Below are positions 1 to 64,000 of a stretch of 64,000 nt of DNA, piece by piece (within the stretch, counting starts at the first letter, position 1; each line of letters starts with the position of its first letter). Position numbers and translations under genes: made by a program. The DNA is from an uncultured Planctomycetota bacterium (GTDB lineage: Bacteria > Planctomycetota > Planctomycetia > Isosphaerales > Isosphaeraceae): contig CAWGMQ010000004.1 in NCBI GenBank assembly GCA_963823665.1, positions 2,976,001-3,040,000 on the forward strand. The letters run 5' to 3'. A model generated the notes under the pieces. The model did no database searches. It had not been told where the DNA came from and saw only the letters and a program-made list of their open reading frames with translations.

Positions 1-526
1 CGACTTCCTCGTTTGTCTTTCCCTCCAGGTAGCAGAGAATCACCGGCAGACGGTATTTCTCAGGGAGCCTTCCCACCTCGTCATGAAGCACGGGACGAAG
101 CTCGTTCCATGCCGCCGTTTCATCCTGCTGCTGGTTTTCGATCGGTGCGGGCGACATCGCCATTGCCTGCCTTTCCAGCGTACGCCGTCGATTAACGCTC
201 ACACGCGCCTTGACAGCAATGCGGTGCGCGACTTCATGAAGCCACCCAGCCAGCACCCTCCGGTTCCGGATCGAACCAGCCTTGCGTGCCAGCACGAGAA
301 ACGTAGCCTGAAACGCGTCTTCCGCGTCGTGCTCCTCGTTCAGGATGTGACGGCAGATTCCGAGCACCATCGGGCCATGGGCCTCGACCAAGGCCCCGAA
401 AGCCTCCTGGGCCGCCGCCGAATCTCCCGTGAGGTACCGCTCAAGCAAGCCGCCATCCGATGAATGATCTTGGGCGTGTTCGTGAACATCGTGCTTGACG
501 CGTGAATGCGCTAACGCACCGGACAT
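1..526 (-). CDS. ECF-type RNA polymerase sigma factor (5' part; runs off the window)
   Basis: Not in the ORF track; read by hand from ATG 526 (GAGGAG upstream): ...AFGALVEAHGPMVLGICRHILNEEHDAEDAFQATFLVLARKAGSI...LPEKYRLPVILCYLEGKTNEEV, i.e. sigma2 and the start of sigma4. ORF 83..463(+) is its antisense shadow. Confidence 0.93.
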   Translation of the reverse strand, partial: MSGALAHSRVKHDVHEHAQDHSSDGGLLERYLTGDSAAAQEAFGALVEAHGPMVLGICRHILNEEHDAEDAFQATFLVLARKAGSIRNRRVLAGWLHEVAHRIAVKARVSVNRRRTLERQAMAMSPAPIENQQQDETAAWNELRPVLHDEVGRLPEKYRLPVILCYLEGKTNEEV

Positions 527-706
527 GGTCGACTCCTCGATGCCCCGATTATCGTGTTCCGTCCTGATATAAGAGGAGGCAACACGGTGGACGGTTACGA
601 TTTCGTGCGAACCCTCATTCTACCAGAACGCGGTCGAGTGATGCGATCATCAAAGCATGGGCGAAGTTCGCGGCCGACGAGCGATTTTTGCCGGCGTTGC
701 TCGGAC

Positions 707-2702
707 CTAGGAGGCGGACGGGTCGCGAAATGGGGGTGATTCCACCACTCGAGGGCATCGGGGCAGGGAGTCCAGGAACATGCGGCCGTAGGGTTTGATG
801 AGCACGCGGGGGTCGAGAATCACGACGATGCCGCGGTCGGTTTTCGTGCGGATCAGCCGGCCGAATCCTTGCTTCAGCTTGATAACCGCTTCGGGAAGTT
901 GGTACTCGTTGAACGGGCTTCGTCCCTGGCTGCGGATGGACTCGAGCCGCGCCTCGAGCAGCGGATGGCTGGGGACGGCGAACGGCAGGCGGGTGATGAT
1001 GACGTTGGAGAGCGTGTCGCCGGGGACGTCCACTCCCTGCCAGAAGGTATCGGCGCCGAAGATCACGCTGTCGACGTCCGACTTGAACATCTCGACCATC
1101 TTCGAGCGCGGCATCCCGTCGCTCTGGGCGTAAAGGGCGATCTTGCGTGACGCAAGCCACGGGCCCAGCACTCGCGCCGCTTCCGCCAGCATCCTGTGCG
1201 AGGTGAACAGGACGAACGCCTTGCCGTGCGTCTGCTCGAGGTAGAAGGCGATGGCGCGAATGGCCTCGTCCTCGAACGCGTCGGGCTTGCTCGCGGGGTC
1301 GGGGAGGTTCTGCGGCAGGTGAACGGTCACCTGGCGGGCGTAATCGAAAGGGCTGCCCAAAGCCAGCGTCTGGGCCGTGTCGAGACCGAGCCGCGACTGG
1401 ATGAAATCAAATCGCGGCGGCGAGCCGACGCAGAGTGTTGCCGAGGTCAATACGCACGTGGGAACCCTCTTGAAGAGGAGACTGCGAAGTGCCGGTGCGA
1501 CATCCAAGGGCGCGGACGCCAGCCGCACTCGCGTGCGCGACCGTGGCTTCTCTTCGACCTCAACCCAGTAGACGGCCTCCGAGCTGTCTTGACGCAGCCA
1601 GCCGCTGATTTCTCCCGCGAGCCCGCGGCATCGCTTTTCCGCGGCGTCGAGCTCGATGCGCTGCGTTTTGTCCTTGATCTCGTGGGCCGCCTCACCGATC
1701 GCCGAGGCCAGCTTGTTCAGCTCTTCGGGAAGGATTTCGGGGCAGCCGATCGGCTTGCGCACCCTGCCGTTGAATCCCTGTCGCTGGCCATAATGCCAGT
1801 GCGCGATTGTATCGAAGAAGTCGTCCGCGGCAATTCGAGCGTTGTTGACCAGCGGCATTGCCTGCACGACCTTGTGGACGGCCAGAAGGCCGCGGCTGCG
1901 TGCGCTCGTTGAAGAGCCGCGCCAGCGTGTAGTCGATGCCGAGGCTCGAGAGCTTGAGCCCGAGGTGCTCGCCGGCGACGGCTTCGAGCGTGTGCGCCTC
2001 GTCGATGATCGCGACGTCATACTTCGGCAGCAGCCCATACCCCGCCTCACGCAGGGCCAGATCGGTGACGAACAGGGCGTGGTTCACGATCAGGATGTTG
2101 GCGTTGTGTGCTCGCCGCCGCGCCGCGTAGAAGAAGCACTCCGCGTGGCGCGGGCATTGTTTGCCCAGGCAGTTGCCATCTTCGCTCTGAATGGCCTCCC
2201 ACACGGTGGGATAAGGTCGATAATCGAGATCGGCGCGGCTGCCGTCCTTGGTTCGCTTGGCCCATCCCCCGATTGCGTTCAACTGGTCGGTATCTCTTCT
2301 GTCGGCGAACAGTCCGAACTGCTGCTGAAGCGCAACATCCAGGCGCCGCAAGCTGATGTAGTTCGACCGCCCTTTGACCAGAACCGCCGAGAACTCCTGC
2401 CCCATGACCGAGCGCAGAAACGGGATGTCCTTGCCGACAAGCTGCTCCTGAAGGGCGATCGTATGCGTCGAGACCACGACCTTCGCCTTGCGCTCGACCG
2501 CGGCCTGAATCGCCGGCACCAGGTAGGCAAAGCTCTTGCCCACGCCCGTGCCGGCCTCGACGACCAGATGGCTCGGCTTTTCGATCGCACGAGCGACAGC
2601 CGCGGCCATCGCGAGCTGCTCGTCGCGGTGCTCGTAGGACGAGAGCCGTTTCGCAATGACGCCGTTGGGGCCGAGGATCGACGTTGGGTCGAGGTGTTCC
2701 AT
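707..2702 (-). CDS. dinG: DinG/YoaA-family ATP-dependent DNA helicase (frameshift near 1895, probably a sequencing error)
   Basis: Walker A EAGTGVGKS, Fe-S cysteines (CLGKQCPRHAEC), DEAH box, then in the second frame LTSATL, FWQGVDVPG and QGFGRLIR. Confidence 0.9.
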
Positions 2703-2743
2703 AGTATGTCAGGCTTTCAGCCTGACGCATTTCCATTTCCTGT

Positions 2744-3778
2744 TCAACGACCAACAACTCCCTGCGTCGGGCTCGACGCCGTCGCATACAGCTTGCGCGG
2801 AATGCGCCCGGCGCCGGCTGCCAGCCATCCCGATTCCACGGCCAGCCGCATTGCGTGCGCCATGCGCAGTGGGTCACTCGCTCCGGCGATCCCGGTGTTG
2901 AGCAGCACGCCGTCGCAGCCGAGCTCCATGGCGATCGTCACGTCGCTTGCGGTGCCGACTCCCGCATCGACGATCACCGGATAAGACGGATCGGCACCCT
3001 TCAAGTCCTCGAGGATGATGCGGATGTTGTTGGGGTTGAGGACACCCTGGCCGCTGCCGATCGGGCTGCCGGCCGGCATGACGCTCGCGGCCCCAGCCTC
3101 CTTGAGCCGGCGCGCCATCACCGGGTCGTCGCTCGTGTAGCACAGGACTTCAAACCCTTCCTTGACGAGGATCTGGGTGGCCTCGAGCGTGGCGAGCGGG
3201 TCGGGGAGCAGGGTGCGGGTATCGGCCAGGACTTCGAGCTTCACCCAGCTTGCCCCGGGATTGTTCAGCCCGAGCAGCAATTCGCGGCCAAGCCGGGCCG
3301 TCCGCAGCGCGTCCTCGGCGGAAAAGCACCCCGCCGTGTTGGGGAGGATCGTGTACCTGCGAGGATCGAGATAGTCGAGAAGGTTTCGGCCCTCCTTGTC
3401 GAAGAGCCGCTCGCGACGCACGGCCACCGTGACCACTTCCGCTCCGCTGGCGTCAAGGCAGTCACGCATCATCTCGAGCGACGAGTACTTGCCGGTCCCG
3501 ACGAACAGCCTGCTGCGGAACGAGTGCTTGCCGATCTTGAGGGGTTCGAATGGTTGGGGCACGGCCGCCCCGCCCCCGACCAGCGTGACCACCTCGAGGA
3601 TGTCGCCGTCGGCGACCGCCGTCTCGGCTTGCCGCGACCGCGTGACGAGGCCCTTGTTGAGCTCGACCGCAACGTGCTCGGCCCGAAGTCCCAAGTGCCG
3701 GACGAGCTCCGCCACGGAGAGCGGACCGGGCAGCTCCTTCGTTTCGCCGTTGAGCGTGATGCGTACCGAGGATTCCAC
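2744..3778 (-). CDS. thiG: ThiS-ThiG fusion (sulfur carrier plus thiazole synthase)
   Basis: N-terminal ThiS fold ending VTLVGGG, then [22 protein letters not shown] and DAGVGTASD. Confidence 0.95.
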
Positions 3779-4010
3779 CGAGTCAGCTCCGGCTGCAGGG
3801 GCGACTTTTTGCGGTCTGCACGACTAGCTGTTCGCCGTAAGTCCAAACGCAGACGAGATATCTGGAATACCATTCCGATTGCGTCCATTCCTTGGCCATC
3901 CTATCCCCACGCGCCGACTTGGGTCAAGGCGTCGACGGCACTGCAATTGCACTTACTTCAGGCAGTAACGAACAACGAACGGGATCCGTGCCGTGTAAGG
4001 AGTCGCAACG

Positions 4011-4496
4011 ATGTTGATTCTGAAACTCTCGGCGGTACTGGCGCTAATCAGCCTACTCGGCTCAATGGCCGTCGCGCAACAGACCGATCCAGCCACAAAA
4101 AAGGCGGACAAGAAAACGACGCCCGAGTCGCTGGTGGGGCGTTACACGATCACCTCCGGCGAAAAGGAGGGCAGCAAGGAACCGGAAGAGCGGATCAAAG
4201 GAACGACCGTGACGTTTACCAAAGAAACGGTCATCGTTGCTGACAAGGAGAAGAAAGAGATCTATTCCGCCAGCTACAAACTCGACACCAAGACGACGCC
4301 TTGTCAGATCACGATGACGAGCAAGGTCGAAAGCTCGGCAGGTGAAATCGCCCGCGGGCTGATCCAGCAAGACAAAGACGACACTCACGTCGTCAGGCTG
4401 GTCTACGCACTGCCGACGGGCGAGATGCCGACCGAATTCAAGACCAAGGAAAAGCAGTTGATGTTCGTGATGAAGAAAGAGAAGTCTGAGTCCTGA
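4011..4496 (+). CDS. Exported planctomycete TIGR03067-like domain protein
   Basis: Signal peptide, LVGRYTITSGEKEG, YKLDTKTTPCQITM, MPTEFKT pattern; AGGAG RBS. Confidence 0.7.
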   Translation: MLILKLSAVLALISLLGSMAVAQQTDPATKKADKKTTPESLVGRYTITSGEKEGSKEPEERIKGTTVTFTKETVIVADKEKKEIYSASYKLDTKTTPCQITMTSKVESSAGEIARGLIQQDKDDTHVVRLVYALPTGEMPTEFKTKEKQLMFVMKKEKSES

Positions 4497-4518
4497 CTCG
4501 GGCTCAGTTCGACGCGAA

Positions 4519-7500
4519 TCAAGGCCGCGGCGGCACGCCGGTGATCGGCCCGGCCTTGGCGTCGTTGAAATCGGCGAGTGCGGTTGGGTCGGGTCGGGCG
4601 ATTCGCGTTCGGCGGGTGTCGGACTCCGCTCCAGGCTCGAGCAGGATGGTCAGGTCGTTGATGTCGTGGTCGAGCTGGCCTTCAAGGCAGATCAGGCGGT
4701 CGAGGGAGGGGTTCAGGCACCGGTTCTTTGCCGAAGCGTGATAGCCGGCACCGTCCTGGCTTCGCTCGACATCCAAGTAGACTCTCACGGCACTTGGAGG
4801 AAGGCCATTGAACTCGAACTTACCTGATGCGCCGAGCTTCGCGTGGAACCCGCCGCCCGCATTGGGATGGGACGCGAAGATGGTGCTTCCGGTAGGCACC
4901 TGTTTGCCGTCGGAGCAGATCACTCGGCCGGCGAGCGTGCGCCCTTCTTCGACGTGGCACTCGCCGATGTCGAACGTCGAGCCATCCTCGGCCGTTGCGA
5001 TGTGAATCGGAATGACGGCGCCTCCATCGGGCACGCTTGCGACCTTGGCATAAACCCAGAATTCGGCCGCTGCCGGGACGTGCGGGATGCGGAAAGAACC
5101 CTGCGAATCGGTTTTTGCTTCGAGGGGCGCAAGCAGAGTTGTATCCTGATCGCCATCGACGTACTTGAGTCCCATTTCAAGCCCCGCCACGGGCGGCTTC
5201 CCGTTCTTGAGCACTTTTCCTCTTACGAGAACGCCCGGGCCCAATGTGAGCGGTTCGCTGATCTTACCGTTCTGGTGGATGGAGATGAAGTCGCTAGTAG
5301 GATCGACCCCTTCGCCATCCTCGATGACCTCGAACTTGAATCGTCGCGAGGCGAACCCCTGCGCTCTGAGCACGAGGTCGAAGAGGTGTTGAGGCTCTTC
5401 CGCGCGGAAGGCGAACTCGCCGGCTTTTCCCGTCGAGACGACGGATTCTCCCTTGGTGTCCATACGATCCGCGACCGTGGCCGCGGCGATCGGCTTACCA
5501 TCGAGATCAACCACCCGGCCGCGGAGCATTTCAATTCCTTGCGTTGTGCTGAACGGAGAAGGTTCCGGCTTCGGTTTTGTAAACGGCGACCTCGGCAATC
5601 CCAACACATCCTCGACAGATCGCGCGATCAGATTGAACTCGAACTCGCGATCGAATTTCAGGTTGTCCATGGAAATCTCACCGAAGTCATACACAGTCTC
5701 ACCGGTATTCCCGATCGAGAATGTCGAGGCCCGATCGAGGGCCTCCACGGTTGCCGAGGCGACGTTGCCCGATTTGTCGATCACGAGCGTCGTCCCGATT
5801 CCATTCGTTTCGTAAGCCGTGATCGTTCGGCCCGAACCATCCTCGCTGGACCTGCGTGCGTTCGGGCCAGCGACGGTCGGTCCCGGCGGCCGGTCAAGAA
5901 GAAAATAGACCGGCGGTTCGCTCGTCAACTGTGTGCGAAGCGGGGCGACCGCGCGATTGAGCGTTTCGAGCGAGGTGATCGAGGCGTCGTGGAGGACAAG
6001 GATCGCAAGCGGTTTCCCAGCAAACTTCTTTTGAATCTGAGCGAGATGAGTCAGTGTCGGATTCTCAGACTCGTACTTGCTCGACCAGAAGCAGAGGATC
6101 AAGGCTTTGTCTCGAAAGTTGGCGAGTCTGACGGGCTTACCACCCAGGTCGAATGCGTCTATCTCCGTCGCCGGTTTGCCTAGCATCTTGAACCAAGCCG
6201 TCGACTCGAGTTGAAAGTCGGGGAGATCGAGTGGACCATTTCCGCGAGAAACGTTGATCTCCGCGACGCCTCGCATGGTGTCGGAATCGAATCGGATCTT
6301 GTACCGGCCCGGCAGTAACTCAGCTTCAAAAAGGCGGGGTGCGCCAGTAGATGCAGTCTCGTTTGTATCGGTCGAGTAACCCGTTTGCACATGTGCTGCT
6401 TTCTCGCCCATTCTGGCAATCTCACCCTCGTCGAGCCCGCCGGTGCTTGGATCGAGCGCGTACACGTTCCAGTGCAGATTCTGTTCGGGATGATCCTTGG
6501 GTGTCTCAATGACGCGAGCGCGGACCCGTCGAACCGGCTTGAGTGTGATTTCGAACGGCCTGTCCGGATCATCGTAGCGAATGACGGCGATTGCCCTTCG
6601 CGCGAAATCAGGAGACGCGAAGTGGATCACAATCGGGCCGTGTTCCGGAGACAGCGTGAGCGCACCCTCAAACTGGCCATTGGGCTCCGCCCGGAGCGCG
6701 GAACCCGCTTCTCTGTGAACCGCGAGCATCTGTAGGCGGTCGCTGCCAGAACGAATCTCAAAAACGTCTTTCATTTGCGCGATGGCGCTTGCTTCCTTAG
6801 ATAGAGGCAGATCGCGCCGCCAAGGAGTCGGGCCAGCTTGGAGGACAAACCGCCGGATGTCGGCCGGATGAATCGGTTGCCATTTTCCTCCCTCATCTTT
6901 CAATTCGAAGTACTTGCCGAGCGCCCCCGGCGAGACGACCTTTCCCTGCTCGTCGCGGAACGGCTCCTGGCGCTCGCGAATGCGGTCGCGTTCTGTGATG
7001 AGCTGCCAGCTTCCTGGCCACCCGCCGACGCCCCCGCCGATCCACGCCTTGGCCACCGGCTGGCCAAACTCGTCGCGAACGATTCCGCGAATTATTCGGA
7101 AACAAGTCTGGTGGCGGGGGAACCTTGTCCCGGGCAGCTTCCGGTGGTTCCTCAATCGCTGCGAGGGCGACTTCGGCCGGTACACGCGGTCCGTGCGCCC
7201 TGCTCGCTCGAATCGCCCACGAGGTTGCGCCGGAGACCAGAACACCGCCGAGCAAGATGATCGCCGCCGCGACCTTGAATCTCGTCAACGCGATTCCGCG
7301 CAGCACGTGTCTGGCCATCACCACCGAGGCTGCCCCGGCGATCGCAGGGCCGCTAGAGTGGGCAATCTGAATTGAGAGCCGCACCGTTGCTTCGGCCCAG
7401 GCCTGCGGGACAGGGGATGAGAGCTGGCCGAGCCCACCGGCTCCGGCGAAGGCCGATGCAAGGCCGACGCCGCGTTTTTCGAGCCGTGCTTTCAGCTTCT

Positions 7501-8074
7501 GCCGGCCGCGTGCGAGCCGGCTTTGAATCGTTCCAAGCGGGCAGCGCAGTTGAGCGGCCGCCTGCTCCTGACTGAGCCCATCGAGATAGCACAGGATAAG
7601 CGGCTCGCGGAAGGCTTGAGGCAGCGATCCCAGCTCGTCGTGGAGGGCTGCCCAATCTTCGCGGCTGTCCATCGCGGTGAGATCCGCTGCGACCGCATGC
7701 CCGGCTGCTCTCATTTCTCCCCCTCGGCGCTTGCGCTTGCGCCGGCGTGCCGCAGCGATTCGCACGTTGGCCGCGACCCGAAGTGCCACGCCGTGCAGCC
7801 AGCATCCCAGCGATTCGCGGCGGCTGATTGTTCCGGCCCGTTTTGCCAGGACGAGGAACGTCGCCTGGGCGGCGTCCTCGGCGTCTTGTTCATCGCCAAG
7901 AATCTGGCGGCAGATCCGCAAGACCATGGCTGCGTGCCGGTCGACGAGGGCTGCAAACGCGGCTTCGGCATCCTCGCCCCGGCGCTCGAGGAACTGTTCG
8001 AGCAACTGCCCGTCGGTCAAGCCGCCGGCGGTGCCGGTGTGGAAGAGGGTTTCGATTTGCTTGACGAATTCCAT
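4519..8074 (-). CDS. One-component ECF sigma factor A: sigma core, TM helix, carboxypeptidase-regulatory-like repeats and a TlpA-like fold (frameshift near 7098)
   Basis: Starts MEFVKQIETLF; DAEDAAQATF, FREPLILCYLDGLSQEQAA, GTIQSRLARGR; TM helix KVAAAIILLGGVLV; continues in ORF 4519..7245 with GIVRDEFGQPVAKA and GRVVDLDGKPIAAA repeats. Confidence 0.88.
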
Positions 8075-8127
8075 CGCTGGCCTGCAGGTTAGGCGCTTTG
8101 CACGTTTGGAACGGCCCAAACTTTCAG

Positions 8128-8158
8128 TGTAGTGTGCGCTGGCGTACCTGGCATTCCC
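8128..8158 (-). promoter_or_regulatory. Putative ECF autoregulatory promoter GGGAAT-N18-CACTACA (copy 1)
   Basis: Same motif and same spacing upstream of three ECF genes and one relic. Confidence 0.65.
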
Positions 8159-8244
8159 GAGTTGCTGGGATTTTCGTGCGCAGCGAGAATTCCGTTCGAT
8201 TTCGACGCAGCGCATCGGGGCCGCATCTCCCACGTCTGGCTGGC

Positions 8245-8273
8245 TTGAGCAGGGTTCGTGCACGGGTTAGAGT
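8245..8273 (+). promoter_or_regulatory. Sigma70-like promoter TTGAGC-N17-TAGAGT ending 6 nt before the rpn ATG (leaderless start)
   Basis: Conserved in the paralogous locus (TTGAGC-N18-TACGGT, 14154-14183); no Shine-Dalgarno sequence before ATG 8280. Confidence 0.6.
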
Positions 8274-8279
8274 GCCATC

Positions 8280-9252
8280 ATGGCGTCACAGCGCAAAGAG
8301 CCGGACGATCTCGATAGTCCTTGGAAGGAAGCGCTCGAGCACTTTCTCGAATCGTTCCTCGCGCTTTGTTTTCCGAAAGTTCACTCCGGCATTGACTGGT
8401 CCCGCGGGTACCAGAGCCTCGACAAGGAGTTCCAGCAGATCGTCCGCGACGCGCGTGTGAGGAAGCGGCTCGCTGACAAGCTTTTCAAGGTCTGGCGCAA
8501 CGGCGGCAGGGAGGCCTGGCTGCTGGTTCACGTCGAAGTTCAGGGACAGCGGGAGAAGGCCTTCCCGGAGCGAATGTACGTGTACAGTTACCGGATTTAC
8601 GACCGCTACCGCCACGAGGTCGCGAGCCTGGCTGTGCTGTGCGACGAGCATCCGACCTGGCGGCCTGACCACTTCGGGTACGATAATTGGGGTTCTAAGG
8701 TCGGGATTTGGTTTCCTGTCGTCAAACTGATCGATTTCCGTGGGGATGACGGGGCCCTGGAACAGTCGCCCAATCCATTTGCAGCAGTTATACTGGCGCA
8801 GCTCAAAGTCATCGAGACCCGGAAGGCGCCGGCGACGCGCTGGCAATGGAAACTCCGACTGATCAAGGGACTCTACGATCGCGGGCTGAAACGAGAGCAG
8901 GTGCGGCAACTTTTTCGCGTGCTCGATTGGATGATGGCCCTACCACCGGAGCTGGAGCAGTCGTTTCGAACCGAGTTTGCGCGTTTTGAGGAGGCACGAG
9001 GCATGCCATATGTGACAAGCATTGAAAGACTGGCGCGAGGAAGGACTTCAGGAAGGACTCCAGAAGGGCGTCGCCAAAGGCTTCCAGGCCGCCATCTTGG
9101 AGCTTCTGGAATTCAAGTTCAAGAAAGTGGCTGCGAAACACGTGCGAAAGGTACGCTCGGTGCGCGAGGTCAAACGGCTCCAAGCCGTACTACGAGCCGC
9201 GAGCGAAGCGAACACGCTCGAGGAAGCCCTCTCGCCGCTTCGCGATGATTAG
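8280..9252 (+). CDS. Rpn/YhgA-like PD-(D/E)XK nuclease, long form (frameshift near 9037)
   Basis: DSPWKEALEHF, ADKLFKV, HVEVQGQ, FPERMYVY.YRIYDRY, MPYVTSIERL; the C-terminus continues in ORF 9022..9252. Confidence 0.85.
9003..9252 (+). CDS. Predicted intragenic small protein (RpnS-like antitoxin) from an internal start
   Basis: GAGGAGG (8988-8994) lies 8 nt before the in-frame ATG 9003 (MPYVTS). Confidence 0.7.
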
Positions 9253-9274
9253 TGCGCCTGAGGAGGCACGGGGC

Positions 9275-9596
9275 ATGCCGTATGTGACGAGCGTCGAACG
9301 CCTGGCGAGGGAAGAAGGGTGCGCGGAAGCGCGCGGAAGCGTGGCAGGATGGATGGCGCGAGGGCTGGCGGAAAGGATGGCGCGAAGGATGGCTGAAAGG
9401 ATGCGAGGAGGGCTTTACCGAAGGCTTCCAGGTTGCGATCTTGGACCTCCTGGAGCACAAGTTCAAGAAAGTGGCCGCGAAAGACGCGCGTAAGGTTCGC
9501 TCAGTCCTCGAGGTCGAGCGGCTCGAGACTGTGCTACGCGCCGTGTACAAAGCGAACACCCTCAAGGAAGCCCTCTCGCCGTTTCGAGATGATTAA
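9275..9596 (+). CDS. Stand-alone RpnS-like cassette with expanded 4-aa repeats (frameshift near 9333)
   Basis: Own GAGGAGG (9260-9266) plus ATG; MPYVTSVERLAREEG...WQDGWREGWRKGWREGWLKG...FQVAILDLLEHKFKKVAAKDARKVRS...ALSPFRDD*. Confidence 0.8.
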
Positions 9597-9692
9597 GTCG
9601 CGGTCGACAAACTTCTCGAGTCGGAATGGAGTTGCCGAGGCGAGATGGTGGGGGAATGTGCCAGCGCGCATCGCCCCCCACGCGCTGCCCCC

Positions 9693-9833
9693 TCACGGCC
9701 GCGGCGGCACGCCTGTGATCGGGCCGGCCTTGGCGTCGTTGAAGTGGGCGATCACGGCCGGGTCGAGGTCATCCCGTTCGTCGCGGCTGGGTCTGGTCCG
9801 CCCGCCTGGCTCGAGAAGGACCGCGAGAATCTT
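9693..9833 (-). pseudogene. Orphan 3' tail of an ECF-A-type gene
   Basis: KILAVLLEPGG...DPAVIAHFNDAKAGPITGVPPRP* matches the C-terminus of the 4519 gene (TILLEPGA...DPTALADFNDAKAGPITGVPPRP*). Confidence 0.9.
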
Positions 9834-12800
9834 TCACTCGGTCTTGCGGGCGACGACGGGGAAAACCGTTGCGACTTTTCCAGGCGTTCCCTCGCTGGTC
9901 TTCAGGTCGTCGAAGGTGATCTCCAATCGGTAGCGACCGGGCCGTTCGATGGGAAAGAGGGTGCGAAGGTCGATTTGAAACGCGCTGACAGTCCCGGCCG
10001 GCGCCAGTGTGAAGGGCGAGGCCCCGCCGGGATGGCGGCGGAAGGGGCGGCCGGGGATCTCCTCGGGGGGGAATGGCTTCTCACGAGCGCCTCCCAACTG
10101 GGCAAACGGGTTGAGCTCGTCAGGATTGTCCGACACGCGGACGAGCTGGAAGGCGATCCCGTCTCGGATCGTGACCATGCCGTCGGCGGCTCGGACGAGG
10201 TCGGCCGGAGCCGTCGAGTCGACTCCGCGATGGTTCCGGAACGAGAGCTCGACCGGCAGCGGGCCGGCGGTGGCGGCATCCTTGATTTCGATCCGCGCGT
10301 CCAGGTCGGTCGAGAGCAACGACCAGCCCATGTTCCAGGGCGTGGGGAATTCGATCTCCTCGGCGGCGACTCGTGTCAGGGCATGGCGGCCTGCGAACCC
10401 ATAGTAGCGACGCCATCGGTCGCCCGCGCGCACCTCCTCGGCTTGCCAGACCCGGCCCTCTTGCATCGCCTCGATAGCCGGAAACGCATTGCCCTGGTCG
10501 TCGAACCGCTGGATGACGGGGGGATCGTCGGGGAAGACCTCCAGCTTCGTCCACCGGGCGTCGAGCGGGAGCGCCGGCAACGGGACGCGGCGGACTTCGG
10601 CCCCGGCGCGGTCGAGCGAGAAGATGGCTCGCCCCGCCGCGACTTCCTCGGCTGTCGCGGGATGGTCGAGCGGGTCGAATGCGAGGACCGCCTTTTCATG
10701 CCGCGGACCACCCGGCTCTGCCGCGAGGATTGCCCGCGACGCCGCATTTTCGTGGAACCGTTCGCCAAACTGCTTCAAGTACGCCATGCAGGCGCCGATG
10801 GCCTGGTCGCGCTTCGAGACGGGCCATTGCTTCTGGAACCGGGGAATGCCTTCGAGCGCCTGGAGGTCTTCGCAGACCAGGTCGGCCATCCGCAGGGGCA
10901 TCGCCCCAGGCCCGGGCTTGACGGGATTTTCGGGCCGGGACGAAAGCGTGCCTACGCTAATGACCGACTGGGAAGTGCTGTTGCCCTTCTCCACGGTCTT
11001 GCTGCTGCCCTGGATCACCGTAACCGTCCCCTCGTCGTCGACCTCGACGGTGCCCACTTGGGTCTTGTCGGCGAGGGCCCTGAGGACGAGCGTGCGGAAC
11101 GATTTCAAGCCGAGCAACGGACCGCTGAGCCTGATATGAGTCGCAAAGCTTTGGGAACTGACCGAGGGATTCCAGGGCGATTTCGGGTCTTCGAACAGCG
11201 CGGCAGCCGCGGCTATCACGGCTGGGTGGTCTGGGTTGCTCCACAAGGGCTCGAAGATCGCGATCTGGCGGGCGTCGTGCTGGGCGGGGGTGATGGTGCG
11301 GATCCAGCCGGCGTAGTCGTCCAGCGCCTGCGGGTCGCCTGCCTGGGTGCGGAGGCGAGTCAGGCTCTCTATTCTCTCCTCCAGGCCGAAAATCTTCGGC
11401 CCGTTCTCTCGCTGGGCCTGTAAGAGCCCGGCGCAGCGTTCGGCGCGGGCTTTCAGGACAGGCAAGGCTGCCTTGATGTCCCACTCCGCCAGCATCGAAG
11501 CCATCTGGTTGGCCGATCCGACCTTGAACTGATCGGCTGAATTGGGATCGATTGGGCCGCCTGGGTCAAACTCTTTTGCTCGCATCGCCATGAGCTCGGC
11601 GACGCTCGGGTCTCGCTTGGCACGAAGGGCCTCGCCGCGGAGCCTGGGCCGGGCGCCGGGAGGAAGCGGGGTTGTCACCGCCGTGCCGAACGCCGTACTG
11701 CCGGGGACGACCGAGACATTTTCATGCTGGACGATGTTGCCGGCGGCCTGGAGCCATTCGCGCGGCGCGGCGACGTCGTCGGCGAGGGTGCGATACCAGC
11801 GCTCGATGAGCGGGACGTCTCGGTTCTTCTCCCAGTAGGCGTGGATTTGATCGGCGACCGCTTTGCGACCTTGAAGGCCGCGCGACGAGAGGTTGTCGCC
11901 GGTGGAGACCGCGCCGAAGAACGAGGTTTTCAAGATGCCGGAAAGCGCCGTGTAGGCGGCCTCGTGGGCCCCCATAATGATGCGCGATCGGTGGAAGTCG
12001 CGGTGGAAATGGACCGAGCGGGTGAGGCGGACATCGGTTTCGAGGTCCTCGAGCAGCGGGTTGACCGCCTCGTCGCCCGCTTCGACGAGTGACTCGACGA
12101 CCGGAGAATCGCCCAAACTGACGGCGCCCGGCTGGCCGAACTGGCGCGCTGCGACCTGATCGAGATCGGCGATCAGAGCGGCGATCCGCTTCTTGGCATC
12201 GGCCCCCTGCGGCGGCACCGGCGGTTGCTTCGGTTCCCGGGCCCGGCGCTCCTGGTCGGCGAGGAGATCGGGGAGCTGGTCGAGGAATTGGATGTAAGGC
12301 GGGGAGCCCTCAGCGCCGTCGCCGGGCTTTCGGGGGTAGTCGAAGCCCATCGCCTTGGCCCGCGTCTCGACGTCTTTCTGGAGCGTGGTGAGCTTCCGCG
12401 CATCGGCAAGCGCCAGGGCATCGTCGCCGCGCATGTGGGCGCAGACGGCGCGATCGAAGAGGTACCAGGCCAGGTCGTTTGCCAGCGTCACATAGGAAAC
12501 ATTAAATTTGTTCTCGTCAAGCTTCGCCTTCGGGTTTGCCGCTCCGAACCGGGCGTCGCGCGGCCGGCTCCCTGCGGCCCAGACTGTCTCCGCGAGATCG
12601 GCCCGGCCCAGCCGGAAAAGCAAGCAGACCTTGATCGCGAGGAGGCTCGTCGGAGAGACCGCGTATGCTTCGTCGATTGCCCGGAAGGCGTTGAACCCGG
12701 AGTCGTCCATGTTGTCGCCGGCTGCGCGGGAGGCGCGGGCCATCTCGTCGATGATTTTCACGTCGGCGGCCGGGTCGGCCGGCTCGCCGACCGAGACGAG

Positions 12801-13977
12801 CGGATAGACCAGACCGCTCCAGGCGACAGCGAATCGCGTTTTCGCGCCGGCAGGTGCCGGCAAGACCCAGCCTCGCGTCTTGATCACACCTCCATCGCCG
12901 GTCCACACGTTGCCGATGCCGATCTCGATCGCGCGGTAATCGCAGCCGCGCGGATCTGCCAGCCCTTGTTCGAAGAGCGTGGCCGAGGTATTCGAAAGGA
13001 ACGCGGGCAACGAGGTCGCGGGGGGTTGCGAGGGTTCACGCTGCCGGGGAGGGTCAGGGATCGACGTTCCTTCGAAGCGAGGCGCCGGGCGATGGTCGGT
13101 GCGCTGGCGCAGCGCCATTGCAGTTGCTCCTAATAGAAATACTGCTGTGAGCACGGTCATCGCCGCGCCGACTTTCCATTTGGACAAGACGATGATGCGG
13201 CATACTCGAAGAGCCAGCGCAACGGAGGCCGTGCCCGCAATCTCGCGGGCTTTGAGGTGCGCGAACTCACCCGCCAGCCGCACGGTCGCCTCGGCCCATG
13301 CCTGCGGGGCGGGGCAGGACGGGAGGCCGTCGCTGTGGCTCGCAGCGGCGAAGGCGGATGAAAGAACCCTGCCGCTTTTTTCAAGTCGCGTTTTCAGCTT
13401 GGCCCGCCCGCGTGCGAGGCGGCTCTGGATGGTTCCGAGCGGACATTGTAATTGCATTGCAGCCTGCTCCTGAGTCAGCCCGTCGAGGTAGCAGAGGATG
13501 AGCGGGTCGCGGAAGGAGCGGGGCAGCGATCCCAGCTCATCGTGCAGTCGCACCCAATCATCTTGGTTTTCGATTGTGTCGAAATCTCCATGGACGACGT
13601 GGCCGGCGGCTCGCAGTTCGCCTTCTCGGTGCTCGAGCTTGCGCGCGGCGCGCGTGAGCCGCGCGCAGGTTGGCCGCGACGCGGCGTGCCACGCCATGCA
13701 GCCAGCAGGCGAGTGATTCGCGGCGGCTGATCGATGGCGCACGACGTGCGAGGACGAGGAACGCGGCCTGGGCGGCGTCTTCGGCGTCTTCTTCGGTGGG
13801 TAGGATCTGGCGGCAGACGCGTAAGACCATTGCGCCATGGCGGTCGACGAGGGCGGCGAATGCGTCTTGGGCGTCGTCGCCGCGGCACTCGAGGAACCGC
13901 TCGAGCAACAGGCGGTCGGTCAGGCCGCCGGCCGTGCCGGTGCGAAAGAGGGTCTCGATTCGCTTGACGAATTCCAT
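9834..13977 (-). CDS. One-component ECF sigma factor B: sigma core, TM helix and ~1100-aa extension of unrecognised type (frameshift near 13645)
   Basis: MEFVKRIETLF...DAEDAAQAAF in ORF 13558..14103; FRDPLILCYLDGLTQEQAA, TM helix and extension in ORF 9834..13838. Confidence 0.87.
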
Positions 13978-14036
13978 CGCGGGCCTCCGTTTCAGCGCAT
14001 CACGCGGCGTTTGCCGACTGGCCGCAGCCTCTATAG

Positions 14037-14067
14037 TGTAGTGTGCGCCCGCCGGACCGGCATTCCC
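14037..14067 (-). promoter_or_regulatory. Putative ECF promoter GGGAAT-N18-CACTACA (copy 2)
   Basis: About 60 nt upstream of ATG 13977. Confidence 0.65.
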
Positions 14068-14189
14068 GTGCTGTCGGGTTTTCATGCGCACGGACAAGTT
14101 CATCCGATATTGGTGCAGCGCATGTGAATCGCATCTCCCCGCGTCTTGCTGGGTTGAGCGGGGGCTCGCGCAGGGGGTACGGTGCCATC

Positions 14190-14602
14190 ATGTCGTCCCG
14201 GCCTGAACAGTCCGACGATCTCGACAGTCCGTGGAAGGAAGCGCTCGAGCACTTTCTCGAATGGTTCCTCGCGCTTTGTTTTCCGGAGATCCACGCGGGC
14301 ATCGACTGGTCACGCGGGTACCAGAGCCTCGACAAGGAGTTCCAGCAGATCGTCCGCGACGCGCGCGTGCGGAAGCGGCTCGCCGACAAGCTTTTCAAGG
14401 TCTGGCGCAACGACGGCACCGAGACCTGGCTGCTGGTGCACGTCGAAGTTCAGGGGCAGCGGGAGAAGACTTTCCCGGAGCGAATGTACGTTTACAGTTA
14501 CCGGATTTACGACCGCTACCGCCGCCAGGTCGCGAGCCTGGCTGTGCTGTGCGACGAGCATCCGGCCTGGCGGCCCGACCACTTCGGGTACAATAATTGG
14601 GG
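14190..14602 (+). pseudogene. Rpn nuclease paralog with an internal ~296-nt deletion
   Basis: Near-identical to 8280-8692, then joins directly to the sequence equivalent to 8989 onward, out of frame. Confidence 0.88.
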
Positions 14603-14616
14603 AGGAGGCGCGAGGC

Positions 14617-14856
14617 ATGCCCTACGTGACGAGCATCGAGAGACTGGCGCGGGAAGAAGGTCGTCAGGAAGGAGTCGCCGAAGGCTTCCAGGCCGCGATC
14701 CTGGAGCTTCTCGAACTCAAGTTCAAGAAAGTGGCCGCGAAACACGCGCGAAAGGTCCGCTCCGTGCGCGAGGTCGAGCGGCTCCAGGCCGTGCTGCGGG
14801 CCGTCAACGAAGCGAACACGCTCGAGGAAGCCCTCTCGCCGCTTCGAGATGGTTAG
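14617..14856 (+). CDS. Intact RpnS-like small protein (79 aa)
   Basis: GGAGGAGG RBS then MPYVTSIERLAREEGRQEGVAEGFQAAILELLELKFKK...ALSPLRDG*, uninterrupted. Confidence 0.8.
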   Translation: MPYVTSIERLAREEGRQEGVAEGFQAAILELLELKFKKVAAKHARKVRSVREVERLQAVLRAVNEANTLEEALSPLRDG

Positions 14857-14858
14857 CC

Positions 14859-14950
14859 CATCGCGGGCCTTCGGTTGAGACGCATCGCACGGCGTTTACG
14901 AACTAACCGGACCCTATCGTGTCGTGTGCGCCGGCGTGCCCGGCATTCCC
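14859..14950 (-). promoter_or_regulatory. Orphan ECF promoter, 5' leader and start codon with the gene missing
   Basis: Aligns with 13975-14067; the -10-like box reads CACGACA instead of CACTACA; ATG 14861 is followed by GGC TAA. Confidence 0.75.
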
Positions 14951-15060
14951 AGGCCGCCGGTTCTGGCCTGAGCCGCGACGGCGCTGTGCAACTTGCCCAG
15001 CGAGCCGGCGCTTGGTATGCTCTGGATTGGACATGCGACAATTGTCAGGGGATAACGGCG

Positions 15061-16428
15061 ATGGCGACGAAGACGTTGAGCCCGAGGCGCGGACTCCGGG
15101 TTTCGCTGCGGCTGGCGATGGTGATGATCGTTCTGGTGGCGATCCCGCTGTCGCGGCTGGCGGTTCGTGCGCGGGCTCAGAAAGAGGCCGTCCGGGCGAT
15201 CTCCAAAGCCGGCGGATTTGTGGGATATGACTGGCAGTTCCTGCCCGATGGTCGGCGCAACCCCTCGCCCAAGCCTCCGGGCCAGTCGTGGTTCCACAAA
15301 TGGCTCGGCCCCGACTATTTCCAGACCGCGGAGCAAGTGACGTTGCAACGCGAGGACAACGGCGACGACGTCATGGAACACGTCGGAAGGCTGGATGGCT
15401 TGCGCATCATCTCCATCACCGGCACCGAGATCACCGACGCCGGCATCGCCCACCTCGCGGGCCTTTCTCGGTTGCAGAGCGTCTATTTTCAGTGGGATAT
15501 GCACATCACCGGGGCCTGCCTCGCCCACTTGCGCGACAAGAAGAATCTGACGTGGCTCGGGGTTTTCACCCCGGGCCTTCGCGACGACGACTTGACGCTC
15601 ATCGAGGGCCTCGCTCGACTGGAAACGCTCCTGCTGAGGTCGCCGGCCCTCGGCGATCCAGGCATGACGCATATCCGAGGATTGACCGCGCTGAAGCGGC
15701 TGACGATCGACAACTCGATGGTGACCGGCGCAGGTCTGGAACAACTTCGGGGCCTCAAGAACCTGGAGAGTCTCAGCCTCCCTCCGACGGTCGATCACCT
15801 CACCCCCTTGAGAGGCCTTTCACGCCTTCGTACGCTCGGCGCCTCGGGCGGCCCCATTGACGATCAGGGGCTTGAAGGCATCGAAGAACTGCATGCGCTG
15901 GAAAGGCTGAACCTGGGCAGAACTCGGATCACCGACGCCGGACTTGCGAGGCTGCGAGGGCTCGACAAGATGCAAACGCTTGGCCTCTTCGAGATCTCCA
16001 TCACCAACGCGGGATTGGCGAACCTTGCCGGGATGACGCGGATGACGACGTTGAATCTCTCAGGCACGCCGATAACAGACGAGGGCCTCGTTCATCTGCG
16101 GGCGATGGGATCGCTGGAGGTCCTCAATCTGGCCGGCACTCGAGTGCGCGGTCCCGGACTGGTCCACCTGGCCGGGATTCCATCACTGAGAACCCTCTAC
16201 CTCGATCGAACGCCGATCGACGATGGAGGAATGACCGCGCTCTCGGAGCTGAAGGGACTCAGCGCGATCAACCTCGCGAAAACGGCGATCACCGATGCCG
16301 GCCTGCAAAAGTTGGGGGCAGTCCCGGAGGCACTGCGTCTGGACCTCACAGGGACGCGAGTCACGGAGCAGGGGATTGCCGAGTTGCAGAAGGCGACGAC
16401 GATCCTGGGTGTCGACGGGCTGAAGTGA
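15061..16428 (+). CDS. Membrane-anchored leucine-rich repeat protein
   Basis: RVSLRLAMVMIVL N-terminal anchor; about a dozen ~24-aa LxxLxLxxTxITDAGLxxL repeats. Confidence 0.9.
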   Translation: MATKTLSPRRGLRVSLRLAMVMIVLVAIPLSRLAVRARAQKEAVRAISKAGGFVGYDWQFLPDGRRNPSPKPPGQSWFHKWLGPDYFQTAEQVTLQREDNGDDVMEHVGRLDGLRIISITGTEITDAGIAHLAGLSRLQSVYFQWDMHITGACLAHLRDKKNLTWLGVFTPGLRDDDLTLIEGLARLETLLLRSPALGDPGMTHIRGLTALKRLTIDNSMVTGAGLEQLRGLKNLESLSLPPTVDHLTPLRGLSRLRTLGASGGPIDDQGLEGIEELHALERLNLGRTRITDAGLARLRGLDKMQTLGLFEISITNAGLANLAGMTRMTTLNLSGTPITDEGLVHLRAMGSLEVLNLAGTRVRGPGLVHLAGIPSLRTLYLDRTPIDDGGMTALSELKGLSAINLAKTAITDAGLQKLGAVPEALRLDLTGTRVTEQGIAELQKATTILGVDGLK

Positions 16429-16449
16429 GCGATTCCCTTTGAAGCGTGT

Positions 16450-16506
16450 TTGGGTCATTTCGAACCCAGCGCCGCTGTTGGGTTTTAACGGTCGGTTCGA
16501 TTCGCA
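16450..16506 (-). repeat. Two degenerate inverted copies of TGCGAAACGAACCCA
   Basis: TTGGGTCATTTCGAA (16450-16464) and TCGGTTCGATTCGCA (16492-16506) are reverse-complement variants of the motif at 17957, 18023, 18984 and 19050. Confidence 0.6.
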
Positions 16507-16692
16507 CGATTTTATCAATTCATGAAAGTACAAAATTGGCGGTGGGAGTTGCGATGGGGCAATTCCGCCGTACATTCTTATTAAAGCAGTTTGTGCCGGC
16601 TCGACGCGCGGCGGCCGCGATCGGGGGCGAGGGTGGCGTGGGAGTAAAGATTTCAAGTAATACGAGCTTTCCGGAAAGGAACGGAGTAAAAT

Positions 16693-18303
16693 ATGACCAC
16701 TTCAGCACAAATCAGACGCAATCAGCAGAATGCCAAACATAGCACTGGGCCCCGGACGCTTGAGGGTAAGAATCGTTCGAAATACAACGCTGTGAAGCAT
16801 GCGTGTACTGCGAAACTGGTGTTGCTGCCGACGGAGCAGCCGGCGGAGTTCAACGCGCGGACGAAAGCGTTCTTTGAGCACTTCAGGCCACAGAATCCGG
16901 TCGAGCTGGTTTTGACGGAGGACGCGGTTTACTGCTCGTGGCAGCTCAAGCGTTGCTGCGAGGCCAAGTGGTCGCGGATGCGTGAGAACGCCGTGATGGG
17001 CGATGTCGATCTGAAGCGGCGTGTCGGGGTCGAGTTCACCGAGCTTTCGGAAGAATTGTTCCGCGCACCGAACGGGAGGCCGACCGCATTGCCGGGTGGT
17101 GAACTGCCGGACGCGGAGGCGGGCCAAGCGTGCAGGACGAAAAGCAACACCGCGACGGAAGAGAGCCCGGCGCGCGTCCTCCGGGGGCTGGAGTCGAGCC
17201 CGATCGGGGTGAGCTGGCTGCTCATGGAGTGGGAGGCGCTCAACTCGCCCCTACAGAGAGGCGAGGGATGGAACGCCGCGGAGCGATTTCGTGTGCGCCG
17301 GCTGCTGGGGATTCACCCGGCTGGCGCCTATTTCGATGACCATCTCACGCGCTTGCTCCAGGCGTGCCAGACGCTCGACCCGACGGCGGGGAGCATGGTC
17401 GCCGAGGTTTGGAACGAGGTTGTCTCGGCGACTGACTTGCCGGTGCTTGAAGAGCAGTACGGGCGGCGCATCGCGCTTGAGCCGCCGATGGATCGAGAAA
17501 CGGCGCTCCAGCATTTGATCGGGGTTATTCGCCTGGAGGTAACCCGACTCGAAGAAATGGAAGAAGAGCACCAGGAGCGGACGGAGCTGAGGGAGGAGCT
17601 GGCGCCCAATCTCGCCAAGTTCGATTTCAGCCACGAAGGCTTGCTCATGACGCGATATGAGTTTGCCTGGCGCCGGCAGATGTATCGGAACATGAGCGAG
17701 CTCGGGAAATTGAACGAAGAACGAAGGAACAGCGGCCGGGGACGGAGCCCCTATTATCTGGGGCCGCCGGCGGATTGGCTGGTTGATGAACACGATGATC
17801 GTGATCATCGGGACGATGATCACGATCATGAACAGGACGCTCGTGCCGGTTTGAACCGGGATGACGATGCGACGGCTGTTGTGGGTCTGGACGAACAAAC
17901 GCCGGCGATTGTCGGGCAGGGCGAAGAAACTGCTGAGCTGGACGTTGCGGCGGTTTTGCGAAACGAACCCAAGGACTTAAGTCTTGAGATTGAAGGGACA
18001 ACGGAAGATGCGGATGTCTCGCTGCGAAACGAACCCACCGTGATTTCCGAGCCTGTCGCGGTGGTCAGCGGCAACGGCGACGTGGAAGACGAAGTGGTGC
18101 GACACGAAGGTGGGGTGGTGCGGTCTGTGCGGTTTGATGAGGGCCTGACCGGGGCGATGCGTGATGCCGAGCAGCTCTTGCGGCCGGGGATTCGGCTGCG
18201 GGACTCCGTTCGACTCGGAAATGGAAATGGAGCAAGCGGTGGAAGGTCGCGGCGTGAGCGCAGGCTCAGGAAGAAGGAGGACGCGCGGGCAGGGGCGAGA
18301 TGA
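16693..18303 (+). CDS. Uncharacterised protein with N-terminal NAxxSTGPRTxEGK motif and C-terminal LRNEP repeats
   Basis: RRNQQNAKHSTGPRTLEGKNRSKYNAVKH; acidic, His/Asp-rich tail with two LRNEP motifs; GGAG RBS; AT-richer upstream region. Confidence 0.8.
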   Translation: MTTSAQIRRNQQNAKHSTGPRTLEGKNRSKYNAVKHACTAKLVLLPTEQPAEFNARTKAFFEHFRPQNPVELVLTEDAVYCSWQLKRCCEAKWSRMRENAVMGDVDLKRRVGVEFTELSEELFRAPNGRPTALPGGELPDAEAGQACRTKSNTATEESPARVLRGLESSPIGVSWLLMEWEALNSPLQRGEGWNAAERFRVRRLLGIHPAGAYFDDHLTRLLQACQTLDPTAGSMVAEVWNEVVSATDLPVLEEQYGRRIALEPPMDRETALQHLIGVIRLEVTRLEEMEEEHQERTELREELAPNLAKFDFSHEGLLMTRYEFAWRRQMYRNMSELGKLNEERRNSGRGRSPYYLGPPADWLVDEHDDRDHRDDDHDHEQDARAGLNRDDDATAVVGLDEQTPAIVGQGEETAELDVAAVLRNEPKDLSLEIEGTTEDADVSLRNEPTVISEPVAVVSGNGDVEDEVVRHEGGVVRSVRFDEGLTGAMRDAEQLLRPGIRLRDSVRLGNGNGASGGRSRRERRLRKKEDARAGAR

Positions 18304-19111
18304 GAAGTTTGAGGGATGTCAGTGGTCAGTAGTTCGTTGGGTCTTCGGCTCTTTGATAATTTGAACGATTGGAGAAAACACCGGCTTGAGTGGCGGCCGC
18401 GAATTGCGAGGAGGCTCGCGGTGCGCCGCTCGGGTCTGGTGGGATGGGGCTTGGTGTTGTGATGTCCAATGCACAACCGGATTTGAACAGAAGGAAACGG
18501 AGATAACGAAGAAGATGCCAAGAGCCGGAATCGAGTGCGAACAGGGCAGGGCACACTCGACCTGCTCGCGCGGCATTTGCGTTCCCGCGTGGGCCTTCAC
18601 GGAGAGCTTTCGTCGCCGGTCGCTCAATCCCCGAGCCATTGCCGGGTCTGAACAGCATTCCGGCCTCGTTCCCGTGGTAGAATCACCTCCCGGACCGTGC
18701 ACCGAATGAGAGGAGCTTCCGTGGACCACTTCCGAGAGGTCGTGGGCCATCTGAACGCGCGAATCCCCGGCGAATTTGAGTGCAAGGCCGGGATCCAAGG
18801 GCTGGAGAAAGCAAGCTTGATGATTTCTGCTGACCGCGACGGCCGGAACCCTCGATTTCTGATCGACGCAACCGCCACTAACGCGAGAGTGGCCGACACG
18901 TCCTGGGAACGCCCGATCGAGGTCGATTTCCGGCGGTACGGTATTCAAACGCCGTGGAGCGCTTGACGCTCATGTACGATTGTTGCGAAACGAACCCAAG
19001 GACGTAAGTGGTGTGCTGCAAGGGACAATGGGCGATTCGCAGGGCTTGCTGCGAAACGAACCCAGCGTGATTTCTGAGGCTGTCGCGGTTGGCCGCAGGA
19101 ACGGCAACGTG
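17957..19111 (+). repeat. ~130-bp direct repeat (17957-18085 and 18984-19111), each copy holding two TGCGAAACGAACCCA motifs 66 nt apart
   Basis: Four exact 15-mers at 17957, 18023, 18984 and 19050; the flanks align with substitutions. Confidence 0.92.
18721..18966 (+). CDS. Small hypothetical protein (81 aa)
   Basis: GAGGAG RBS before GTG; lies between the two repeat copies. Confidence 0.5.
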   Translation: MDHFREVVGHLNARIPGEFECKAGIQGLEKASLMISADRDGRNPRFLIDATATNARVADTSWERPIEVDFRRYGIQTPWSA

Positions 19112-19114
19112 AGC

Positions 19115-22100
19115 TCAGCGGCGAGCGGGGAAGAGCTTGGGATTCTCGAGCGCCTTGCCCACGGCCCCTGGATCGTTTCCGCTCATGTCGTGGGCCACGA
19201 TTCGCCCGTCGGGACCGATGAGGAACGTCAGCGGGATTTGCCTCTTCTTTTGATCGGGACCAATGATGTACTGAGACTGGTAAATCACGCGGATGTCGTA
19301 ACGAGTGGCGGCGCCCGTGACGAAGTCGCCGGCGAAGCCGTGCGTCCAGTTCAGCCCGTCTTGCTTGATTGACTGCTCGGCCTGCGCGGCACTCTTGCCG
19401 CAGGCAAGGCTGATGAGCACAAAGCGGGGGTCGTGGCCGAAGTTCGCCTGGACCTCCTTGAGCACGGTCATGTCATTCTGTCGACCGGCTTCGGCTTGCC
19501 AGAAGTTGAGCAAGACGAGCTTTCCTCGATAGTCGCTCAGCTTCAAGCGCTGGCCTTTGTTGTCTGCGCCGATGCGCTCAACCTCGAAATCCGGCGCGAG
19601 GTCGCCGATCTTGATCCCTTGGCGCACTTTGGCAGTGATCGTCCCCAGGTCGAACGGTTCGTCCGACCGGTCACCGGCGAACGCCGGCACGACTACGGAT
19701 TGCTTCACAGTGTCGATCAGGCGCGGGTCTTCCCCGACCTCCAGCTCCAGCTCGTACTTGCCCGCGGGTACGTCGTCGATGCGAAATCGGCCGTCGTTCT
19801 TGATATGCGCCGCAAAGAGAGGCGACGTCCATACCAGGCGGCCGGAACGGTTGGTCTTCGATTGCTCGGTCGGCACACCGAGCAATACGGGTAGGTTGAG
19901 GGTCCAGTCGATCGGTGCTTCCGGCGTGCCGTCCAGAACGATCCGGCCGATCACGGGACGTCCTTTGCCGCCGAGGGTGACGTGAGCCGTCTCGCCTGGC
20001 TTGACCTCGATACGCTCCGGCCAACACTCAAGCTGCCGGAAGGGGTGTGAGGGACGGGGATCGTCTCGCACGACCCGGGAGACCGTGCCCGGGCCAGGGA
20101 CCACGCGGTCGAACTGGAAGCGGCCCCGCTCGTCGGTTTGCGTCCAGTAGCCAAAGCTGAAACTGTCCAAGCTGCTTTCGTGCTCAGGCCGGATCGGATG
20201 GAACATTACCTGTTGGTTGGGCCCGAACCGAGCGCCGATACGCACGCCGCCGTCGATCCGTCCCCAAGCTTGCAGCACGAGCTTGCCCGACCTGGCAAGC
20301 TCGTCGGATGTGGCGTCGGCGTAGCCTGTGTCGGTCAGGGCCACCACCACGAACTTTCCGGAGCGCGGTGGGAAAGAGAATCGGCCGTCGGGTCCGGTCG
20401 ATGCTTTGGGGAAATTCGCATTCGGATTGAACTTGCCAGACCGCAGAAACACCTGGGTCTGCCATGTGGAGAGTCCGACGTCGGCGCCGCTCGCGGGCTT
20501 CCCGTTGGGGAGAAAGACAATCCCCGTGATGCCCGAGGCTCGCCGTAGCGCGAAGTCAAGAACCTGCCGGCCTTCCTCGGGCTTGAAAGCCCGCGACACG
20601 GCCGTCGCGTAACCGGGGGCATCGATTCTCACGAAGTGCGCCTCGCGCGCGGAGTCGAACGAGCACGTAAATTTGCCGTCCGCGAACTCGTCACTGCGGT
20701 TCTCGTCCCAGTCGACGTCCCGTTCCCAGTCGCCGGACCGCCAGCCTTTGACGACCCGAACTTTCGGCACCGGTCGTCGTGTCTCGGCGTCGGTCACACG
20801 GCCGGTGATCACGAGCTCGGGGTAGAGAACGAAGGTCTGCTCGCGCTCCGATGCGACGAGCGGAACGTCGCGAGGTGACATCATGCCGTGCTTGCTGATT
20901 GTGTAGTGCACAACATCCTTGGGGGCGCTGTGCCATTCGAAACGGCCGTGCGCGTCTGTCGTGGTTTGAAACCGGATCGATCGATGCCCGCGCCACGAGT
21001 CCGCATAGACCATGGCGCCGGCGACCGGGTTGCCCTTCGCGTCGACGACGCGGCACCGAAGCAACGCGCCGGGTTCCAGGAGCTGGAATTGCACCGGTGC
21101 GGTTCGCGCGTCGACGCGGACGTCCTGAATCCGCGGTGCAAAGCCCTCGGCTTGGACCGTGATGACTGATGGACCGGCATCACCGTTCTCAAGGGTAAAT
21201 CGCCCCTGCTCGTCGGTTGTTGCGGATGGGCGGTTCGACCCCCAGATATCGCCGAGAACCGCCGTGGCTCTCGGCACCGGAGAGCCTGCGGCGTCGACGA
21301 CGCGACCCGAGACGGATAGACCCTTGTTCATGATCGTGACACTGTCGAGATTCCGCGACGCGACGACGTCGCTCTTGCGAAAATGCGGATGGGTCGCCTG
21401 GACCCACAATCCCGCCAAGTCCTTGGGCGCGACGTCGAATCGCCAGCGGCCTTGCGCGTCGGCTCTAGCGGAACCCAAGCTGAACCAATAATCTTGCCCT
21501 CCACGATTGATTCCGAGCGCGCCGACTTTCACCGCGGCGTCTGCGAGGGGATGGCCGGCTTCATCGCGCAGAATGCCACCGATGATTGTGCCCGGCTCGA
21601 AACGCAGTTGCTCCGTCACCGGCAATGCCACCGGCCCGCGCTCGTGCTCCCAAAGGATGTCGATCGGCACGCGATCGGGTGCGCGGGCAGTAATCCAGAG
21701 TCGCCGGACGATCGCGCCGGCGGGCCATTCGATCGCAGCGGTCCCATCTTCTCCCGTGAAGATCGTCGCCTGCCGGCGCTCTTCGCCGAAGACGCATACA
21801 TATTCAATCAACACGGCTTCGATCGGCTTACCGGTCGAGGCATCGATGGCCTTGAGCGTCAGCTTCGCTGCCGGCTGCTCGTTCTCGGGATGGAGGTTGG
21901 TCGGGACAGCGGGCGGTGCATTGGATTTGCGTTCGTGAATAGCCCATGCGGCGGTGGCGACACAGGCGCCACACATCAAAACCGCGGCTGCCACTTTCGT
22001 CTTGGCCAGGACGATGGTGCGCAAGACCTCTTCAGCCAGCACGAGGGACGCCGTGCCTGCTCCAGCGATTGCGGGACCTTTGGCCTGCACAAACTGCATC

Positions 22101-22802
22101 GCCAGCCGCACCGTCGCCTGGGACCAGACCTGCGGCGGAGGGCAGCTCTCTAGAGCGCTCTGACCCGCGGCTACAAAGATTCCCGAAAAGCTAAGTCCCC
22201 GTTTTTCGAAACGGGCCTTCAGCTTCGCGCGGCCGCGTGATAGCCGACTCTGAATTGTTCCGAGCGGGCAGCGCAATTGCGCCGCGGCCTGCTCCTGGGT
22301 CAATCCGTCGAGGTAGCAGAGGATGAGCGGCTCGCGGAAGGATTTCGGAAGCTGATCGAGCTCTTGGTGGAGGGCAGCCCAATCGTCTTCGTTTTCGATG
22401 GCTTTGAAATCTCCCTGGACGACATGGCCTGTGGTTCGCATTTCTCCCCCTCGGCTGCTCGCGGGTGCGCCGGCGAGTCGCGGCGATCCGCGCCTTGGCG
22501 CCAACCCGAATCGCAACGCCATGCAGCCAGCAGCCGAGCGACTCGCGCCGGCTGATTGAAGCGGCCCGCCGCGCCAGCACGAGGAACGTCGCCTGGGCGG
22601 CGTCTTCGGCGTCTTGTTCATCGCGAAGAATCTGGCGGCAGACCCGTAAGACCATTGCCCCATGGCGGTCGACCAGGGCCGCGAAAGCCGCCTCGGCATG
22701 CTCGTCGCGGCGTTCGAGGAAGCGCTCGAGCAACTGGGCGTCGGAGAGGCCGCCGGCTGTGCCGGTGCGAAAGAGTGTCTCGATCTGCTTGAGGAATCGC
22801 AT
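19115..22802 (-). CDS. One-component ECF sigma factor C: sigma core, TM helix, carboxypeptidase-regulatory-like repeats and C-terminal TlpA-like fold (frameshift near 22455)
   Basis: MRFLKQIETLF...DAEDAAQATF; FREPLILCYLDGLTQEQAA; GRVVDAAGSPVPRA repeats; IGDLAPDF...LSDYRGKLVLLNFW. Confidence 0.88.
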
Positions 22803-22860
22803 CGGCGGCCTGACCGGAACGCGTTCGCGGCAGTGTCAACGACTGGAATGCAGCGTCCAG

Positions 22861-22891
22861 TGTAGTGCCCGGCCGAGGCTTGGGCATTCCC
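22861..22891 (-). promoter_or_regulatory. Putative ECF promoter GGGAAT-N18-CACTACA (copy 4)
   Basis: About 59 nt upstream of ATG 22802, same spacing as the other copies. Confidence 0.65.
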
Positions 22892-22940
22892 CGAAGGCTC
22901 TTCGCGATTCAGAAATAGCTAGCGACGGGGGGTGAAGCGC

Positions 22941-23360
22941 TTACCGAGCCGGTGCGTTCTTGTTCCAACGCTTATGGGGAGCTGGGAGACCTTCGGTCGC
23001 GCGAGGGGCGGGGTCAGGAGACCCGCGCCCAACAGCCTGGGGTGAGTGCCAACGGTGCGAGTTCACGGTCCGGCCGATAGCGTAGCCCCACGCCGGCAGC
23101 AATGCGATGCTCCCTCCCATCAAGACGAGCTCGAGAACCACGGCGACAATCAACCCCTCCGAATCAGGCTCTGCCCACGGAATCCACGCCAACGGATTCT
23201 TCCCTGTAATAAACGCCCAGCCCGCCATTAGAACGGGTAACGACCACAACGTGAGGACGACCAACATCCGGGAGGGTCGGTCATGCCTAGACGGGCGCAG
23301 TCCGAAAATGAACGCGGGCGCCCAGAGCAGCAGGCCCACGAATAAGGCGGCTTCCACCAC
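22941..23360 (-). CDS. Small membrane protein (three hydrophobic segments)
   Basis: Hydrophobic helices; AGGA upstream of GTG; the 3' end runs through a REP-like repeat. Confidence 0.5.
   Translation of the reverse strand: MVEAALFVGLLLWAPAFIFGLRPSRHDRPSRMLVVLTLWSLPVLMAGWAFITGKNPLAWIPWAEPDSEGLIVAVVLELVLMGGSIALLPAWGYAIGRTVNSHRWHSPQAVGRGSPDPAPRATEGLPAPHKRWNKNAPAR
22985..23034. repeat. REP-like dispersed repeat (copy 1)
   Basis: GGAGACCnnCGGTC...GGGCGGGGTCAGGA(G)ACCCGCGCCCAACA is also found at 34115-34164 and can form a hairpin. Confidence 0.75.
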
Positions 23361-23383
23361 GGGCCAGTTTTCCTGAGCAAACG

Positions 23384-23430
23384 TCAGAGACTTTCCAGAT
23401 GGGCCAGGAGGCCAGTACCTCGGCTCTCGT
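23384..23430 (-). pseudogene. Orphan C-terminal tail of an antitoxin gene
   Basis: 23384-23409 matches 28060-28085 at 25 of 26 nt (LAHLESL*). Confidence 0.8.
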
Positions 23431-23461
23431 GCGCATCTTAACCCGGGAGCCTGAAAGTCGA

Positions 23462-23730
23462 TTACCTCTCGCGCCGCTGATGATACCAGACGTGATCCAC
23501 TCGAACGATTCGCTTGGAACGATTGACGACGAACAAAACACCGAGCGGCTCTTCAAACATCACGCGATCATCGTCGCCGCGCGACTCACTGGATCCGACC
23601 GGATCGGTCCTGAGCTTTTCATCGATTACGTTTGACGCCACCGTGACGGCTTGTCGCTCACCGACATCAGCGCGCTCCACGCCTCGGCAAGATCGTTCAG
23701 TGCCCCGGCCAGCCAGATTACGCGAAACAT
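23462..23730 (-). CDS. RelE/ParE-like toxin (frameshift near 23670)
   Basis: MFRVIWLAGALNDLAEAW...IDEKLRTDP..SESR...PLGVLF...VRVDHVW; directly follows a small acidic ORF. Confidence 0.6.
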
Positions 23731-23736
23731 CTCAAA

Positions 23737-23970
23737 TCAAAGTGCTTCCAGGTACGCGAGCACTTCGGCCGTTGTGTACGTCTTACCTCCCTCCGACCTC
23801 CGGCGGTTTAGTTCCTCCTTACTGATTCGCGGCTCGAGCGGACCGAGTTCTGACTCGATCGCGGGCACAACTCGAGCGAGCACATGACCGGCTTCATCAA
23901 CCAACTCGAGAGGTTTCGCCAAGTCGTGCAGTTTCTCCCGAAGCACGGAATCGCAAAGGACCTTTGTCAT
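23737..23970 (-). CDS. Putative antitoxin (77 aa)
   Basis: Ends GKTYTTAEVLAYLEAL; paralog of 28060..28293; lies upstream of the toxin-like gene. Confidence 0.65.
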   Translation of the reverse strand: MTKVLCDSVLREKLHDLAKPLELVDEAGHVLARVVPAIESELGPLEPRISKEELNRRRSEGGKTYTTAEVLAYLEAL

Positions 23971-24124
23971 GGCTGGTTCCTTATATTCGGGGCACTGACG
24001 CCCGACCTTCCGACGCTCTCATTGTACATCCGCCCACAGTGACGGGCAAACACGGATCTTGCTTTGCCGCGACAATCCGATCAATCTATCTTCCACCCCC
24101 AGCGATACCGATTTGTAAAGGTTA

Positions 24125-27100
24125 TCACCTCGACGAACCGGCTTGAGCCTTCAATCGCCGATTGAGACGGGCAAGTGCCGAATTCGAGTCCCGGGTCTCG
24201 ATAGCGCCGGGGTTTCCTCGCGCCATTCGCTCGAGGACAGCACGGGCTTCGGACGTGCCGACGCGTTCGAGCGCGTTCATCGCACGCAGCGTGCGCAACA
24301 CCTCACGCGGCGCGGTCGGCCCGGATGCGGCTGGGGCTCCATCTCGAGCGGGGAACGTCGCGGGGCGGAGGCGCTCTTGCAGGAAGGGAACAGCCGACGC
24401 GGTGCTTAGCGTCCAGGTGGCGCGGTAGGCCGCCCGGGCGTCATTGCCGGCAAGGTCAGTCCAACGAGCCTGCCGCTCTTCGGCCGTCAGCGGCGGGTCT
24501 GCGGCACGGCGGTCAGTCAAGTCCGAAAGGTCCCAGACCAGGGCCGTTGCATCCGCGCCGGCGGAGATGACCGACCGGCCGTCGGGACTGAACGCGACGG
24601 CCGTGACCGCCCCGCGGTGGCCCTCGAAGCGTCGCGCCTGCTGGCCGTTGGTAAGGTCCCAGACGCGGACGATCGAGTTGTGGATTGTCCCTCGATTGCG
24701 ACCCGCTGTCGCGAGGAATCGGCCATCGGGAGAAAAGGGGCGCCGGAGGTCATAATCACCGTGCGCGTCGAGCGTCTCGACCTCCTGGCCGGAGGCCAGC
24801 TCCCACAGTCGGTAGAGCCAGTTTTCCGAGTCTTGACGGGCGCCGGGCCCGGGGCCGTGCGTCGCGAGAAATCGGCCGTCTGGAGAGAGCGTAGCCCGAT
24901 CGTGGCAGTTGGACCACTCGACGGTGCGGCGCAGCTCCCTACCGGTTGCGATTTCCCAGAATCGAACACCATCCGGCTCCGCGGTTATGATCTGCTTTCC
25001 GTCGGGTGTGTAGAACATGGGGCAGAAGCTCAGGAAACGGTCGAGCCTGGGGTCTCGGTGCCGGAGCGTCGCGATGTGCATTCCCGAGCGGGCGTCCCAG
25101 ATCAGCCCCGCAGATGCGACCGTCTTGCCATCCGGCGAGTAGACAACGTCCTGGACGACATGGTGGTTTGGCAAACCGGGGAGGCGCCGGATTTCGCGGC
25201 ACTCGGCCACGCGCCAGAGGCTGATCCCTTCGATCTGACGCGGCTGCACGCTTTGCTGGCCGCCGACGAGCAGGGTCTTGCCGTCGGGCGCCAGCGCCAG
25301 CGCTTCGACGGGGCAATCGAGCTGGGCGATGAGACCCAGTTCCCGCCCGGAGGATGAATTCCATTGCCGCACCGTGCCATCTGCGCCGCCGGTGAACACC
25401 GTTGCGTCCGCTTGGGAGACCACCAAGGATCGGATGGCCGAGCGGTGTCCCGACTGAGGGAATGCCTCGCGACCCGTCGCCACGTGCCAAAGCCGGACGA
25501 CCGGCTCGACGCCGCTTGAGGCGAGCGTCTTGCCGTCCGGAGAAAATGACAACGACGCGACCCGGTGTTGATGCGCCAGAAGTCGATGGAGCTCGCGGCC
25601 TCGCGCGACGTCCCAGAGGTGGATGGCGGCGAGCGACAAACCTTCATCGTCTGCGTGGATCCGATCGTGAGCGTCGCCGCCGGCGAGGATGGTGCCATCG
25701 GGAGAGAACGCCAGCTCAGCGATCGCCCGCGCGCGAGGGGCTTGATGTCGTCTTTCGGTGGTGGCGGCTGCTTCGGTGCGAGCCTTGGCATGCGCTCTTG
25801 CCCGGTGGCGAGATCATACAGCCGGACGGTCCCGTCGGTGACGGCAGCAGCCAGCAGCCTACCGTCGGGCGAAATGGCCACGCGCAGGATGTCGAGACCA
25901 TTAACCGGGAATCGCCTTTGCTCCCGGCCGGTGGCGAGCTCCCAGAGACGCGTGGAGCCTTTATCGGCACCGATTAATACATTGCCGCGGGTGACTTCGG
26001 TGTCGCGACTGGCGGTGGCCAGCGTCTTGCCATCGGGCGAGAACTTGAAATCCCTGAGCAGCACCCAATCGCCGCCGACGCGGCGGCGACGCTCGGTAGG
26101 CGCACTCATATCCCACACGTCGATGAACGACTCGGACTTCTGGGTGGCCTCGTCAAACCGGTGGACGCTCGTCGCCACCATCCGGCCGTCCGACGAAATG
26201 ATCGGATGCGTGTGGATCTCGTCCCTGCCCTGGTGCGACCGCCGCTGTTCGCGGCCTGAGGTGATGTCCCAGAGGTGAAGCTGTCCCGGCTTTTCGATTG
26301 TTGCCAGTGTCTTCCCGTCGGGCGACAGCGCGATCTCACTCGTGTACGAGACCTCGCGATAGTCAGCTTCCGCGTCGCCGATTTTGCCGACGATGTCGCC
26401 CGTCTTCGCGTCCCAGACATGAACGACGTGCGTGACATCGACGGTCACCAGCGATTTCGCGTCGGGCGTGTAAAGGACCTGCTTGACCGGCGACCCCTCA
26501 TGGAAGGGGACGATGCCCAGGCGTGCGCGGGCGTGCTGTGGCAGTGGATCGCCGCGATGATCGAGCACGGCCGATTGGTTTCGGGGCGAGGCGGCCGGTG
26601 CTGCTGCGGAATCGGGCGGTCTGCGGGGTTGCCCAGGCGGCCCGGCACGCAGGAACATTCCGAGCCCGGTCGTCGTCAGGACGATCGCGAGAACAGCGAT
26701 GCTCGCCGTCAGCCTGGCCACGAGCAGGCTTCGAAGCACGGCGTTGGCCATGGCGCAAGCGGCTGCGGCCGGCATCCCTCTGATCGCAGCGGCGACGGTC
26801 GCCTCCAGGAGGCGTACGGAAGGCGTGATCCGAACCGCCGGCTCGAAGAGCGATGTGCCGATCCATCCGCTTGGTACCAGGCCTCTCCGGGTGAGCCGCG
26901 CTCTGAGCAGGTCGCGGGCCCTGGCGAGCCGGCCACGGACTGTCCCCACGGGCCATCCCAGAGCTGCGGCGGCCTCGTCGTGCGTGCGGCCTTCAAAATA
27001 GCAGAGCACTACCGGCGCGCGGTACTTCGCCGGCAGACGGTTGACCTCCTCGTGCACGAGCGATTGAAGCTCGGCGTGTTCGATCGCGAGCGAGGGCCTC

Positions 27101-27495
27101 TCGATCGACATGCGCGCGACCCGATGCTCTCGCGCCCGGCGCCGAGCGTCTCCCAGTCGCGTCTTCGCGGCGATGCGGTAGGCGACCCGGTGCAGCCAGG
27201 CTCCGAGGCAACCGGGCTCGCGGACTCGCAGCGATCCGGCGCGCCGGACGACGACCAGGAATGTGGCCTGGAATGCGTCCTCAGCCGCGTGCGAATCGCC
27301 GAGCACTTGCCGGCAGACGGTCAGCACCATCGCGCCATGACGCGTGAGGAGGGTCTCGAACGCAGCATCCGCCGCGTCATCCCGCCGTATTGCAAATCGC
27401 TCGAGCAGCTCGCGGTCTGTCAGGCCGACGGAGCTGCCTGGGCCGAACAGTCGACCGAAGCGGCGGGCGAGGTTTTCCACCGATGCGCTTGCCAT
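24125..27495 (-). CDS. One-component ECF sigma factor D: sigma core, TM helix and WD40 propellers (frameshift near 25730)
   Basis: AAEDAFQATF, LPAKYRAPVVLCYFEGRTHDEAA, GTVRGRLARAR; DPLPQHARARLG; many FSPDGK...LWD repeats. Confidence 0.92.
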
Positions 27496-27657
27496 GATTT
27501 GGCCTCCGAGCGTGGACCAACGTGATTCATACTCCTTTTTCCCATGACTCGTTGGCGCAATACACTTTTTCTAGCTCGTCGGCTCCCGCCATGAACGATC
27601 AATCTTCCTTTGCGGCAATGAAATGAGCCACAACGGCCCCGACCAGAGCGAAGAAGA

Positions 27658-27745
27658 TTATCTGCAACTACTCTGCAGATAGGCCAACACCTCGGCCGTT
27701 TTGTAGGTCTTGCCGTTTGATGCGCGCCTTCGATCCAATTCCTCT
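27658..27745 (-). pseudogene. Orphan C-terminal tail of an antitoxin gene
   Basis: Reads EELDRRRASNGKTYKTAEVLAYLQS, versus EELNRRRSEGGKTYTTAEVLAYLEAL in 23737..23970; no N-terminus present. Confidence 0.82.
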
Positions 27746-27786
27746 CAACGGACGCTTGCGATGACCGTTCGTCCGTGCGATCAAGG

Positions 27787-28060
27787 TCAACTATTTCGAC
27801 GTGGTTGGTAATACCACACGTGCCCGACCCGTACGGCCCGCTTCTCCACGTTTACATTGAAGAATACGCCCAGCGGCGCAACAAAGAGGACTCGTCGGTC
27901 CTCTTCTCTGGACTCGCTTCCGAAGAAACGGATCAGCCTTCAGTTCTCGGTCGATCGTATTGGTCGCTTCGACGATAGCCCGACGTTGGTTCGAATCGGC
28001 ATCAGTCCAGATCGCAGCCAAGTGTTCGTCCGTTTCGGGCGCCCGTTCGACCTTATACAT
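27787..28060 (-). CDS. RelE/ParE-like toxin (frameshift near 27920)
   Basis: MYKVERAPETDEHLAAIW...IDRELKADP / SESREEDRRVLFVAPLGVFF...VRVGHVW; TGATG overlap with the antitoxin. Confidence 0.6.
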
Positions 28061-28293
28061 CAGAGACTTTCCAAATGGGCCAGGACTTCAGCCGTCGTGT
28101 AAGTCTTGCCCTTTTGAGCCATCCGGCGTTGCCATTCCTCTCTGCTCAGGTGGGGCTCGCCAGTCTCGTCCTCGCTCACAATGACCGGCACGACCCGAGC
28201 GAGCACATGGCCGGATTCGTCGCACAACTCGAGCATCTCCGTCAGATCGTGCAGTCTCTCCCGAAGCGCAGTATCACAGATCACCCTTGTCAT
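28060..28293 (-). CDS. Putative antitoxin
   Basis: MTRVICDTALRERLHDL...GKTYTTAEVLAHLESL; GGAG RBS. Confidence 0.65.
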   Translation of the reverse strand: MTRVICDTALRERLHDLTEMLELCDESGHVLARVVPVIVSEDETGEPHLSREEWQRRMAQKGKTYTTAEVLAHLESL

Positions 28294-28604
28294 GCCTGTC
28301 TCCACACCGTTAGGTGGTAAGCCGAGTCGTCCAATTCATCCTTATTCTATGCAAGCCTGGGTCTTCAGGTAAACGCGAGCCCTTGCCGTGCCCTCGATCC
28401 ATCTTCACCTCCGCGGATAACGATCGATATGGAAGCGACAAACCGCAACGGGGCACGCGTCCGCCTCCCAGAATTCCCTCGACCTCGTTGATCCCTCGAC
28501 CGCTTCACTCTCGCTTGGCTGGGTAGAGAGAGAAAGAGAGTCGGATCGGAGCACCGGTCCGAGCTCGACGACCCACTGCGTATTCAGCATGAAGGAGAGC
28601 ACCC

Positions 28605-29951
28605 ATGTCCGCCAAGCGACGTTCCGCATGCAAACCCAGTTTCGACCGCCTTGAGGGCCGCGCCCTGCTCGTCACTCTCACGCCGCCGATCATCAAGACG
28701 GCCTACGATGCTAACAACTACTACTACGAATTTAACGGCGGGAACGTCACCCCCAACGGCTCCGGCGTAACGATCGCGATCGTCGTCGACGGGATCGATC
28801 CGAACATCGTCCACGACTACGAGGAATTCGACGCCATTTACGGCCAGCAGCCTGACTTTGGATTCGCCCAAATCGCGATGCCCGGCGCCGAGACCGCGTC
28901 AACGAGCTGGGACCGGGAAATCTCGACGGACGTTGAGTGGGCGCACTCGTTCGCACAGAAGGCCAACATTGACCTGGTCGAGTCGTCGGACAGCTTCGCA
29001 GGCCTGATGGCCGCCGTGAACACTGCCCGGAATTTGCAGGCCGTTTCGGTGGTGTCGATGAGCTGGGGAGCCGCTGAAATCCCCGCCTACCAGTCCTATA
29101 GCTCGATCTTCACCACGCCTGCCAACCACATTCCCGTGACTTTCGTGGCCGCATCGGGGGACGACGGCGGGTACAACAACACTCCTCCCACGCGTAGCAC
29201 AATAGGCGTGAATTTTCCGGCGTCCGATCCCAACGTCCTCGCCGCGGGCGGCACCGTCTTGAACACGGATTCAAGCGGTGATTATGAGGGCGAGACGGCC
29301 TGGTCCGGTAGCAACGGCGGCTACAGCACGGTCTTCTTCGAGCCGTCATACCAGAAGGGCGTGGGGAATACCGGTCATCGCATGGTGCCCGACGTCTCGA
29401 TGATTGCCTCCGACGTGCCGGTCTACTGCACCGCCTTCGGTGGACTGGTCTATGCCGATGGCACCAGCTTCGCGGCCCCGGCGTGGGCCGGCATCATCGC
29501 CATTTCCAATCAGGGACGAGCTCTGAGGGGCCTGAGCACCCTGGATGGCGCCACCCAGACCCTGCCGGACCTGTACGCCCTGCAGGCGCAGGCGGATGGT
29601 TACACGACCTACTTCCACGACATCACGACCGGCTCGAACGGCGTCTATTCGGCGGGCAAGGGATACGACCTGGTGACCGGGTTAGGCTCACCGGTCGTCG
29701 ATGAAATCGAAAGCGGCCTCTCGGGTGTGCCGATCATCCGCACCGAACCGTCGTCGTCTGCGCAGATCCAGGCATCACCCGAGGGCAGTCCAACTGACGT
29801 CGCGATGGCGGCGTTGCCGGCATCTGGAGGTCCCTCGAACCAGACTCGGACGGAGATGTTCGCCACGAGTGCGCTCGGTGGCTCGCCTCGAGTCGCCGGG
29901 CTCGACCGCGCACGCGGAGGCAACCCCTGCGAGCCACCTGCCCCCGCCTGA
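28605..29951 (+). CDS. S53 (sedolisin/kumamolisin-like) serine protease with planctomycete LExRxLL leader
   Basis: EISTDVE (Glu/Asp), SMSWG, ASGDDG, VPDVS, GTSFAAP, GYDLVTGLGSP; N-terminal FDRLEGRALL. Confidence 0.9.
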   Translation: MSAKRRSACKPSFDRLEGRALLVTLTPPIIKTAYDANNYYYEFNGGNVTPNGSGVTIAIVVDGIDPNIVHDYEEFDAIYGQQPDFGFAQIAMPGAETASTSWDREISTDVEWAHSFAQKANIDLVESSDSFAGLMAAVNTARNLQAVSVVSMSWGAAEIPAYQSYSSIFTTPANHIPVTFVAASGDDGGYNNTPPTRSTIGVNFPASDPNVLAAGGTVLNTDSSGDYEGETAWSGSNGGYSTVFFEPSYQKGVGNTGHRMVPDVSMIASDVPVYCTAFGGLVYADGTSFAAPAWAGIIAISNQGRALRGLSTLDGATQTLPDLYALQAQADGYTTYFHDITTGSNGVYSAGKGYDLVTGLGSPVVDEIESGLSGVPIIRTEPSSSAQIQASPEGSPTDVAMAALPASGGPSNQTRTEMFATSALGGSPRVAGLDRARGGNPCEPPAPA

Positions 29952-30057
29952 CCGCCGGCATGACCACCACGACCGGGCCCTTGGCTCGCTGCTCGGGGGT
30001 GATCTCCTCTCGAGGCCCTGAGCAGAGACCGGGATTACGCCAGCGATCTTTCCTGCT

Positions 30058-32690
30058 TCATCGAACGAACGGGTCGGGCGGGAAGCCGTGGTCGAGCCGA
30101 TCTGCGCCTGGTGCACTTTCGCGAGATTGAGCAAATGGAACTTGAGAGCCTGCTGGTAGAACGGCTGGCGCGGCATCGCGGCCAGTGCGGCCCGCTGATG
30201 TTTGATCGCTCGCTCGAGCTTCTCTCGCGCCTCCGGTAATCGTCCCTGGCCGATCTCGATCTCGGCGATGCGCTCGAGCGTGAAGCCGAGATAACTCTGA
30301 AAGGAGTGAACCGACGGGTTGTCGTGCGCCAGTCGTTCCCAGATCTCGACCGCCCTTCGGTACGATTCAAGCGCCGGAGCCACCGGCTTCGTGTCTTTGA
30401 GCAAGTCGCCGATGTTGGTAAGGCATGCGGCCAGCTCGCTCAGGCACAGCGTGGCCGAGGGATAGTCGCGCGCCAGCCGTTCCCGAATCACAAGCGTTCG
30501 CCGATACGACTCGAGTGCCTCGGCCGGATGGTTCGTCTCGGCCAGAAGTTTACCGATGTTGTAGCGGCTGACGGCCAGGTCGTGGTGAAACGCGTCGATC
30601 GTCGGGTTGTCGTGCGCCAGTCGCTCGAAGATCTCGAGCGCCTGGCGATGCGATTGGAGCGCCTCGGCGGGCCGGCCGGTGTCGGCGAGCAGTGCTCCGA
30701 TGTTGTTGTGACTCCAGGCCAGATAGCTCTGGTACTCGTTGACATCGGCCGTGGAGGTCGACGAGCCTTCTAAAGGTCGCGAGCGCCCCGCGGTACGACT
30801 CGAGTGCCTGAGCCGGCTGGCCCATTTCGTACTGCAGCTTACCAATGTTGTTGTGCACCGTGGCCAAGTCGCGCTGGTACTCGGTGACGGCGGGATTGTC
30901 GCGAGCGATACGCTCGAGGATCTCGAGTGCCCGGCGGAATGACTCGACTGCCTGCGCCCGCTGGCCTGTGTTGGTCAGCATGTTCCCCAGGACGTTGTGA
31001 CTTCCGGCCAAGTCGCTTTGATAACTGGCGACGGCGGGATTCTCGCGGGCCAGTTGTTCTCGGACGGCGAGCGCCTCGGAGTGCGACTGGATCGCGTCGG
31101 GGAGGCTGCCGAACTGGCTCGTGGTCTCGGCCAGGTCGAAGCTCGCGCCGGCGAGCCTGGTCAGCGCGTCGGGACGGGTCGCACTGTCGGCCCGGAGCTC
31201 TTCGCACAGTTTGCGGAAGAACTCGATCGGCTCTTTCAAGAGGGCCTGGCGCAGCCCACCCAGCTCCGCTTGGTTCTTGAGCACCGCGTTGGCCTGGACC
31301 ACGTCGCGGAACTTCTTCACCGCGGCGATTGCCAGATCCTCACGCGCTTCCGCCCGCCGCCGCTGCTTGTCCAGTTCCTGATTCTTGTGGACGAGAGCCA
31401 CGTTCGTGGTGTCGAGCTCGCGGTTCTTACTTGCCAGGACCGTTGCGAAGCCCGCGAGCGCGGCCAGGCCGAAGACCAGCACGGCCGCCGCGCTTGTGAC
31501 CAGCGTCCGATGCCGCCGCCTCCACCGCCCTACGCGAAGCCCGATCGGTTCGTGCCAGGCCGTCACCGGCTCGTCGGCCAGCCAGCGCTTCACATCCGCG
31601 GCCAGCTCGAGCGCCGTCGCATAACGGTCCGCCGGCCGCGCGGCCATCGCCTTCAGGCAGATCGCCGCCAGGCGCGCGGTGCCGCCGGCCCGATCCGCCC
31701 AGGCGCGGGGAACTCGCAGTGCCTCACCTGCTCGAGGATCTCGCCGTGGGCGCCGCCCCTGTAGGGAGCTTCGCCAGTCAGGATCGCATAGAGGATCGCT
31801 CCCAGGCTGAAAAGGTCGCTCGCCGGGCCCACCTCCGCCGGTTGCTCCCGGGCCTGTTCGGGACTCATGTACTGAAGCGTTCCCACCACCCCCAACGTGG
31901 GCGTGCCCGAGCCCGAGCTCGGTGTGAGAGCCTCTTCCCCGGCGCCGTCTGAGGCCTTATCTCGCTCGAAAGGCTTGGCCAGACCCCAGTCGACGACCAG
32001 GGTTTCGTCATACTGGCCCAGCATGATGTTCTGGGGCTTGAGGTCGCGATGGAGAATTCCCCGGCTGTGAGCGTACGCCACGGTGTTGCACACCGACACG
32101 AACCGGTTCAGCAAGTCGCGCAGCGCCAGCGAGCGCTCGGCCGGGTCGCGGCCGGGGCGCTCGGCGGCGTGGAAGGTATTGAGGGCGTCCTGGAGCGTCG
32201 TGCCGCGGATGAACCGCATGGCGTAGCATGGCGCGCCCGAGTCGTCGGTTCCCCGGGTGTAGATCGGCACGACGCCGGGATGCTCCAGCCGGCCCGTGAC
32301 CTCGGCTTCGAGGAGGAATCGACGCTGGCTGAGCGCGTCGCCCGAGCGGCCGGGCTTCAAGAACTTCAAGGCCACTTCGCGGTTGAGCCCGGCCTCGCGG
32401 GCCAGGAACACCTCACCCAAGCCCCCGGCGGCGTGGAAGCGGAGGTCGCTATACTCAGCCCGCGCGGCGGCCGCCTCCCGGCCGCCGGCCTTGACCGGCG
32501 CGTCGGTCAAGAACGCGTTGAAGGCGCAGAGCCGCGCGATGCGGCGGGCGAGCTCGCCGGCCAGCTCCGGGCAGGTGGAGCAGAGCTCTTCCGGAGAGCG
32601 ACTTTCGCCCTGCTCCTGGAGCTCCTCCCACCGCTCTAATAGCTCGTCCAGTCGCGCCTCGGTTTGGTCGGCGTGCAAAGGGGAAATCAT
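30058..32690 (-). CDS. Hanks-type Ser/Thr kinase with TM helix and TPR repeats (frameshifts near 31670, 30760 and 30100)
   Basis: AGGLGEV, VALK, HRDLKPQN, DWGLAK, GTLQYMSPEQ; TPR repeats; terminal LDHGFPPDPFVR* read in a shifted frame. Confidence 0.88.
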
Positions 32691-32716
32691 GTACTTCCTC
32701 CTGGTCGCGCCAGGGC

Positions 32717-33330
32717 TCAGAGGCCAGGCAACATCTCTCCCAGGGTCTCGACCAACTCCATCCGCGCTGACCGCCATCGGCGCTTGACGGTGACCTCGGA
32801 GACACCCAGGGCCTCGGCCGCATCGGCCTGTGACAGCCCCTGGTAGAAGAGCAGGTCGAACACCTCTCGCTCCTGCTCCGGGAGCGCCTCGGCCGCGCAA
32901 TGAAAGTCGGTCCAGGCGGCCAGGTGATCGGGGTCGCGAGTGGTGTCGGGCGGGTTGGGGCTCGCGGCGGCGACCTGCTCCGCCGGGCTGGAGCCGGCGA
33001 GGTTGGCTCCCAGGCCGTGGGCGCCGGAATAGCGCCTGGCCATGTCGATGAGCTCGCGGCGAATCTGAGCTGTCGCCAGCCGGAAAAAATCGGCAACTGT
33101 CGGTGGCTGCACCTCAGCGAGGGCCCGGCACAGCCGCAAGAGGGCGTTCTGCAGCACGTCGTCCGTCTGCTCCCAGCGATGCACGCCCGGGAAGTCCCGA
33201 AGCATCCTCCGCGTCAGACGGGTCAGCCGCTCCGAGACACAGACCAGCAGCTCGTCGCGCACCCTGGATCGCCCGTCCGGAGGCGCTCGATCGAACGCCG
33301 GATCTGCGTCGAATGGTCGTCGTCGGACAT
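32717..33330 (-). CDS. Kinase-associated ECF sigma factor (frameshift near 33262)
   Basis: MSDDDHSTQIRRSIERLRTGD..., WEQTDDVLQNALLRL, LPEQEREVFDLLFYQGLSQADAA, TVKRRWRSAR. Confidence 0.9.
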
Positions 33331-33519
33331 CGGACCGGTTCCCCCGAGCGCCACTGGCGGCGGCCTCGCTCGCTCGCTCGATCGTAGCCCATGACGAAAT
33401 CAGATTTCAAGCGGCTAGAAAATCAGTAGATATGAATGTGTGAGAAAATTGGGAAAGTAGACTGATGCTGTTCAAATCAAGTCTGACTTTTCCGGTAACC
33501 GCGGCCCGTTGCGGTGCAT

Positions 33520-34071
33520 TCAATCCATTTTCAACCCCCGGCGGTAGCGATTGATATGGAAGTGGCAAAGCGCAACGGCGCATGCGTCCGCCACGTCATG
33601 GGGCTCGGGAATTTCGTCGAGGCCGAGCTCGGTCTTGATCGCGTGCTGGATCTGTTCCTTGGGGGCGCGGCCGCTGCCGGTCAGGGTTTTCTTGATTCGC
33701 GTGGCGGCGTAGCTGACGACCGGGATTCCTCGCTGCGCGGCTGCCAGCACGATCGCCCCGCGTGCATGGGCCATCAAGATCGCGGTTCTGGGGTGCTGCA
33801 CGTGGCTGTGGAGCTGCTCGATGGCGAAGGAGCTGGGCATGTGCTGCTCCAGCACCTCGACGATGCCCTGGTAAATCGCACTGATGCGCTGGCCCAGTGT
33901 TGCGCCTCGGCCATGCGGGCGGATGACACCAGCCTCGAGGACGTATGGACCGCGCGGTGATGGGTCGACCACCGCGTAGCCCGTGACATTCAGGCCAGGG
34001 TCGACGCCGACCACTCGCCCGGTCACGGGGACGCCTCGGGGGCCATCCTTTCGTATGGGAATCGTAGCCAT
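33520..34071 (-). CDS. ruvC: Holliday junction resolvase RuvC
   Basis: GVDPGLNVTGY, AIEQ, GSGRAPKEQ, DVADACAVALCH. Confidence 0.96.
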   Translation of the reverse strand: MATIPIRKDGPRGVPVTGRVVGVDPGLNVTGYAVVDPSPRGPYVLEAGVIRPHGRGATLGQRISAIYQGIVEVLEQHMPSSFAIEQLHSHVQHPRTAILMAHARGAIVLAAAQRGIPVVSYAATRIKKTLTGSGRAPKEQIQHAIKTELGLDEIPEPHDVADACAVALCHFHINRYRRGLKMD

Positions 34072-34114
34072 CCGGGGCTTTCCTCTCCTCACTCAATTGG
34101 CGGGTCGGCCGTCT

Positions 34115-34190
34115 GGAGACCGTCGGTCACTGAGGAGGGCGGGGTCAGGAACCCGCGCCCAACAAAGATCGGGGACGGAGTCCCTCCTAC
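34115..34190. repeat. REP-like dispersed repeat (copy 2) plus a GTAG-type hairpin
   Basis: Matches 22985-23034; followed by GGGACGGAGTCCCTCCTAC. Confidence 0.7.
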
Positions 34191-34202
34191 TGATTCCAGT
34201 GC

Positions 34203-35712
34203 TCAGTGCTTGGACTCCACCCGCCACCGCGTGCCGTCGGGGCGGTCTTCCAGCGTCACGCCGAGCTCCGAGAGCCGCTTGCGAACTTCGTCGGCAAGAG
34301 CGAAGTTCTTTTCCTTGCGCAGCCGCGCTCGAAGCTCGATTAACAGTCCCATCAGCCCTTCGCTCAGCGAGTTATCAGCGGGCTTCGCGGTTGCTTGCGG
34401 TTGCCGGAACAAGCCCAGGATCTGGCTCAGCTCCTTGAGCACGGACATGCCGCGCTTAAATTCGGCAAGCTGGGCCGAACTGATCGCTCCCGCGGCGGCC
34501 GGGAGTTGATGAATGTATCGATTGAGCGCATGCACGATTTCAAACAGCTCGCCGATCGCCCCGCCAGTGTTGAAGTCATCGTCCATGTCGCCCAGGAACT
34601 GCTCGCGGTGTTCGGCGATCTCCTTGAGCAATGCCGAATCGCTGGGGTCGAGCGTTCCACGCTTTGTGGGCGCAGCAATCTTCTCAAACGGCTCGCCGGT
34701 CAGCTCGGCGTATCTTTCAAACGCCCGGTAGAAGGTTTGCAGGCTGCGATCGATCTCGTCGAGGCGGTGCGGGCCGAAGTCGATCGGACGGCGGTAGTGG
34801 CTCGAGAGAAGCAGAGCGCGAAGTGTGTCTGGTTTGTGGGCTTTGAGCAGGTCGCTCATCAGCACAATCGTGCCGGGGTCGGACTTGGAGATCTTTCGCC
34901 CCTCCTTGGTGAGCAGGCCGTTGTGCAGCCAGTACGTGGCGAACGGCTCACCTGTGTAAGACTCGGATTGCACCAGCTCGTTTTCGTGGTGGGGGAAGAC
35001 CAGGTCGAGCCCGCCGCCGTGGATGTCGAGGTGGCGGCCGAGGTATTTCATGCTCATGGCCGAGCATTCAATGTGCCAGCCGGGGCGGCCCGGCCCCCAG
35101 GGGCTCTCCCACGTCGGCTCGCCCGGCTTGGAGCTTTTCCACAGGGCAAAGTCGCCGGGGTGGCGCTTGATCGATGAGGGCTCGATGCGCGCTCCGGCGA
35201 GCAGCTCTTCCGGGTCGCGGTGGCTTAGCTTGCCGTAGTCGGAAGCCTTGGCGACGTTAAAGTAAACGTCGCCGGCCGATTCGTAGGCGAAGCCCTTGGG
35301 CGATGAGCGCCTCGTTGATCGCGATGATCTCGGCGATGTGCTCGGTGGCGCGCGGCATGTGGTCGATTCCGTCGACTCCGAGCGCCGCCAGGCAGTCGAG
35401 GTAATCGCGGGTGACGTGCTGGGCCAGCTCGTGCACGGTCGTGCCGTCTTTCTGGGCCTGCACGATCAGCTTGTCGTCGACGTCGGTGATGTTCACCACC
35501 CACGTCACCTCGTAGCCCAGATAGACGAGATATCGCTTGATGGTGTCGAAGATGACCGGCCCGACCATGTGCCCGATGTGGCTGGGCGAATAGACGGTCG
35601 GCCCGCAGACGTACATGCCGACCTTGCCGGGATGAACGGTCTGGAAGGGTTCTTTGGTCTGGGTGAGTGTGTTGTAGACGCGCAACGGCATGGAATTCGG
35701 AGACTCCGTCAT
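34203..35712 (-). CDS. cysS: Cysteine--tRNA ligase (frameshift near 35298)
   Basis: [55 protein letters not shown]. Confidence 0.96.
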
Positions 35713-36202
35713 TTGCTTGGCTCGATCAACACAACCGCCTGGCAAACCATCACCTCACCTCGGCCAACCGGCCCGGTGTGTTCCCCGGTTTTGGCTTTGA
35801 CATTCACGGCCCCCTCTTCGAGACCGAGCAGCCTTGCCAGGTTCGCTCGGATCGCCGGCTTGTGGGGGCTTAGCTTCGGTTCCTGTGCGTGGATGATGAC
35901 GTCGCAATTTGACGGCACCCACCCGGCCTGCTTGATTCGTTCAACAACTTCGGCCAGCAACCTGGTGCTATCCAATCCGCGCCACTTGGGATCGGTGTCG
36001 GGTAGTGCTCGCCGATATCGCCCATGCCGGCGGCGCCGAGCAGCGCGTCGGCGACAGCGTGGCAGACGACGTCGGCATCCGAGTGCCCGACCAGGCCCCG
36101 GGGATGGTCGATCCTGAGCCCACCCAGGAGAAGAGGGCGTCCCTCGCTTAGCTTATGCGTGTCATGCCCGATTCCCACCCGCACCAGAACTAACCCCCCC
36201 AT
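35709..36202 (-). CDS. ispF: 2-C-methyl-D-erythritol 2,4-cyclodiphosphate synthase (frameshift near 36000)
   Basis: [32 protein letters not shown]. Confidence 0.96.
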
Positions 36203-36382
36203 TTGTAGGAGTTACACTCCGTGTGCCGCCTGTCAGCCCTCAACGCTTAGTCATCTCAGAACGAGGATCGTAGCGTTTTCCACGCGACCCGGCTATCCCG
36301 GCAAATGAGCGGCTGCCTACCGACATTGTGGCAGGTCGTTTCCTGCCAATTACGCAAAAAATCCTTCAAGACCGGCAGCATC

Positions 36383-36412
36383 TTGACAAGCGTACCCCTG
36401 TGACATTAGATT
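36383..36412 (+). promoter_or_regulatory. Sigma70-like promoter TTGACA-N18-TAGATT for csrA
   Basis: Consensus -35 and near-consensus -10 in the intergenic region. Confidence 0.6.
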
Positions 36413-36514
36413 CACTAACGCAAATTAAGAGCTGTTTGCGACACTGCTTCGGGCGAATCGTGCGCGAGCCAGGTCACGATGGCATTCCACGTGCAGTAGA
36501 GCTCATTGCAGAAA

Positions 36515-36640
36515 AAAAACGGAGCATGGACGAGCCCGGAGAGCAGCCCGATCCAATGGAAGATCGGGCTTGAAAGGACGCAGGGGGCATCATCGGAGGT
36601 AGACCCCTCGAGCCAACATTTTGAGACGAAGGAGCAGGCA
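36515..36640 (+). promoter_or_regulatory. GGA-rich csrA leader (putative CsrA-binding sites)
   Basis: Seven GGA triplets; 9-bp stem AGCCCGATC/GATCGGGCT with loop CAATGGAA. Confidence 0.6.
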
Positions 36641-36835
36641 ATGCTGGTTCTCAGCCGGAAGCTGAATGAGAAGATCGTCATCGACGGTGGAATCGTTGTG
36701 ACGGTGGTGAAGATCGATCGCAACCAGGTCCGGTTGGGGATCGAGGCGCCCGCGAACGTGCGGATTTTCCGCGAGGAAATTGCCGCCGCAGAAGGCCACA
36801 CGTCATCCGAGCGACCCGTTGAAGTGGGTGTGTGA
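36641..36835 (+). CDS. csrA: Carbon storage regulator
   Basis: MLVLSRKLNEKIVI...QVRLGIEAPANVRIFREEI; AAGGAG RBS. Confidence 0.96.
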   Translation: MLVLSRKLNEKIVIDGGIVVTVVKIDRNQVRLGIEAPANVRIFREEIAAAEGHTSSERPVEVGV

Positions 36836-37097
36836 CGCCAACCGGTGCGATCGTTGATGCCAGCGCTCGCCGCCGCGGTCATCGCGCGGCGACAGTCTGG
36901 CGGCCTGGCGATTTCACACGTCTAACGGTGCGCAACCCGGCCGGCAGCCTCATTCAGTTTTCCCCCGCCGTCTTTGCCACGCCCCAGGCGATTTCACTCG
37001 ACAACGAATCGGTCGTAGAGTACCTTTTTGCGGTGTTCGACCGTTGTTTTACATCGCCCATAGGCGCCGCGGCGATTTCGCAAGAGGGTGACCCGTC

Positions 37098-38345
37098 ATG
37101 ACCGAGCATCGTCACAGCGACCCGGACCGGGCCTGTTCGATCAACCGTCGCGGCTTTCTGGGCGCGACTGCCGGAGTGGCGGCCGCGACGTCGCTGGGCG
37201 CGGGGGCGAAGCCGCAGGCGCAGACCGCTCCCGCGGAAAAGCAATCCGCGGTTCTTCCCAAGCGCAAGCTGGGACGCACGGGTGTCGATGTATCGATCCT
37301 CAATCTGGGAACGTGGCGGAGTGTTGGGCTGGATCGGATCCTCCGTTTTGCGTGGGCTAACGGCGTCCGCTACGTCGACACGGCCCAGAGCTACGGTTCC
37401 GAGCCCGCGATCGGGCGCTGGCTACAAACCATGCCGGAGGTCCGCAACGATCTGTTCCTCGTTACCAAGGACCATCCCAACACGCCGCGCGAGCTGATCA
37501 AGAAGCTCGATCAGCGGCTCGCAGCGCTGCAAACCGACTACGTCGATTTGATCTTTATTCACGCGCTGTGTGACGAACACACCGAAACGCAGATCCAGTG
37601 GCCCGTCAGCAAGGAGTTCATGGAAACAGCCGAGGCGATTCGCAAGTCTGGGAAGGCAAAGTTTGTCGGGTTCTCGACGCACCACATTCGGCGGCCGGAG
37701 ATTCTCGAGGCGGCTGCTCGAGGTGGGTTTGTCGACGCGATCATGCTGCAGAACAATCCCTGGATCGTCGAGGAACGACCATACCGGAACATCAACCGCG
37801 CACTCGACGCCTGCCACAAAGCCGGTATCGGTCTCATCTCGATGAAACAGCTCGCCGGGAATTACAACCTCGATTACGTCAGTCGAAAGCTTCCCGAGCT
37901 GGAGCAGAAGGGGCTGAAGCCCTATCAAGGATTGCTGCACGCCATCTGGACCGACGAGCGTTTTTCATCGTGCTGCGTATCGATGCGGAATACGGACCAG
38001 GTTCGCGAGAATGCGGAAGCGGCGCGGAAATTCAAGCCGTTGACGGCGGCCGAGATGACGCGGATGCGCGATGTGTTTCTCGCGGCCGGCCCAATGCTCT
38101 GCGCCGGATGCGACGGGCGGTGCAGCCACGCGGGAGGCACCACGGCCGAGCTGGGTAACCTCACGCGGTTCCTGACCTATCACGAGCATCACGGCTACCG
38201 CGGCGAAGCACGGCGGCTCTACTCCGAGATGACGGAAGCTGCCCGCGACTGGTCGGGCGCCGATCTGGAAGCCGCGCGGCAAGCTTGTCCGAGCAAGCTC
38301 GACTTCGCCAGCCTTCTCCCCAAGGCCGACCGGCTGCTGGGGTGA
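37098..38345 (+). CDS. Tat-signal aldo/keto reductase with C-terminal Cys cluster
   Basis: NRRGFLG; RKLGRTG, DTAQSY, LVTK, FIH; CAGCDGRC...CP. Confidence 0.88.
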   Translation: MTEHRHSDPDRACSINRRGFLGATAGVAAATSLGAGAKPQAQTAPAEKQSAVLPKRKLGRTGVDVSILNLGTWRSVGLDRILRFAWANGVRYVDTAQSYGSEPAIGRWLQTMPEVRNDLFLVTKDHPNTPRELIKKLDQRLAALQTDYVDLIFIHALCDEHTETQIQWPVSKEFMETAEAIRKSGKAKFVGFSTHHIRRPEILEAAARGGFVDAIMLQNNPWIVEERPYRNINRALDACHKAGIGLISMKQLAGNYNLDYVSRKLPELEQKGLKPYQGLLHAIWTDERFSSCCVSMRNTDQVRENAEAARKFKPLTAAEMTRMRDVFLAAGPMLCAGCDGRCSHAGGTTAELGNLTRFLTYHEHHGYRGEARRLYSEMTEAARDWSGADLEAARQACPSKLDFASLLPKADRLLG

Positions 38346-38389
38346 TCGAAGACCGACCACACCCCGTTAGCGCCCGGCGTCTCTAACCT

Positions 38390-38428
38390 GGCCGGCCCCG
38401 GCGAAGCCGTGGCGGGCCGGCCTTTCTG
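38390..38428 (+). terminator. Possible intrinsic terminator
   Basis: GGCCGGCCC...GGGCCGGCC stem followed by TTTCT. Confidence 0.5.
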
Positions 38429-38536
38429 GGCGACTGTCGACACTCCGAAGAATCTCGGGTAGGTTATTTGTTACCTGTTTCATTCTTACGCCAGTGCGCA
38501 GAGAGACGCCGCGATTCCGCGAGAGGAGAATCCGTC

Positions 38537-39775
38537 ATGAGCGACCACCATGATCAGGCCTGCAATGGAGCCTGTTCAATCAACCGTCGTGGCTTCCTAG
38601 GGGCAAGTGCGGGCATCGCCGCGGCGGCGTCGCTGGGGCAGGGCGGTGAAGCCGAGGCTCAGACCGCGGCCAAGACAACGCAGTCGACGCCGCTACTCAA
38701 GCGGAAGCTCGGCCGCACCGGTGTGGAGGTCTCGATTCTCAACTTCGGGACATATCAGCCCGATAGCCTCAACCGGCTTTTGCCCTTTGCGTGGTCTCTT
38801 GGCGTCCGGTACGTCGACACCGCTCAGAGCTACGGATCTGAGCCCGCCATCGCCAAGTGGTTGAAGACCTCACCGGAGATGCGGAAGGAATTGTTCCTGG
38901 TCACCAAGGACACGCCGCACACGCCGCGGGAGTTGATCGCGAAGCTCGACGAGCGCCTGGAGGCGCTCCAGACCGATTACATCGACCTGATCTTCATCCA
39001 CGCCGTCGGCGACCACAACACGAACGCTCAGGTCGAGTGGCCGGCGAGCAAGGAATTCAAGGAGACTGCCGAGGCGATTCGCAAGTCGGGCAAGGCGAAG
39101 TTCGTCGGGTTCTCGACCCATCACGCGCGGCGGCCGGAGATTTTGCAAAACGCGGCGAAGGGCGGTTTCGTCGACGCGATCATGTTGCAGAATAACCCCT
39201 GGAGCGCCAAGGAAGACGACATGAACCGGGCTCTTGACGCCTGTCACAAAGCGGGCATCGGCCTGGTCTCGATGAAGCAGATGGCCGGAAACGTGAACCT
39301 CGCCTACGTCGAGCGAAATCTGCCGGAACTCAAGGAAAAGGGACTCAAGCCGTATCAGGGACTGTTGCACGCGATCTGGACGGACGAGCGGTTTTCGGCG
39401 TGCTGCGTGTCGATGCGCAATACTGACCAGTTGCGCGACAACGCTGAAGCGGCCTGCAAGTTCAAGCCGCTGGAAACCGGGCTGATGGACCGGATGCGCG
39501 ACGTTTTCGTGGCGGCAGGCAAGACGCTTTGCAATGGCTGCGACGGTCGTTGCAGCCACGCCGCCGGCACGACGGCCGAGCTTGGCAACCTCACACGTTA
39601 CCTGACGTACCACGAGCATCACGGCGACCGCCAGGAAGCTCGCCGGCTTTATTCCGCGATGTCCGAGGCCGCACGTGCCTGGTCGGGAGCCGACCTCGAG
39701 GCCGCGCGGCAGGCTTGCCCGAGCAAGCTTGACTTCGCCAGTCTTTTGCCGAAGGCAGATGAGCTGCTCGGCTGA
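38537..39775 (+). CDS. Tat-signal aldo/keto reductase, tandem paralog
   Basis: Same motifs as 37098..38345; GAGGAG RBS. Confidence 0.88.
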   Translation: MSDHHDQACNGACSINRRGFLGASAGIAAAASLGQGGEAEAQTAAKTTQSTPLLKRKLGRTGVEVSILNFGTYQPDSLNRLLPFAWSLGVRYVDTAQSYGSEPAIAKWLKTSPEMRKELFLVTKDTPHTPRELIAKLDERLEALQTDYIDLIFIHAVGDHNTNAQVEWPASKEFKETAEAIRKSGKAKFVGFSTHHARRPEILQNAAKGGFVDAIMLQNNPWSAKEDDMNRALDACHKAGIGLVSMKQMAGNVNLAYVERNLPELKEKGLKPYQGLLHAIWTDERFSACCVSMRNTDQLRDNAEAACKFKPLETGLMDRMRDVFVAAGKTLCNGCDGRCSHAAGTTAELGNLTRYLTYHEHHGDRQEARRLYSAMSEAARAWSGADLEAARQACPSKLDFASLLPKADELLG

Positions 39776-39800
39776 GGCCCGAGCGTCAGACGACCAGAGG

Positions 39801-39850
39801 AAAAAGAAGGCCGGCCGGCCCGCATCTCTGCGGACCGGGCCGGCCTGTTC
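39801..39850. terminator. Possible intrinsic terminator
   Basis: AGGCCGGCC...GGCCGGCCT stem with an A-run on the left. Confidence 0.5.
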
Positions 39851-40181
39851 AGTCCGTGGTCGTGGGAAAACCTGAGAAGCGGTCCTGGCGGAGTTGGGAA
39901 GGTGGGAGGGGGGCGAAGCGGGTTTAGACGAATCGTCTCCGCTGGACGAAAAGTCGAATTCTCTTGGCTTCCATCCGCAGACGATATAAGATCTAGGGTT
40001 CCCAATCGCTTCCGGGTGTAGCCCCAGCGGAGCCTCGGGGTCGTCGGGGCGATCGAAGTCGGGAGCGGTCGACGAGGCGGGCTGCGCGGGAGTTCACGAG
40101 CGAGCGCGCTCGGCTGCGGCGCTTCGGGTCTTGTTTTATTCCGGTTGGTTTCATTTTCGAGAGGAGTAGGAGTTTCGGCCT

Positions 40182-40376
40182 ATGGTGAAGTTACGGGTTC
40201 GTGCCGGTGAGTCGATTCAGGAGGCGGTGCGCCGCTTCCGCAAGCTTTGTGAACGCAGCGGATTACGCAAGGAGATGCGCCGCAAAGCCTACTATGAAAA
40301 GCCCAGCGAACGAAGGCGCCGCGAAGAGCTGAAACGCTTACGCAAGGCTCGCCAGCATATGACCTCTCGGGTCTGA
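40182..40376 (+). CDS. rpsU: 30S ribosomal protein S21
   Basis: [12 protein letters not shown]...[10 protein letters not shown]. Confidence 0.96.
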
Positions 40377-40478
40377 CCGAACAGGACAAAAGGCCGACTT
40401 CGCTCCGCTTCTAACCGACACGCGCCGGAACGATTGAGTTCGAGGCGCCGGGCCGGCCCGGAGTGATTGCTCCTCCCG

Positions 40479-41918
40479 TTACACTCGCACTGCGGCATCG
40501 TCGAGATCGATGGCGTCCGTGATCGGGTAGCGCCGGCGAATCGGGTCGATGACGCTCGCGACGAATTCGTCAACCTGGGCGGCCGAGCGGCCGGTGTATC
40601 GGCTGGGGTCGAGAATACGGTCGAAATCGAGGCGAGGAAACGCCGCATCGCTGCGAATGCGGTCGAACAGGTCGTTCCGGGCAGCTCCTTGGTTCAACTG
40701 CTCGGAAGCCGCGATTGAGTGAACCCTGATCCGCTCGTGGAGTGCCTGGCGGTCGCCGCCGGCCTGGACCGCGGCCATGAGCAGGTTTTCGGTTGCCATG
40801 AACGGGAGCTGTTCGGCGACATGCCGCGCGATCACAGCGGGATGCACCACCAAACCGTGGGCGATATTCAAGTAAAGGTTGAGGATCGCATCCACCGCCA
40901 GAAACGCCTGAGGGATGACCAGCCGACGAATCGCACTGTCGTCGAGCGTGCGCTCGAGCCACTGGGTGGCCGCTGTCTGGCTTCCGGCCGGAGCCAGCGC
41001 CAGCGTGAACCGGGCAAGCGAGCACATCCGCTCCGCCCGCATCGGATTGCGCTTGTAAGCCATCGCGGATGAGCCGATTTGCTCGGACTCGAATGGCTCT
41101 TCGACCTCGCGTTCGTGCGCGAGCAGACGCAGATCCGTACCGAAGCGATGGCCGCTTTCGGCGAGGCCGGCCAGGGTGGAGAGCACCTGGGCGTCGACCT
41201 TCCGCGAGTACGTCTGACCGGAGACCGGGTAGACCTCCGAGAATTCAAATGCCGCGGCCACCCGTCTGTCGAGCTCGACGACCTTGGCATCGTCACCATC
41301 AAAAAGCTCGAGGAAACTGGCCTGAGTTCCTGTGGTCCCCTTTGCGCCGAGGAATTTGAGTCCGGCGATCCGTTGGTCGATTTCTTCCAGGTCCAGAACC
41401 AGCTCGTGGCACCAGAGCGAGGCCCGCTTGCCCACCGTGACCAGTTGGGCCGGCTGAAAATGGGTGTAGCCCAGGCAGGGCAGGTCCTTCCACGTCCGCG
41501 CGAAGGCAGCGAGTGCATCGATCGCCGCGACGGTCTTCTGGTGCACGAGCGCAAGGGCCCCCCGCATCAGAATCAGATCAGCGTTGTCGGTGACGTAGCA
41601 GCTCGTGGCGCCCAGGTGAATGATCGCGCGGGCGGCAGGGGCTGCATCCGCGAACGCATGAACGTGCGCCATGACGTCGTGTCGGAATCGCTTTTCGTAA
41701 GCATCCGCGCGATCGAAATCGATTGTATCGACCTGGTCGCGAAGCGCGGCAATCTGAGTGTCGGTGATTGAAAGCCCGAGCGCTTGCTGTGCCTCGGCGA
41801 GGGCGACCCAGAGCCTCCGCCAGATCGAGAACTTGGTCTGCGGCGACCAGAGCCGCGCCATGCCCGGGCTGGCATACCGAATAATCAACGGATTTTCATA
41901 GATATCATTCTGGCTCAT
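40479..41918 (-). CDS. purB: Adenylosuccinate lyase
   Basis: YENPLIIRYAS, RHDVMAH, GYTHFQPAQ, GSSAMAYKRNP. Confidence 0.96.
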   Translation of the reverse strand: MSQNDIYENPLIIRYASPGMARLWSPQTKFSIWRRLWVALAEAQQALGLSITDTQIAALRDQVDTIDFDRADAYEKRFRHDVMAHVHAFADAAPAARAIIHLGATSCYVTDNADLILMRGALALVHQKTVAAIDALAAFARTWKDLPCLGYTHFQPAQLVTVGKRASLWCHELVLDLEEIDQRIAGLKFLGAKGTTGTQASFLELFDGDDAKVVELDRRVAAAFEFSEVYPVSGQTYSRKVDAQVLSTLAGLAESGHRFGTDLRLLAHEREVEEPFESEQIGSSAMAYKRNPMRAERMCSLARFTLALAPAGSQTAATQWLERTLDDSAIRRLVIPQAFLAVDAILNLYLNIAHGLVVHPAVIARHVAEQLPFMATENLLMAAVQAGGDRQALHERIRVHSIAASEQLNQGAARNDLFDRIRSDAAFPRLDFDRILDPSRYTGRSAAQVDEFVASVIDPIRRRYPITDAIDLDDAAVRV

Positions 41919-42191
41919 TGTGGGACGATCCTCTCCCGGACGACGCTATCGTAGCGCACGACCAAGCTCCGGGGCAAGTGGTTGCCGGCGGGGAAATCGA
42001 CACAAGACTATGTCGCAAAGGCGTTTGGAGATGGTTTTCCATATTTTTCGCAATTATTCTTGTAAAAAAAGCGAAAAAGGGATCTGGCGCGATGGACGGC
42101 ACGGGGTTCGGCTTTCTAGAATGAGGGAGTCGAGCGTTTGCTATCGTTCGGTCTGCGTGTTGTTTTTCGCTGGTTCGACGCGGAGGTTCCG

Positions 42192-42830
42192 ATGTCCGAA
42201 TCGTCGGATCGAGGATTGCTGGATCTGATCCGCCGGAGCGGCCCGCTCACGGTTGTGGAGATGGGTGCGCGTCTGGGTGTGACGGGCACAGCCGTGCGGA
42301 ACCGGCTGGCGCGGTTGCTGGGGATGGGGCTGGTTGAGCGGAAGTCCGAGCACCAGGGGCGCGGCCGACCGCGGCACACGTACGAGGCGAGCGTCCTGGC
42401 GCGGAAGCAGCTTGGCCAGAACTATGCCGACTTGGCGGTTGCGCTGTGGGACGAGCTGATGGGCACCATCGCCGACCGCAAGCTGCGCCGGCACTTGTTT
42501 ATCCGGGTGACCGAGCGGATGGCTGAGACGTATCGGGCGCAGGTCAGCGGCCAGGAATGGGAAGGGCGGCTCGTGCAGCTCACCGGCTTGCTGGTCGATC
42601 GGGGTGTCGAGGCCGAAGTTGCCGAGGGTGCGCGGGGGGCGATTCCGCTCTTGCGCCAGCATTCGTGCCCTTACTACGAGCTTGCCGAGGCCGATCGATC
42701 GATCTGTGCGCTCGAGCGGAAGATGTTTGAGAAAGTGCTGGGGCGAGGCCTCAAGCTCAGCCAGTGCCGGCTAGACGGTGACCGATTCTGTGATTTCGAG
42801 GCGAAGCCCGCGCCTACTTCGCAAACGTGA
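42192..42830 (+). CDS. sufR: SufR-like wHTH transcriptional regulator
   Basis: HTH, GRGRP wing, HSCPY...ICALE...C; first gene of the suf operon. Confidence 0.8.
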   Translation: MSESSDRGLLDLIRRSGPLTVVEMGARLGVTGTAVRNRLARLLGMGLVERKSEHQGRGRPRHTYEASVLARKQLGQNYADLAVALWDELMGTIADRKLRRHLFIRVTERMAETYRAQVSGQEWEGRLVQLTGLLVDRGVEAEVAEGARGAIPLLRQHSCPYYELAEADRSICALERKMFEKVLGRGLKLSQCRLDGDRFCDFEAKPAPTSQT

Positions 42831-42892
42831 CGATTGGTAGATGAGACTTCTCGGGCCAACTCAAGACGGGTGTCCAACAGGAAGAAAGAGTG

Positions 42893-43732
<840 letters not shown>

Positions 43733-43764
43733 CTTTCGGAATCACTTACCAAGGAATGCTTGCC

Positions 43765-45183
43765 ATGTCGACCGATCTGAACCTGCAAGTAGCGGGCATC
43801 AAAGACGACTACAAGTACGGCTTCCACGACTCGGAGGAGAACTATTCGTTCAAGAGCGGCAAGGGATTGACGCGCGAGATCGTCTGCCAGATCTCGGAGA
43901 TGAAGAGCGAGCCGGGCTGGATGCGCGACTTCCGCCTCAAGGCGCTTGACGTCTTCAATGCCAAGCCGATGCCGAGCTGGGGGGGCGACCTCTCGCACCT
44001 CAATTTCGACGATATCCACTACTACATGAAGGCGGCGGACCGCCAGGGAAAGAGCTGGGACGATGTTCCGGCCGAGATCAAGAGAACGTTCGACAAGCTG
44101 GGAATTCCAGAGGCCGAGCGCAAGTTCCTGGCAGGTGTGGGCGCCCAGTACGAGTCAGAGGTCGTTTATCACAGCCTCCGCGAAGACCTGCAGAAAAAGG
44201 GCGTGCTCTTCACCGACACCGACACGGCGATTCGTGAGCATTCCGACCTCGTGCGCGAGTATTTCGGCACGATCATCCCGATCGAGGACAACAAGTTTGC
44301 CGCGCTCAACTCGGCCGTGTGGAGCGGCGGCTCGTTCGTGTATATCCCCTCGGGCGTGAAGGTTGACATTCCGCTTCAGGCTTATTTCCGGATCAACGCC
44401 GAGAACATGGGGCAGTTCGAGCGTACTCTGATCATCGTCGAGGAAGGGGCGCAGGTCCACTACGTCGAGGGTTGCACGGCGCCGATCTACACGTCCGAAA
44501 GCCTGCATTCGGCGGTGGTCGAGATCGTGGTGAAGAAGCACGGGCGGTGCCGGTACACGACGATCCAGAACTGGGCGAACAACATCTACAACCTGGTCAC
44601 CAAGCGAGCGGTGGCCCACGAGGATGCCTTGATGGAATGGGTCGACGGCAATCTGGGGAGCCGGCTGACCATGAAGTATCCGTCGGTTTACATGGTGGGC
44701 AAGGGGGCGCGGGGCGAGATCCTTTCGATCGCGTTTGCGGGCAAGGGGCAGCACCAGGACGCCGGCGGCAAAGTCGTTCATGCCGCGCCTTACACCAGCT
44801 CGCGGATCATCTCCAAGAGCATCAGCAAGAACGGCGGGCGGCGCCAGCTATCGCGGGCTCTTGAAGGTTGCGCAGCGGGGCCGTCGGGTCGAAGTCGAAC
44901 GTTGTCTGCGACGCCTTGATCCTGGACGCAGCACAGCCGGTCGGATACGTATCCCTATATCGAGATTGATGAAGACGACGTCAAGATCGGGCACGAGGCG
45001 AGCGTCTCGAAGATCGGCGAGGAGCAGCTCTTCTACCTGATGAGCCGCGGGCTCTCCGATGCCGAGGCGTCGACCTTGATCGTGAGCGGCTTCATCGAGC
45101 CGCTCGTCAAGGAACTGCCGATGGAATACGCGGTGGAGATGAACAAGCTGATTCAGCTTCAGATGGAAGGCTCGGTGGGGTGA
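43765..45183 (+). CDS. sufB: Fe-S assembly protein SufB (indels at about 44840-44935)
   Basis: [25 protein letters not shown]; after the shift [44 protein letters not shown]. Confidence 0.96.
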
Positions 45184-45197
45184 GAGGGGACTTTGAC

Positions 45198-45395
45198 ATG
45201 AGTTCAGCCGTTCAAGCACTAAACGACGCTTACGATCGACTGACATCTGAAGAGCGCCGTGAGGCGGTATGCGAGATTCTCCGCCGCGAAAAGCTCGCAG
45301 ATTACCCACCGCTTGACGACGAAATGATTGACCGGATTGCCGACGACTCGTTCCTGGAAAATGACGTGCGCGAGTTCGTTGATGTCGAGCACTGA
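45198..45395 (+). CDS. Small acidic protein, probable antitoxin
   Basis: 65 aa; overlaps the start of a PemK/MazF-like stub. Confidence 0.55.
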   Translation: MSSAVQALNDAYDRLTSEERREAVCEILRREKLADYPPLDDEMIDRIADDSFLENDVREFVDVEH

Positions 45396-45465
45396 TCGCG
45401 GCGAAGTCTGGATGGTTGACCTGGGGTATGTTGAAGATGCCGTGAGGCACTGGCTCGGTTTGTGA
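45382..45465 (+). pseudogene. Truncated PemK/MazF-like toxin
   Basis: MSSTDRGEVWMVDLGY then a stop after 27 codons; RGEVWxVDL is the typical MazF N-terminus. Confidence 0.65.
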
Positions 45466-45481
45466 TGAGAATCAAAGCGCG

Positions 45482-46819
45482 ATGAACACCAATTCGGCGT
45501 CTCTCATGTCTCAGGCGAAGACTGGCTTCACGGAAGACGCGTTCGAGGTATTCCTGCGCCAGCGTGACGAGCCATCGTGGCTGCTCGAGCGCCGTCGCGA
45601 GGCGTTTGCCCGCTACCAAGCTTTCGCGTGGCCCAGTGCACGCGACGAAGAATGGCGCCGGACGGATATCCGCGCGCTCAAGATGGATGCGTTTGCGCCC
45701 CCATCTCGCAGCGAACCGAGCGCAACAGACCGCGCTTCCCTCGAACAGCTCTGGCAGAGCCTGAGCGCGCACTACGCCACCGGCATCGCGCACGTCGCCG
45801 GCGCACTGGCGCGGAAAGCCGATCCATCGCGTCTTGGACGGGCAGTGTTCATCGATCTGGACCAAGCGGTCAAAGATTATCCGGAGCTCCTCGAGCGATA
45901 TCTTTTGACGGAAGCCGTCACGCCCGGAGCAGACGTGCTTGCCGCGCTTCACTCGGCGTTCTGGAGCGGTGGCACGCTGTTGTATCTGCCGAAGGGTGTG
46001 ACGCTCGAAGCCCCGCTCTTCAGCCTGGCCGCACTGGGCCGAACCGGACGTGTCGACACGAGTCACACGCTCGTTGTGCTTGAGGAGGGAGCCGAGGCCA
46101 CGCTGGTGCGGGAAGCGAGCGGGCAGGGGGGTGGCGATTCGCCTGCGGGGCTGCATGTTGGTGCGCTCGAGGTCTTTCTGGGACAGGGAGCCCGTCTGCG
46201 ATTGGTGAGCATCCAGAACTGGGACGAGCAGACCTGGCACTTCAGTCGCGAGCGGGCGATCGTGGGGCGTGATGCCTCGCTGCAATGGACTGTCGGCGGA
46301 CTGGGGTCGCGTCTCTCAAAAGTCAATCAGGAGGTTGCTCTCGCCGGGCAAGGGGCGAAGGCCCAGGTCAACGGGGTGATGTTCACGACGGGCCGCCAGC
46401 ACCTTGCTTATTTCACCAGACAAGACCACCAGGCGCCGCATACGACGAGCGACCTGTTGTACAAGGCCGGCCTCAAGGACAAATCGCGAATCGTGTGGAA
46501 GGGAATGATCCGGGTCGAGAAAGACGCCCAGCGCACGGACGCTTATCAGAAGAACGACAACCTCGTGCTCTCGCATTCGGCCCGCGCGGACTCGATTCCC
46601 GGGCTCGAGATCGAGGCCAACGACGTGCGCTGCACCCACGGTGCGACGGCGGGCCGTGTCGACGACGAGATGATCTTTTACGCCCAGGCACGGGCGATTC
46701 CCAAAGAAACCGCGATCCGGCTCATCGTCGAGGGCTTCTTCGCCAACGTTTACGATCGAATCACGATCGATCCGGTTCGAGAAGCGCTTCGCCAGGCGGT
46801 CGAGAACAAGCTCGCTTGA
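45482..46819 (+). CDS. sufD: Fe-S assembly protein SufD
   Basis: EEWRRTD, PGLEIEANDVRCTHGATAG, LIVEGF. Confidence 0.95.
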   Translation: MNTNSASLMSQAKTGFTEDAFEVFLRQRDEPSWLLERRREAFARYQAFAWPSARDEEWRRTDIRALKMDAFAPPSRSEPSATDRASLEQLWQSLSAHYATGIAHVAGALARKADPSRLGRAVFIDLDQAVKDYPELLERYLLTEAVTPGADVLAALHSAFWSGGTLLYLPKGVTLEAPLFSLAALGRTGRVDTSHTLVVLEEGAEATLVREASGQGGGDSPAGLHVGALEVFLGQGARLRLVSIQNWDEQTWHFSRERAIVGRDASLQWTVGGLGSRLSKVNQEVALAGQGAKAQVNGVMFTTGRQHLAYFTRQDHQAPHTTSDLLYKAGLKDKSRIVWKGMIRVEKDAQRTDAYQKNDNLVLSHSARADSIPGLEIEANDVRCTHGATAGRVDDEMIFYAQARAIPKETAIRLIVEGFFANVYDRITIDPVREALRQAVENKLA

Positions 46820-46849
46820 TTTCAGCCAAATTTTCCACGGAGAGCACAT

Positions 46850-47704
46850 ATGGGAGAACCTTACGTTCATCCGGAAGTCCTGGTTTCGGCCGACTGGGTC
46901 GCAGACCACTTGAAAGATCCGAAGGTGCGCATCGTCGAGAGTGATGAAGATCTGTTGCTCTACGGCCAAGGCCATATTCCCGGCGCGGTCATGATCGACT
47001 GGCAGGGCGATCTCCAGGACCAGCTTGTTCGCGATTACATCAACGCCGACAAATTCGCGGCGATGTGCTCGAAAGCAGGAATTGGAAACGACACGACGGT
47101 GGTCTTTTACGGCGATAAGTCGAACTGGTGGGCCTGCTATGCGTTCTGGGCGTTCAAGCTCTTCGGACATCCTGACTGCCGCATTTTGAATGGCGGCCGC
47201 AAGCTCTGGCTCGACCAAAAGCGGCCTACCAGCACGGAGAGCCCTCAATATCACGCCGCGCAATACAAGGTGCGCGGGAGCGACGAAGATCGGATCCGGA
47301 TCTTCCGTGACGCGGTTGCTGCCCACGCCAAGGCGGGGCTGCCGCTGATCGACGTTCGCAGTCCCAAGGAATTCACCGGTGAGATGCTGCACATGGAGGC
47401 ATATCCACAGGAGGGTGCGCTCCGCGGTGGCCACATCCCTGGCGCCAGGAACGTGCCCTGGAGCCGGGCGGTCAATGAAGACGGGACGTTCAAATCGGTC
47501 GAGGAGCTGAAGGCGATCTACGAAGGTGAGATCGGTCTGAAGCCGAGCGACAATGTGGTGGCCTATTGCCGGATCGGCGAGCGATCGAGCCTGACCTGGT
47601 TTGTCTTGACCTACTTGCTCGGTTATGGGAGCGTCAGAAACTACGACGGCTCGTGGACGGAGTGGGGCAACCTCGTGCGAGCCCCGATCGCCAAGGGGGC
47701 CTGA
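46850..47704 (+). CDS. Tandem-domain rhodanese (thiosulfate sulfurtransferase, SseA-like)
   Basis: GHIPGA twice, YCRIGERS active-site loop, [10 protein letters not shown]. Confidence 0.93.
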
Positions 47705-47722
47705 GTGCGACGCGAGGGAAAC

Positions 47723-48166
47723 ATGCCGACTGCACTCGACGCGATTGTGACCGATCTGAAGGGAAGTGACCGCCAGGAACGGATCGACATCCTGCTCGAC
47801 TTCGCCAAGAGTCTGCCGCCGTTGCCGGAGAGGCTGCTTGCGCACAAGGATGCCTCGCATCGCGTCGAGGAATGCCAGTCGCCGGTTTATCTGTTCGTCG
47901 AGCTTGAGGACGGCCGCGTTACTTTGAACGCCGATGCGCCGATCGAGGCGCCGACGGTCCGCGGATTTGTTTCGCTGTTGCTCGAAGGCTTGAACACTGC
48001 AACGGTCGAGGAGATCCTTTCGGTACCGTCTGACCTGGTGGATCAATGCGGCCTGGGTGAAATCCTGGGGATGCTCCGGGTGCGCGGGCTCTCGGGTGTG
48101 CTCAGGCGACTGAAGGCCGAGGTAACCCGCGTGGCCATCGAGAAGGCCGCCTCGGTACCGAGCTGA
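47723..48166 (+). CDS. sufE: SufE-family sulfur acceptor
   Basis: RVEECQSPVYL, EAPTVRGF, LRVRG. Confidence 0.9.
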   Translation: MPTALDAIVTDLKGSDRQERIDILLDFAKSLPPLPERLLAHKDASHRVEECQSPVYLFVELEDGRVTLNADAPIEAPTVRGFVSLLLEGLNTATVEEILSVPSDLVDQCGLGEILGMLRVRGLSGVLRRLKAEVTRVAIEKAASVPS

Positions 48167-48185
48167 GAAAGGTAAAGCCCAAGGG

Positions 48186-48503
48186 ATGCCATCGTTCGTC
48201 AAAGTCGCCTCTGCCGCCAATTTGCCGCCCGGCAGCAAGAAACTCGCCGAGGTCGACGGCCGGCCGATCGCGGTGTTCAACGTCAATGGATCGTTTTACG
48301 CGATCGACGACGTTTGCACCCACGATGGGGGCCCGCTGGCTGAGGGCGAGCTACTCGGTTGCGAGATCATGTGCCCGCGCCACGGTGCGCGCTTCGACGT
48401 CCGGACGGGCAAAGCGCTCTGCATGCCTGCCGTCGAGCCGGTCGCGGTGCATGCCACCGAGCTTCGCGGCGATGACGTGTACGTGGCTTTGAGCGACGAC
48501 TGA
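48186..48503 (+). CDS. Rieske-type ferredoxin
   Basis: CTH...CPRHGARFD. Confidence 0.93.
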   Translation: MPSFVKVASAANLPPGSKKLAEVDGRPIAVFNVNGSFYAIDDVCTHDGGPLAEGELLGCEIMCPRHGARFDVRTGKALCMPAVEPVAVHATELRGDDVYVALSDD

Positions 48504-48563
48504 ATCACCGCGACAGGACAACAGCCACCAATTGAAATCACTGCGACAGGAGCGAGATGAGCC

Positions 48564-48863
48564 ATGCCCGATCAAGACGCGTTAATCGCCGCGCTGCGCA
48601 AGGTCAACGACCCCGAGCTGAATGTGAACGTCATCGACCTGGGCTTGATCTATTCGATCCAGAGCAAAGAAGGTGAGGTCGACGTCGAGATGACGCTCAC
48701 CTCGCCGGCGTGCCCGGCCGGCCCGGCGATGCTGCAAAGCGCCGCCAAGGCGCTCGAAGGCGTCGAAGGGGTGAGCAAGGCCAACGTCAAGCTGGTGATG
48801 TCGCCCCCCTGGTCACCGGACAAGATGTCCGACGCGGCACGGGATGAATTGGGGATTTTTTGA
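48564..48863 (+). CDS. SufT/PaaD (DUF59) Fe-S assembly factor
   Basis: VNDPELNVNVIDLGLIY, MTLTSPACP, PPWSPD. Confidence 0.92.
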   Translation: MPDQDALIAALRKVNDPELNVNVIDLGLIYSIQSKEGEVDVEMTLTSPACPAGPAMLQSAAKALEGVEGVSKANVKLVMSPPWSPDKMSDAARDELGIF

Positions 48864-48972
48864 CGTTCTACCGCCCGGCCCGCCCTCTGCTGTACGCCCT
48901 TGCAATCCATCCGGGCATCAGCGATAAAAAACGTGAAACATCATTTTGAATCACGCCATCGCGGAGATCGCC

Positions 48973-50241
48973 ATGCGTGCACATCCCAATCGGCGAACGT
49001 TTATAGGAGCCGGCGCGGCGGGGCTGAGTTTGGCGCTCCAGCGCTCTGGCCGGGCGGCGCCGGACGCGCGGGTGCGAGTGGCAATCATCGGTTTGCGCAA
49101 TCGCGGATATGACCACGCCAGGCTCTTCGCCGCGAATCCTCACTGCGAGGTGGTGGCCATCTGTGATATTGACGACTCGATGTTCGTCAAGCCTCTGGAA
49201 GCGGTCGAAGCGGCAACTGGAAAGTCGCCGCGGGTCGAGAAAGACTTTCGCCGGCTGCTCGATGACAAGACGATCGACGCCGTCACCATCGCCACGCCCG
49301 ACCATTGGCATGCAATGCTGACCGTGCTCGCCTGTCAGGCATCCAAGGACGTTTATGTCGAAAAGCCCGCCAGCCATAACGTCATGGAAGGCCGACGGAT
49401 GGTCGAGGCCGTGCGCAAGTACAACCGCGTTGTACAGCTCGGTACGCAGCGGCGAAGCACGCCCCACGTCCAGGAGGCGATCGAGCACGTGCGGTCAGGC
49501 GCGCTGGGGAAGGTGAGCATGGCCAAGGCCTGGTGTCATCAGAAACGGGTCACTATCGGCCGCGGCCACGAGGGCGCGGTGCCACCGGGTGTCGATTATG
49601 CGATGTGGCAGGGGCCTGCACCCGACCGGCCCTATTATTCGAATCGCTTCCATTACTGCTGGCACTGGTTCTGGCACTGGGGCACGGGCGAGCTGGGAAA
49701 CAACGGAATTCATGGCGTGGACGTTGCCCGCTGGGGGCTCGGCGTGGACGCACCTCTCACTGTCAGTTCCGGCGGTGGCAAGTTCTATTTCGACGACGAT
49801 CAGGAAACGCCGGACACCCAGATCGCCACCTGGGAGTTTCCCCTCGCCTGTCTGGTCTGCGAGCATCGAATCTGGTCCGACCATCCAACCGAAGGCACCT
49901 TATTCGGCGTGTCATTTCTCGGCGACAAGGGAACGCTGGTCATCGACGACAAGGGCTGGCGCGTCGAACAAGGCGACGGCGCCAAGGGTTTGCGCCGGGA
50001 AGAAGGACAGGCGAAGCACGTCGAGAACTTTCTCGAGTGCGTGAAAACCCGTCATCGACCGAATGCCGATATCGAAACCGGACACTCCAGTACTCGGCTC
50101 TGCCTGCTGGGCAACATTGCTTACCGCACCGGCAAGAAACTCACGTTCGATGCGGCCAGTGAGTCGGTTCACGACACCGCGGCTGACGCGATGCTCGCAC
50201 GAGAGTATAGTAATCGATTCGAGATGCCTTCGCAGGTTTGA
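48973..50241 (+). CDS. Gfo/Idh/MocA oxidoreductase with Tat signal
   Basis: NRRTFIG, IATPDHWH, DVYVEKP, QLGTQRRS. Confidence 0.92.
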   Translation: MRAHPNRRTFIGAGAAGLSLALQRSGRAAPDARVRVAIIGLRNRGYDHARLFAANPHCEVVAICDIDDSMFVKPLEAVEAATGKSPRVEKDFRRLLDDKTIDAVTIATPDHWHAMLTVLACQASKDVYVEKPASHNVMEGRRMVEAVRKYNRVVQLGTQRRSTPHVQEAIEHVRSGALGKVSMAKAWCHQKRVTIGRGHEGAVPPGVDYAMWQGPAPDRPYYSNRFHYCWHWFWHWGTGELGNNGIHGVDVARWGLGVDAPLTVSSGGGKFYFDDDQETPDTQIATWEFPLACLVCEHRIWSDHPTEGTLFGVSFLGDKGTLVIDDKGWRVEQGDGAKGLRREEGQAKHVENFLECVKTRHRPNADIETGHSSTRLCLLGNIAYRTGKKLTFDAASESVHDTAADAMLAREYSNRFEMPSQV

Positions 50242-50295
50242 ACCAGGCGGTTCTCGAGATCGGCACGATCGGCCGCGCAGCGAGCGCCCTTCACC

Positions 50296-51393
50296 ATGCA
50301 ACTCAGTCCAATCGGCCTGATGATTGATCAGCTCGACACGCCGGCGCTGCTGCTCGACCTCGAGGCGCTCGCGCACAACGTCGGAAAGATGGCAGGCCAT
50401 TTCCGCGATCGAAATGTGCAGTGGCGGCCCCACGCCAAGGCATTCAAGTGCCCGGCGATCGCTCACATTTTGCAGAAAGCGGGTGCGATCGGCGTCACCG
50501 TTGCGAAGGTGTCCGAGGCAGAGGTGATGGCCGCAGGCGGGATCACGGACATCCTGATCGCGCATCTTGTCGTCGGACCAAGCAAGGTGGCGCGGCTCGC
50601 TGCATTGCAGCATCAGGCCGACGTCAAGGTGACGGTCGACCACCCCGAGCATGTGGGAGAACTTAGCCGGGCGGCGCAGGATGCCGGCGTCACGATTGGT
50701 GTTCTTGTCGACGTCGACCTCGGCATGAAGCGAACCGGCGTTCCGACCGCCAAGGATGCTGTGACGCTTTGCCGGCAAGTTGCCGCCAGCCCGGGCTTGC
50801 GATTCGACGGATTGATGGGATACGAAGGTCATACGCTCATGATCGCCGATCCGGCCGAGAAACGGACGACGATCGCGTCGGCAATCGCCAAGCTGCTCGA
50901 GACCCGCGAATTGGCCGAGCAGTCGGGCCACGACTGCAGAATCATCTCCGCCGGCGGATCTGGGTCATACCAGTACACCGCCGATTTTTCCGGAGTGACC
51001 GAGATTCAGGCCGGCGGCGGCATCTTCGCTTGCCAGTATTACACGCGGATGTGCCAGGTCGAAGGGCACCTCCCGGCGATCCGCGTTCTGGCGACCGTGG
51101 TCAGCCGGCCCGCCCGCGACCGAGCCATCCTCGACATTGGCCAGAAATCGATCAGCCAGCACCAAACTCCACCAGTCCTGCTAGACTATCCAAACTGCCT
51201 AGTCATCGGGCTTTCGGCGGAGCATGCGACGATTGCGGTCGATTCGCAGATTAGCCTTCCGATTGGAGAAAAGGTGCAGGTCTTGCCCGGTTATAGCGAT
51301 TTTACTTTTGTGCTGCATGACCGAGTCTTTGGCGTTCGGCGCGGGCGCGTCGAAGTGGTGTGGGATCTCCTCGGCCGAGGAAAACTACAGTAA
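50296..51393 (+). CDS. PLP fold-III enzyme, D-threonine aldolase / D-serine dehydratase (DSD1) family
   Basis: LDTPALLLD, WRPHAKAFK, RTGV, GLMGYEGH, LSAEH. Confidence 0.88.
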   Translation: MQLSPIGLMIDQLDTPALLLDLEALAHNVGKMAGHFRDRNVQWRPHAKAFKCPAIAHILQKAGAIGVTVAKVSEAEVMAAGGITDILIAHLVVGPSKVARLAALQHQADVKVTVDHPEHVGELSRAAQDAGVTIGVLVDVDLGMKRTGVPTAKDAVTLCRQVAASPGLRFDGLMGYEGHTLMIADPAEKRTTIASAIAKLLETRELAEQSGHDCRIISAGGSGSYQYTADFSGVTEIQAGGGIFACQYYTRMCQVEGHLPAIRVLATVVSRPARDRAILDIGQKSISQHQTPPVLLDYPNCLVIGLSAEHATIAVDSQISLPIGEKVQVLPGYSDFTFVLHDRVFGVRRGRVEVVWDLLGRGKLQ

Positions 51394-51841
51394 CCTCGAC
51401 CAAGCAAGAGAGTTACTGCTGGGTCTCCTCCGCGGACAGGCCCGGGAATATGAAAGGGGGGGACTGGCCAAATCAATGCATCCATGCTAGAATAACGGTC
51501 AGAAACTTGCTCAACGAATAGGATGGTTTTGGCAACGGAGGTGATTGGCCCACAAGGCCGAGGAACGAGCTTCTTGACTCGAGTGCTCTGACTGTTGCCC
51601 GGTGGGAGGTGAACAAATCAGCCTGGTCAAACGCCTGGGTGGTTTGGGCTCGATGAGGGTTTCGGTTTCGATTAATTTGACGCGTGCGAGGCATGGATTG
51701 AATCGGAATGTTCTAGAATAATGGCGGTCGGGTGTCCCAATTGGCGGTGATCGTCAATACGTTATTGGGGCTGCAGTTCAGGATTCGCCTTGAGCGCGAA
51801 TTGATGAGAGGAGAGGGGGCGTGGGCAGCGCACGGGAGAAG

Positions 51842-52696
51842 ATGAGTCGGAAGCAAAGGCGCTACAGCCCGACCGTCGAGCTGCTCGAGGCCGTGCGCCT
51901 ACTCTCGAGCGCCACCGAAGCGCACCCGCTCGCGACTCTTGCGGCCGAGCACGAGTTGCTGGCCGATCTGCCCGGTGCCGTATCGCATCTGGAAGATGAT
52001 GCGACACCGTTCTCGACGGCGGCGTGGGATGAGGCGCTCGTACAGACCGAGCTTTCCGACATCCTGGGTTCAGTCGGTTCATCGAGCTCCAGTTCCACGG
52101 CGGCTACGTCCGCCGCGAAGTCTTCGCCCACGGTCTTGTCGCAGCCGGCCGCGACCGTCGACTTCAAAGACCTGACGTCCGGGCTAAGCCAGTTGAGCAA
52201 GTATCTGAGTCGAGCTTGGTATCGAGCAGGCATTTCCCCGCAGCTCCACGACGACAGCACCCAGGCGGTGTATGTCACGCTGCTTCAGCAGCTCGGCCGG
52301 GGCAGCTTCGACTCGCTGATTGCAGACGTCGGCCACTCGGGAATCAAGGATGTTTTCACGCGGGAGACCTCCGAGGGTCTGGCCTTCTTCCGAGCCGTTG
52401 ACATGGTGAAGAAGCGGGCTCAGCGCGAGCGGGTGCACCATTCGCTCGACGCACTCGATGTCGCTGGCCCGGTTGATTCGCACGGCATGAGTACATCGCG
52501 GCGGCAAGCGCTGCTCGAGGCGATCGAGAATACGCTCAGCCCTCGCGAAGCCGCCTTGATCCGGGCTACATTGATGGGCAAAACCCCCGCCGAGATCGCA
52601 GATCAGTGGGGAGTCTCGCCCAAGACGGTGAGCAACGAAAAGACCCGCGTCCTGCAGAAACTGCGTCTTGCACTCGCCGACCACGAGATGAACTGA
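51842..52696 (+). CDS. Atypical sigma-70/ECF-like protein with a planctomycete LExxRLL-type N-terminus
   Basis: PTVELLEAVRLLS; HDDSTQAVY (sigma2-like); LSPREAALI...GKTPAEIADQWGVSPKTVSNEKTRVLQKLR (sigma4 HTH). Confidence 0.72.
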   Translation: MSRKQRRYSPTVELLEAVRLLSSATEAHPLATLAAEHELLADLPGAVSHLEDDATPFSTAAWDEALVQTELSDILGSVGSSSSSSTAATSAAKSSPTVLSQPAATVDFKDLTSGLSQLSKYLSRAWYRAGISPQLHDDSTQAVYVTLLQQLGRGSFDSLIADVGHSGIKDVFTRETSEGLAFFRAVDMVKKRAQRERVHHSLDALDVAGPVDSHGMSTSRRQALLEAIENTLSPREAALIRATLMGKTPAEIADQWGVSPKTVSNEKTRVLQKLRLALADHEMN

Positions 52697-52900
52697 AAAA
52701 GAGCGCGTGCGCATCGCACAGCGCGGGCTGGCCGTGCGCAGCGTACGTGAGGCATTGGCCTGACGCAGTTTCTCAAAAAACGCGTCTCCAACCGGCGCAT
52801 CACGCCATGCACATTGCCCGTGCCCTTGCGCTGTGTTAACTTCTCGCGAAAGCTGGAAGAAGGCAAGGCGCACGCGACATGCCAGAATTGGAGCCGGACG

Positions 52901-54133
52901 ATGATCCAAATTGCTAACAGCACGGGGTGCCTGCGGGCAACGACGACTTCTCTGGCACTCTATCTGTTCACAGTCGGCATCGCTTCAACAGGTGTTTCCC
53001 AAGCGGCGGAAACCACACCGACTGACCCCGAGTCGGGAGTGTTCCGGGTTTACGTGGGAACCTACACCAGTGGCGGAGGCGGCAGCCGTGGGATTTATCT
53101 GCTCGACCTGGACTTGCACTCCGGCAAATTGAGTGAGCCGCAGCTTGCGTGTGAAGCGACCGACCCGTCGTTCCTGGCCATTCATCCCGGAGGAAGGCTG
53201 CTTTATGCTGTAAGCGAGCGCACTGAGGTCGATGGTCGGCCCGGTGGGGCGGTGCTGGCATTTGCCATCGACGAGGCCACTGGAAACCTGGGCTTGATCA
53301 ATCAGCAATCATCGCGAGGTGCGGACCCGTGTCATCTGGTGGTGGATAGGGCTGGAAAGAATGTCCTCGTGGCAAATTACACCGGTGGCAGCATCGCTTC
53401 CCTGCCGATCGACGCGGATGGACGGCTGGGCGCGAGCTCGACTTTCATTCAGCACAAGGGCAAGGGAAGCGATCCCAGCAGGCAGGACGGTCCGCACGCG
53501 CACTCGATCAACCTCAACCGGTCAGGCCGATTTGCCGTGGTCGCCGATCTCGGTTTGGACAGAGTTTTCGTTTATCGGTTTGACAGCGGCAAAGGAACGC
53601 TCGAAGCCAATGATCCACCGTTTGCCAACGTGGCGCCGAAGTCTGGTCCACGGCACTTCGCGTTTGCCCCCGACGGCCGATTCGGCTATGTGATCAGCGA
53701 GCTGGCGAACACGGTCACGGCGTTTGAGTACGACGATGCCGGGGGATCGTTGAAACCAATCCAGACGATATCGACATTGCCCGCGAGCTTTGAGGGAAAG
53801 AGTTATACAGCGGAGGTGCAGGTTCATCCGTTGGGCAAATTCGTGTACGGGTCGAACCGCGGGCATGACAGCATCGTAGTTTTCGCCGTCGATCCCGGCA
53901 CCGGCAAGCTCCGCTCAGTCGGGTTCGTGCCCACGCAAGGCCGGAATCCGCGCAATTTCGCGATCGATCCAACAGGTGCTTATCTTTTGGCAGAGAACGG
54001 CGATTCGGGGACGATCGTGGTGTTCCGGATCGATGCAGAAAGCGGTGCGCTTCGCGCCACTGGCCAGAGCGTCCGCGTTCCCAAACCGGTTTGCATCAAG
54101 ATGATTCCCAAGCCTCTCGGGCCGACGCGTTAA
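52901..54133 (+). CDS. Lactonase, 6-phosphogluconolactonase (YbhE-type beta-propeller)
   Basis: YVGTYT, VANYTGG, RQDGPHAH, GPRHF, SNRGHDS, PRNF. Confidence 0.92.
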   Translation: MIQIANSTGCLRATTTSLALYLFTVGIASTGVSQAAETTPTDPESGVFRVYVGTYTSGGGGSRGIYLLDLDLHSGKLSEPQLACEATDPSFLAIHPGGRLLYAVSERTEVDGRPGGAVLAFAIDEATGNLGLINQQSSRGADPCHLVVDRAGKNVLVANYTGGSIASLPIDADGRLGASSTFIQHKGKGSDPSRQDGPHAHSINLNRSGRFAVVADLGLDRVFVYRFDSGKGTLEANDPPFANVAPKSGPRHFAFAPDGRFGYVISELANTVTAFEYDDAGGSLKPIQTISTLPASFEGKSYTAEVQVHPLGKFVYGSNRGHDSIVVFAVDPGTGKLRSVGFVPTQGRNPRNFAIDPTGAYLLAENGDSGTIVVFRIDAESGALRATGQSVRVPKPVCIKMIPKPLGPTR

Positions 54134-54163
54134 GAACTGTTGGTTTTTGACGGTGAAGTCGAG

Positions 54164-54994
54164 ATGAAAGAACTTGCCCGCTACATGGATGGTCCGGGGC
54201 CCGACCTTGAGCGTCAGGCGAAGCTCTTCGTGCTTCTCTATTCGACGGAAGAAGTCGCGGCCCGGAAAGGGAGGATTTACGAGTCGCTGATCGCGCAGTC
54301 GCCGCAAGTGCGCGATGGGAATTTCCGGCTAATCGGCACGGATGACCTGGAGCGTCTATTCAACTGGTATGACCGCGAGTTCTTCGCGGGGCGGCTCGGC
54401 GAAATGCTCATGGAGGACGAGGCCCACCCGGTGACGTTTCGGTTGTCTCGGCGGCTGGTGAGCGCCGCCGGTCAGACCATCCGGCAAGTGACTCGCGTTC
54501 AGAGGCAAGGCACGCCGTTCGCGAAGGTGGAATACGAGATCACGATCTCGGCCACGCTTCTCTTCAACACGTTCCAGGACGTGGATCGGCCGGTGACGGT
54601 CGGCGGCTTGCTCTGTCGCGACCGGGTCGAGGCGCTGCAGCGTATTTTCGAGCACGAGCTGCTGCACCTGGCGGAGTTTCTGGCCTGGGGACGCTCGAAC
54701 TGTCGTGCCGATAATTTCCATAAGCTCTCCAGGCGCATCTTCGCCCACGAAGGTGCTTTTCACGACTTGATCACACCCGGCGAACAGGCGCGGGCAGCGT
54801 ATGGCATCCGGATCGGCGACAACGTCAGCTTTGAAGTCGAAGGCAGGCAGCACGCCGGCCGCGTCAATCGCATTACGCGGCGCGCAACCGTGCTCGTCGA
54901 AGACCCGCGCGGCGTGCTGTTCGACGACGGCAATCGATACCTCACGTTTTACGTGCCGCTGCCGCTCCTGAGGAAGGAATCGCGAGCGGGTTGA
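54164..54994 (+). CDS. SprT-like zinc metalloprotease domain protein
   Basis: FEHELLHL motif, AAGQT, small C-terminal beta domain. Confidence 0.7.
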   Translation: MKELARYMDGPGPDLERQAKLFVLLYSTEEVAARKGRIYESLIAQSPQVRDGNFRLIGTDDLERLFNWYDREFFAGRLGEMLMEDEAHPVTFRLSRRLVSAAGQTIRQVTRVQRQGTPFAKVEYEITISATLLFNTFQDVDRPVTVGGLLCRDRVEALQRIFEHELLHLAEFLAWGRSNCRADNFHKLSRRIFAHEGAFHDLITPGEQARAAYGIRIGDNVSFEVEGRQHAGRVNRITRRATVLVEDPRGVLFDDGNRYLTFYVPLPLLRKESRAG

Positions 54995-55026
54995 GCTTCG
55001 CGTGAGTATGATCGCTTGCAGGTGCC

Positions 55027-55581
55027 ATGAATCGACTTCACCCGCGTTTCAAAGTGCGTACGATGATGCTTGTCGTCGCGCTCGTCGGCGTGGCTTGCCT
55101 GGGCGGGCGGGAAGTCTGGCGGCGATGGCTCCGCCCACAGTACTCAAGTCCGGTCTTCCCGTCGCGCGTCAGTGCACAGGTTGGCTCGGGTTCGGGGCAC
55201 GAGCTTCTCTGGAACCCGGACCAACCAACGCTCGTCTTCATAACATACGATTTCAAGTTCGGCCCGCGGAAGCCCCCTCCCGGTTTGAGCGTGGTGCTCT
55301 TCGCAGAGGTCTGGTTCGAAGAGGTTGCAACGGGCGCGGCCGTGGAGACTTACACGTTCGATTCGGTTCTCACCGCCGGTACGCGCGACGCGACGTCAGG
55401 AACTTTCCCCTGGGAGGCGTCGCTTCCACACCCCGGACGGTATCAGCTCCGGTCCATGTTGCATTGGAAAACTCCGACGGGTGAGCTTCGAGGGATGAAC
55501 GGAAACGGTCGATTGTTTATAGTCGTGCCAGCCAACGAGCAAGGTCAGCCAAAACACAGCGTAATCCCACTCCAGGAATGA
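55027..55581 (+). CDS. Hypothetical membrane-anchored protein
   Basis: RFKVRTMMLVVAL N-terminal anchor. Confidence 0.65.
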   Translation: MNRLHPRFKVRTMMLVVALVGVACLGGREVWRRWLRPQYSSPVFPSRVSAQVGSGSGHELLWNPDQPTLVFITYDFKFGPRKPPPGLSVVLFAEVWFEEVATGAAVETYTFDSVLTAGTRDATSGTFPWEASLPHPGRYQLRSMLHWKTPTGELRGMNGNGRLFIVVPANEQGQPKHSVIPLQE

Positions 55582-55726
55582 TCTCCGGCTTTCGAATTTG
55601 AACGCTTCGTGAACTGGAAAACCTCGTCTCGACGCTCCGCGCCGGAAGGGCCTGCGTGCCGCTCAGTGGCGCGCTCGCTGTCGATCACTGCGGATCCGGC
55701 CCGACCCATTCCTCAGGAGCGAAATC

Positions 55727-56077
55727 TTGATCCCTCTCAGTTCGCGCCTTCGGAAGCTACTTCTCGCGCTGGCGCTCCTGCCATCGATCGCCGCAGTGTA
55801 CTGCAGCGGCTATCACCTGGGTTATCAGGCCGGCCTGAACGATAAGGGTCCCCAACGTCGGGTGCTCGTGCTCGTGCGGCAGAACCCAGGCAGCAGTAGC
55901 TCGAGCAATTCAATCGCTGGCTGGTTCGACATCAGCGATCCTCGAGACGCCACGAAGCTCGCAAAGGAAGAGCAGCGACTGAAAGCCATCGGCGCGAATT
56001 ACTACGTGGCCAAGGTGCGAGCCGAGACCACGCTCAGTCCCGAGCCTGATCCGCGAAGGGTTAACGCGCACAAATGA
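55727..56077 (+). CDS. Hypothetical exported protein
   Basis: AGGAG RBS before TTG; hydrophobic N-terminus. Confidence 0.55.
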   Translation: MIPLSSRLRKLLLALALLPSIAAVYCSGYHLGYQAGLNDKGPQRRVLVLVRQNPGSSSSSNSIAGWFDISDPRDATKLAKEEQRLKAIGANYYVAKVRAETTLSPEPDPRRVNAHK

Positions 56078-56122
56078 TATTACGATTCAGTTATCCGGAT
56101 CTGTCGTCGCGGGATTCAGTGA

Positions 56123-56590
56123 ATGCTCACCGGTCGCTCTCTCGGAGTTAATGCTGTGATGATGCCATCTGAAAGCAAACAGAACGTCCGATTCCAGTTG
56201 CGGGTCAATGGTGAAGTCAAGGCGACCGCGGGTCTGGATTCAATCGGCGTGTTGAGCCAGACCCTTACGTGGGTGCGCCGAGATCCGGATAAGGCGCCGA
56301 GCGACGAGACCGACATCGCGTGCTGGGTGTGCAACAAGATCCATGTCCGTCTGGGCGGGTTGGATTCGACGAGCGACGAGCACCTCGATTGGCACCGGGC
56401 CGAGCTTCGAGTGGGTGATGAAATCCGCGTCCAGATCCTGGCGCCCGGCGAGTTCGACGTCCCAATCAAACGCTTTTGCTCGAGTTGTGGCCTCAAACAC
56501 AGGCCGCGCTCTCCGAGGGGCTCGTATCGGAGACGTCAAATCAGAGGCCCGTCGTGGCGTAAACGCTGGATGTGTCCGTCAAACCGTTAG
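56123..56590 (+). CDS. Hypothetical protein
   Basis: Plausible composition; CSSC near the C-terminus; start uncertain. Confidence 0.5.
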   Translation: MLTGRSLGVNAVMMPSESKQNVRFQLRVNGEVKATAGLDSIGVLSQTLTWVRRDPDKAPSDETDIACWVCNKIHVRLGGLDSTSDEHLDWHRAELRVGDEIRVQILAPGEFDVPIKRFCSSCGLKHRPRSPRGSYRRRQIRGPSWRKRWMCPSNR

Positions 56591-56848
56591 CCGCAGGCGA
56601 TCCCGCTTTTTCTTCGCTTGAAAGGGTCCGGCTTGCTGCCGGAAAAGCAAGCCGGCTGCGGGGTTTCCGACGATCGAGGTAGTCGATGGCTCTGCTCAGG
56701 CGGTCCAATCTCCCTATCGGCTGGCGCGACGGGTATCGTGAGTTCCCCGAACGCGTTCAAGTAAAAGCTTTCCCCTTGTAATTATAATGAGTGTTCGTGA
56801 CAGGAACGGAAAGCCCGGCTCCCGACACCGAATCGCGAGGCTTCTCCG

Positions 56849-57499
56849 ATGGTGGGTAGTTCCATGCAACGCGTTCGAGTGTTCCTCATCCGGCTTTCGA
56901 TCATTGGACCGCCGGCGCTAATCGTCGCGTGTGCTCTGACGATGGCCTACAAGGAATTCTCTGCCCGCCGGGACGTGGTCGACTATCTCAAGCTCGCGGC
57001 CGATGCGCCGACTCTGCCACTTGCAGAACGATACCTTTCCACCGCTGTCCGCAACATGGAAGCTCGCCGCTGGACCTCCGGCAGTACGGCCTTGATCTTC
57101 AAAGTCCCACTTCGGGACCTTGGCTTCTGGTACCAGAATACGAAAGGCGCGCTCGACGCGATCGAAACGCTGATCGCCACCGATGCAAGTCTCACGCCTG
57201 TGGACCGCTCGAACGCACTCGTGAAACTACGCGAAACGCTGATGGACGGAAACCACTTGACGTTTCCAGAGTGGGCCGAGCTCGCGCCCTATAATGCCCT
57301 GTTTTTCTGGATGGTGGTCGTGGGGGCGGTCGGATCGATTCACTCGAGTTGTGCATTTGTGGCGTGGATTGCCCGGTGGATGCTGGCACAGTCGCGATTG
57401 AGTGCGACTCTTCGCATGCCGGCGTGGTTCCAAAACTACTGGCGGTGGATCGATCGACAGGCCGCATCATTCGGCCCAAGCCGAGGCACATGGGGTTGA
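56849..57499 (+). CDS. Hypothetical membrane protein
   Basis: Two hydrophobic segments around a soluble domain. Confidence 0.6.
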   Translation: MVGSSMQRVRVFLIRLSIIGPPALIVACALTMAYKEFSARRDVVDYLKLAADAPTLPLAERYLSTAVRNMEARRWTSGSTALIFKVPLRDLGFWYQNTKGALDAIETLIATDASLTPVDRSNALVKLRETLMDGNHLTFPEWAELAPYNALFFWMVVVGAVGSIHSSCAFVAWIARWMLAQSRLSATLRMPAWFQNYWRWIDRQAASFGPSRGTWG

Positions 57500-57577
57500 G
57501 TGAACGCGCGATTTTGACGCCCTGAATGGGGCAATGGTCAACGGCCGGAGTCGTCCAGCCCCGGTAAGCAGCGCTCA

Positions 57578-57935
57578 TCATCGGCCTGTGCTGGGTGGTC
57601 GAGCGTTCTCCGGCGTGATCGTACCGAGGGCCACAACCCCGGGGTTCGCTTTCGATGCCGGCTCGGGAACGATGAACGGCCGCTTGAGCACGCCATCTCC
57701 ACCTCGATGAGCTCGCAACTCGCAGGCACCGGGTTGGATCTCCTCGACGCGGAACGAGCCGTCTGCCTCCACGTCGAGCCCGTGGCCGAATCCGCGCCTC
57801 GCTTGCCAGGAAGCCGCGCCCGTCTCGATGAATCGCCAGCGATGCAGCCACTCCTGGCGCTCTGCCTCGGTGAGATAGGGCGGTAACGGAACCACTGGCT
57901 CCTTCACGACGCTGAAAGTCTCGATCGTGTAACGC
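57578..57935 (-). pseudogene. Fragment of a carboxypeptidase-regulatory-like module
   Basis: ADGSFRVEEIQPGACEL...VVALGTIT resembles NDGRFRIDDVPAGKYEL...FDLGTIT of ECF C; no convincing start. Confidence 0.55.
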
Positions 57936-58142
57936 GCCGAGACAATTGTTCGTTTTCTCTCAGAATCCAGGGAGCCGACGGCAACGTCGTCACGGTTGAT
58001 TTGACCGATTGGGCAGGACCGGCGAGGCCTTGCCTGAGCTTTCGATTCGGGCAAAGATGACAGGCCGAGACGGGGAGTCGGCGTTCGGCTCAACCAACCC
58101 GAACCGGATGATCAAGCTTCTATTTGCACGCGAGGAGATGAA

Positions 58143-58592
58143 ATGTCGAGGACGAGGATTCTCGTGATACTCACCGGGTTGCTGGCCGTGGCCGCGGTCG
58201 CACTCACGTGTCCGCTGGGCATCGGTGCCACCAGGACCGCCGCCGGTCCAAAGCTTGCCCATATGGTTTACTTCAAGCTCAAGGACAGTTCGCCTGGCAA
58301 TCGGGCCAAGCTCATCGCTTCGTGCAAGCTCCTGCTCTCCGGACACGAAGGCGTTGAATACTTCTCAACCGGGAGCCTGGCGGCCGACTTCAAGAAGGAA
58401 TTTAACGACCGTGACTTCGACGTCTCCCTGAACCTTGTCTTCGTCGATAAAGACGCGCACGACAAATACCAGGAGAGCGAGCGGCACAAGAAATTCATCG
58501 AAGAGAATCTGGATACACTCGAAAAGGTGCGCGTTTTCGACTCGTATCTCTCTCCGACGCCCAGCGTGAAAGCCTCAGCCGTGGAGAAATAA
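58143..58592 (+). CDS. Dabb (stress-responsive A/B barrel) protein with signal peptide
   Basis: HMVYFKLK, YQESERHKKF, VRVFDS. Confidence 0.85.
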   Translation: MSRTRILVILTGLLAVAAVALTCPLGIGATRTAAGPKLAHMVYFKLKDSSPGNRAKLIASCKLLLSGHEGVEYFSTGSLAADFKKEFNDRDFDVSLNLVFVDKDAHDKYQESERHKKFIEENLDTLEKVRVFDSYLSPTPSVKASAVEK

Positions 58593-58657
58593 AGAACGGC
58601 AGATTCCTGAAACAGCAGCCCGGCGCCGCCGGCAACCCGCGGCGGCCGAGCCTGCGG

Positions 58658-59596
58658 TCATACTCGACCCTCGTCCGATGGGTCGTCAGGCTTTTGGCCG
58701 CCGCCGGTGCCTGGTTCGGGAGCGTCTCGGTCCGCGTCCGAGTTTTCCCGGTTGTTGCTCTCCTCGCCAGCGCCGCCGTTCTCGTCCGAACCGTTCTCGG
58801 ATCCGAGCCGATCGAGTTCTTCTGATGCGTCATGCGTCTCCTGGATCGTATGTTTGGGCCGAATCACGAAGCTCAGGATCATGATCAAGACCATCACGGA
58901 CCAGAACACAACCTCAGGGATGTGAAAGGGACGAACGTTTTCTTTGCCGAAGAACTGGGTGGCGGCATCGGAAAGACCACTGATCGTGAGCTTCAGCCCG
59001 ATCCACGCGACGAGGCAATAGGCTCCTTCAGCCAGCCCCGGGAAGCGATCGAGCAAGAGCACGAAATATCGCACCACGAATCGCATCGTGATGATTCCAA
59101 GGATCCCCCCGGTCAGAACGATGAAGTACTTCCCTCGATCTTCGAACCGCTCGGGAAAGTCATCGGCCATGCCGACGGCGGCAACGATCGAGTCGATCGA
59201 GAAGGCAATGTCGGTCAGAGTAACGGCTGCTACAGTTCCCCAGAACCCGCGAAACCAGGCTCGCAGCTTCGATTGCGTTGGCGCGGTCGCACCTTCTGCC
59301 GAATGGCGCCGCGACCAGAAGTGGGAGATTGCCAGGTACAGAAGATAACCACCCCCGATCACCTTGAATTGCCACAGCTTGAGCAGGATCGCCGATAGAA
59401 AAACGGCAACCACACGGAAACCGATCGCGCCCCAGATTCCCCATTGCAAAACCCGGCGACGATCATGGCGCTCAAGGTGCCGGACCATGAGCGCCAGCAC
59501 CAAAGCGTTGTCAGCGCTCAAAAGACCTTCCAGGAACACCAGCACAGCGATGTACCAGGCGACTAGGGGAACGTCTCCGGCCAAGGGGCCCATCAT
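58658..59596 (-). CDS. TerC-family membrane protein
   Basis: LEGLLSADNALVL, DIAFSIDSIVAAV. Confidence 0.92.
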   Translation of the reverse strand: MMGPLAGDVPLVAWYIAVLVFLEGLLSADNALVLALMVRHLERHDRRRVLQWGIWGAIGFRVVAVFLSAILLKLWQFKVIGGGYLLYLAISHFWSRRHSAEGATAPTQSKLRAWFRGFWGTVAAVTLTDIAFSIDSIVAAVGMADDFPERFEDRGKYFIVLTGGILGIITMRFVVRYFVLLLDRFPGLAEGAYCLVAWIGLKLTISGLSDAATQFFGKENVRPFHIPEVVFWSVMVLIMILSFVIRPKHTIQETHDASEELDRLGSENGSDENGGAGEESNNRENSDADRDAPEPGTGGGQKPDDPSDEGRV

Positions 59597-59758
59597 GAGG
59601 CTCTTACCTCCGGCAGTCGTCTGGATACATTACTGGGGGGCTCCATCAGGCTCATCCGCCGATCGGCGTACTCAAAGACCGGCATTGAAACGAAGGAAAT
59701 ATCTTTACCACAACGGTGAAGCCGGGGCGACAGCCCGCACCGGCTCGCTTGAGCCACA

Positions 59759-61482
59759 ATGACAACCGGATCCGCCGCCAAGTCGAATGTGACCCGATCG
59801 GACCGCAGGTCCGTGAGCCGGCTCTCCCTGGTGATGGGCCTGGTTGCGGGCCTGGCCGTCCTGCTCACGCTGGACGGGCCGGGACTGACGATCGACGAGC
59901 CACTGGATGTTCGCCCCGGCCGGACTTATATCGCGACCATTCGCGAGTTCGGGTTTCGGTTTTTCGACCCCAAGGTGGTCGACCGTGTATTCCGAGACAA
60001 CGCCGAACACCCTCCGCTTGGACGGTGGCTCCTGGGGATCGCCTCCACACTCGGCGAGCCATTCGAAGTGATCTGGATGGGGCCCGACCCGACCGGCCAA
60101 TATGTCCTGGTCGGTCGGCTCGCTCCCGCAGCGGCGTTCGCGCTGCTGGTGAGTGTCGTAACCAGCACCGCCGGCCGCCGTTGGGGTTTGCCCGCGGCCG
60201 TCGCCGCCGGCTTCGCGCTGGTGGCGATGCCGCGCGTCTTTGCCCACGCCCACCTGGCCGCACTCGACACGTTTTTGAGCCTCTTCTGGACACTTGCGCT
60301 CCTGGCCGGTGAGCGAGCAATCTCTTCCCCGCGGCTCGTGCGCGACATGGCACTTGCAGGTGTACTCTGGTCGTTGGCTCTCCTCACCAAGATCCATGCC
60401 TGGTGCCTGTTACCCATTCTCGGCGTCTGGGCTTTTTTCCGCCTTCCGCCGCGCCGTGCACTGGTTGCGATGACGATCTGGACGCTTACCGGGATCAGCC
60501 TGTTCTGGCTCGGCTGGCCGTGGATCTGGCACGACTCTCTCGCCCGCATGCGGACTTACTGGGGTACGGGGATGGCCCGGCCAACCCTCCTCGTGCAATA
60601 CTTCGGCCAGATATTCCCCGATCGGAATGTCCCCTGGCATTACCCCTGGTTCTATTTCGCTGCGACCGTGCCGCTTGGACTGCAGCTACTCGGCGTTCTG
60701 GGGCTCGTGCACGCCTTCAAGAACCGCCGTGACGACGCGTTCCCGCTACTACTGGCGGGTACGATCACGGTGTTCCTCGTTCTTTTCAGTACCAACGTCC
60801 CGGTGTACGACGGCGAACGGCTCTTTCTGCACGTGTTCCCGGCATGGTCGCTCTTGATCGGTTTCGGCTTCCAAACGCTTTGGAACCGATTTCGACCCAC
60901 CGCGGCTTGGTCGAAGCTGCGGATCATTCTGGCTGGCTTCCTCCTCGCCCAAGGCTATGGGACCGTGCTCCTGCACCCATTCGGGCTGAGCTTTTACAAC
61001 GGGCTGGTTGGCGGCCTCCCCGGCGCAGAACGCCTTGGACTGGAATTGACTTACTGGAGCGACCCCGTCGACCAGGTGCTGCTTGATCGGCTGGCACGTG
61101 AAGGCCAACCCGGAGCGACGGCGGCCCTCGTGCCGTCACTCTACCCCCAACAAGGTCTTCTGACCACGAACCGAGCCCTCGCGCGGGCCGGTATCTTCTT
61201 GCAAGACGAGCAGGAAGCGGCTCGAGCCGAGTGGGTCGTCCTGTCGCGGCGAACCGCGTACTGGCGCCCGGAAGTCCTGGAGCGACTCGAGAACAGGAGC
61301 GCGGCCAACGCATCGCCATCCGTGCGCGGCAAGGTGTTTGGCTTTCAGCATTATGGCACTTTCCTCCGCAGGAAACACCAAGCCGAAACCCAGCACGGAC
61401 CAACCCACCCAACGATGGAGGCTCTCAGCCAAGCAAAAACGATCCTGGCAACAGATGGCCTGCAAAAGACTTGCGGAAATGA
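59759..61482 (+). CDS. ArnT/PMT-like (GT39) membrane glycosyltransferase (probable frameshift near 61300)
   Basis: TIDEP, EHPPLG, ALLTKI, PWHYPW, YDGERLF; many TM helices. Confidence 0.8.
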
Positions 61483-61558
61483 CCTCTTCCCTCTAGCCGA
61501 CGCGGCGGCGATTCGTAGAATGTTTCAGAATGATTTGAACGAAACGTGAGGCCTGGCG

Positions 61559-62101
61559 ATGGGCGAGTTGTCGCATTTCGATGAGACCGGTGCGAGCCGG
61601 ATGGTGGATGTAACGGGCAAGGAGGTCACTCTCCGGACGGCGCGGGCGAGCGGGCGGGTCTGCGTGCAACCGTCGACACTCGCGCTGGTCCGGGATCGGC
61701 GATTGGCGAAGGGAGACGTTCTCGAGGTTGCCCGGCTGGCGGGGATCATGGCGGCGAAGCGAACCGGCGAATTGATACCACTTTGCCATCCACTAGGGTT
61801 AGACAGCATTGTGCTTTCGCTGTTTCCGATTGAACCCGACACAATCGGAATCGAAGCGACAGCGAAGGTGCACGGTCGCACCGGAGTCGAGATGGAAGCG
61901 ATGACGGCCGTGAGTGTGGCGGCTCTGACCGTCTACGACATGTGTAAATCTGTCGATCGCGAGATGACCATCGGCCCGATTCAACTCGAAGAGAAGACAG
62001 GTGGCCGCCGGGGGGCGTTTCGGCGCGCGAATGCACCGCCGGTTGTGGAATCCAAGCGACAATGCGACTCTGGCCAAGGGCGGTCGCCGGCTGATTCGTG
62101 A
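61559..62101 (+). CDS. moaC: Cyclic pyranopterin monophosphate synthase
   Basis: RMVDVTGK, LIPLCHP, TGVEMEA, YDMCK. Confidence 0.97.
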   Translation: MGELSHFDETGASRMVDVTGKEVTLRTARASGRVCVQPSTLALVRDRRLAKGDVLEVARLAGIMAAKRTGELIPLCHPLGLDSIVLSLFPIEPDTIGIEATAKVHGRTGVEMEAMTAVSVAALTVYDMCKSVDREMTIGPIQLEEKTGGRRGAFRRANAPPVVESKRQCDSGQGRSPADS

Positions 62102-62122
62102 GAGCGCACGGGGAGATGTCGG

Positions 62123-63130
62123 ATGTCGTCACGACCGTTGCTCGAGCTCGGCGAATCCCGGCAAGGTCTCTCCTCGTTGTACGAGTTGATCGCGGCCGAG
62201 CTGGCCTCCGCCGAGGCAATCTTTCAGAAGGAGCTTGGCAGCCGCTTCCCGTTTGTGCAATCGCTGGTCGATCACTGTGCAGATTTTCAAGGCAAGCGGC
62301 TTCGGCCTGCCCTTGTGCTCTTCTCCGGGCGAGCTTGCGGGTCGCTTTCCGAGGATCACTCCGTCCTGGCGGCCGTGGTCGAGATGATTCACACGGCGAC
62401 ACTCGTGCACGACGACGTCCTCGACGAAGCAGTGATTCGCCGGCATGCTGCAACAGTCAACGCCGAGTGGGGAAACGAGACGGCCGTTCTCCTGGGCGAC
62501 TATCTGTTCACGCACGCATTTCATCTCGCCGCGTCGCTGGAATCGACCCGCGCCTGCCGCTGGATCGGCGCCGCGACCAATCGGGTCTGCGAGGGTGAGA
62601 TGCAACAGGTCTTCCACCGCGGAAACCTCGGCCTCCATGAACGCGACTACTTTGAAATCATTGAAGCGAAGACGGCCGAACTGACGGCCGTATCCTGTCG
62701 TCTGGGCGCCTTTTACGCAGGCGCAACCGAGCCCACCGTCGCCGCACTCGACGCCTACGGCCGCAATCTCGGCATCGCATTCCAGATCGCTGACGACGTG
62801 CTCGATATCTGGGGTGAAGAACGCGCCACCGGTAAGAGCCTGGGAACCGACCTGAAGCAGCAGAAGCTCACGCTCCCGGTCATCAAGTTGCTCGCGCTCG
62901 CCGGGGAGGAGTCCGTGCCGAAAATACACAGTCTGGTTGCGGGCGCAAAACCAGAAGCGCGGCGCCGGCTCAAGCCGCTTCTGGAAGAGTCCGGCGCGCT
63001 GAACCACGCCTGGCAAGTCGCCAAGCGGCACGTGAGGCTCGCAATCGACTCTCTCGATTGCCTCGCCGATTCCGAAGCCGCCGCCGCCTTGCGCACACTC
63101 GCCCAGTACGTCATCCGTCGGCCGTCCTGA
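62123..63130 (+). CDS. Polyprenyl diphosphate synthase
   Basis: GKRLRP, LVHDDVLD, FQIADDVLD, KLTLP. Confidence 0.95.
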   Translation: MSSRPLLELGESRQGLSSLYELIAAELASAEAIFQKELGSRFPFVQSLVDHCADFQGKRLRPALVLFSGRACGSLSEDHSVLAAVVEMIHTATLVHDDVLDEAVIRRHAATVNAEWGNETAVLLGDYLFTHAFHLAASLESTRACRWIGAATNRVCEGEMQQVFHRGNLGLHERDYFEIIEAKTAELTAVSCRLGAFYAGATEPTVAALDAYGRNLGIAFQIADDVLDIWGEERATGKSLGTDLKQQKLTLPVIKLLALAGEESVPKIHSLVAGAKPEARRRLKPLLEESGALNHAWQVAKRHVRLAIDSLDCLADSEAAAALRTLAQYVIRRPS

Positions 63131-63431
63131 CGTCGAAAGTCGTGCCCGTTTGGGAGACTCACCACGGCGCGACGCCATCTCGGCTCTTGTCCAACTGCTC
63201 CTCGTACTCACAATCCCACGCCTTTTTCAAAACCGAATTGAATCTACGCTGTGATCCGTTATCATGCAGCGAAGTCGACCTGCGAATGCCCTTTGAAAAA
63301 CTCGACCGACCATCCGAGTCTGCGATTTGTGCAATCTGGCCGGTCCTCGAAGTCGTTTCATGCGCGGGAGTCTTTTGTAATCTGGCGAGAAGCTTTGTTC
63401 CCCGTATCGGGGAGAGATCGCACGGCCGGCC

Positions 63432-63899
63432 ATGATACTCAAAGACAAACTCCAGATCCTGATGGCAAAGTGTGGGTTGAACGGGCAGAGACTCGCCCGG
63501 GCTTCGCAAGTGAGCGATTCGGAGATCTCGCGAATCTTGCAGGGTAAATCGCGTCCCGGTCTCGATAACGCGTTTCGGCTGGCGAAAGCCGTCAACGTCT
63601 CGCTCGACTATCTCGCTGACGACAGCCTCGACACCGAGCCCCCGCAGCCGGCCGATCACCTCACGCCGGATGAGCGCAGGATCTTGACGATCGCACAGAA
63701 GATCGGCCAAGACGAGGTCTTGACCCTGCTCGAGAACATCCGCTTCCTGGGCTACGACGTGGCCATGAGCCGCTTGGTCGGTGGCAAGCCGGTGATCGAG
63801 ATCGAGAAGGAAGTCGGCGAGACGCGGCCGGCCGTCGCTGTGGCGTCGTCGACCATGCCCGTTGGCGCGGGTCCGCGAGCCAGCTCCGCGAGCGCGTGA
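63432..63899 (+). CDS. XRE-family HTH transcriptional regulator
   Basis: LARASQVSDSEISRILQGKSRP...VSLDYL. Confidence 0.88.
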   Translation: MILKDKLQILMAKCGLNGQRLARASQVSDSEISRILQGKSRPGLDNAFRLAKAVNVSLDYLADDSLDTEPPQPADHLTPDERRILTIAQKIGQDEVLTLLENIRFLGYDVAMSRLVGGKPVIEIEKEVGETRPAVAVASSTMPVGAGPRASSASA

Positions 63900-64000
63900 A
63901 ATCCGTTCAACCCCTCGGCCCACGCCAACCAGGCGCTCGATCGATGCAGCGGCGCAAGCGGTTCGCGTGCTGTCTCAGCCGCTGCACGTGTTACAATGAC

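What the first reader, a model, noticed from the sequence alone, without database searches (positions are those of the whole stretch)
9259..9596. Stand-alone, diverged RpnS-like cassette appended behind the rpn gene
Seen: 7 nt after the rpn stop, a second copy of only the C-terminal part begins exactly at (T)GAGGAGG-N8-ATG. It is diverged (AILDLLEHKFKKVAAKDARKVRSVLEVERL vs AILELLEFKFKKVAAKHVRKVRSVREVKRL). The duplication boundary coincides with the predicted translation signal, which is natural evidence that this piece is a gene of its own. Inference: it is an orphan antitoxin giving immunity to a related Rpn toxin, or a silent donor for C-terminal exchange.
Basis: partly seen in the sequence, partly recalled or inferred. 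Interest (0 to 1): 0.78.

Follow-up and report, generated by a model that had tools for sequence, protein, structure and literature searches.

The report
Spare antitoxin copy behind Rpn nuclease
A soil bacterium carries, right behind a gene for a self-toxic DNA-cutting enzyme, a second copy of just the small antitoxin part of that gene, an arrangement already known from E. coli; here the copy has diverged and reads as broken in the assembly, so it may be a decaying spare.

Summary
The cassette is real: GAGGAGG at 9260, ATG 9275, stop 9596, core 81% identical to the 3' end of the upstream Rpn-like PD-(D/E)XK gene. It matches the rpnS' arrangement of Zhong et al. 2023 (E. coli ypaA, rpnCS'), so it is not a new kind of element. 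The genome holds 7 small cassettes but one complete nuclease domain; 3 of 4 loci have a tandem second cassette. In relatives, 10 of 11 partial duplicates start 12-97 nt before the internal ATG and none inside the small gene, but only 3 of 7 downstream copies are intact, against 122 of 129 intragenic ones. The orphan has 10 four-residue repeats against 4 upstream, so it probably cannot neutralise its neighbour. Whether its 2-nt frameshift is real is unresolved: the assembly has indel errors (rpoB), yet 6 of 7 cassettes break in the same short region. One other locus carries a non-cognate second cassette, a hint of C-terminal exchange. No earlier scan note on this. Interest 0.3.

The parts
8280..9252 (+). 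Rpn-like gene (RpnL): PD-(D/E)XK-type N-terminal domain, helical middle part, C-terminal RpnS-like part; 2 nt short at about 9033-9037 in the assembly
   Evidence: Pfam PF04754 23.8 bits, cut-off 21; TIGR01784 13 bits, cut-off 52.1; intact relative folds with N-terminal match to NucS 2vld Z 7.6, rmsd 3.3, 104 aligned; frame break
8988..9005 (+). Internal ribosome-binding site GAGGAGG and ATG (9003) of the intragenic small protein
   Evidence: start codon at this aligned position in 146 of 148 homologous loci, SD-like word in 148 of 148
9003..9252 (+). Intragenic RpnS-like frame, 4 four-residue repeats, broken by the 2-nt deficit in the assembly
9253..9258 (+). Spacer TGCGCC between the stop and the second RBS; may itself be part of the duplicated piece
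9259..9277 (+). RBS (T)GAGGAGG, 8-nt spacer and ATG of the downstream cassette
9275..9596 (+). Downstream rpnS'-type cassette (the finding); 322 nt as assembled, 2 nt short of an open frame; weak DUF4351 similarity
   Evidence: PF14261 16.1 bits, E 0.012, below cut-off 25
9311..9428 (+). Expanded 12-nt repeat tract (10 four-residue units, 6 more than upstream; four units carry Trp); the frame break lies in it, most simply at the GC run 9329-9335
   Evidence: Trp at this repeat position 1 time in 126 homologous small proteins
14190..14856 (+). Paralogous rpn-like gene with a ~296-nt internal deletion; 3' breakpoint at the same GAGGAGG (14602)
14617..14856 (+). Intact 79-aa RpnS-like frame with 3 repeats; the only unbroken one of 7 in the assembly
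   Evidence: model long helix 6-36 plus short helices; predicted homodimer 0.75 vs best control 0.00

Best explanation
The piece is an rpnS'-type gene: a partial 3' copy of a local Rpn-like toxin-antitoxin gene that took along the internal ribosome site and so can be translated without the nuclease part. Shown: anatomy, homology, conserved internal start in the family, recurrence and non-random 5' ends of such copies. Inferred from the E. coli work: the long protein is a DNA nuclease toxin and the small protein is its antitoxin, binding through a long first helix whose four-residue repeat number sets specificity. Most likely history: a partial duplication or recombination event gave an extra antitoxin that was harmless or useful at birth (it buffers the toxin), after which it gained six repeats and diverged. 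It probably no longer matches the upstream toxin, and is either a spare for another repeat class or is decaying, as about half of such copies do. The 2-nt breaks in both the main gene and the copy are more likely assembly errors than not (about 60%), but this is not shown.
For: Published precedent: downstream rpnES' (ypaA) is translated, and rpnCS' is gained, lost or fused between strains. Internal start conserved in 146 of 148 relatives. ATG-to-core distances are 6 mod 12 in all 7 unbroken cassettes and 1-2 nt short of that in all 7 broken ones (14 examined). The intact paralogue is predicted to form a homodimer through residues 7-35, score 0.75 vs best control 0.00, runs agree in at least 98% of contacts, pLDDT 84; the mark was reached by 20 of 30 true pairs and 1 of 23 single chains, and the pass may reflect likeness to solved structures. 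12 of 111 loci with enough flank have a partial 3' duplicate; counted as 11 events, 10 start at -12 to -97 and none inside the small gene. Genome G000: 7 small cassettes, 1 complete nuclease domain. Orphan vs main dN/dS 0.25 over 65 codons, Fisher p 1e-4. The orphan falls in the local clade with main, paralogue and the G001 orthologue, support 95/94. The assembly has indels in rpoB and in the neighbouring ECF sigma genes.
Against: As assembled the cassette is not an open frame, and no reads cover the break. Orphan-private changes are 5 synonymous and 11 non-synonymous, not different from neutral (p 0.55), and its branch is long, 0.16 vs 0.035-0.083. Only 3 of 7 downstream copies in other assemblies are intact vs 122 of 129 intragenic copies (p 7e-4). 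The orthologous G001 locus lacks the cassette. The gene is below the NCBIfam Rpn cut-off, so the toxin-antitoxin function is carried over from a distant family. The SD-like word could partly be a by-product of Glu-Glu codons. Nine neighbouring ORFs scanned show no defence families. Six of 7 cassettes breaking in the same region exceeds the measured background indel rate (P 4e-5 at the highest rate), and the motif CTGGCGCGCGA survives 78 times in G000, so a blanket sequencing error at that motif does not explain it.
Confidence: 0.6

Rival explanations
1. Orphan immunity or exchange cassette: C-terminal cassettes are swapped by recombination in the conserved RBS-MPYVTS segment, and displaced ones are kept as antitoxins against other repeat classes or as donors.
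For: At G000 contig C8 the two tandem cassettes share an identical 5' 43 nt but their cores are 68% identical and cannot be one clade (p-AU 5e-5). The window orphan is no closer to its neighbour (81%) than to the paralogue 5 kb away (85%). Fusion of the N-terminal domain with rpnS' was seen in E. coli. One repeat of difference abolishes neutralisation in E. coli, so a 10-repeat copy would need another target.
Against: For the window pair and two other tandem pairs a common origin is not rejected (p-AU 0.24, 0.41, 0.16). No long gene with a matching 10-repeat C-terminus was found in G000 (genome 92% complete). Arrays longer than two cassettes were not seen, apart from a third piece cut by a contig end in L070. 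The C8 second cassette has an in-frame TGA.
Confidence: 0.2
2. Neutral recombination scar: the copy arose by microhomology-driven duplication, was never selected, and is a pseudogene; its start at the RBS reflects the repair mechanism.
For: In G000 C8/C10 and G001 C4/C18 the junction reads CTT-TGA-GGAGG (TAA in C8): the stop codon overlaps the RBS, and an unduplicated G001 copy ends in CTTTGAGG, matching the internal TTTTGAGG. Neutral-looking private changes; 4 of 7 downstream copies broken; absent from the G001 orthologue.
Against: Copies in unrelated taxa with different junction sequences also all keep the RBS (-12 to -97; P about 7e-4 with the genus collapsed to one event, under an arbitrary uniform null). 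The window junction is not of the TTTGA type. RBS, start, stop position and 12-nt register are all kept after about 10% private divergence.
Confidence: 0.15
3. The frameshifts are real and recurrent: the short GC dinucleotide run at codons 10-13 of the small gene is a slippage or cleavage hot spot that switches the C-terminal domain on and off.
For: 6 of 7 G000 cassettes, 2 of 7 G001 cassettes and L150 lose 1-2 nt in or beside that run; the one intact G000 copy has a different codon there. This is above background.
Against: All these cases come from few-contig assemblies with many 1-2 nt indels (34 in 30.2 kb between G000 and G001). A similar ECF gene break also sits in a GC run. Of 129 loci outside that assembly series, 1 has a frameshift near this position and it is not in a GC run. 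G040 and two G001 copies keep the run intact. A break there would remove the antitoxin while leaving the nuclease core.
Confidence: 0.05

Closest known systems
Rpn toxin-antitoxin systems with downstream rpnS' (E. coli rpnE-ypaA, rpnC-rpnCS'; Zhong et al. 2023, doi 10.1101/2023.05.02.539157 / PMC10400941)
   Same: PD-(D/E)XK-type gene with internal RBS and start; four-residue repeats shortly after the small protein's Met; a second copy of only the small part directly downstream; gain and loss between relatives.
   Different: Distant subfamily (below TIGR01784 cut-off, no sequence or fold hit to RpnA_S in my searches), small protein 70-110 aa; the copy differs by six repeats and is frameshifted as assembled; at one locus the downstream copy does not group with its upstream partner, unlike the E. 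coli cases; no expression or function shown.
DUF4351 (PF14261) stand-alone small proteins
   Same: 15 of 71 full-length family members carry DUF4351 at E <= 0.01; the paper names DUF4351 for separate rpnS genes.
   Different: The orphan scores 16.1 bits, below the cut-off of 25.
Orphan C-terminal modules of Rhs/CDI polymorphic toxins (recalled, not checked in a call)
   Same: A displaced C-terminal cassette with a short conserved 5' homology block behind a full gene.
   Different: Here the cassette is the presumed antitoxin/oligomerisation part, not a toxin tip with an immunity gene; usually one copy, not a long array; no secretion.

Membership tests
Rpn (COG5464-type) toxin-antitoxin | N-terminal PD-(D/E)XK nuclease domain | tested here: met
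   PF04754 above cut-off; D61 invariant, H79 invariant, E81 and Q83 at least 90% in 71 members; model matches NucS Z 7.6, rmsd 3.3, 104 aligned, and McrBC Z 6.2, both middling
Rpn (COG5464-type) toxin-antitoxin | NCBIfam TIGR01784 Rpn model above curated cut-off | tested here: not met
   13 bits for the window's N-terminal 253 aa and 18.2 for an intact G001 paralogue, cut-off 52.1
Rpn (COG5464-type) toxin-antitoxin | Internal RBS and start codon giving a C-terminal small protein | tested here: met
   Sequence level only: start codon in 146 of 148, SD-like word in 148 of 148 mapped loci (158 fetched)
Rpn (COG5464-type) toxin-antitoxin | Variable four-residue repeats 8-20 residues after the small protein's Met | tested here: met
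   Begin at residue 13; lengths differ by multiples of 12 nt in 14 cassettes once 1-2 nt deficits are allowed
Rpn (COG5464-type) toxin-antitoxin | Small protein is a helical bundle that dimerises through its long first helix | tested here: met
   Prediction only, on the intact paralogue 14617-14853: helix 6-36; homodimer 0.75 vs control 0.00, interface 7-35
Rpn (COG5464-type) toxin-antitoxin | Structural likeness to RpnA_S (PDB 7TH0) | tested here: inconclusive
   Fold searches of the small-protein model gave only generic helical matches
Rpn (COG5464-type) toxin-antitoxin | Long protein toxic, small protein neutralises it, phage defence | not testable with these tools
   Needs expression and phage assays
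Rpn (COG5464-type) toxin-antitoxin | Tendency to lie near defence genes | tested here: inconclusive
   9 neighbouring ORFs scanned with Pfam: ECF sigma factors, LRR protein, ThiS/ThiG, helicase, 1 without a hit; PADLOC not run
rpnS' (downstream stand-alone copy) | Copy of only the small-protein part with its own RBS directly behind the rpn gene | tested here: met
rpnS' (downstream stand-alone copy) | Open reading frame | tested here: inconclusive
   2 nt short as assembled; reads do not cover the place; assembly has indel errors
rpnS' (downstream stand-alone copy) | Groups with its own upstream small protein | tested here: inconclusive
   Not rejected, not shown for the window pair (p-AU 0.238); rejected for the C8 pair (p-AU 5e-5)
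rpnS' (downstream stand-alone copy) | Protein is made | not testable with these tools
   Needs ribosome profiling or tagging

The most novel reading that the evidence does not exclude
In this planctomycete lineage Rpn-like genes run a cassette-exchange system: the conserved RBS-MPYVTS block is a recombination anchor at which new C-terminal specificity domains are fused to the nuclease, and displaced domains stay behind as translated, non-cognate antitoxins that protect against other repeat classes of the toxin. Four junctions in one genome at -13 to -18, a 7:1 excess of small cassettes over complete nucleases, and the non-cognate pair on contig C8 are compatible with it.
Probability: 0.2. Interest if true: 0.6.

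Novelty: new member of a known kind. Interest (0 to 1): 0.3.

Why it matters
Modest. It extends the gene-within-gene Rpn design and its detached antitoxin copies to a distant, mostly unannotated subfamily ('hypothetical', 'cytosolic protein', 'DUF4351') in planctomycetes and cyanobacteria, and gives first counts of where such copies start and how often they decay. The origin and use of rpnS' genes is left open in the 2023 paper; if non-cognate cassettes are real immunity or donor modules, they would show how toxin specificity is renewed and give natural variant pairs for cross-neutralisation tests.

Tried and rejected
Reads: no RNA holder listed; four DNA runs laid as contigs gave no cover at 9168-9438, and the one piece reaching 9037 had 17 other letters in 127, so the frameshifts could not be checked. 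Whole-cassette assembly artefact rejected: the copy is 19% diverged and tandem copies occur in other assemblies. Blanket error at CTGGCGCGCGA rejected: 78 sites remain in G000 (comparison pattern). Sequence searches of the PDB found nothing significant; Foldseek gave no match at E <= 0.001 for either model; 7TH0 was not among the rows listed, which does not show different folds. No sigma-70-like promoter by consensus in 8000-9900 (uninformative for this organism). FliH and Yae1_N hits are repeat-composition matches. The two extra hits in L195 belong to another small-protein subfamily and are not 5'-truncated duplicates. Earlier scan notes: none by sequence; 8 by words, none about Rpn. Literature searches listed no paper on rpnS' beyond Zhong et al. 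and the Koonin commentary; most subscription papers are not in that library.

Full report
Observation. The window shows, after TAG 9250-9252 and the spacer TGCGCC, the sequence TGAGGAGG, eight bases and ATG 9275, ending in TAA 9594-9596. The stretch repeats the 3' end of the upstream gene in two blocks, 84% over 57 nt and 78% over 228 nt, separated by a longer repeat tract. Two things were missed. The upstream gene is itself out of frame from about 9035, so its natural stop is not in frame with ATG 8280. And a paralogue at 14190-14856 has lost about 296 nt, with the 3' breakpoint again at GAGGAGG, leaving an intact 79-aa small frame at 14617-14856.

The upstream gene. Its first 253 codons pass the Pfam cut-off for Transposase_31/YhgA (23.8 vs 21) but not NCBIfam's Rpn model (13 vs 52.1). 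Relatives occur in planctomycetes, cyanobacteria and purple sulfur bacteria and are annotated hypothetical, cytosolic or DUF4351 proteins. A model of an intact relative (pLDDT 86.7) has an N-terminal alpha/beta domain resembling NucS (Z 7.6, rmsd 3.3, 104 aligned; middling). Of 158 loci fetched, 148 could be mapped at the internal position; 146 have a start codon there and all 148 an SD-like word. The small part carries four-residue repeats from residue 13. The intact paralogue is predicted as a long helix plus short helices and as a homodimer through residues 7-35 (0.75 vs best control 0.00; mark reached by 20 of 30 true pairs and 1 of 23 single chains; may pass by likeness to solved structures). 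So the gene has the anatomy of an Rpn toxin with an intragenic antitoxin; it is a distant member or sister of the family, and its function is inferred.

Known precedent. I read the whole main text of Zhong et al. (bioRxiv 10.1101/2023.05.02.539157) and the whole Koonin commentary (PMC10400984), and searched the two held supplement files of PMC10400941 for five terms (no planctomycete or DUF4351 hit; Dataset S1 seems not to be held and may bear on novelty). The paper reports second copies of the small gene behind rpnE (ypaA, shown to be translated) and rpnC, says they group with their own upstream gene, can be lost or fused to the N-terminal domain, and that one added repeat abolishes neutralisation. 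The finding is that arrangement.

The genome. G000 has 16.46 Mb in 12 contigs, 92% complete. It holds four loci of this subfamily. The start motif occurs 7 times (control 1): four in intragenic position, three as tandem second cassettes (window, C8, C10). Only the window gene has a complete nuclease domain; C8 and C10 lack roughly the first 100 residues and the paralogue lacks the middle. In the same-genus genome G001, 2 of 5 loci have a second cassette, one of them truncated; its orthologue of the window gene has none. At C8, C10 and the two G001 loci the stop codon overlaps the second RBS (CTT-TGA-GGAGG; TAA at C8), and an unduplicated G001 copy ends CTTTGAGG, so a short microhomology with the internal TTTTGAGG can explain those junctions (my inference). 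The window junction is of another type and may start at -16 or a few bases earlier.

Boundaries in relatives. Of 111 distinct loci with at least 400 nt downstream, 17 had a self-match. I left out 2 whole-gene duplicates, 2 matches of 22-36 nt and 1 match to the 5' part of a further gene copy. The 12 partial 3' duplicates were counted as 11 events (one orthologous pair merged). Starts relative to the internal ATG: -299, -97, -78, -51, -43, -24, -16, -13, -13, -13, -12; the -13 values are cut by the stop codon and extend to about -18. None starts inside the small gene; under a uniform null with bounds I chose, P is 3e-5, or 7e-4 with the genus collapsed to one event. Other Rpn-like subfamilies in the same bacterial family show the same pattern in 8 of 10 loci inspected, starts read by eye at about -16 to -110 and one near -230; these were picked from hits and are not in the count. 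So copies keep the RBS, but do not as a rule begin exactly on it. Against lasting function: outside one indel-prone assembly series, 3 of 7 downstream copies are intact vs 122 of 129 intragenic ones (p 7e-4).

Selection and origin. Over the 162-nt core the orphan is 81% identical to its neighbour, 85% to the paralogue and 80% to the G001 orthologue. Pairwise dN/dS with the neighbour is 0.25 over 65 codons (p 1e-4), but changes private to the orphan are 5 synonymous and 11 non-synonymous, as expected from neutrality (p 0.55), with a long branch. The four sequences form one clade (95/94) that is unresolved inside; grouping the orphan with its neighbour is not rejected (p-AU 0.24). At C8 the tandem pair shares an identical 5' 43 nt yet cannot be one clade (p-AU 5e-5), while two other pairs can (0.41, 0.16) (the pairs were named by position, after a first tree had been seen). 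The orphan has 10 repeats against 4 and 3, with Trp in four units, a residue seen once at that position in 126 relatives. By the E. coli rule it should not neutralise its neighbour.

Frameshifts. All 7 unbroken cassettes have an ATG-to-core distance of 6 mod 12; the 7 broken ones, including the orphan and the main gene, are 1-2 nt short (14 examined), so the lesions are small and late. The assembly has indels: rpoB is split by one, 1 frameshift in about 12.5 kb of conserved housekeeping genes, 34 isolated non-triplet indels in 30.2 kb against G001 including intergenic ones, and breaks in the neighbouring ECF sigma factor paralogues. But 6 of 7 cassettes breaking in the same region is above these rates (P 4e-5 or smaller), and the GC motif is not generally lost. 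A context-specific consensus error is my preferred reading (about 60%); reads did not cover the sites.

Verdict. A real rpnS'-type cassette, a new member of a published kind in a distant Rpn-like subfamily. It works like a detached antitoxin if it is expressed; whether it is alive is open. The most interesting side results are the RBS-keeping boundaries, the high decay rate of such copies, and the non-cognate pair on C8. Interest 0.3; cassette-exchange reading probability 0.2, interest 0.6 if true.

Noticed in passing
window 14190-14856: Second rpn-like paralogue with a ~296-nt internal deletion ending at the internal RBS; nuclease part cut off out of frame, small frame 14617-14856 intact.
   Followed up: yes
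window 9033-9037: The main rpn-like gene is 2 nt short at a GC run; 6 of 7 small cassettes in G000 break in this region.
   Followed up: partly
L024:3931-4480 (G000 contig C8): Tandem cassettes with identical 5' 43 nt but cores from different clades; second has an in-frame TGA; nuclease N-terminus missing and a short internal duplication upstream.
   Followed up: partly
L025:3300-3775 (G000 contig C10): Tandem cassettes with a 243-nt period, stop codon overlapping the second RBS; core dN/dS 1.5 on few changes.
   Followed up: partly
window 4519-8076, 9834-13980, 19115-22810 (- strand): Three paralogous long ECF sigma factor genes with large C-terminal extensions; the rpn-like genes sit head to head with two of them, so the ECF-rpn unit was duplicated; all three read as frameshifted in the assembly.
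   Followed up: partly
window 14858-14950 vs 13974-14067: The DNA after the paralogue repeats the region upstream of the ECF gene (78% over 95 nt).
   Followed up: no
L047 (G000 contig C3, rpoB): rpoB is split by a one-base insertion, a sign of assembly indel errors.
   Followed up: yes
L236, L241, L242, L243, L247, L248, L252, L255: Other Rpn-like subfamilies in the same bacterial family also carry tandem C-terminal cassettes, several intact, one with the start codon changed.
   Followed up: partly
L195:1050-1340 and 2950-3230: Two stand-alone small cassettes of a different Rpn-like subfamily flank the gene, one preceded by a short repeated sequence.
   Followed up: no
window 30298-31050 and 37068-39775: A 144-nt-period tandem repeat region and a 1.3-kb duplicated gene pair seen in the self-comparison.
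   Followed up: no
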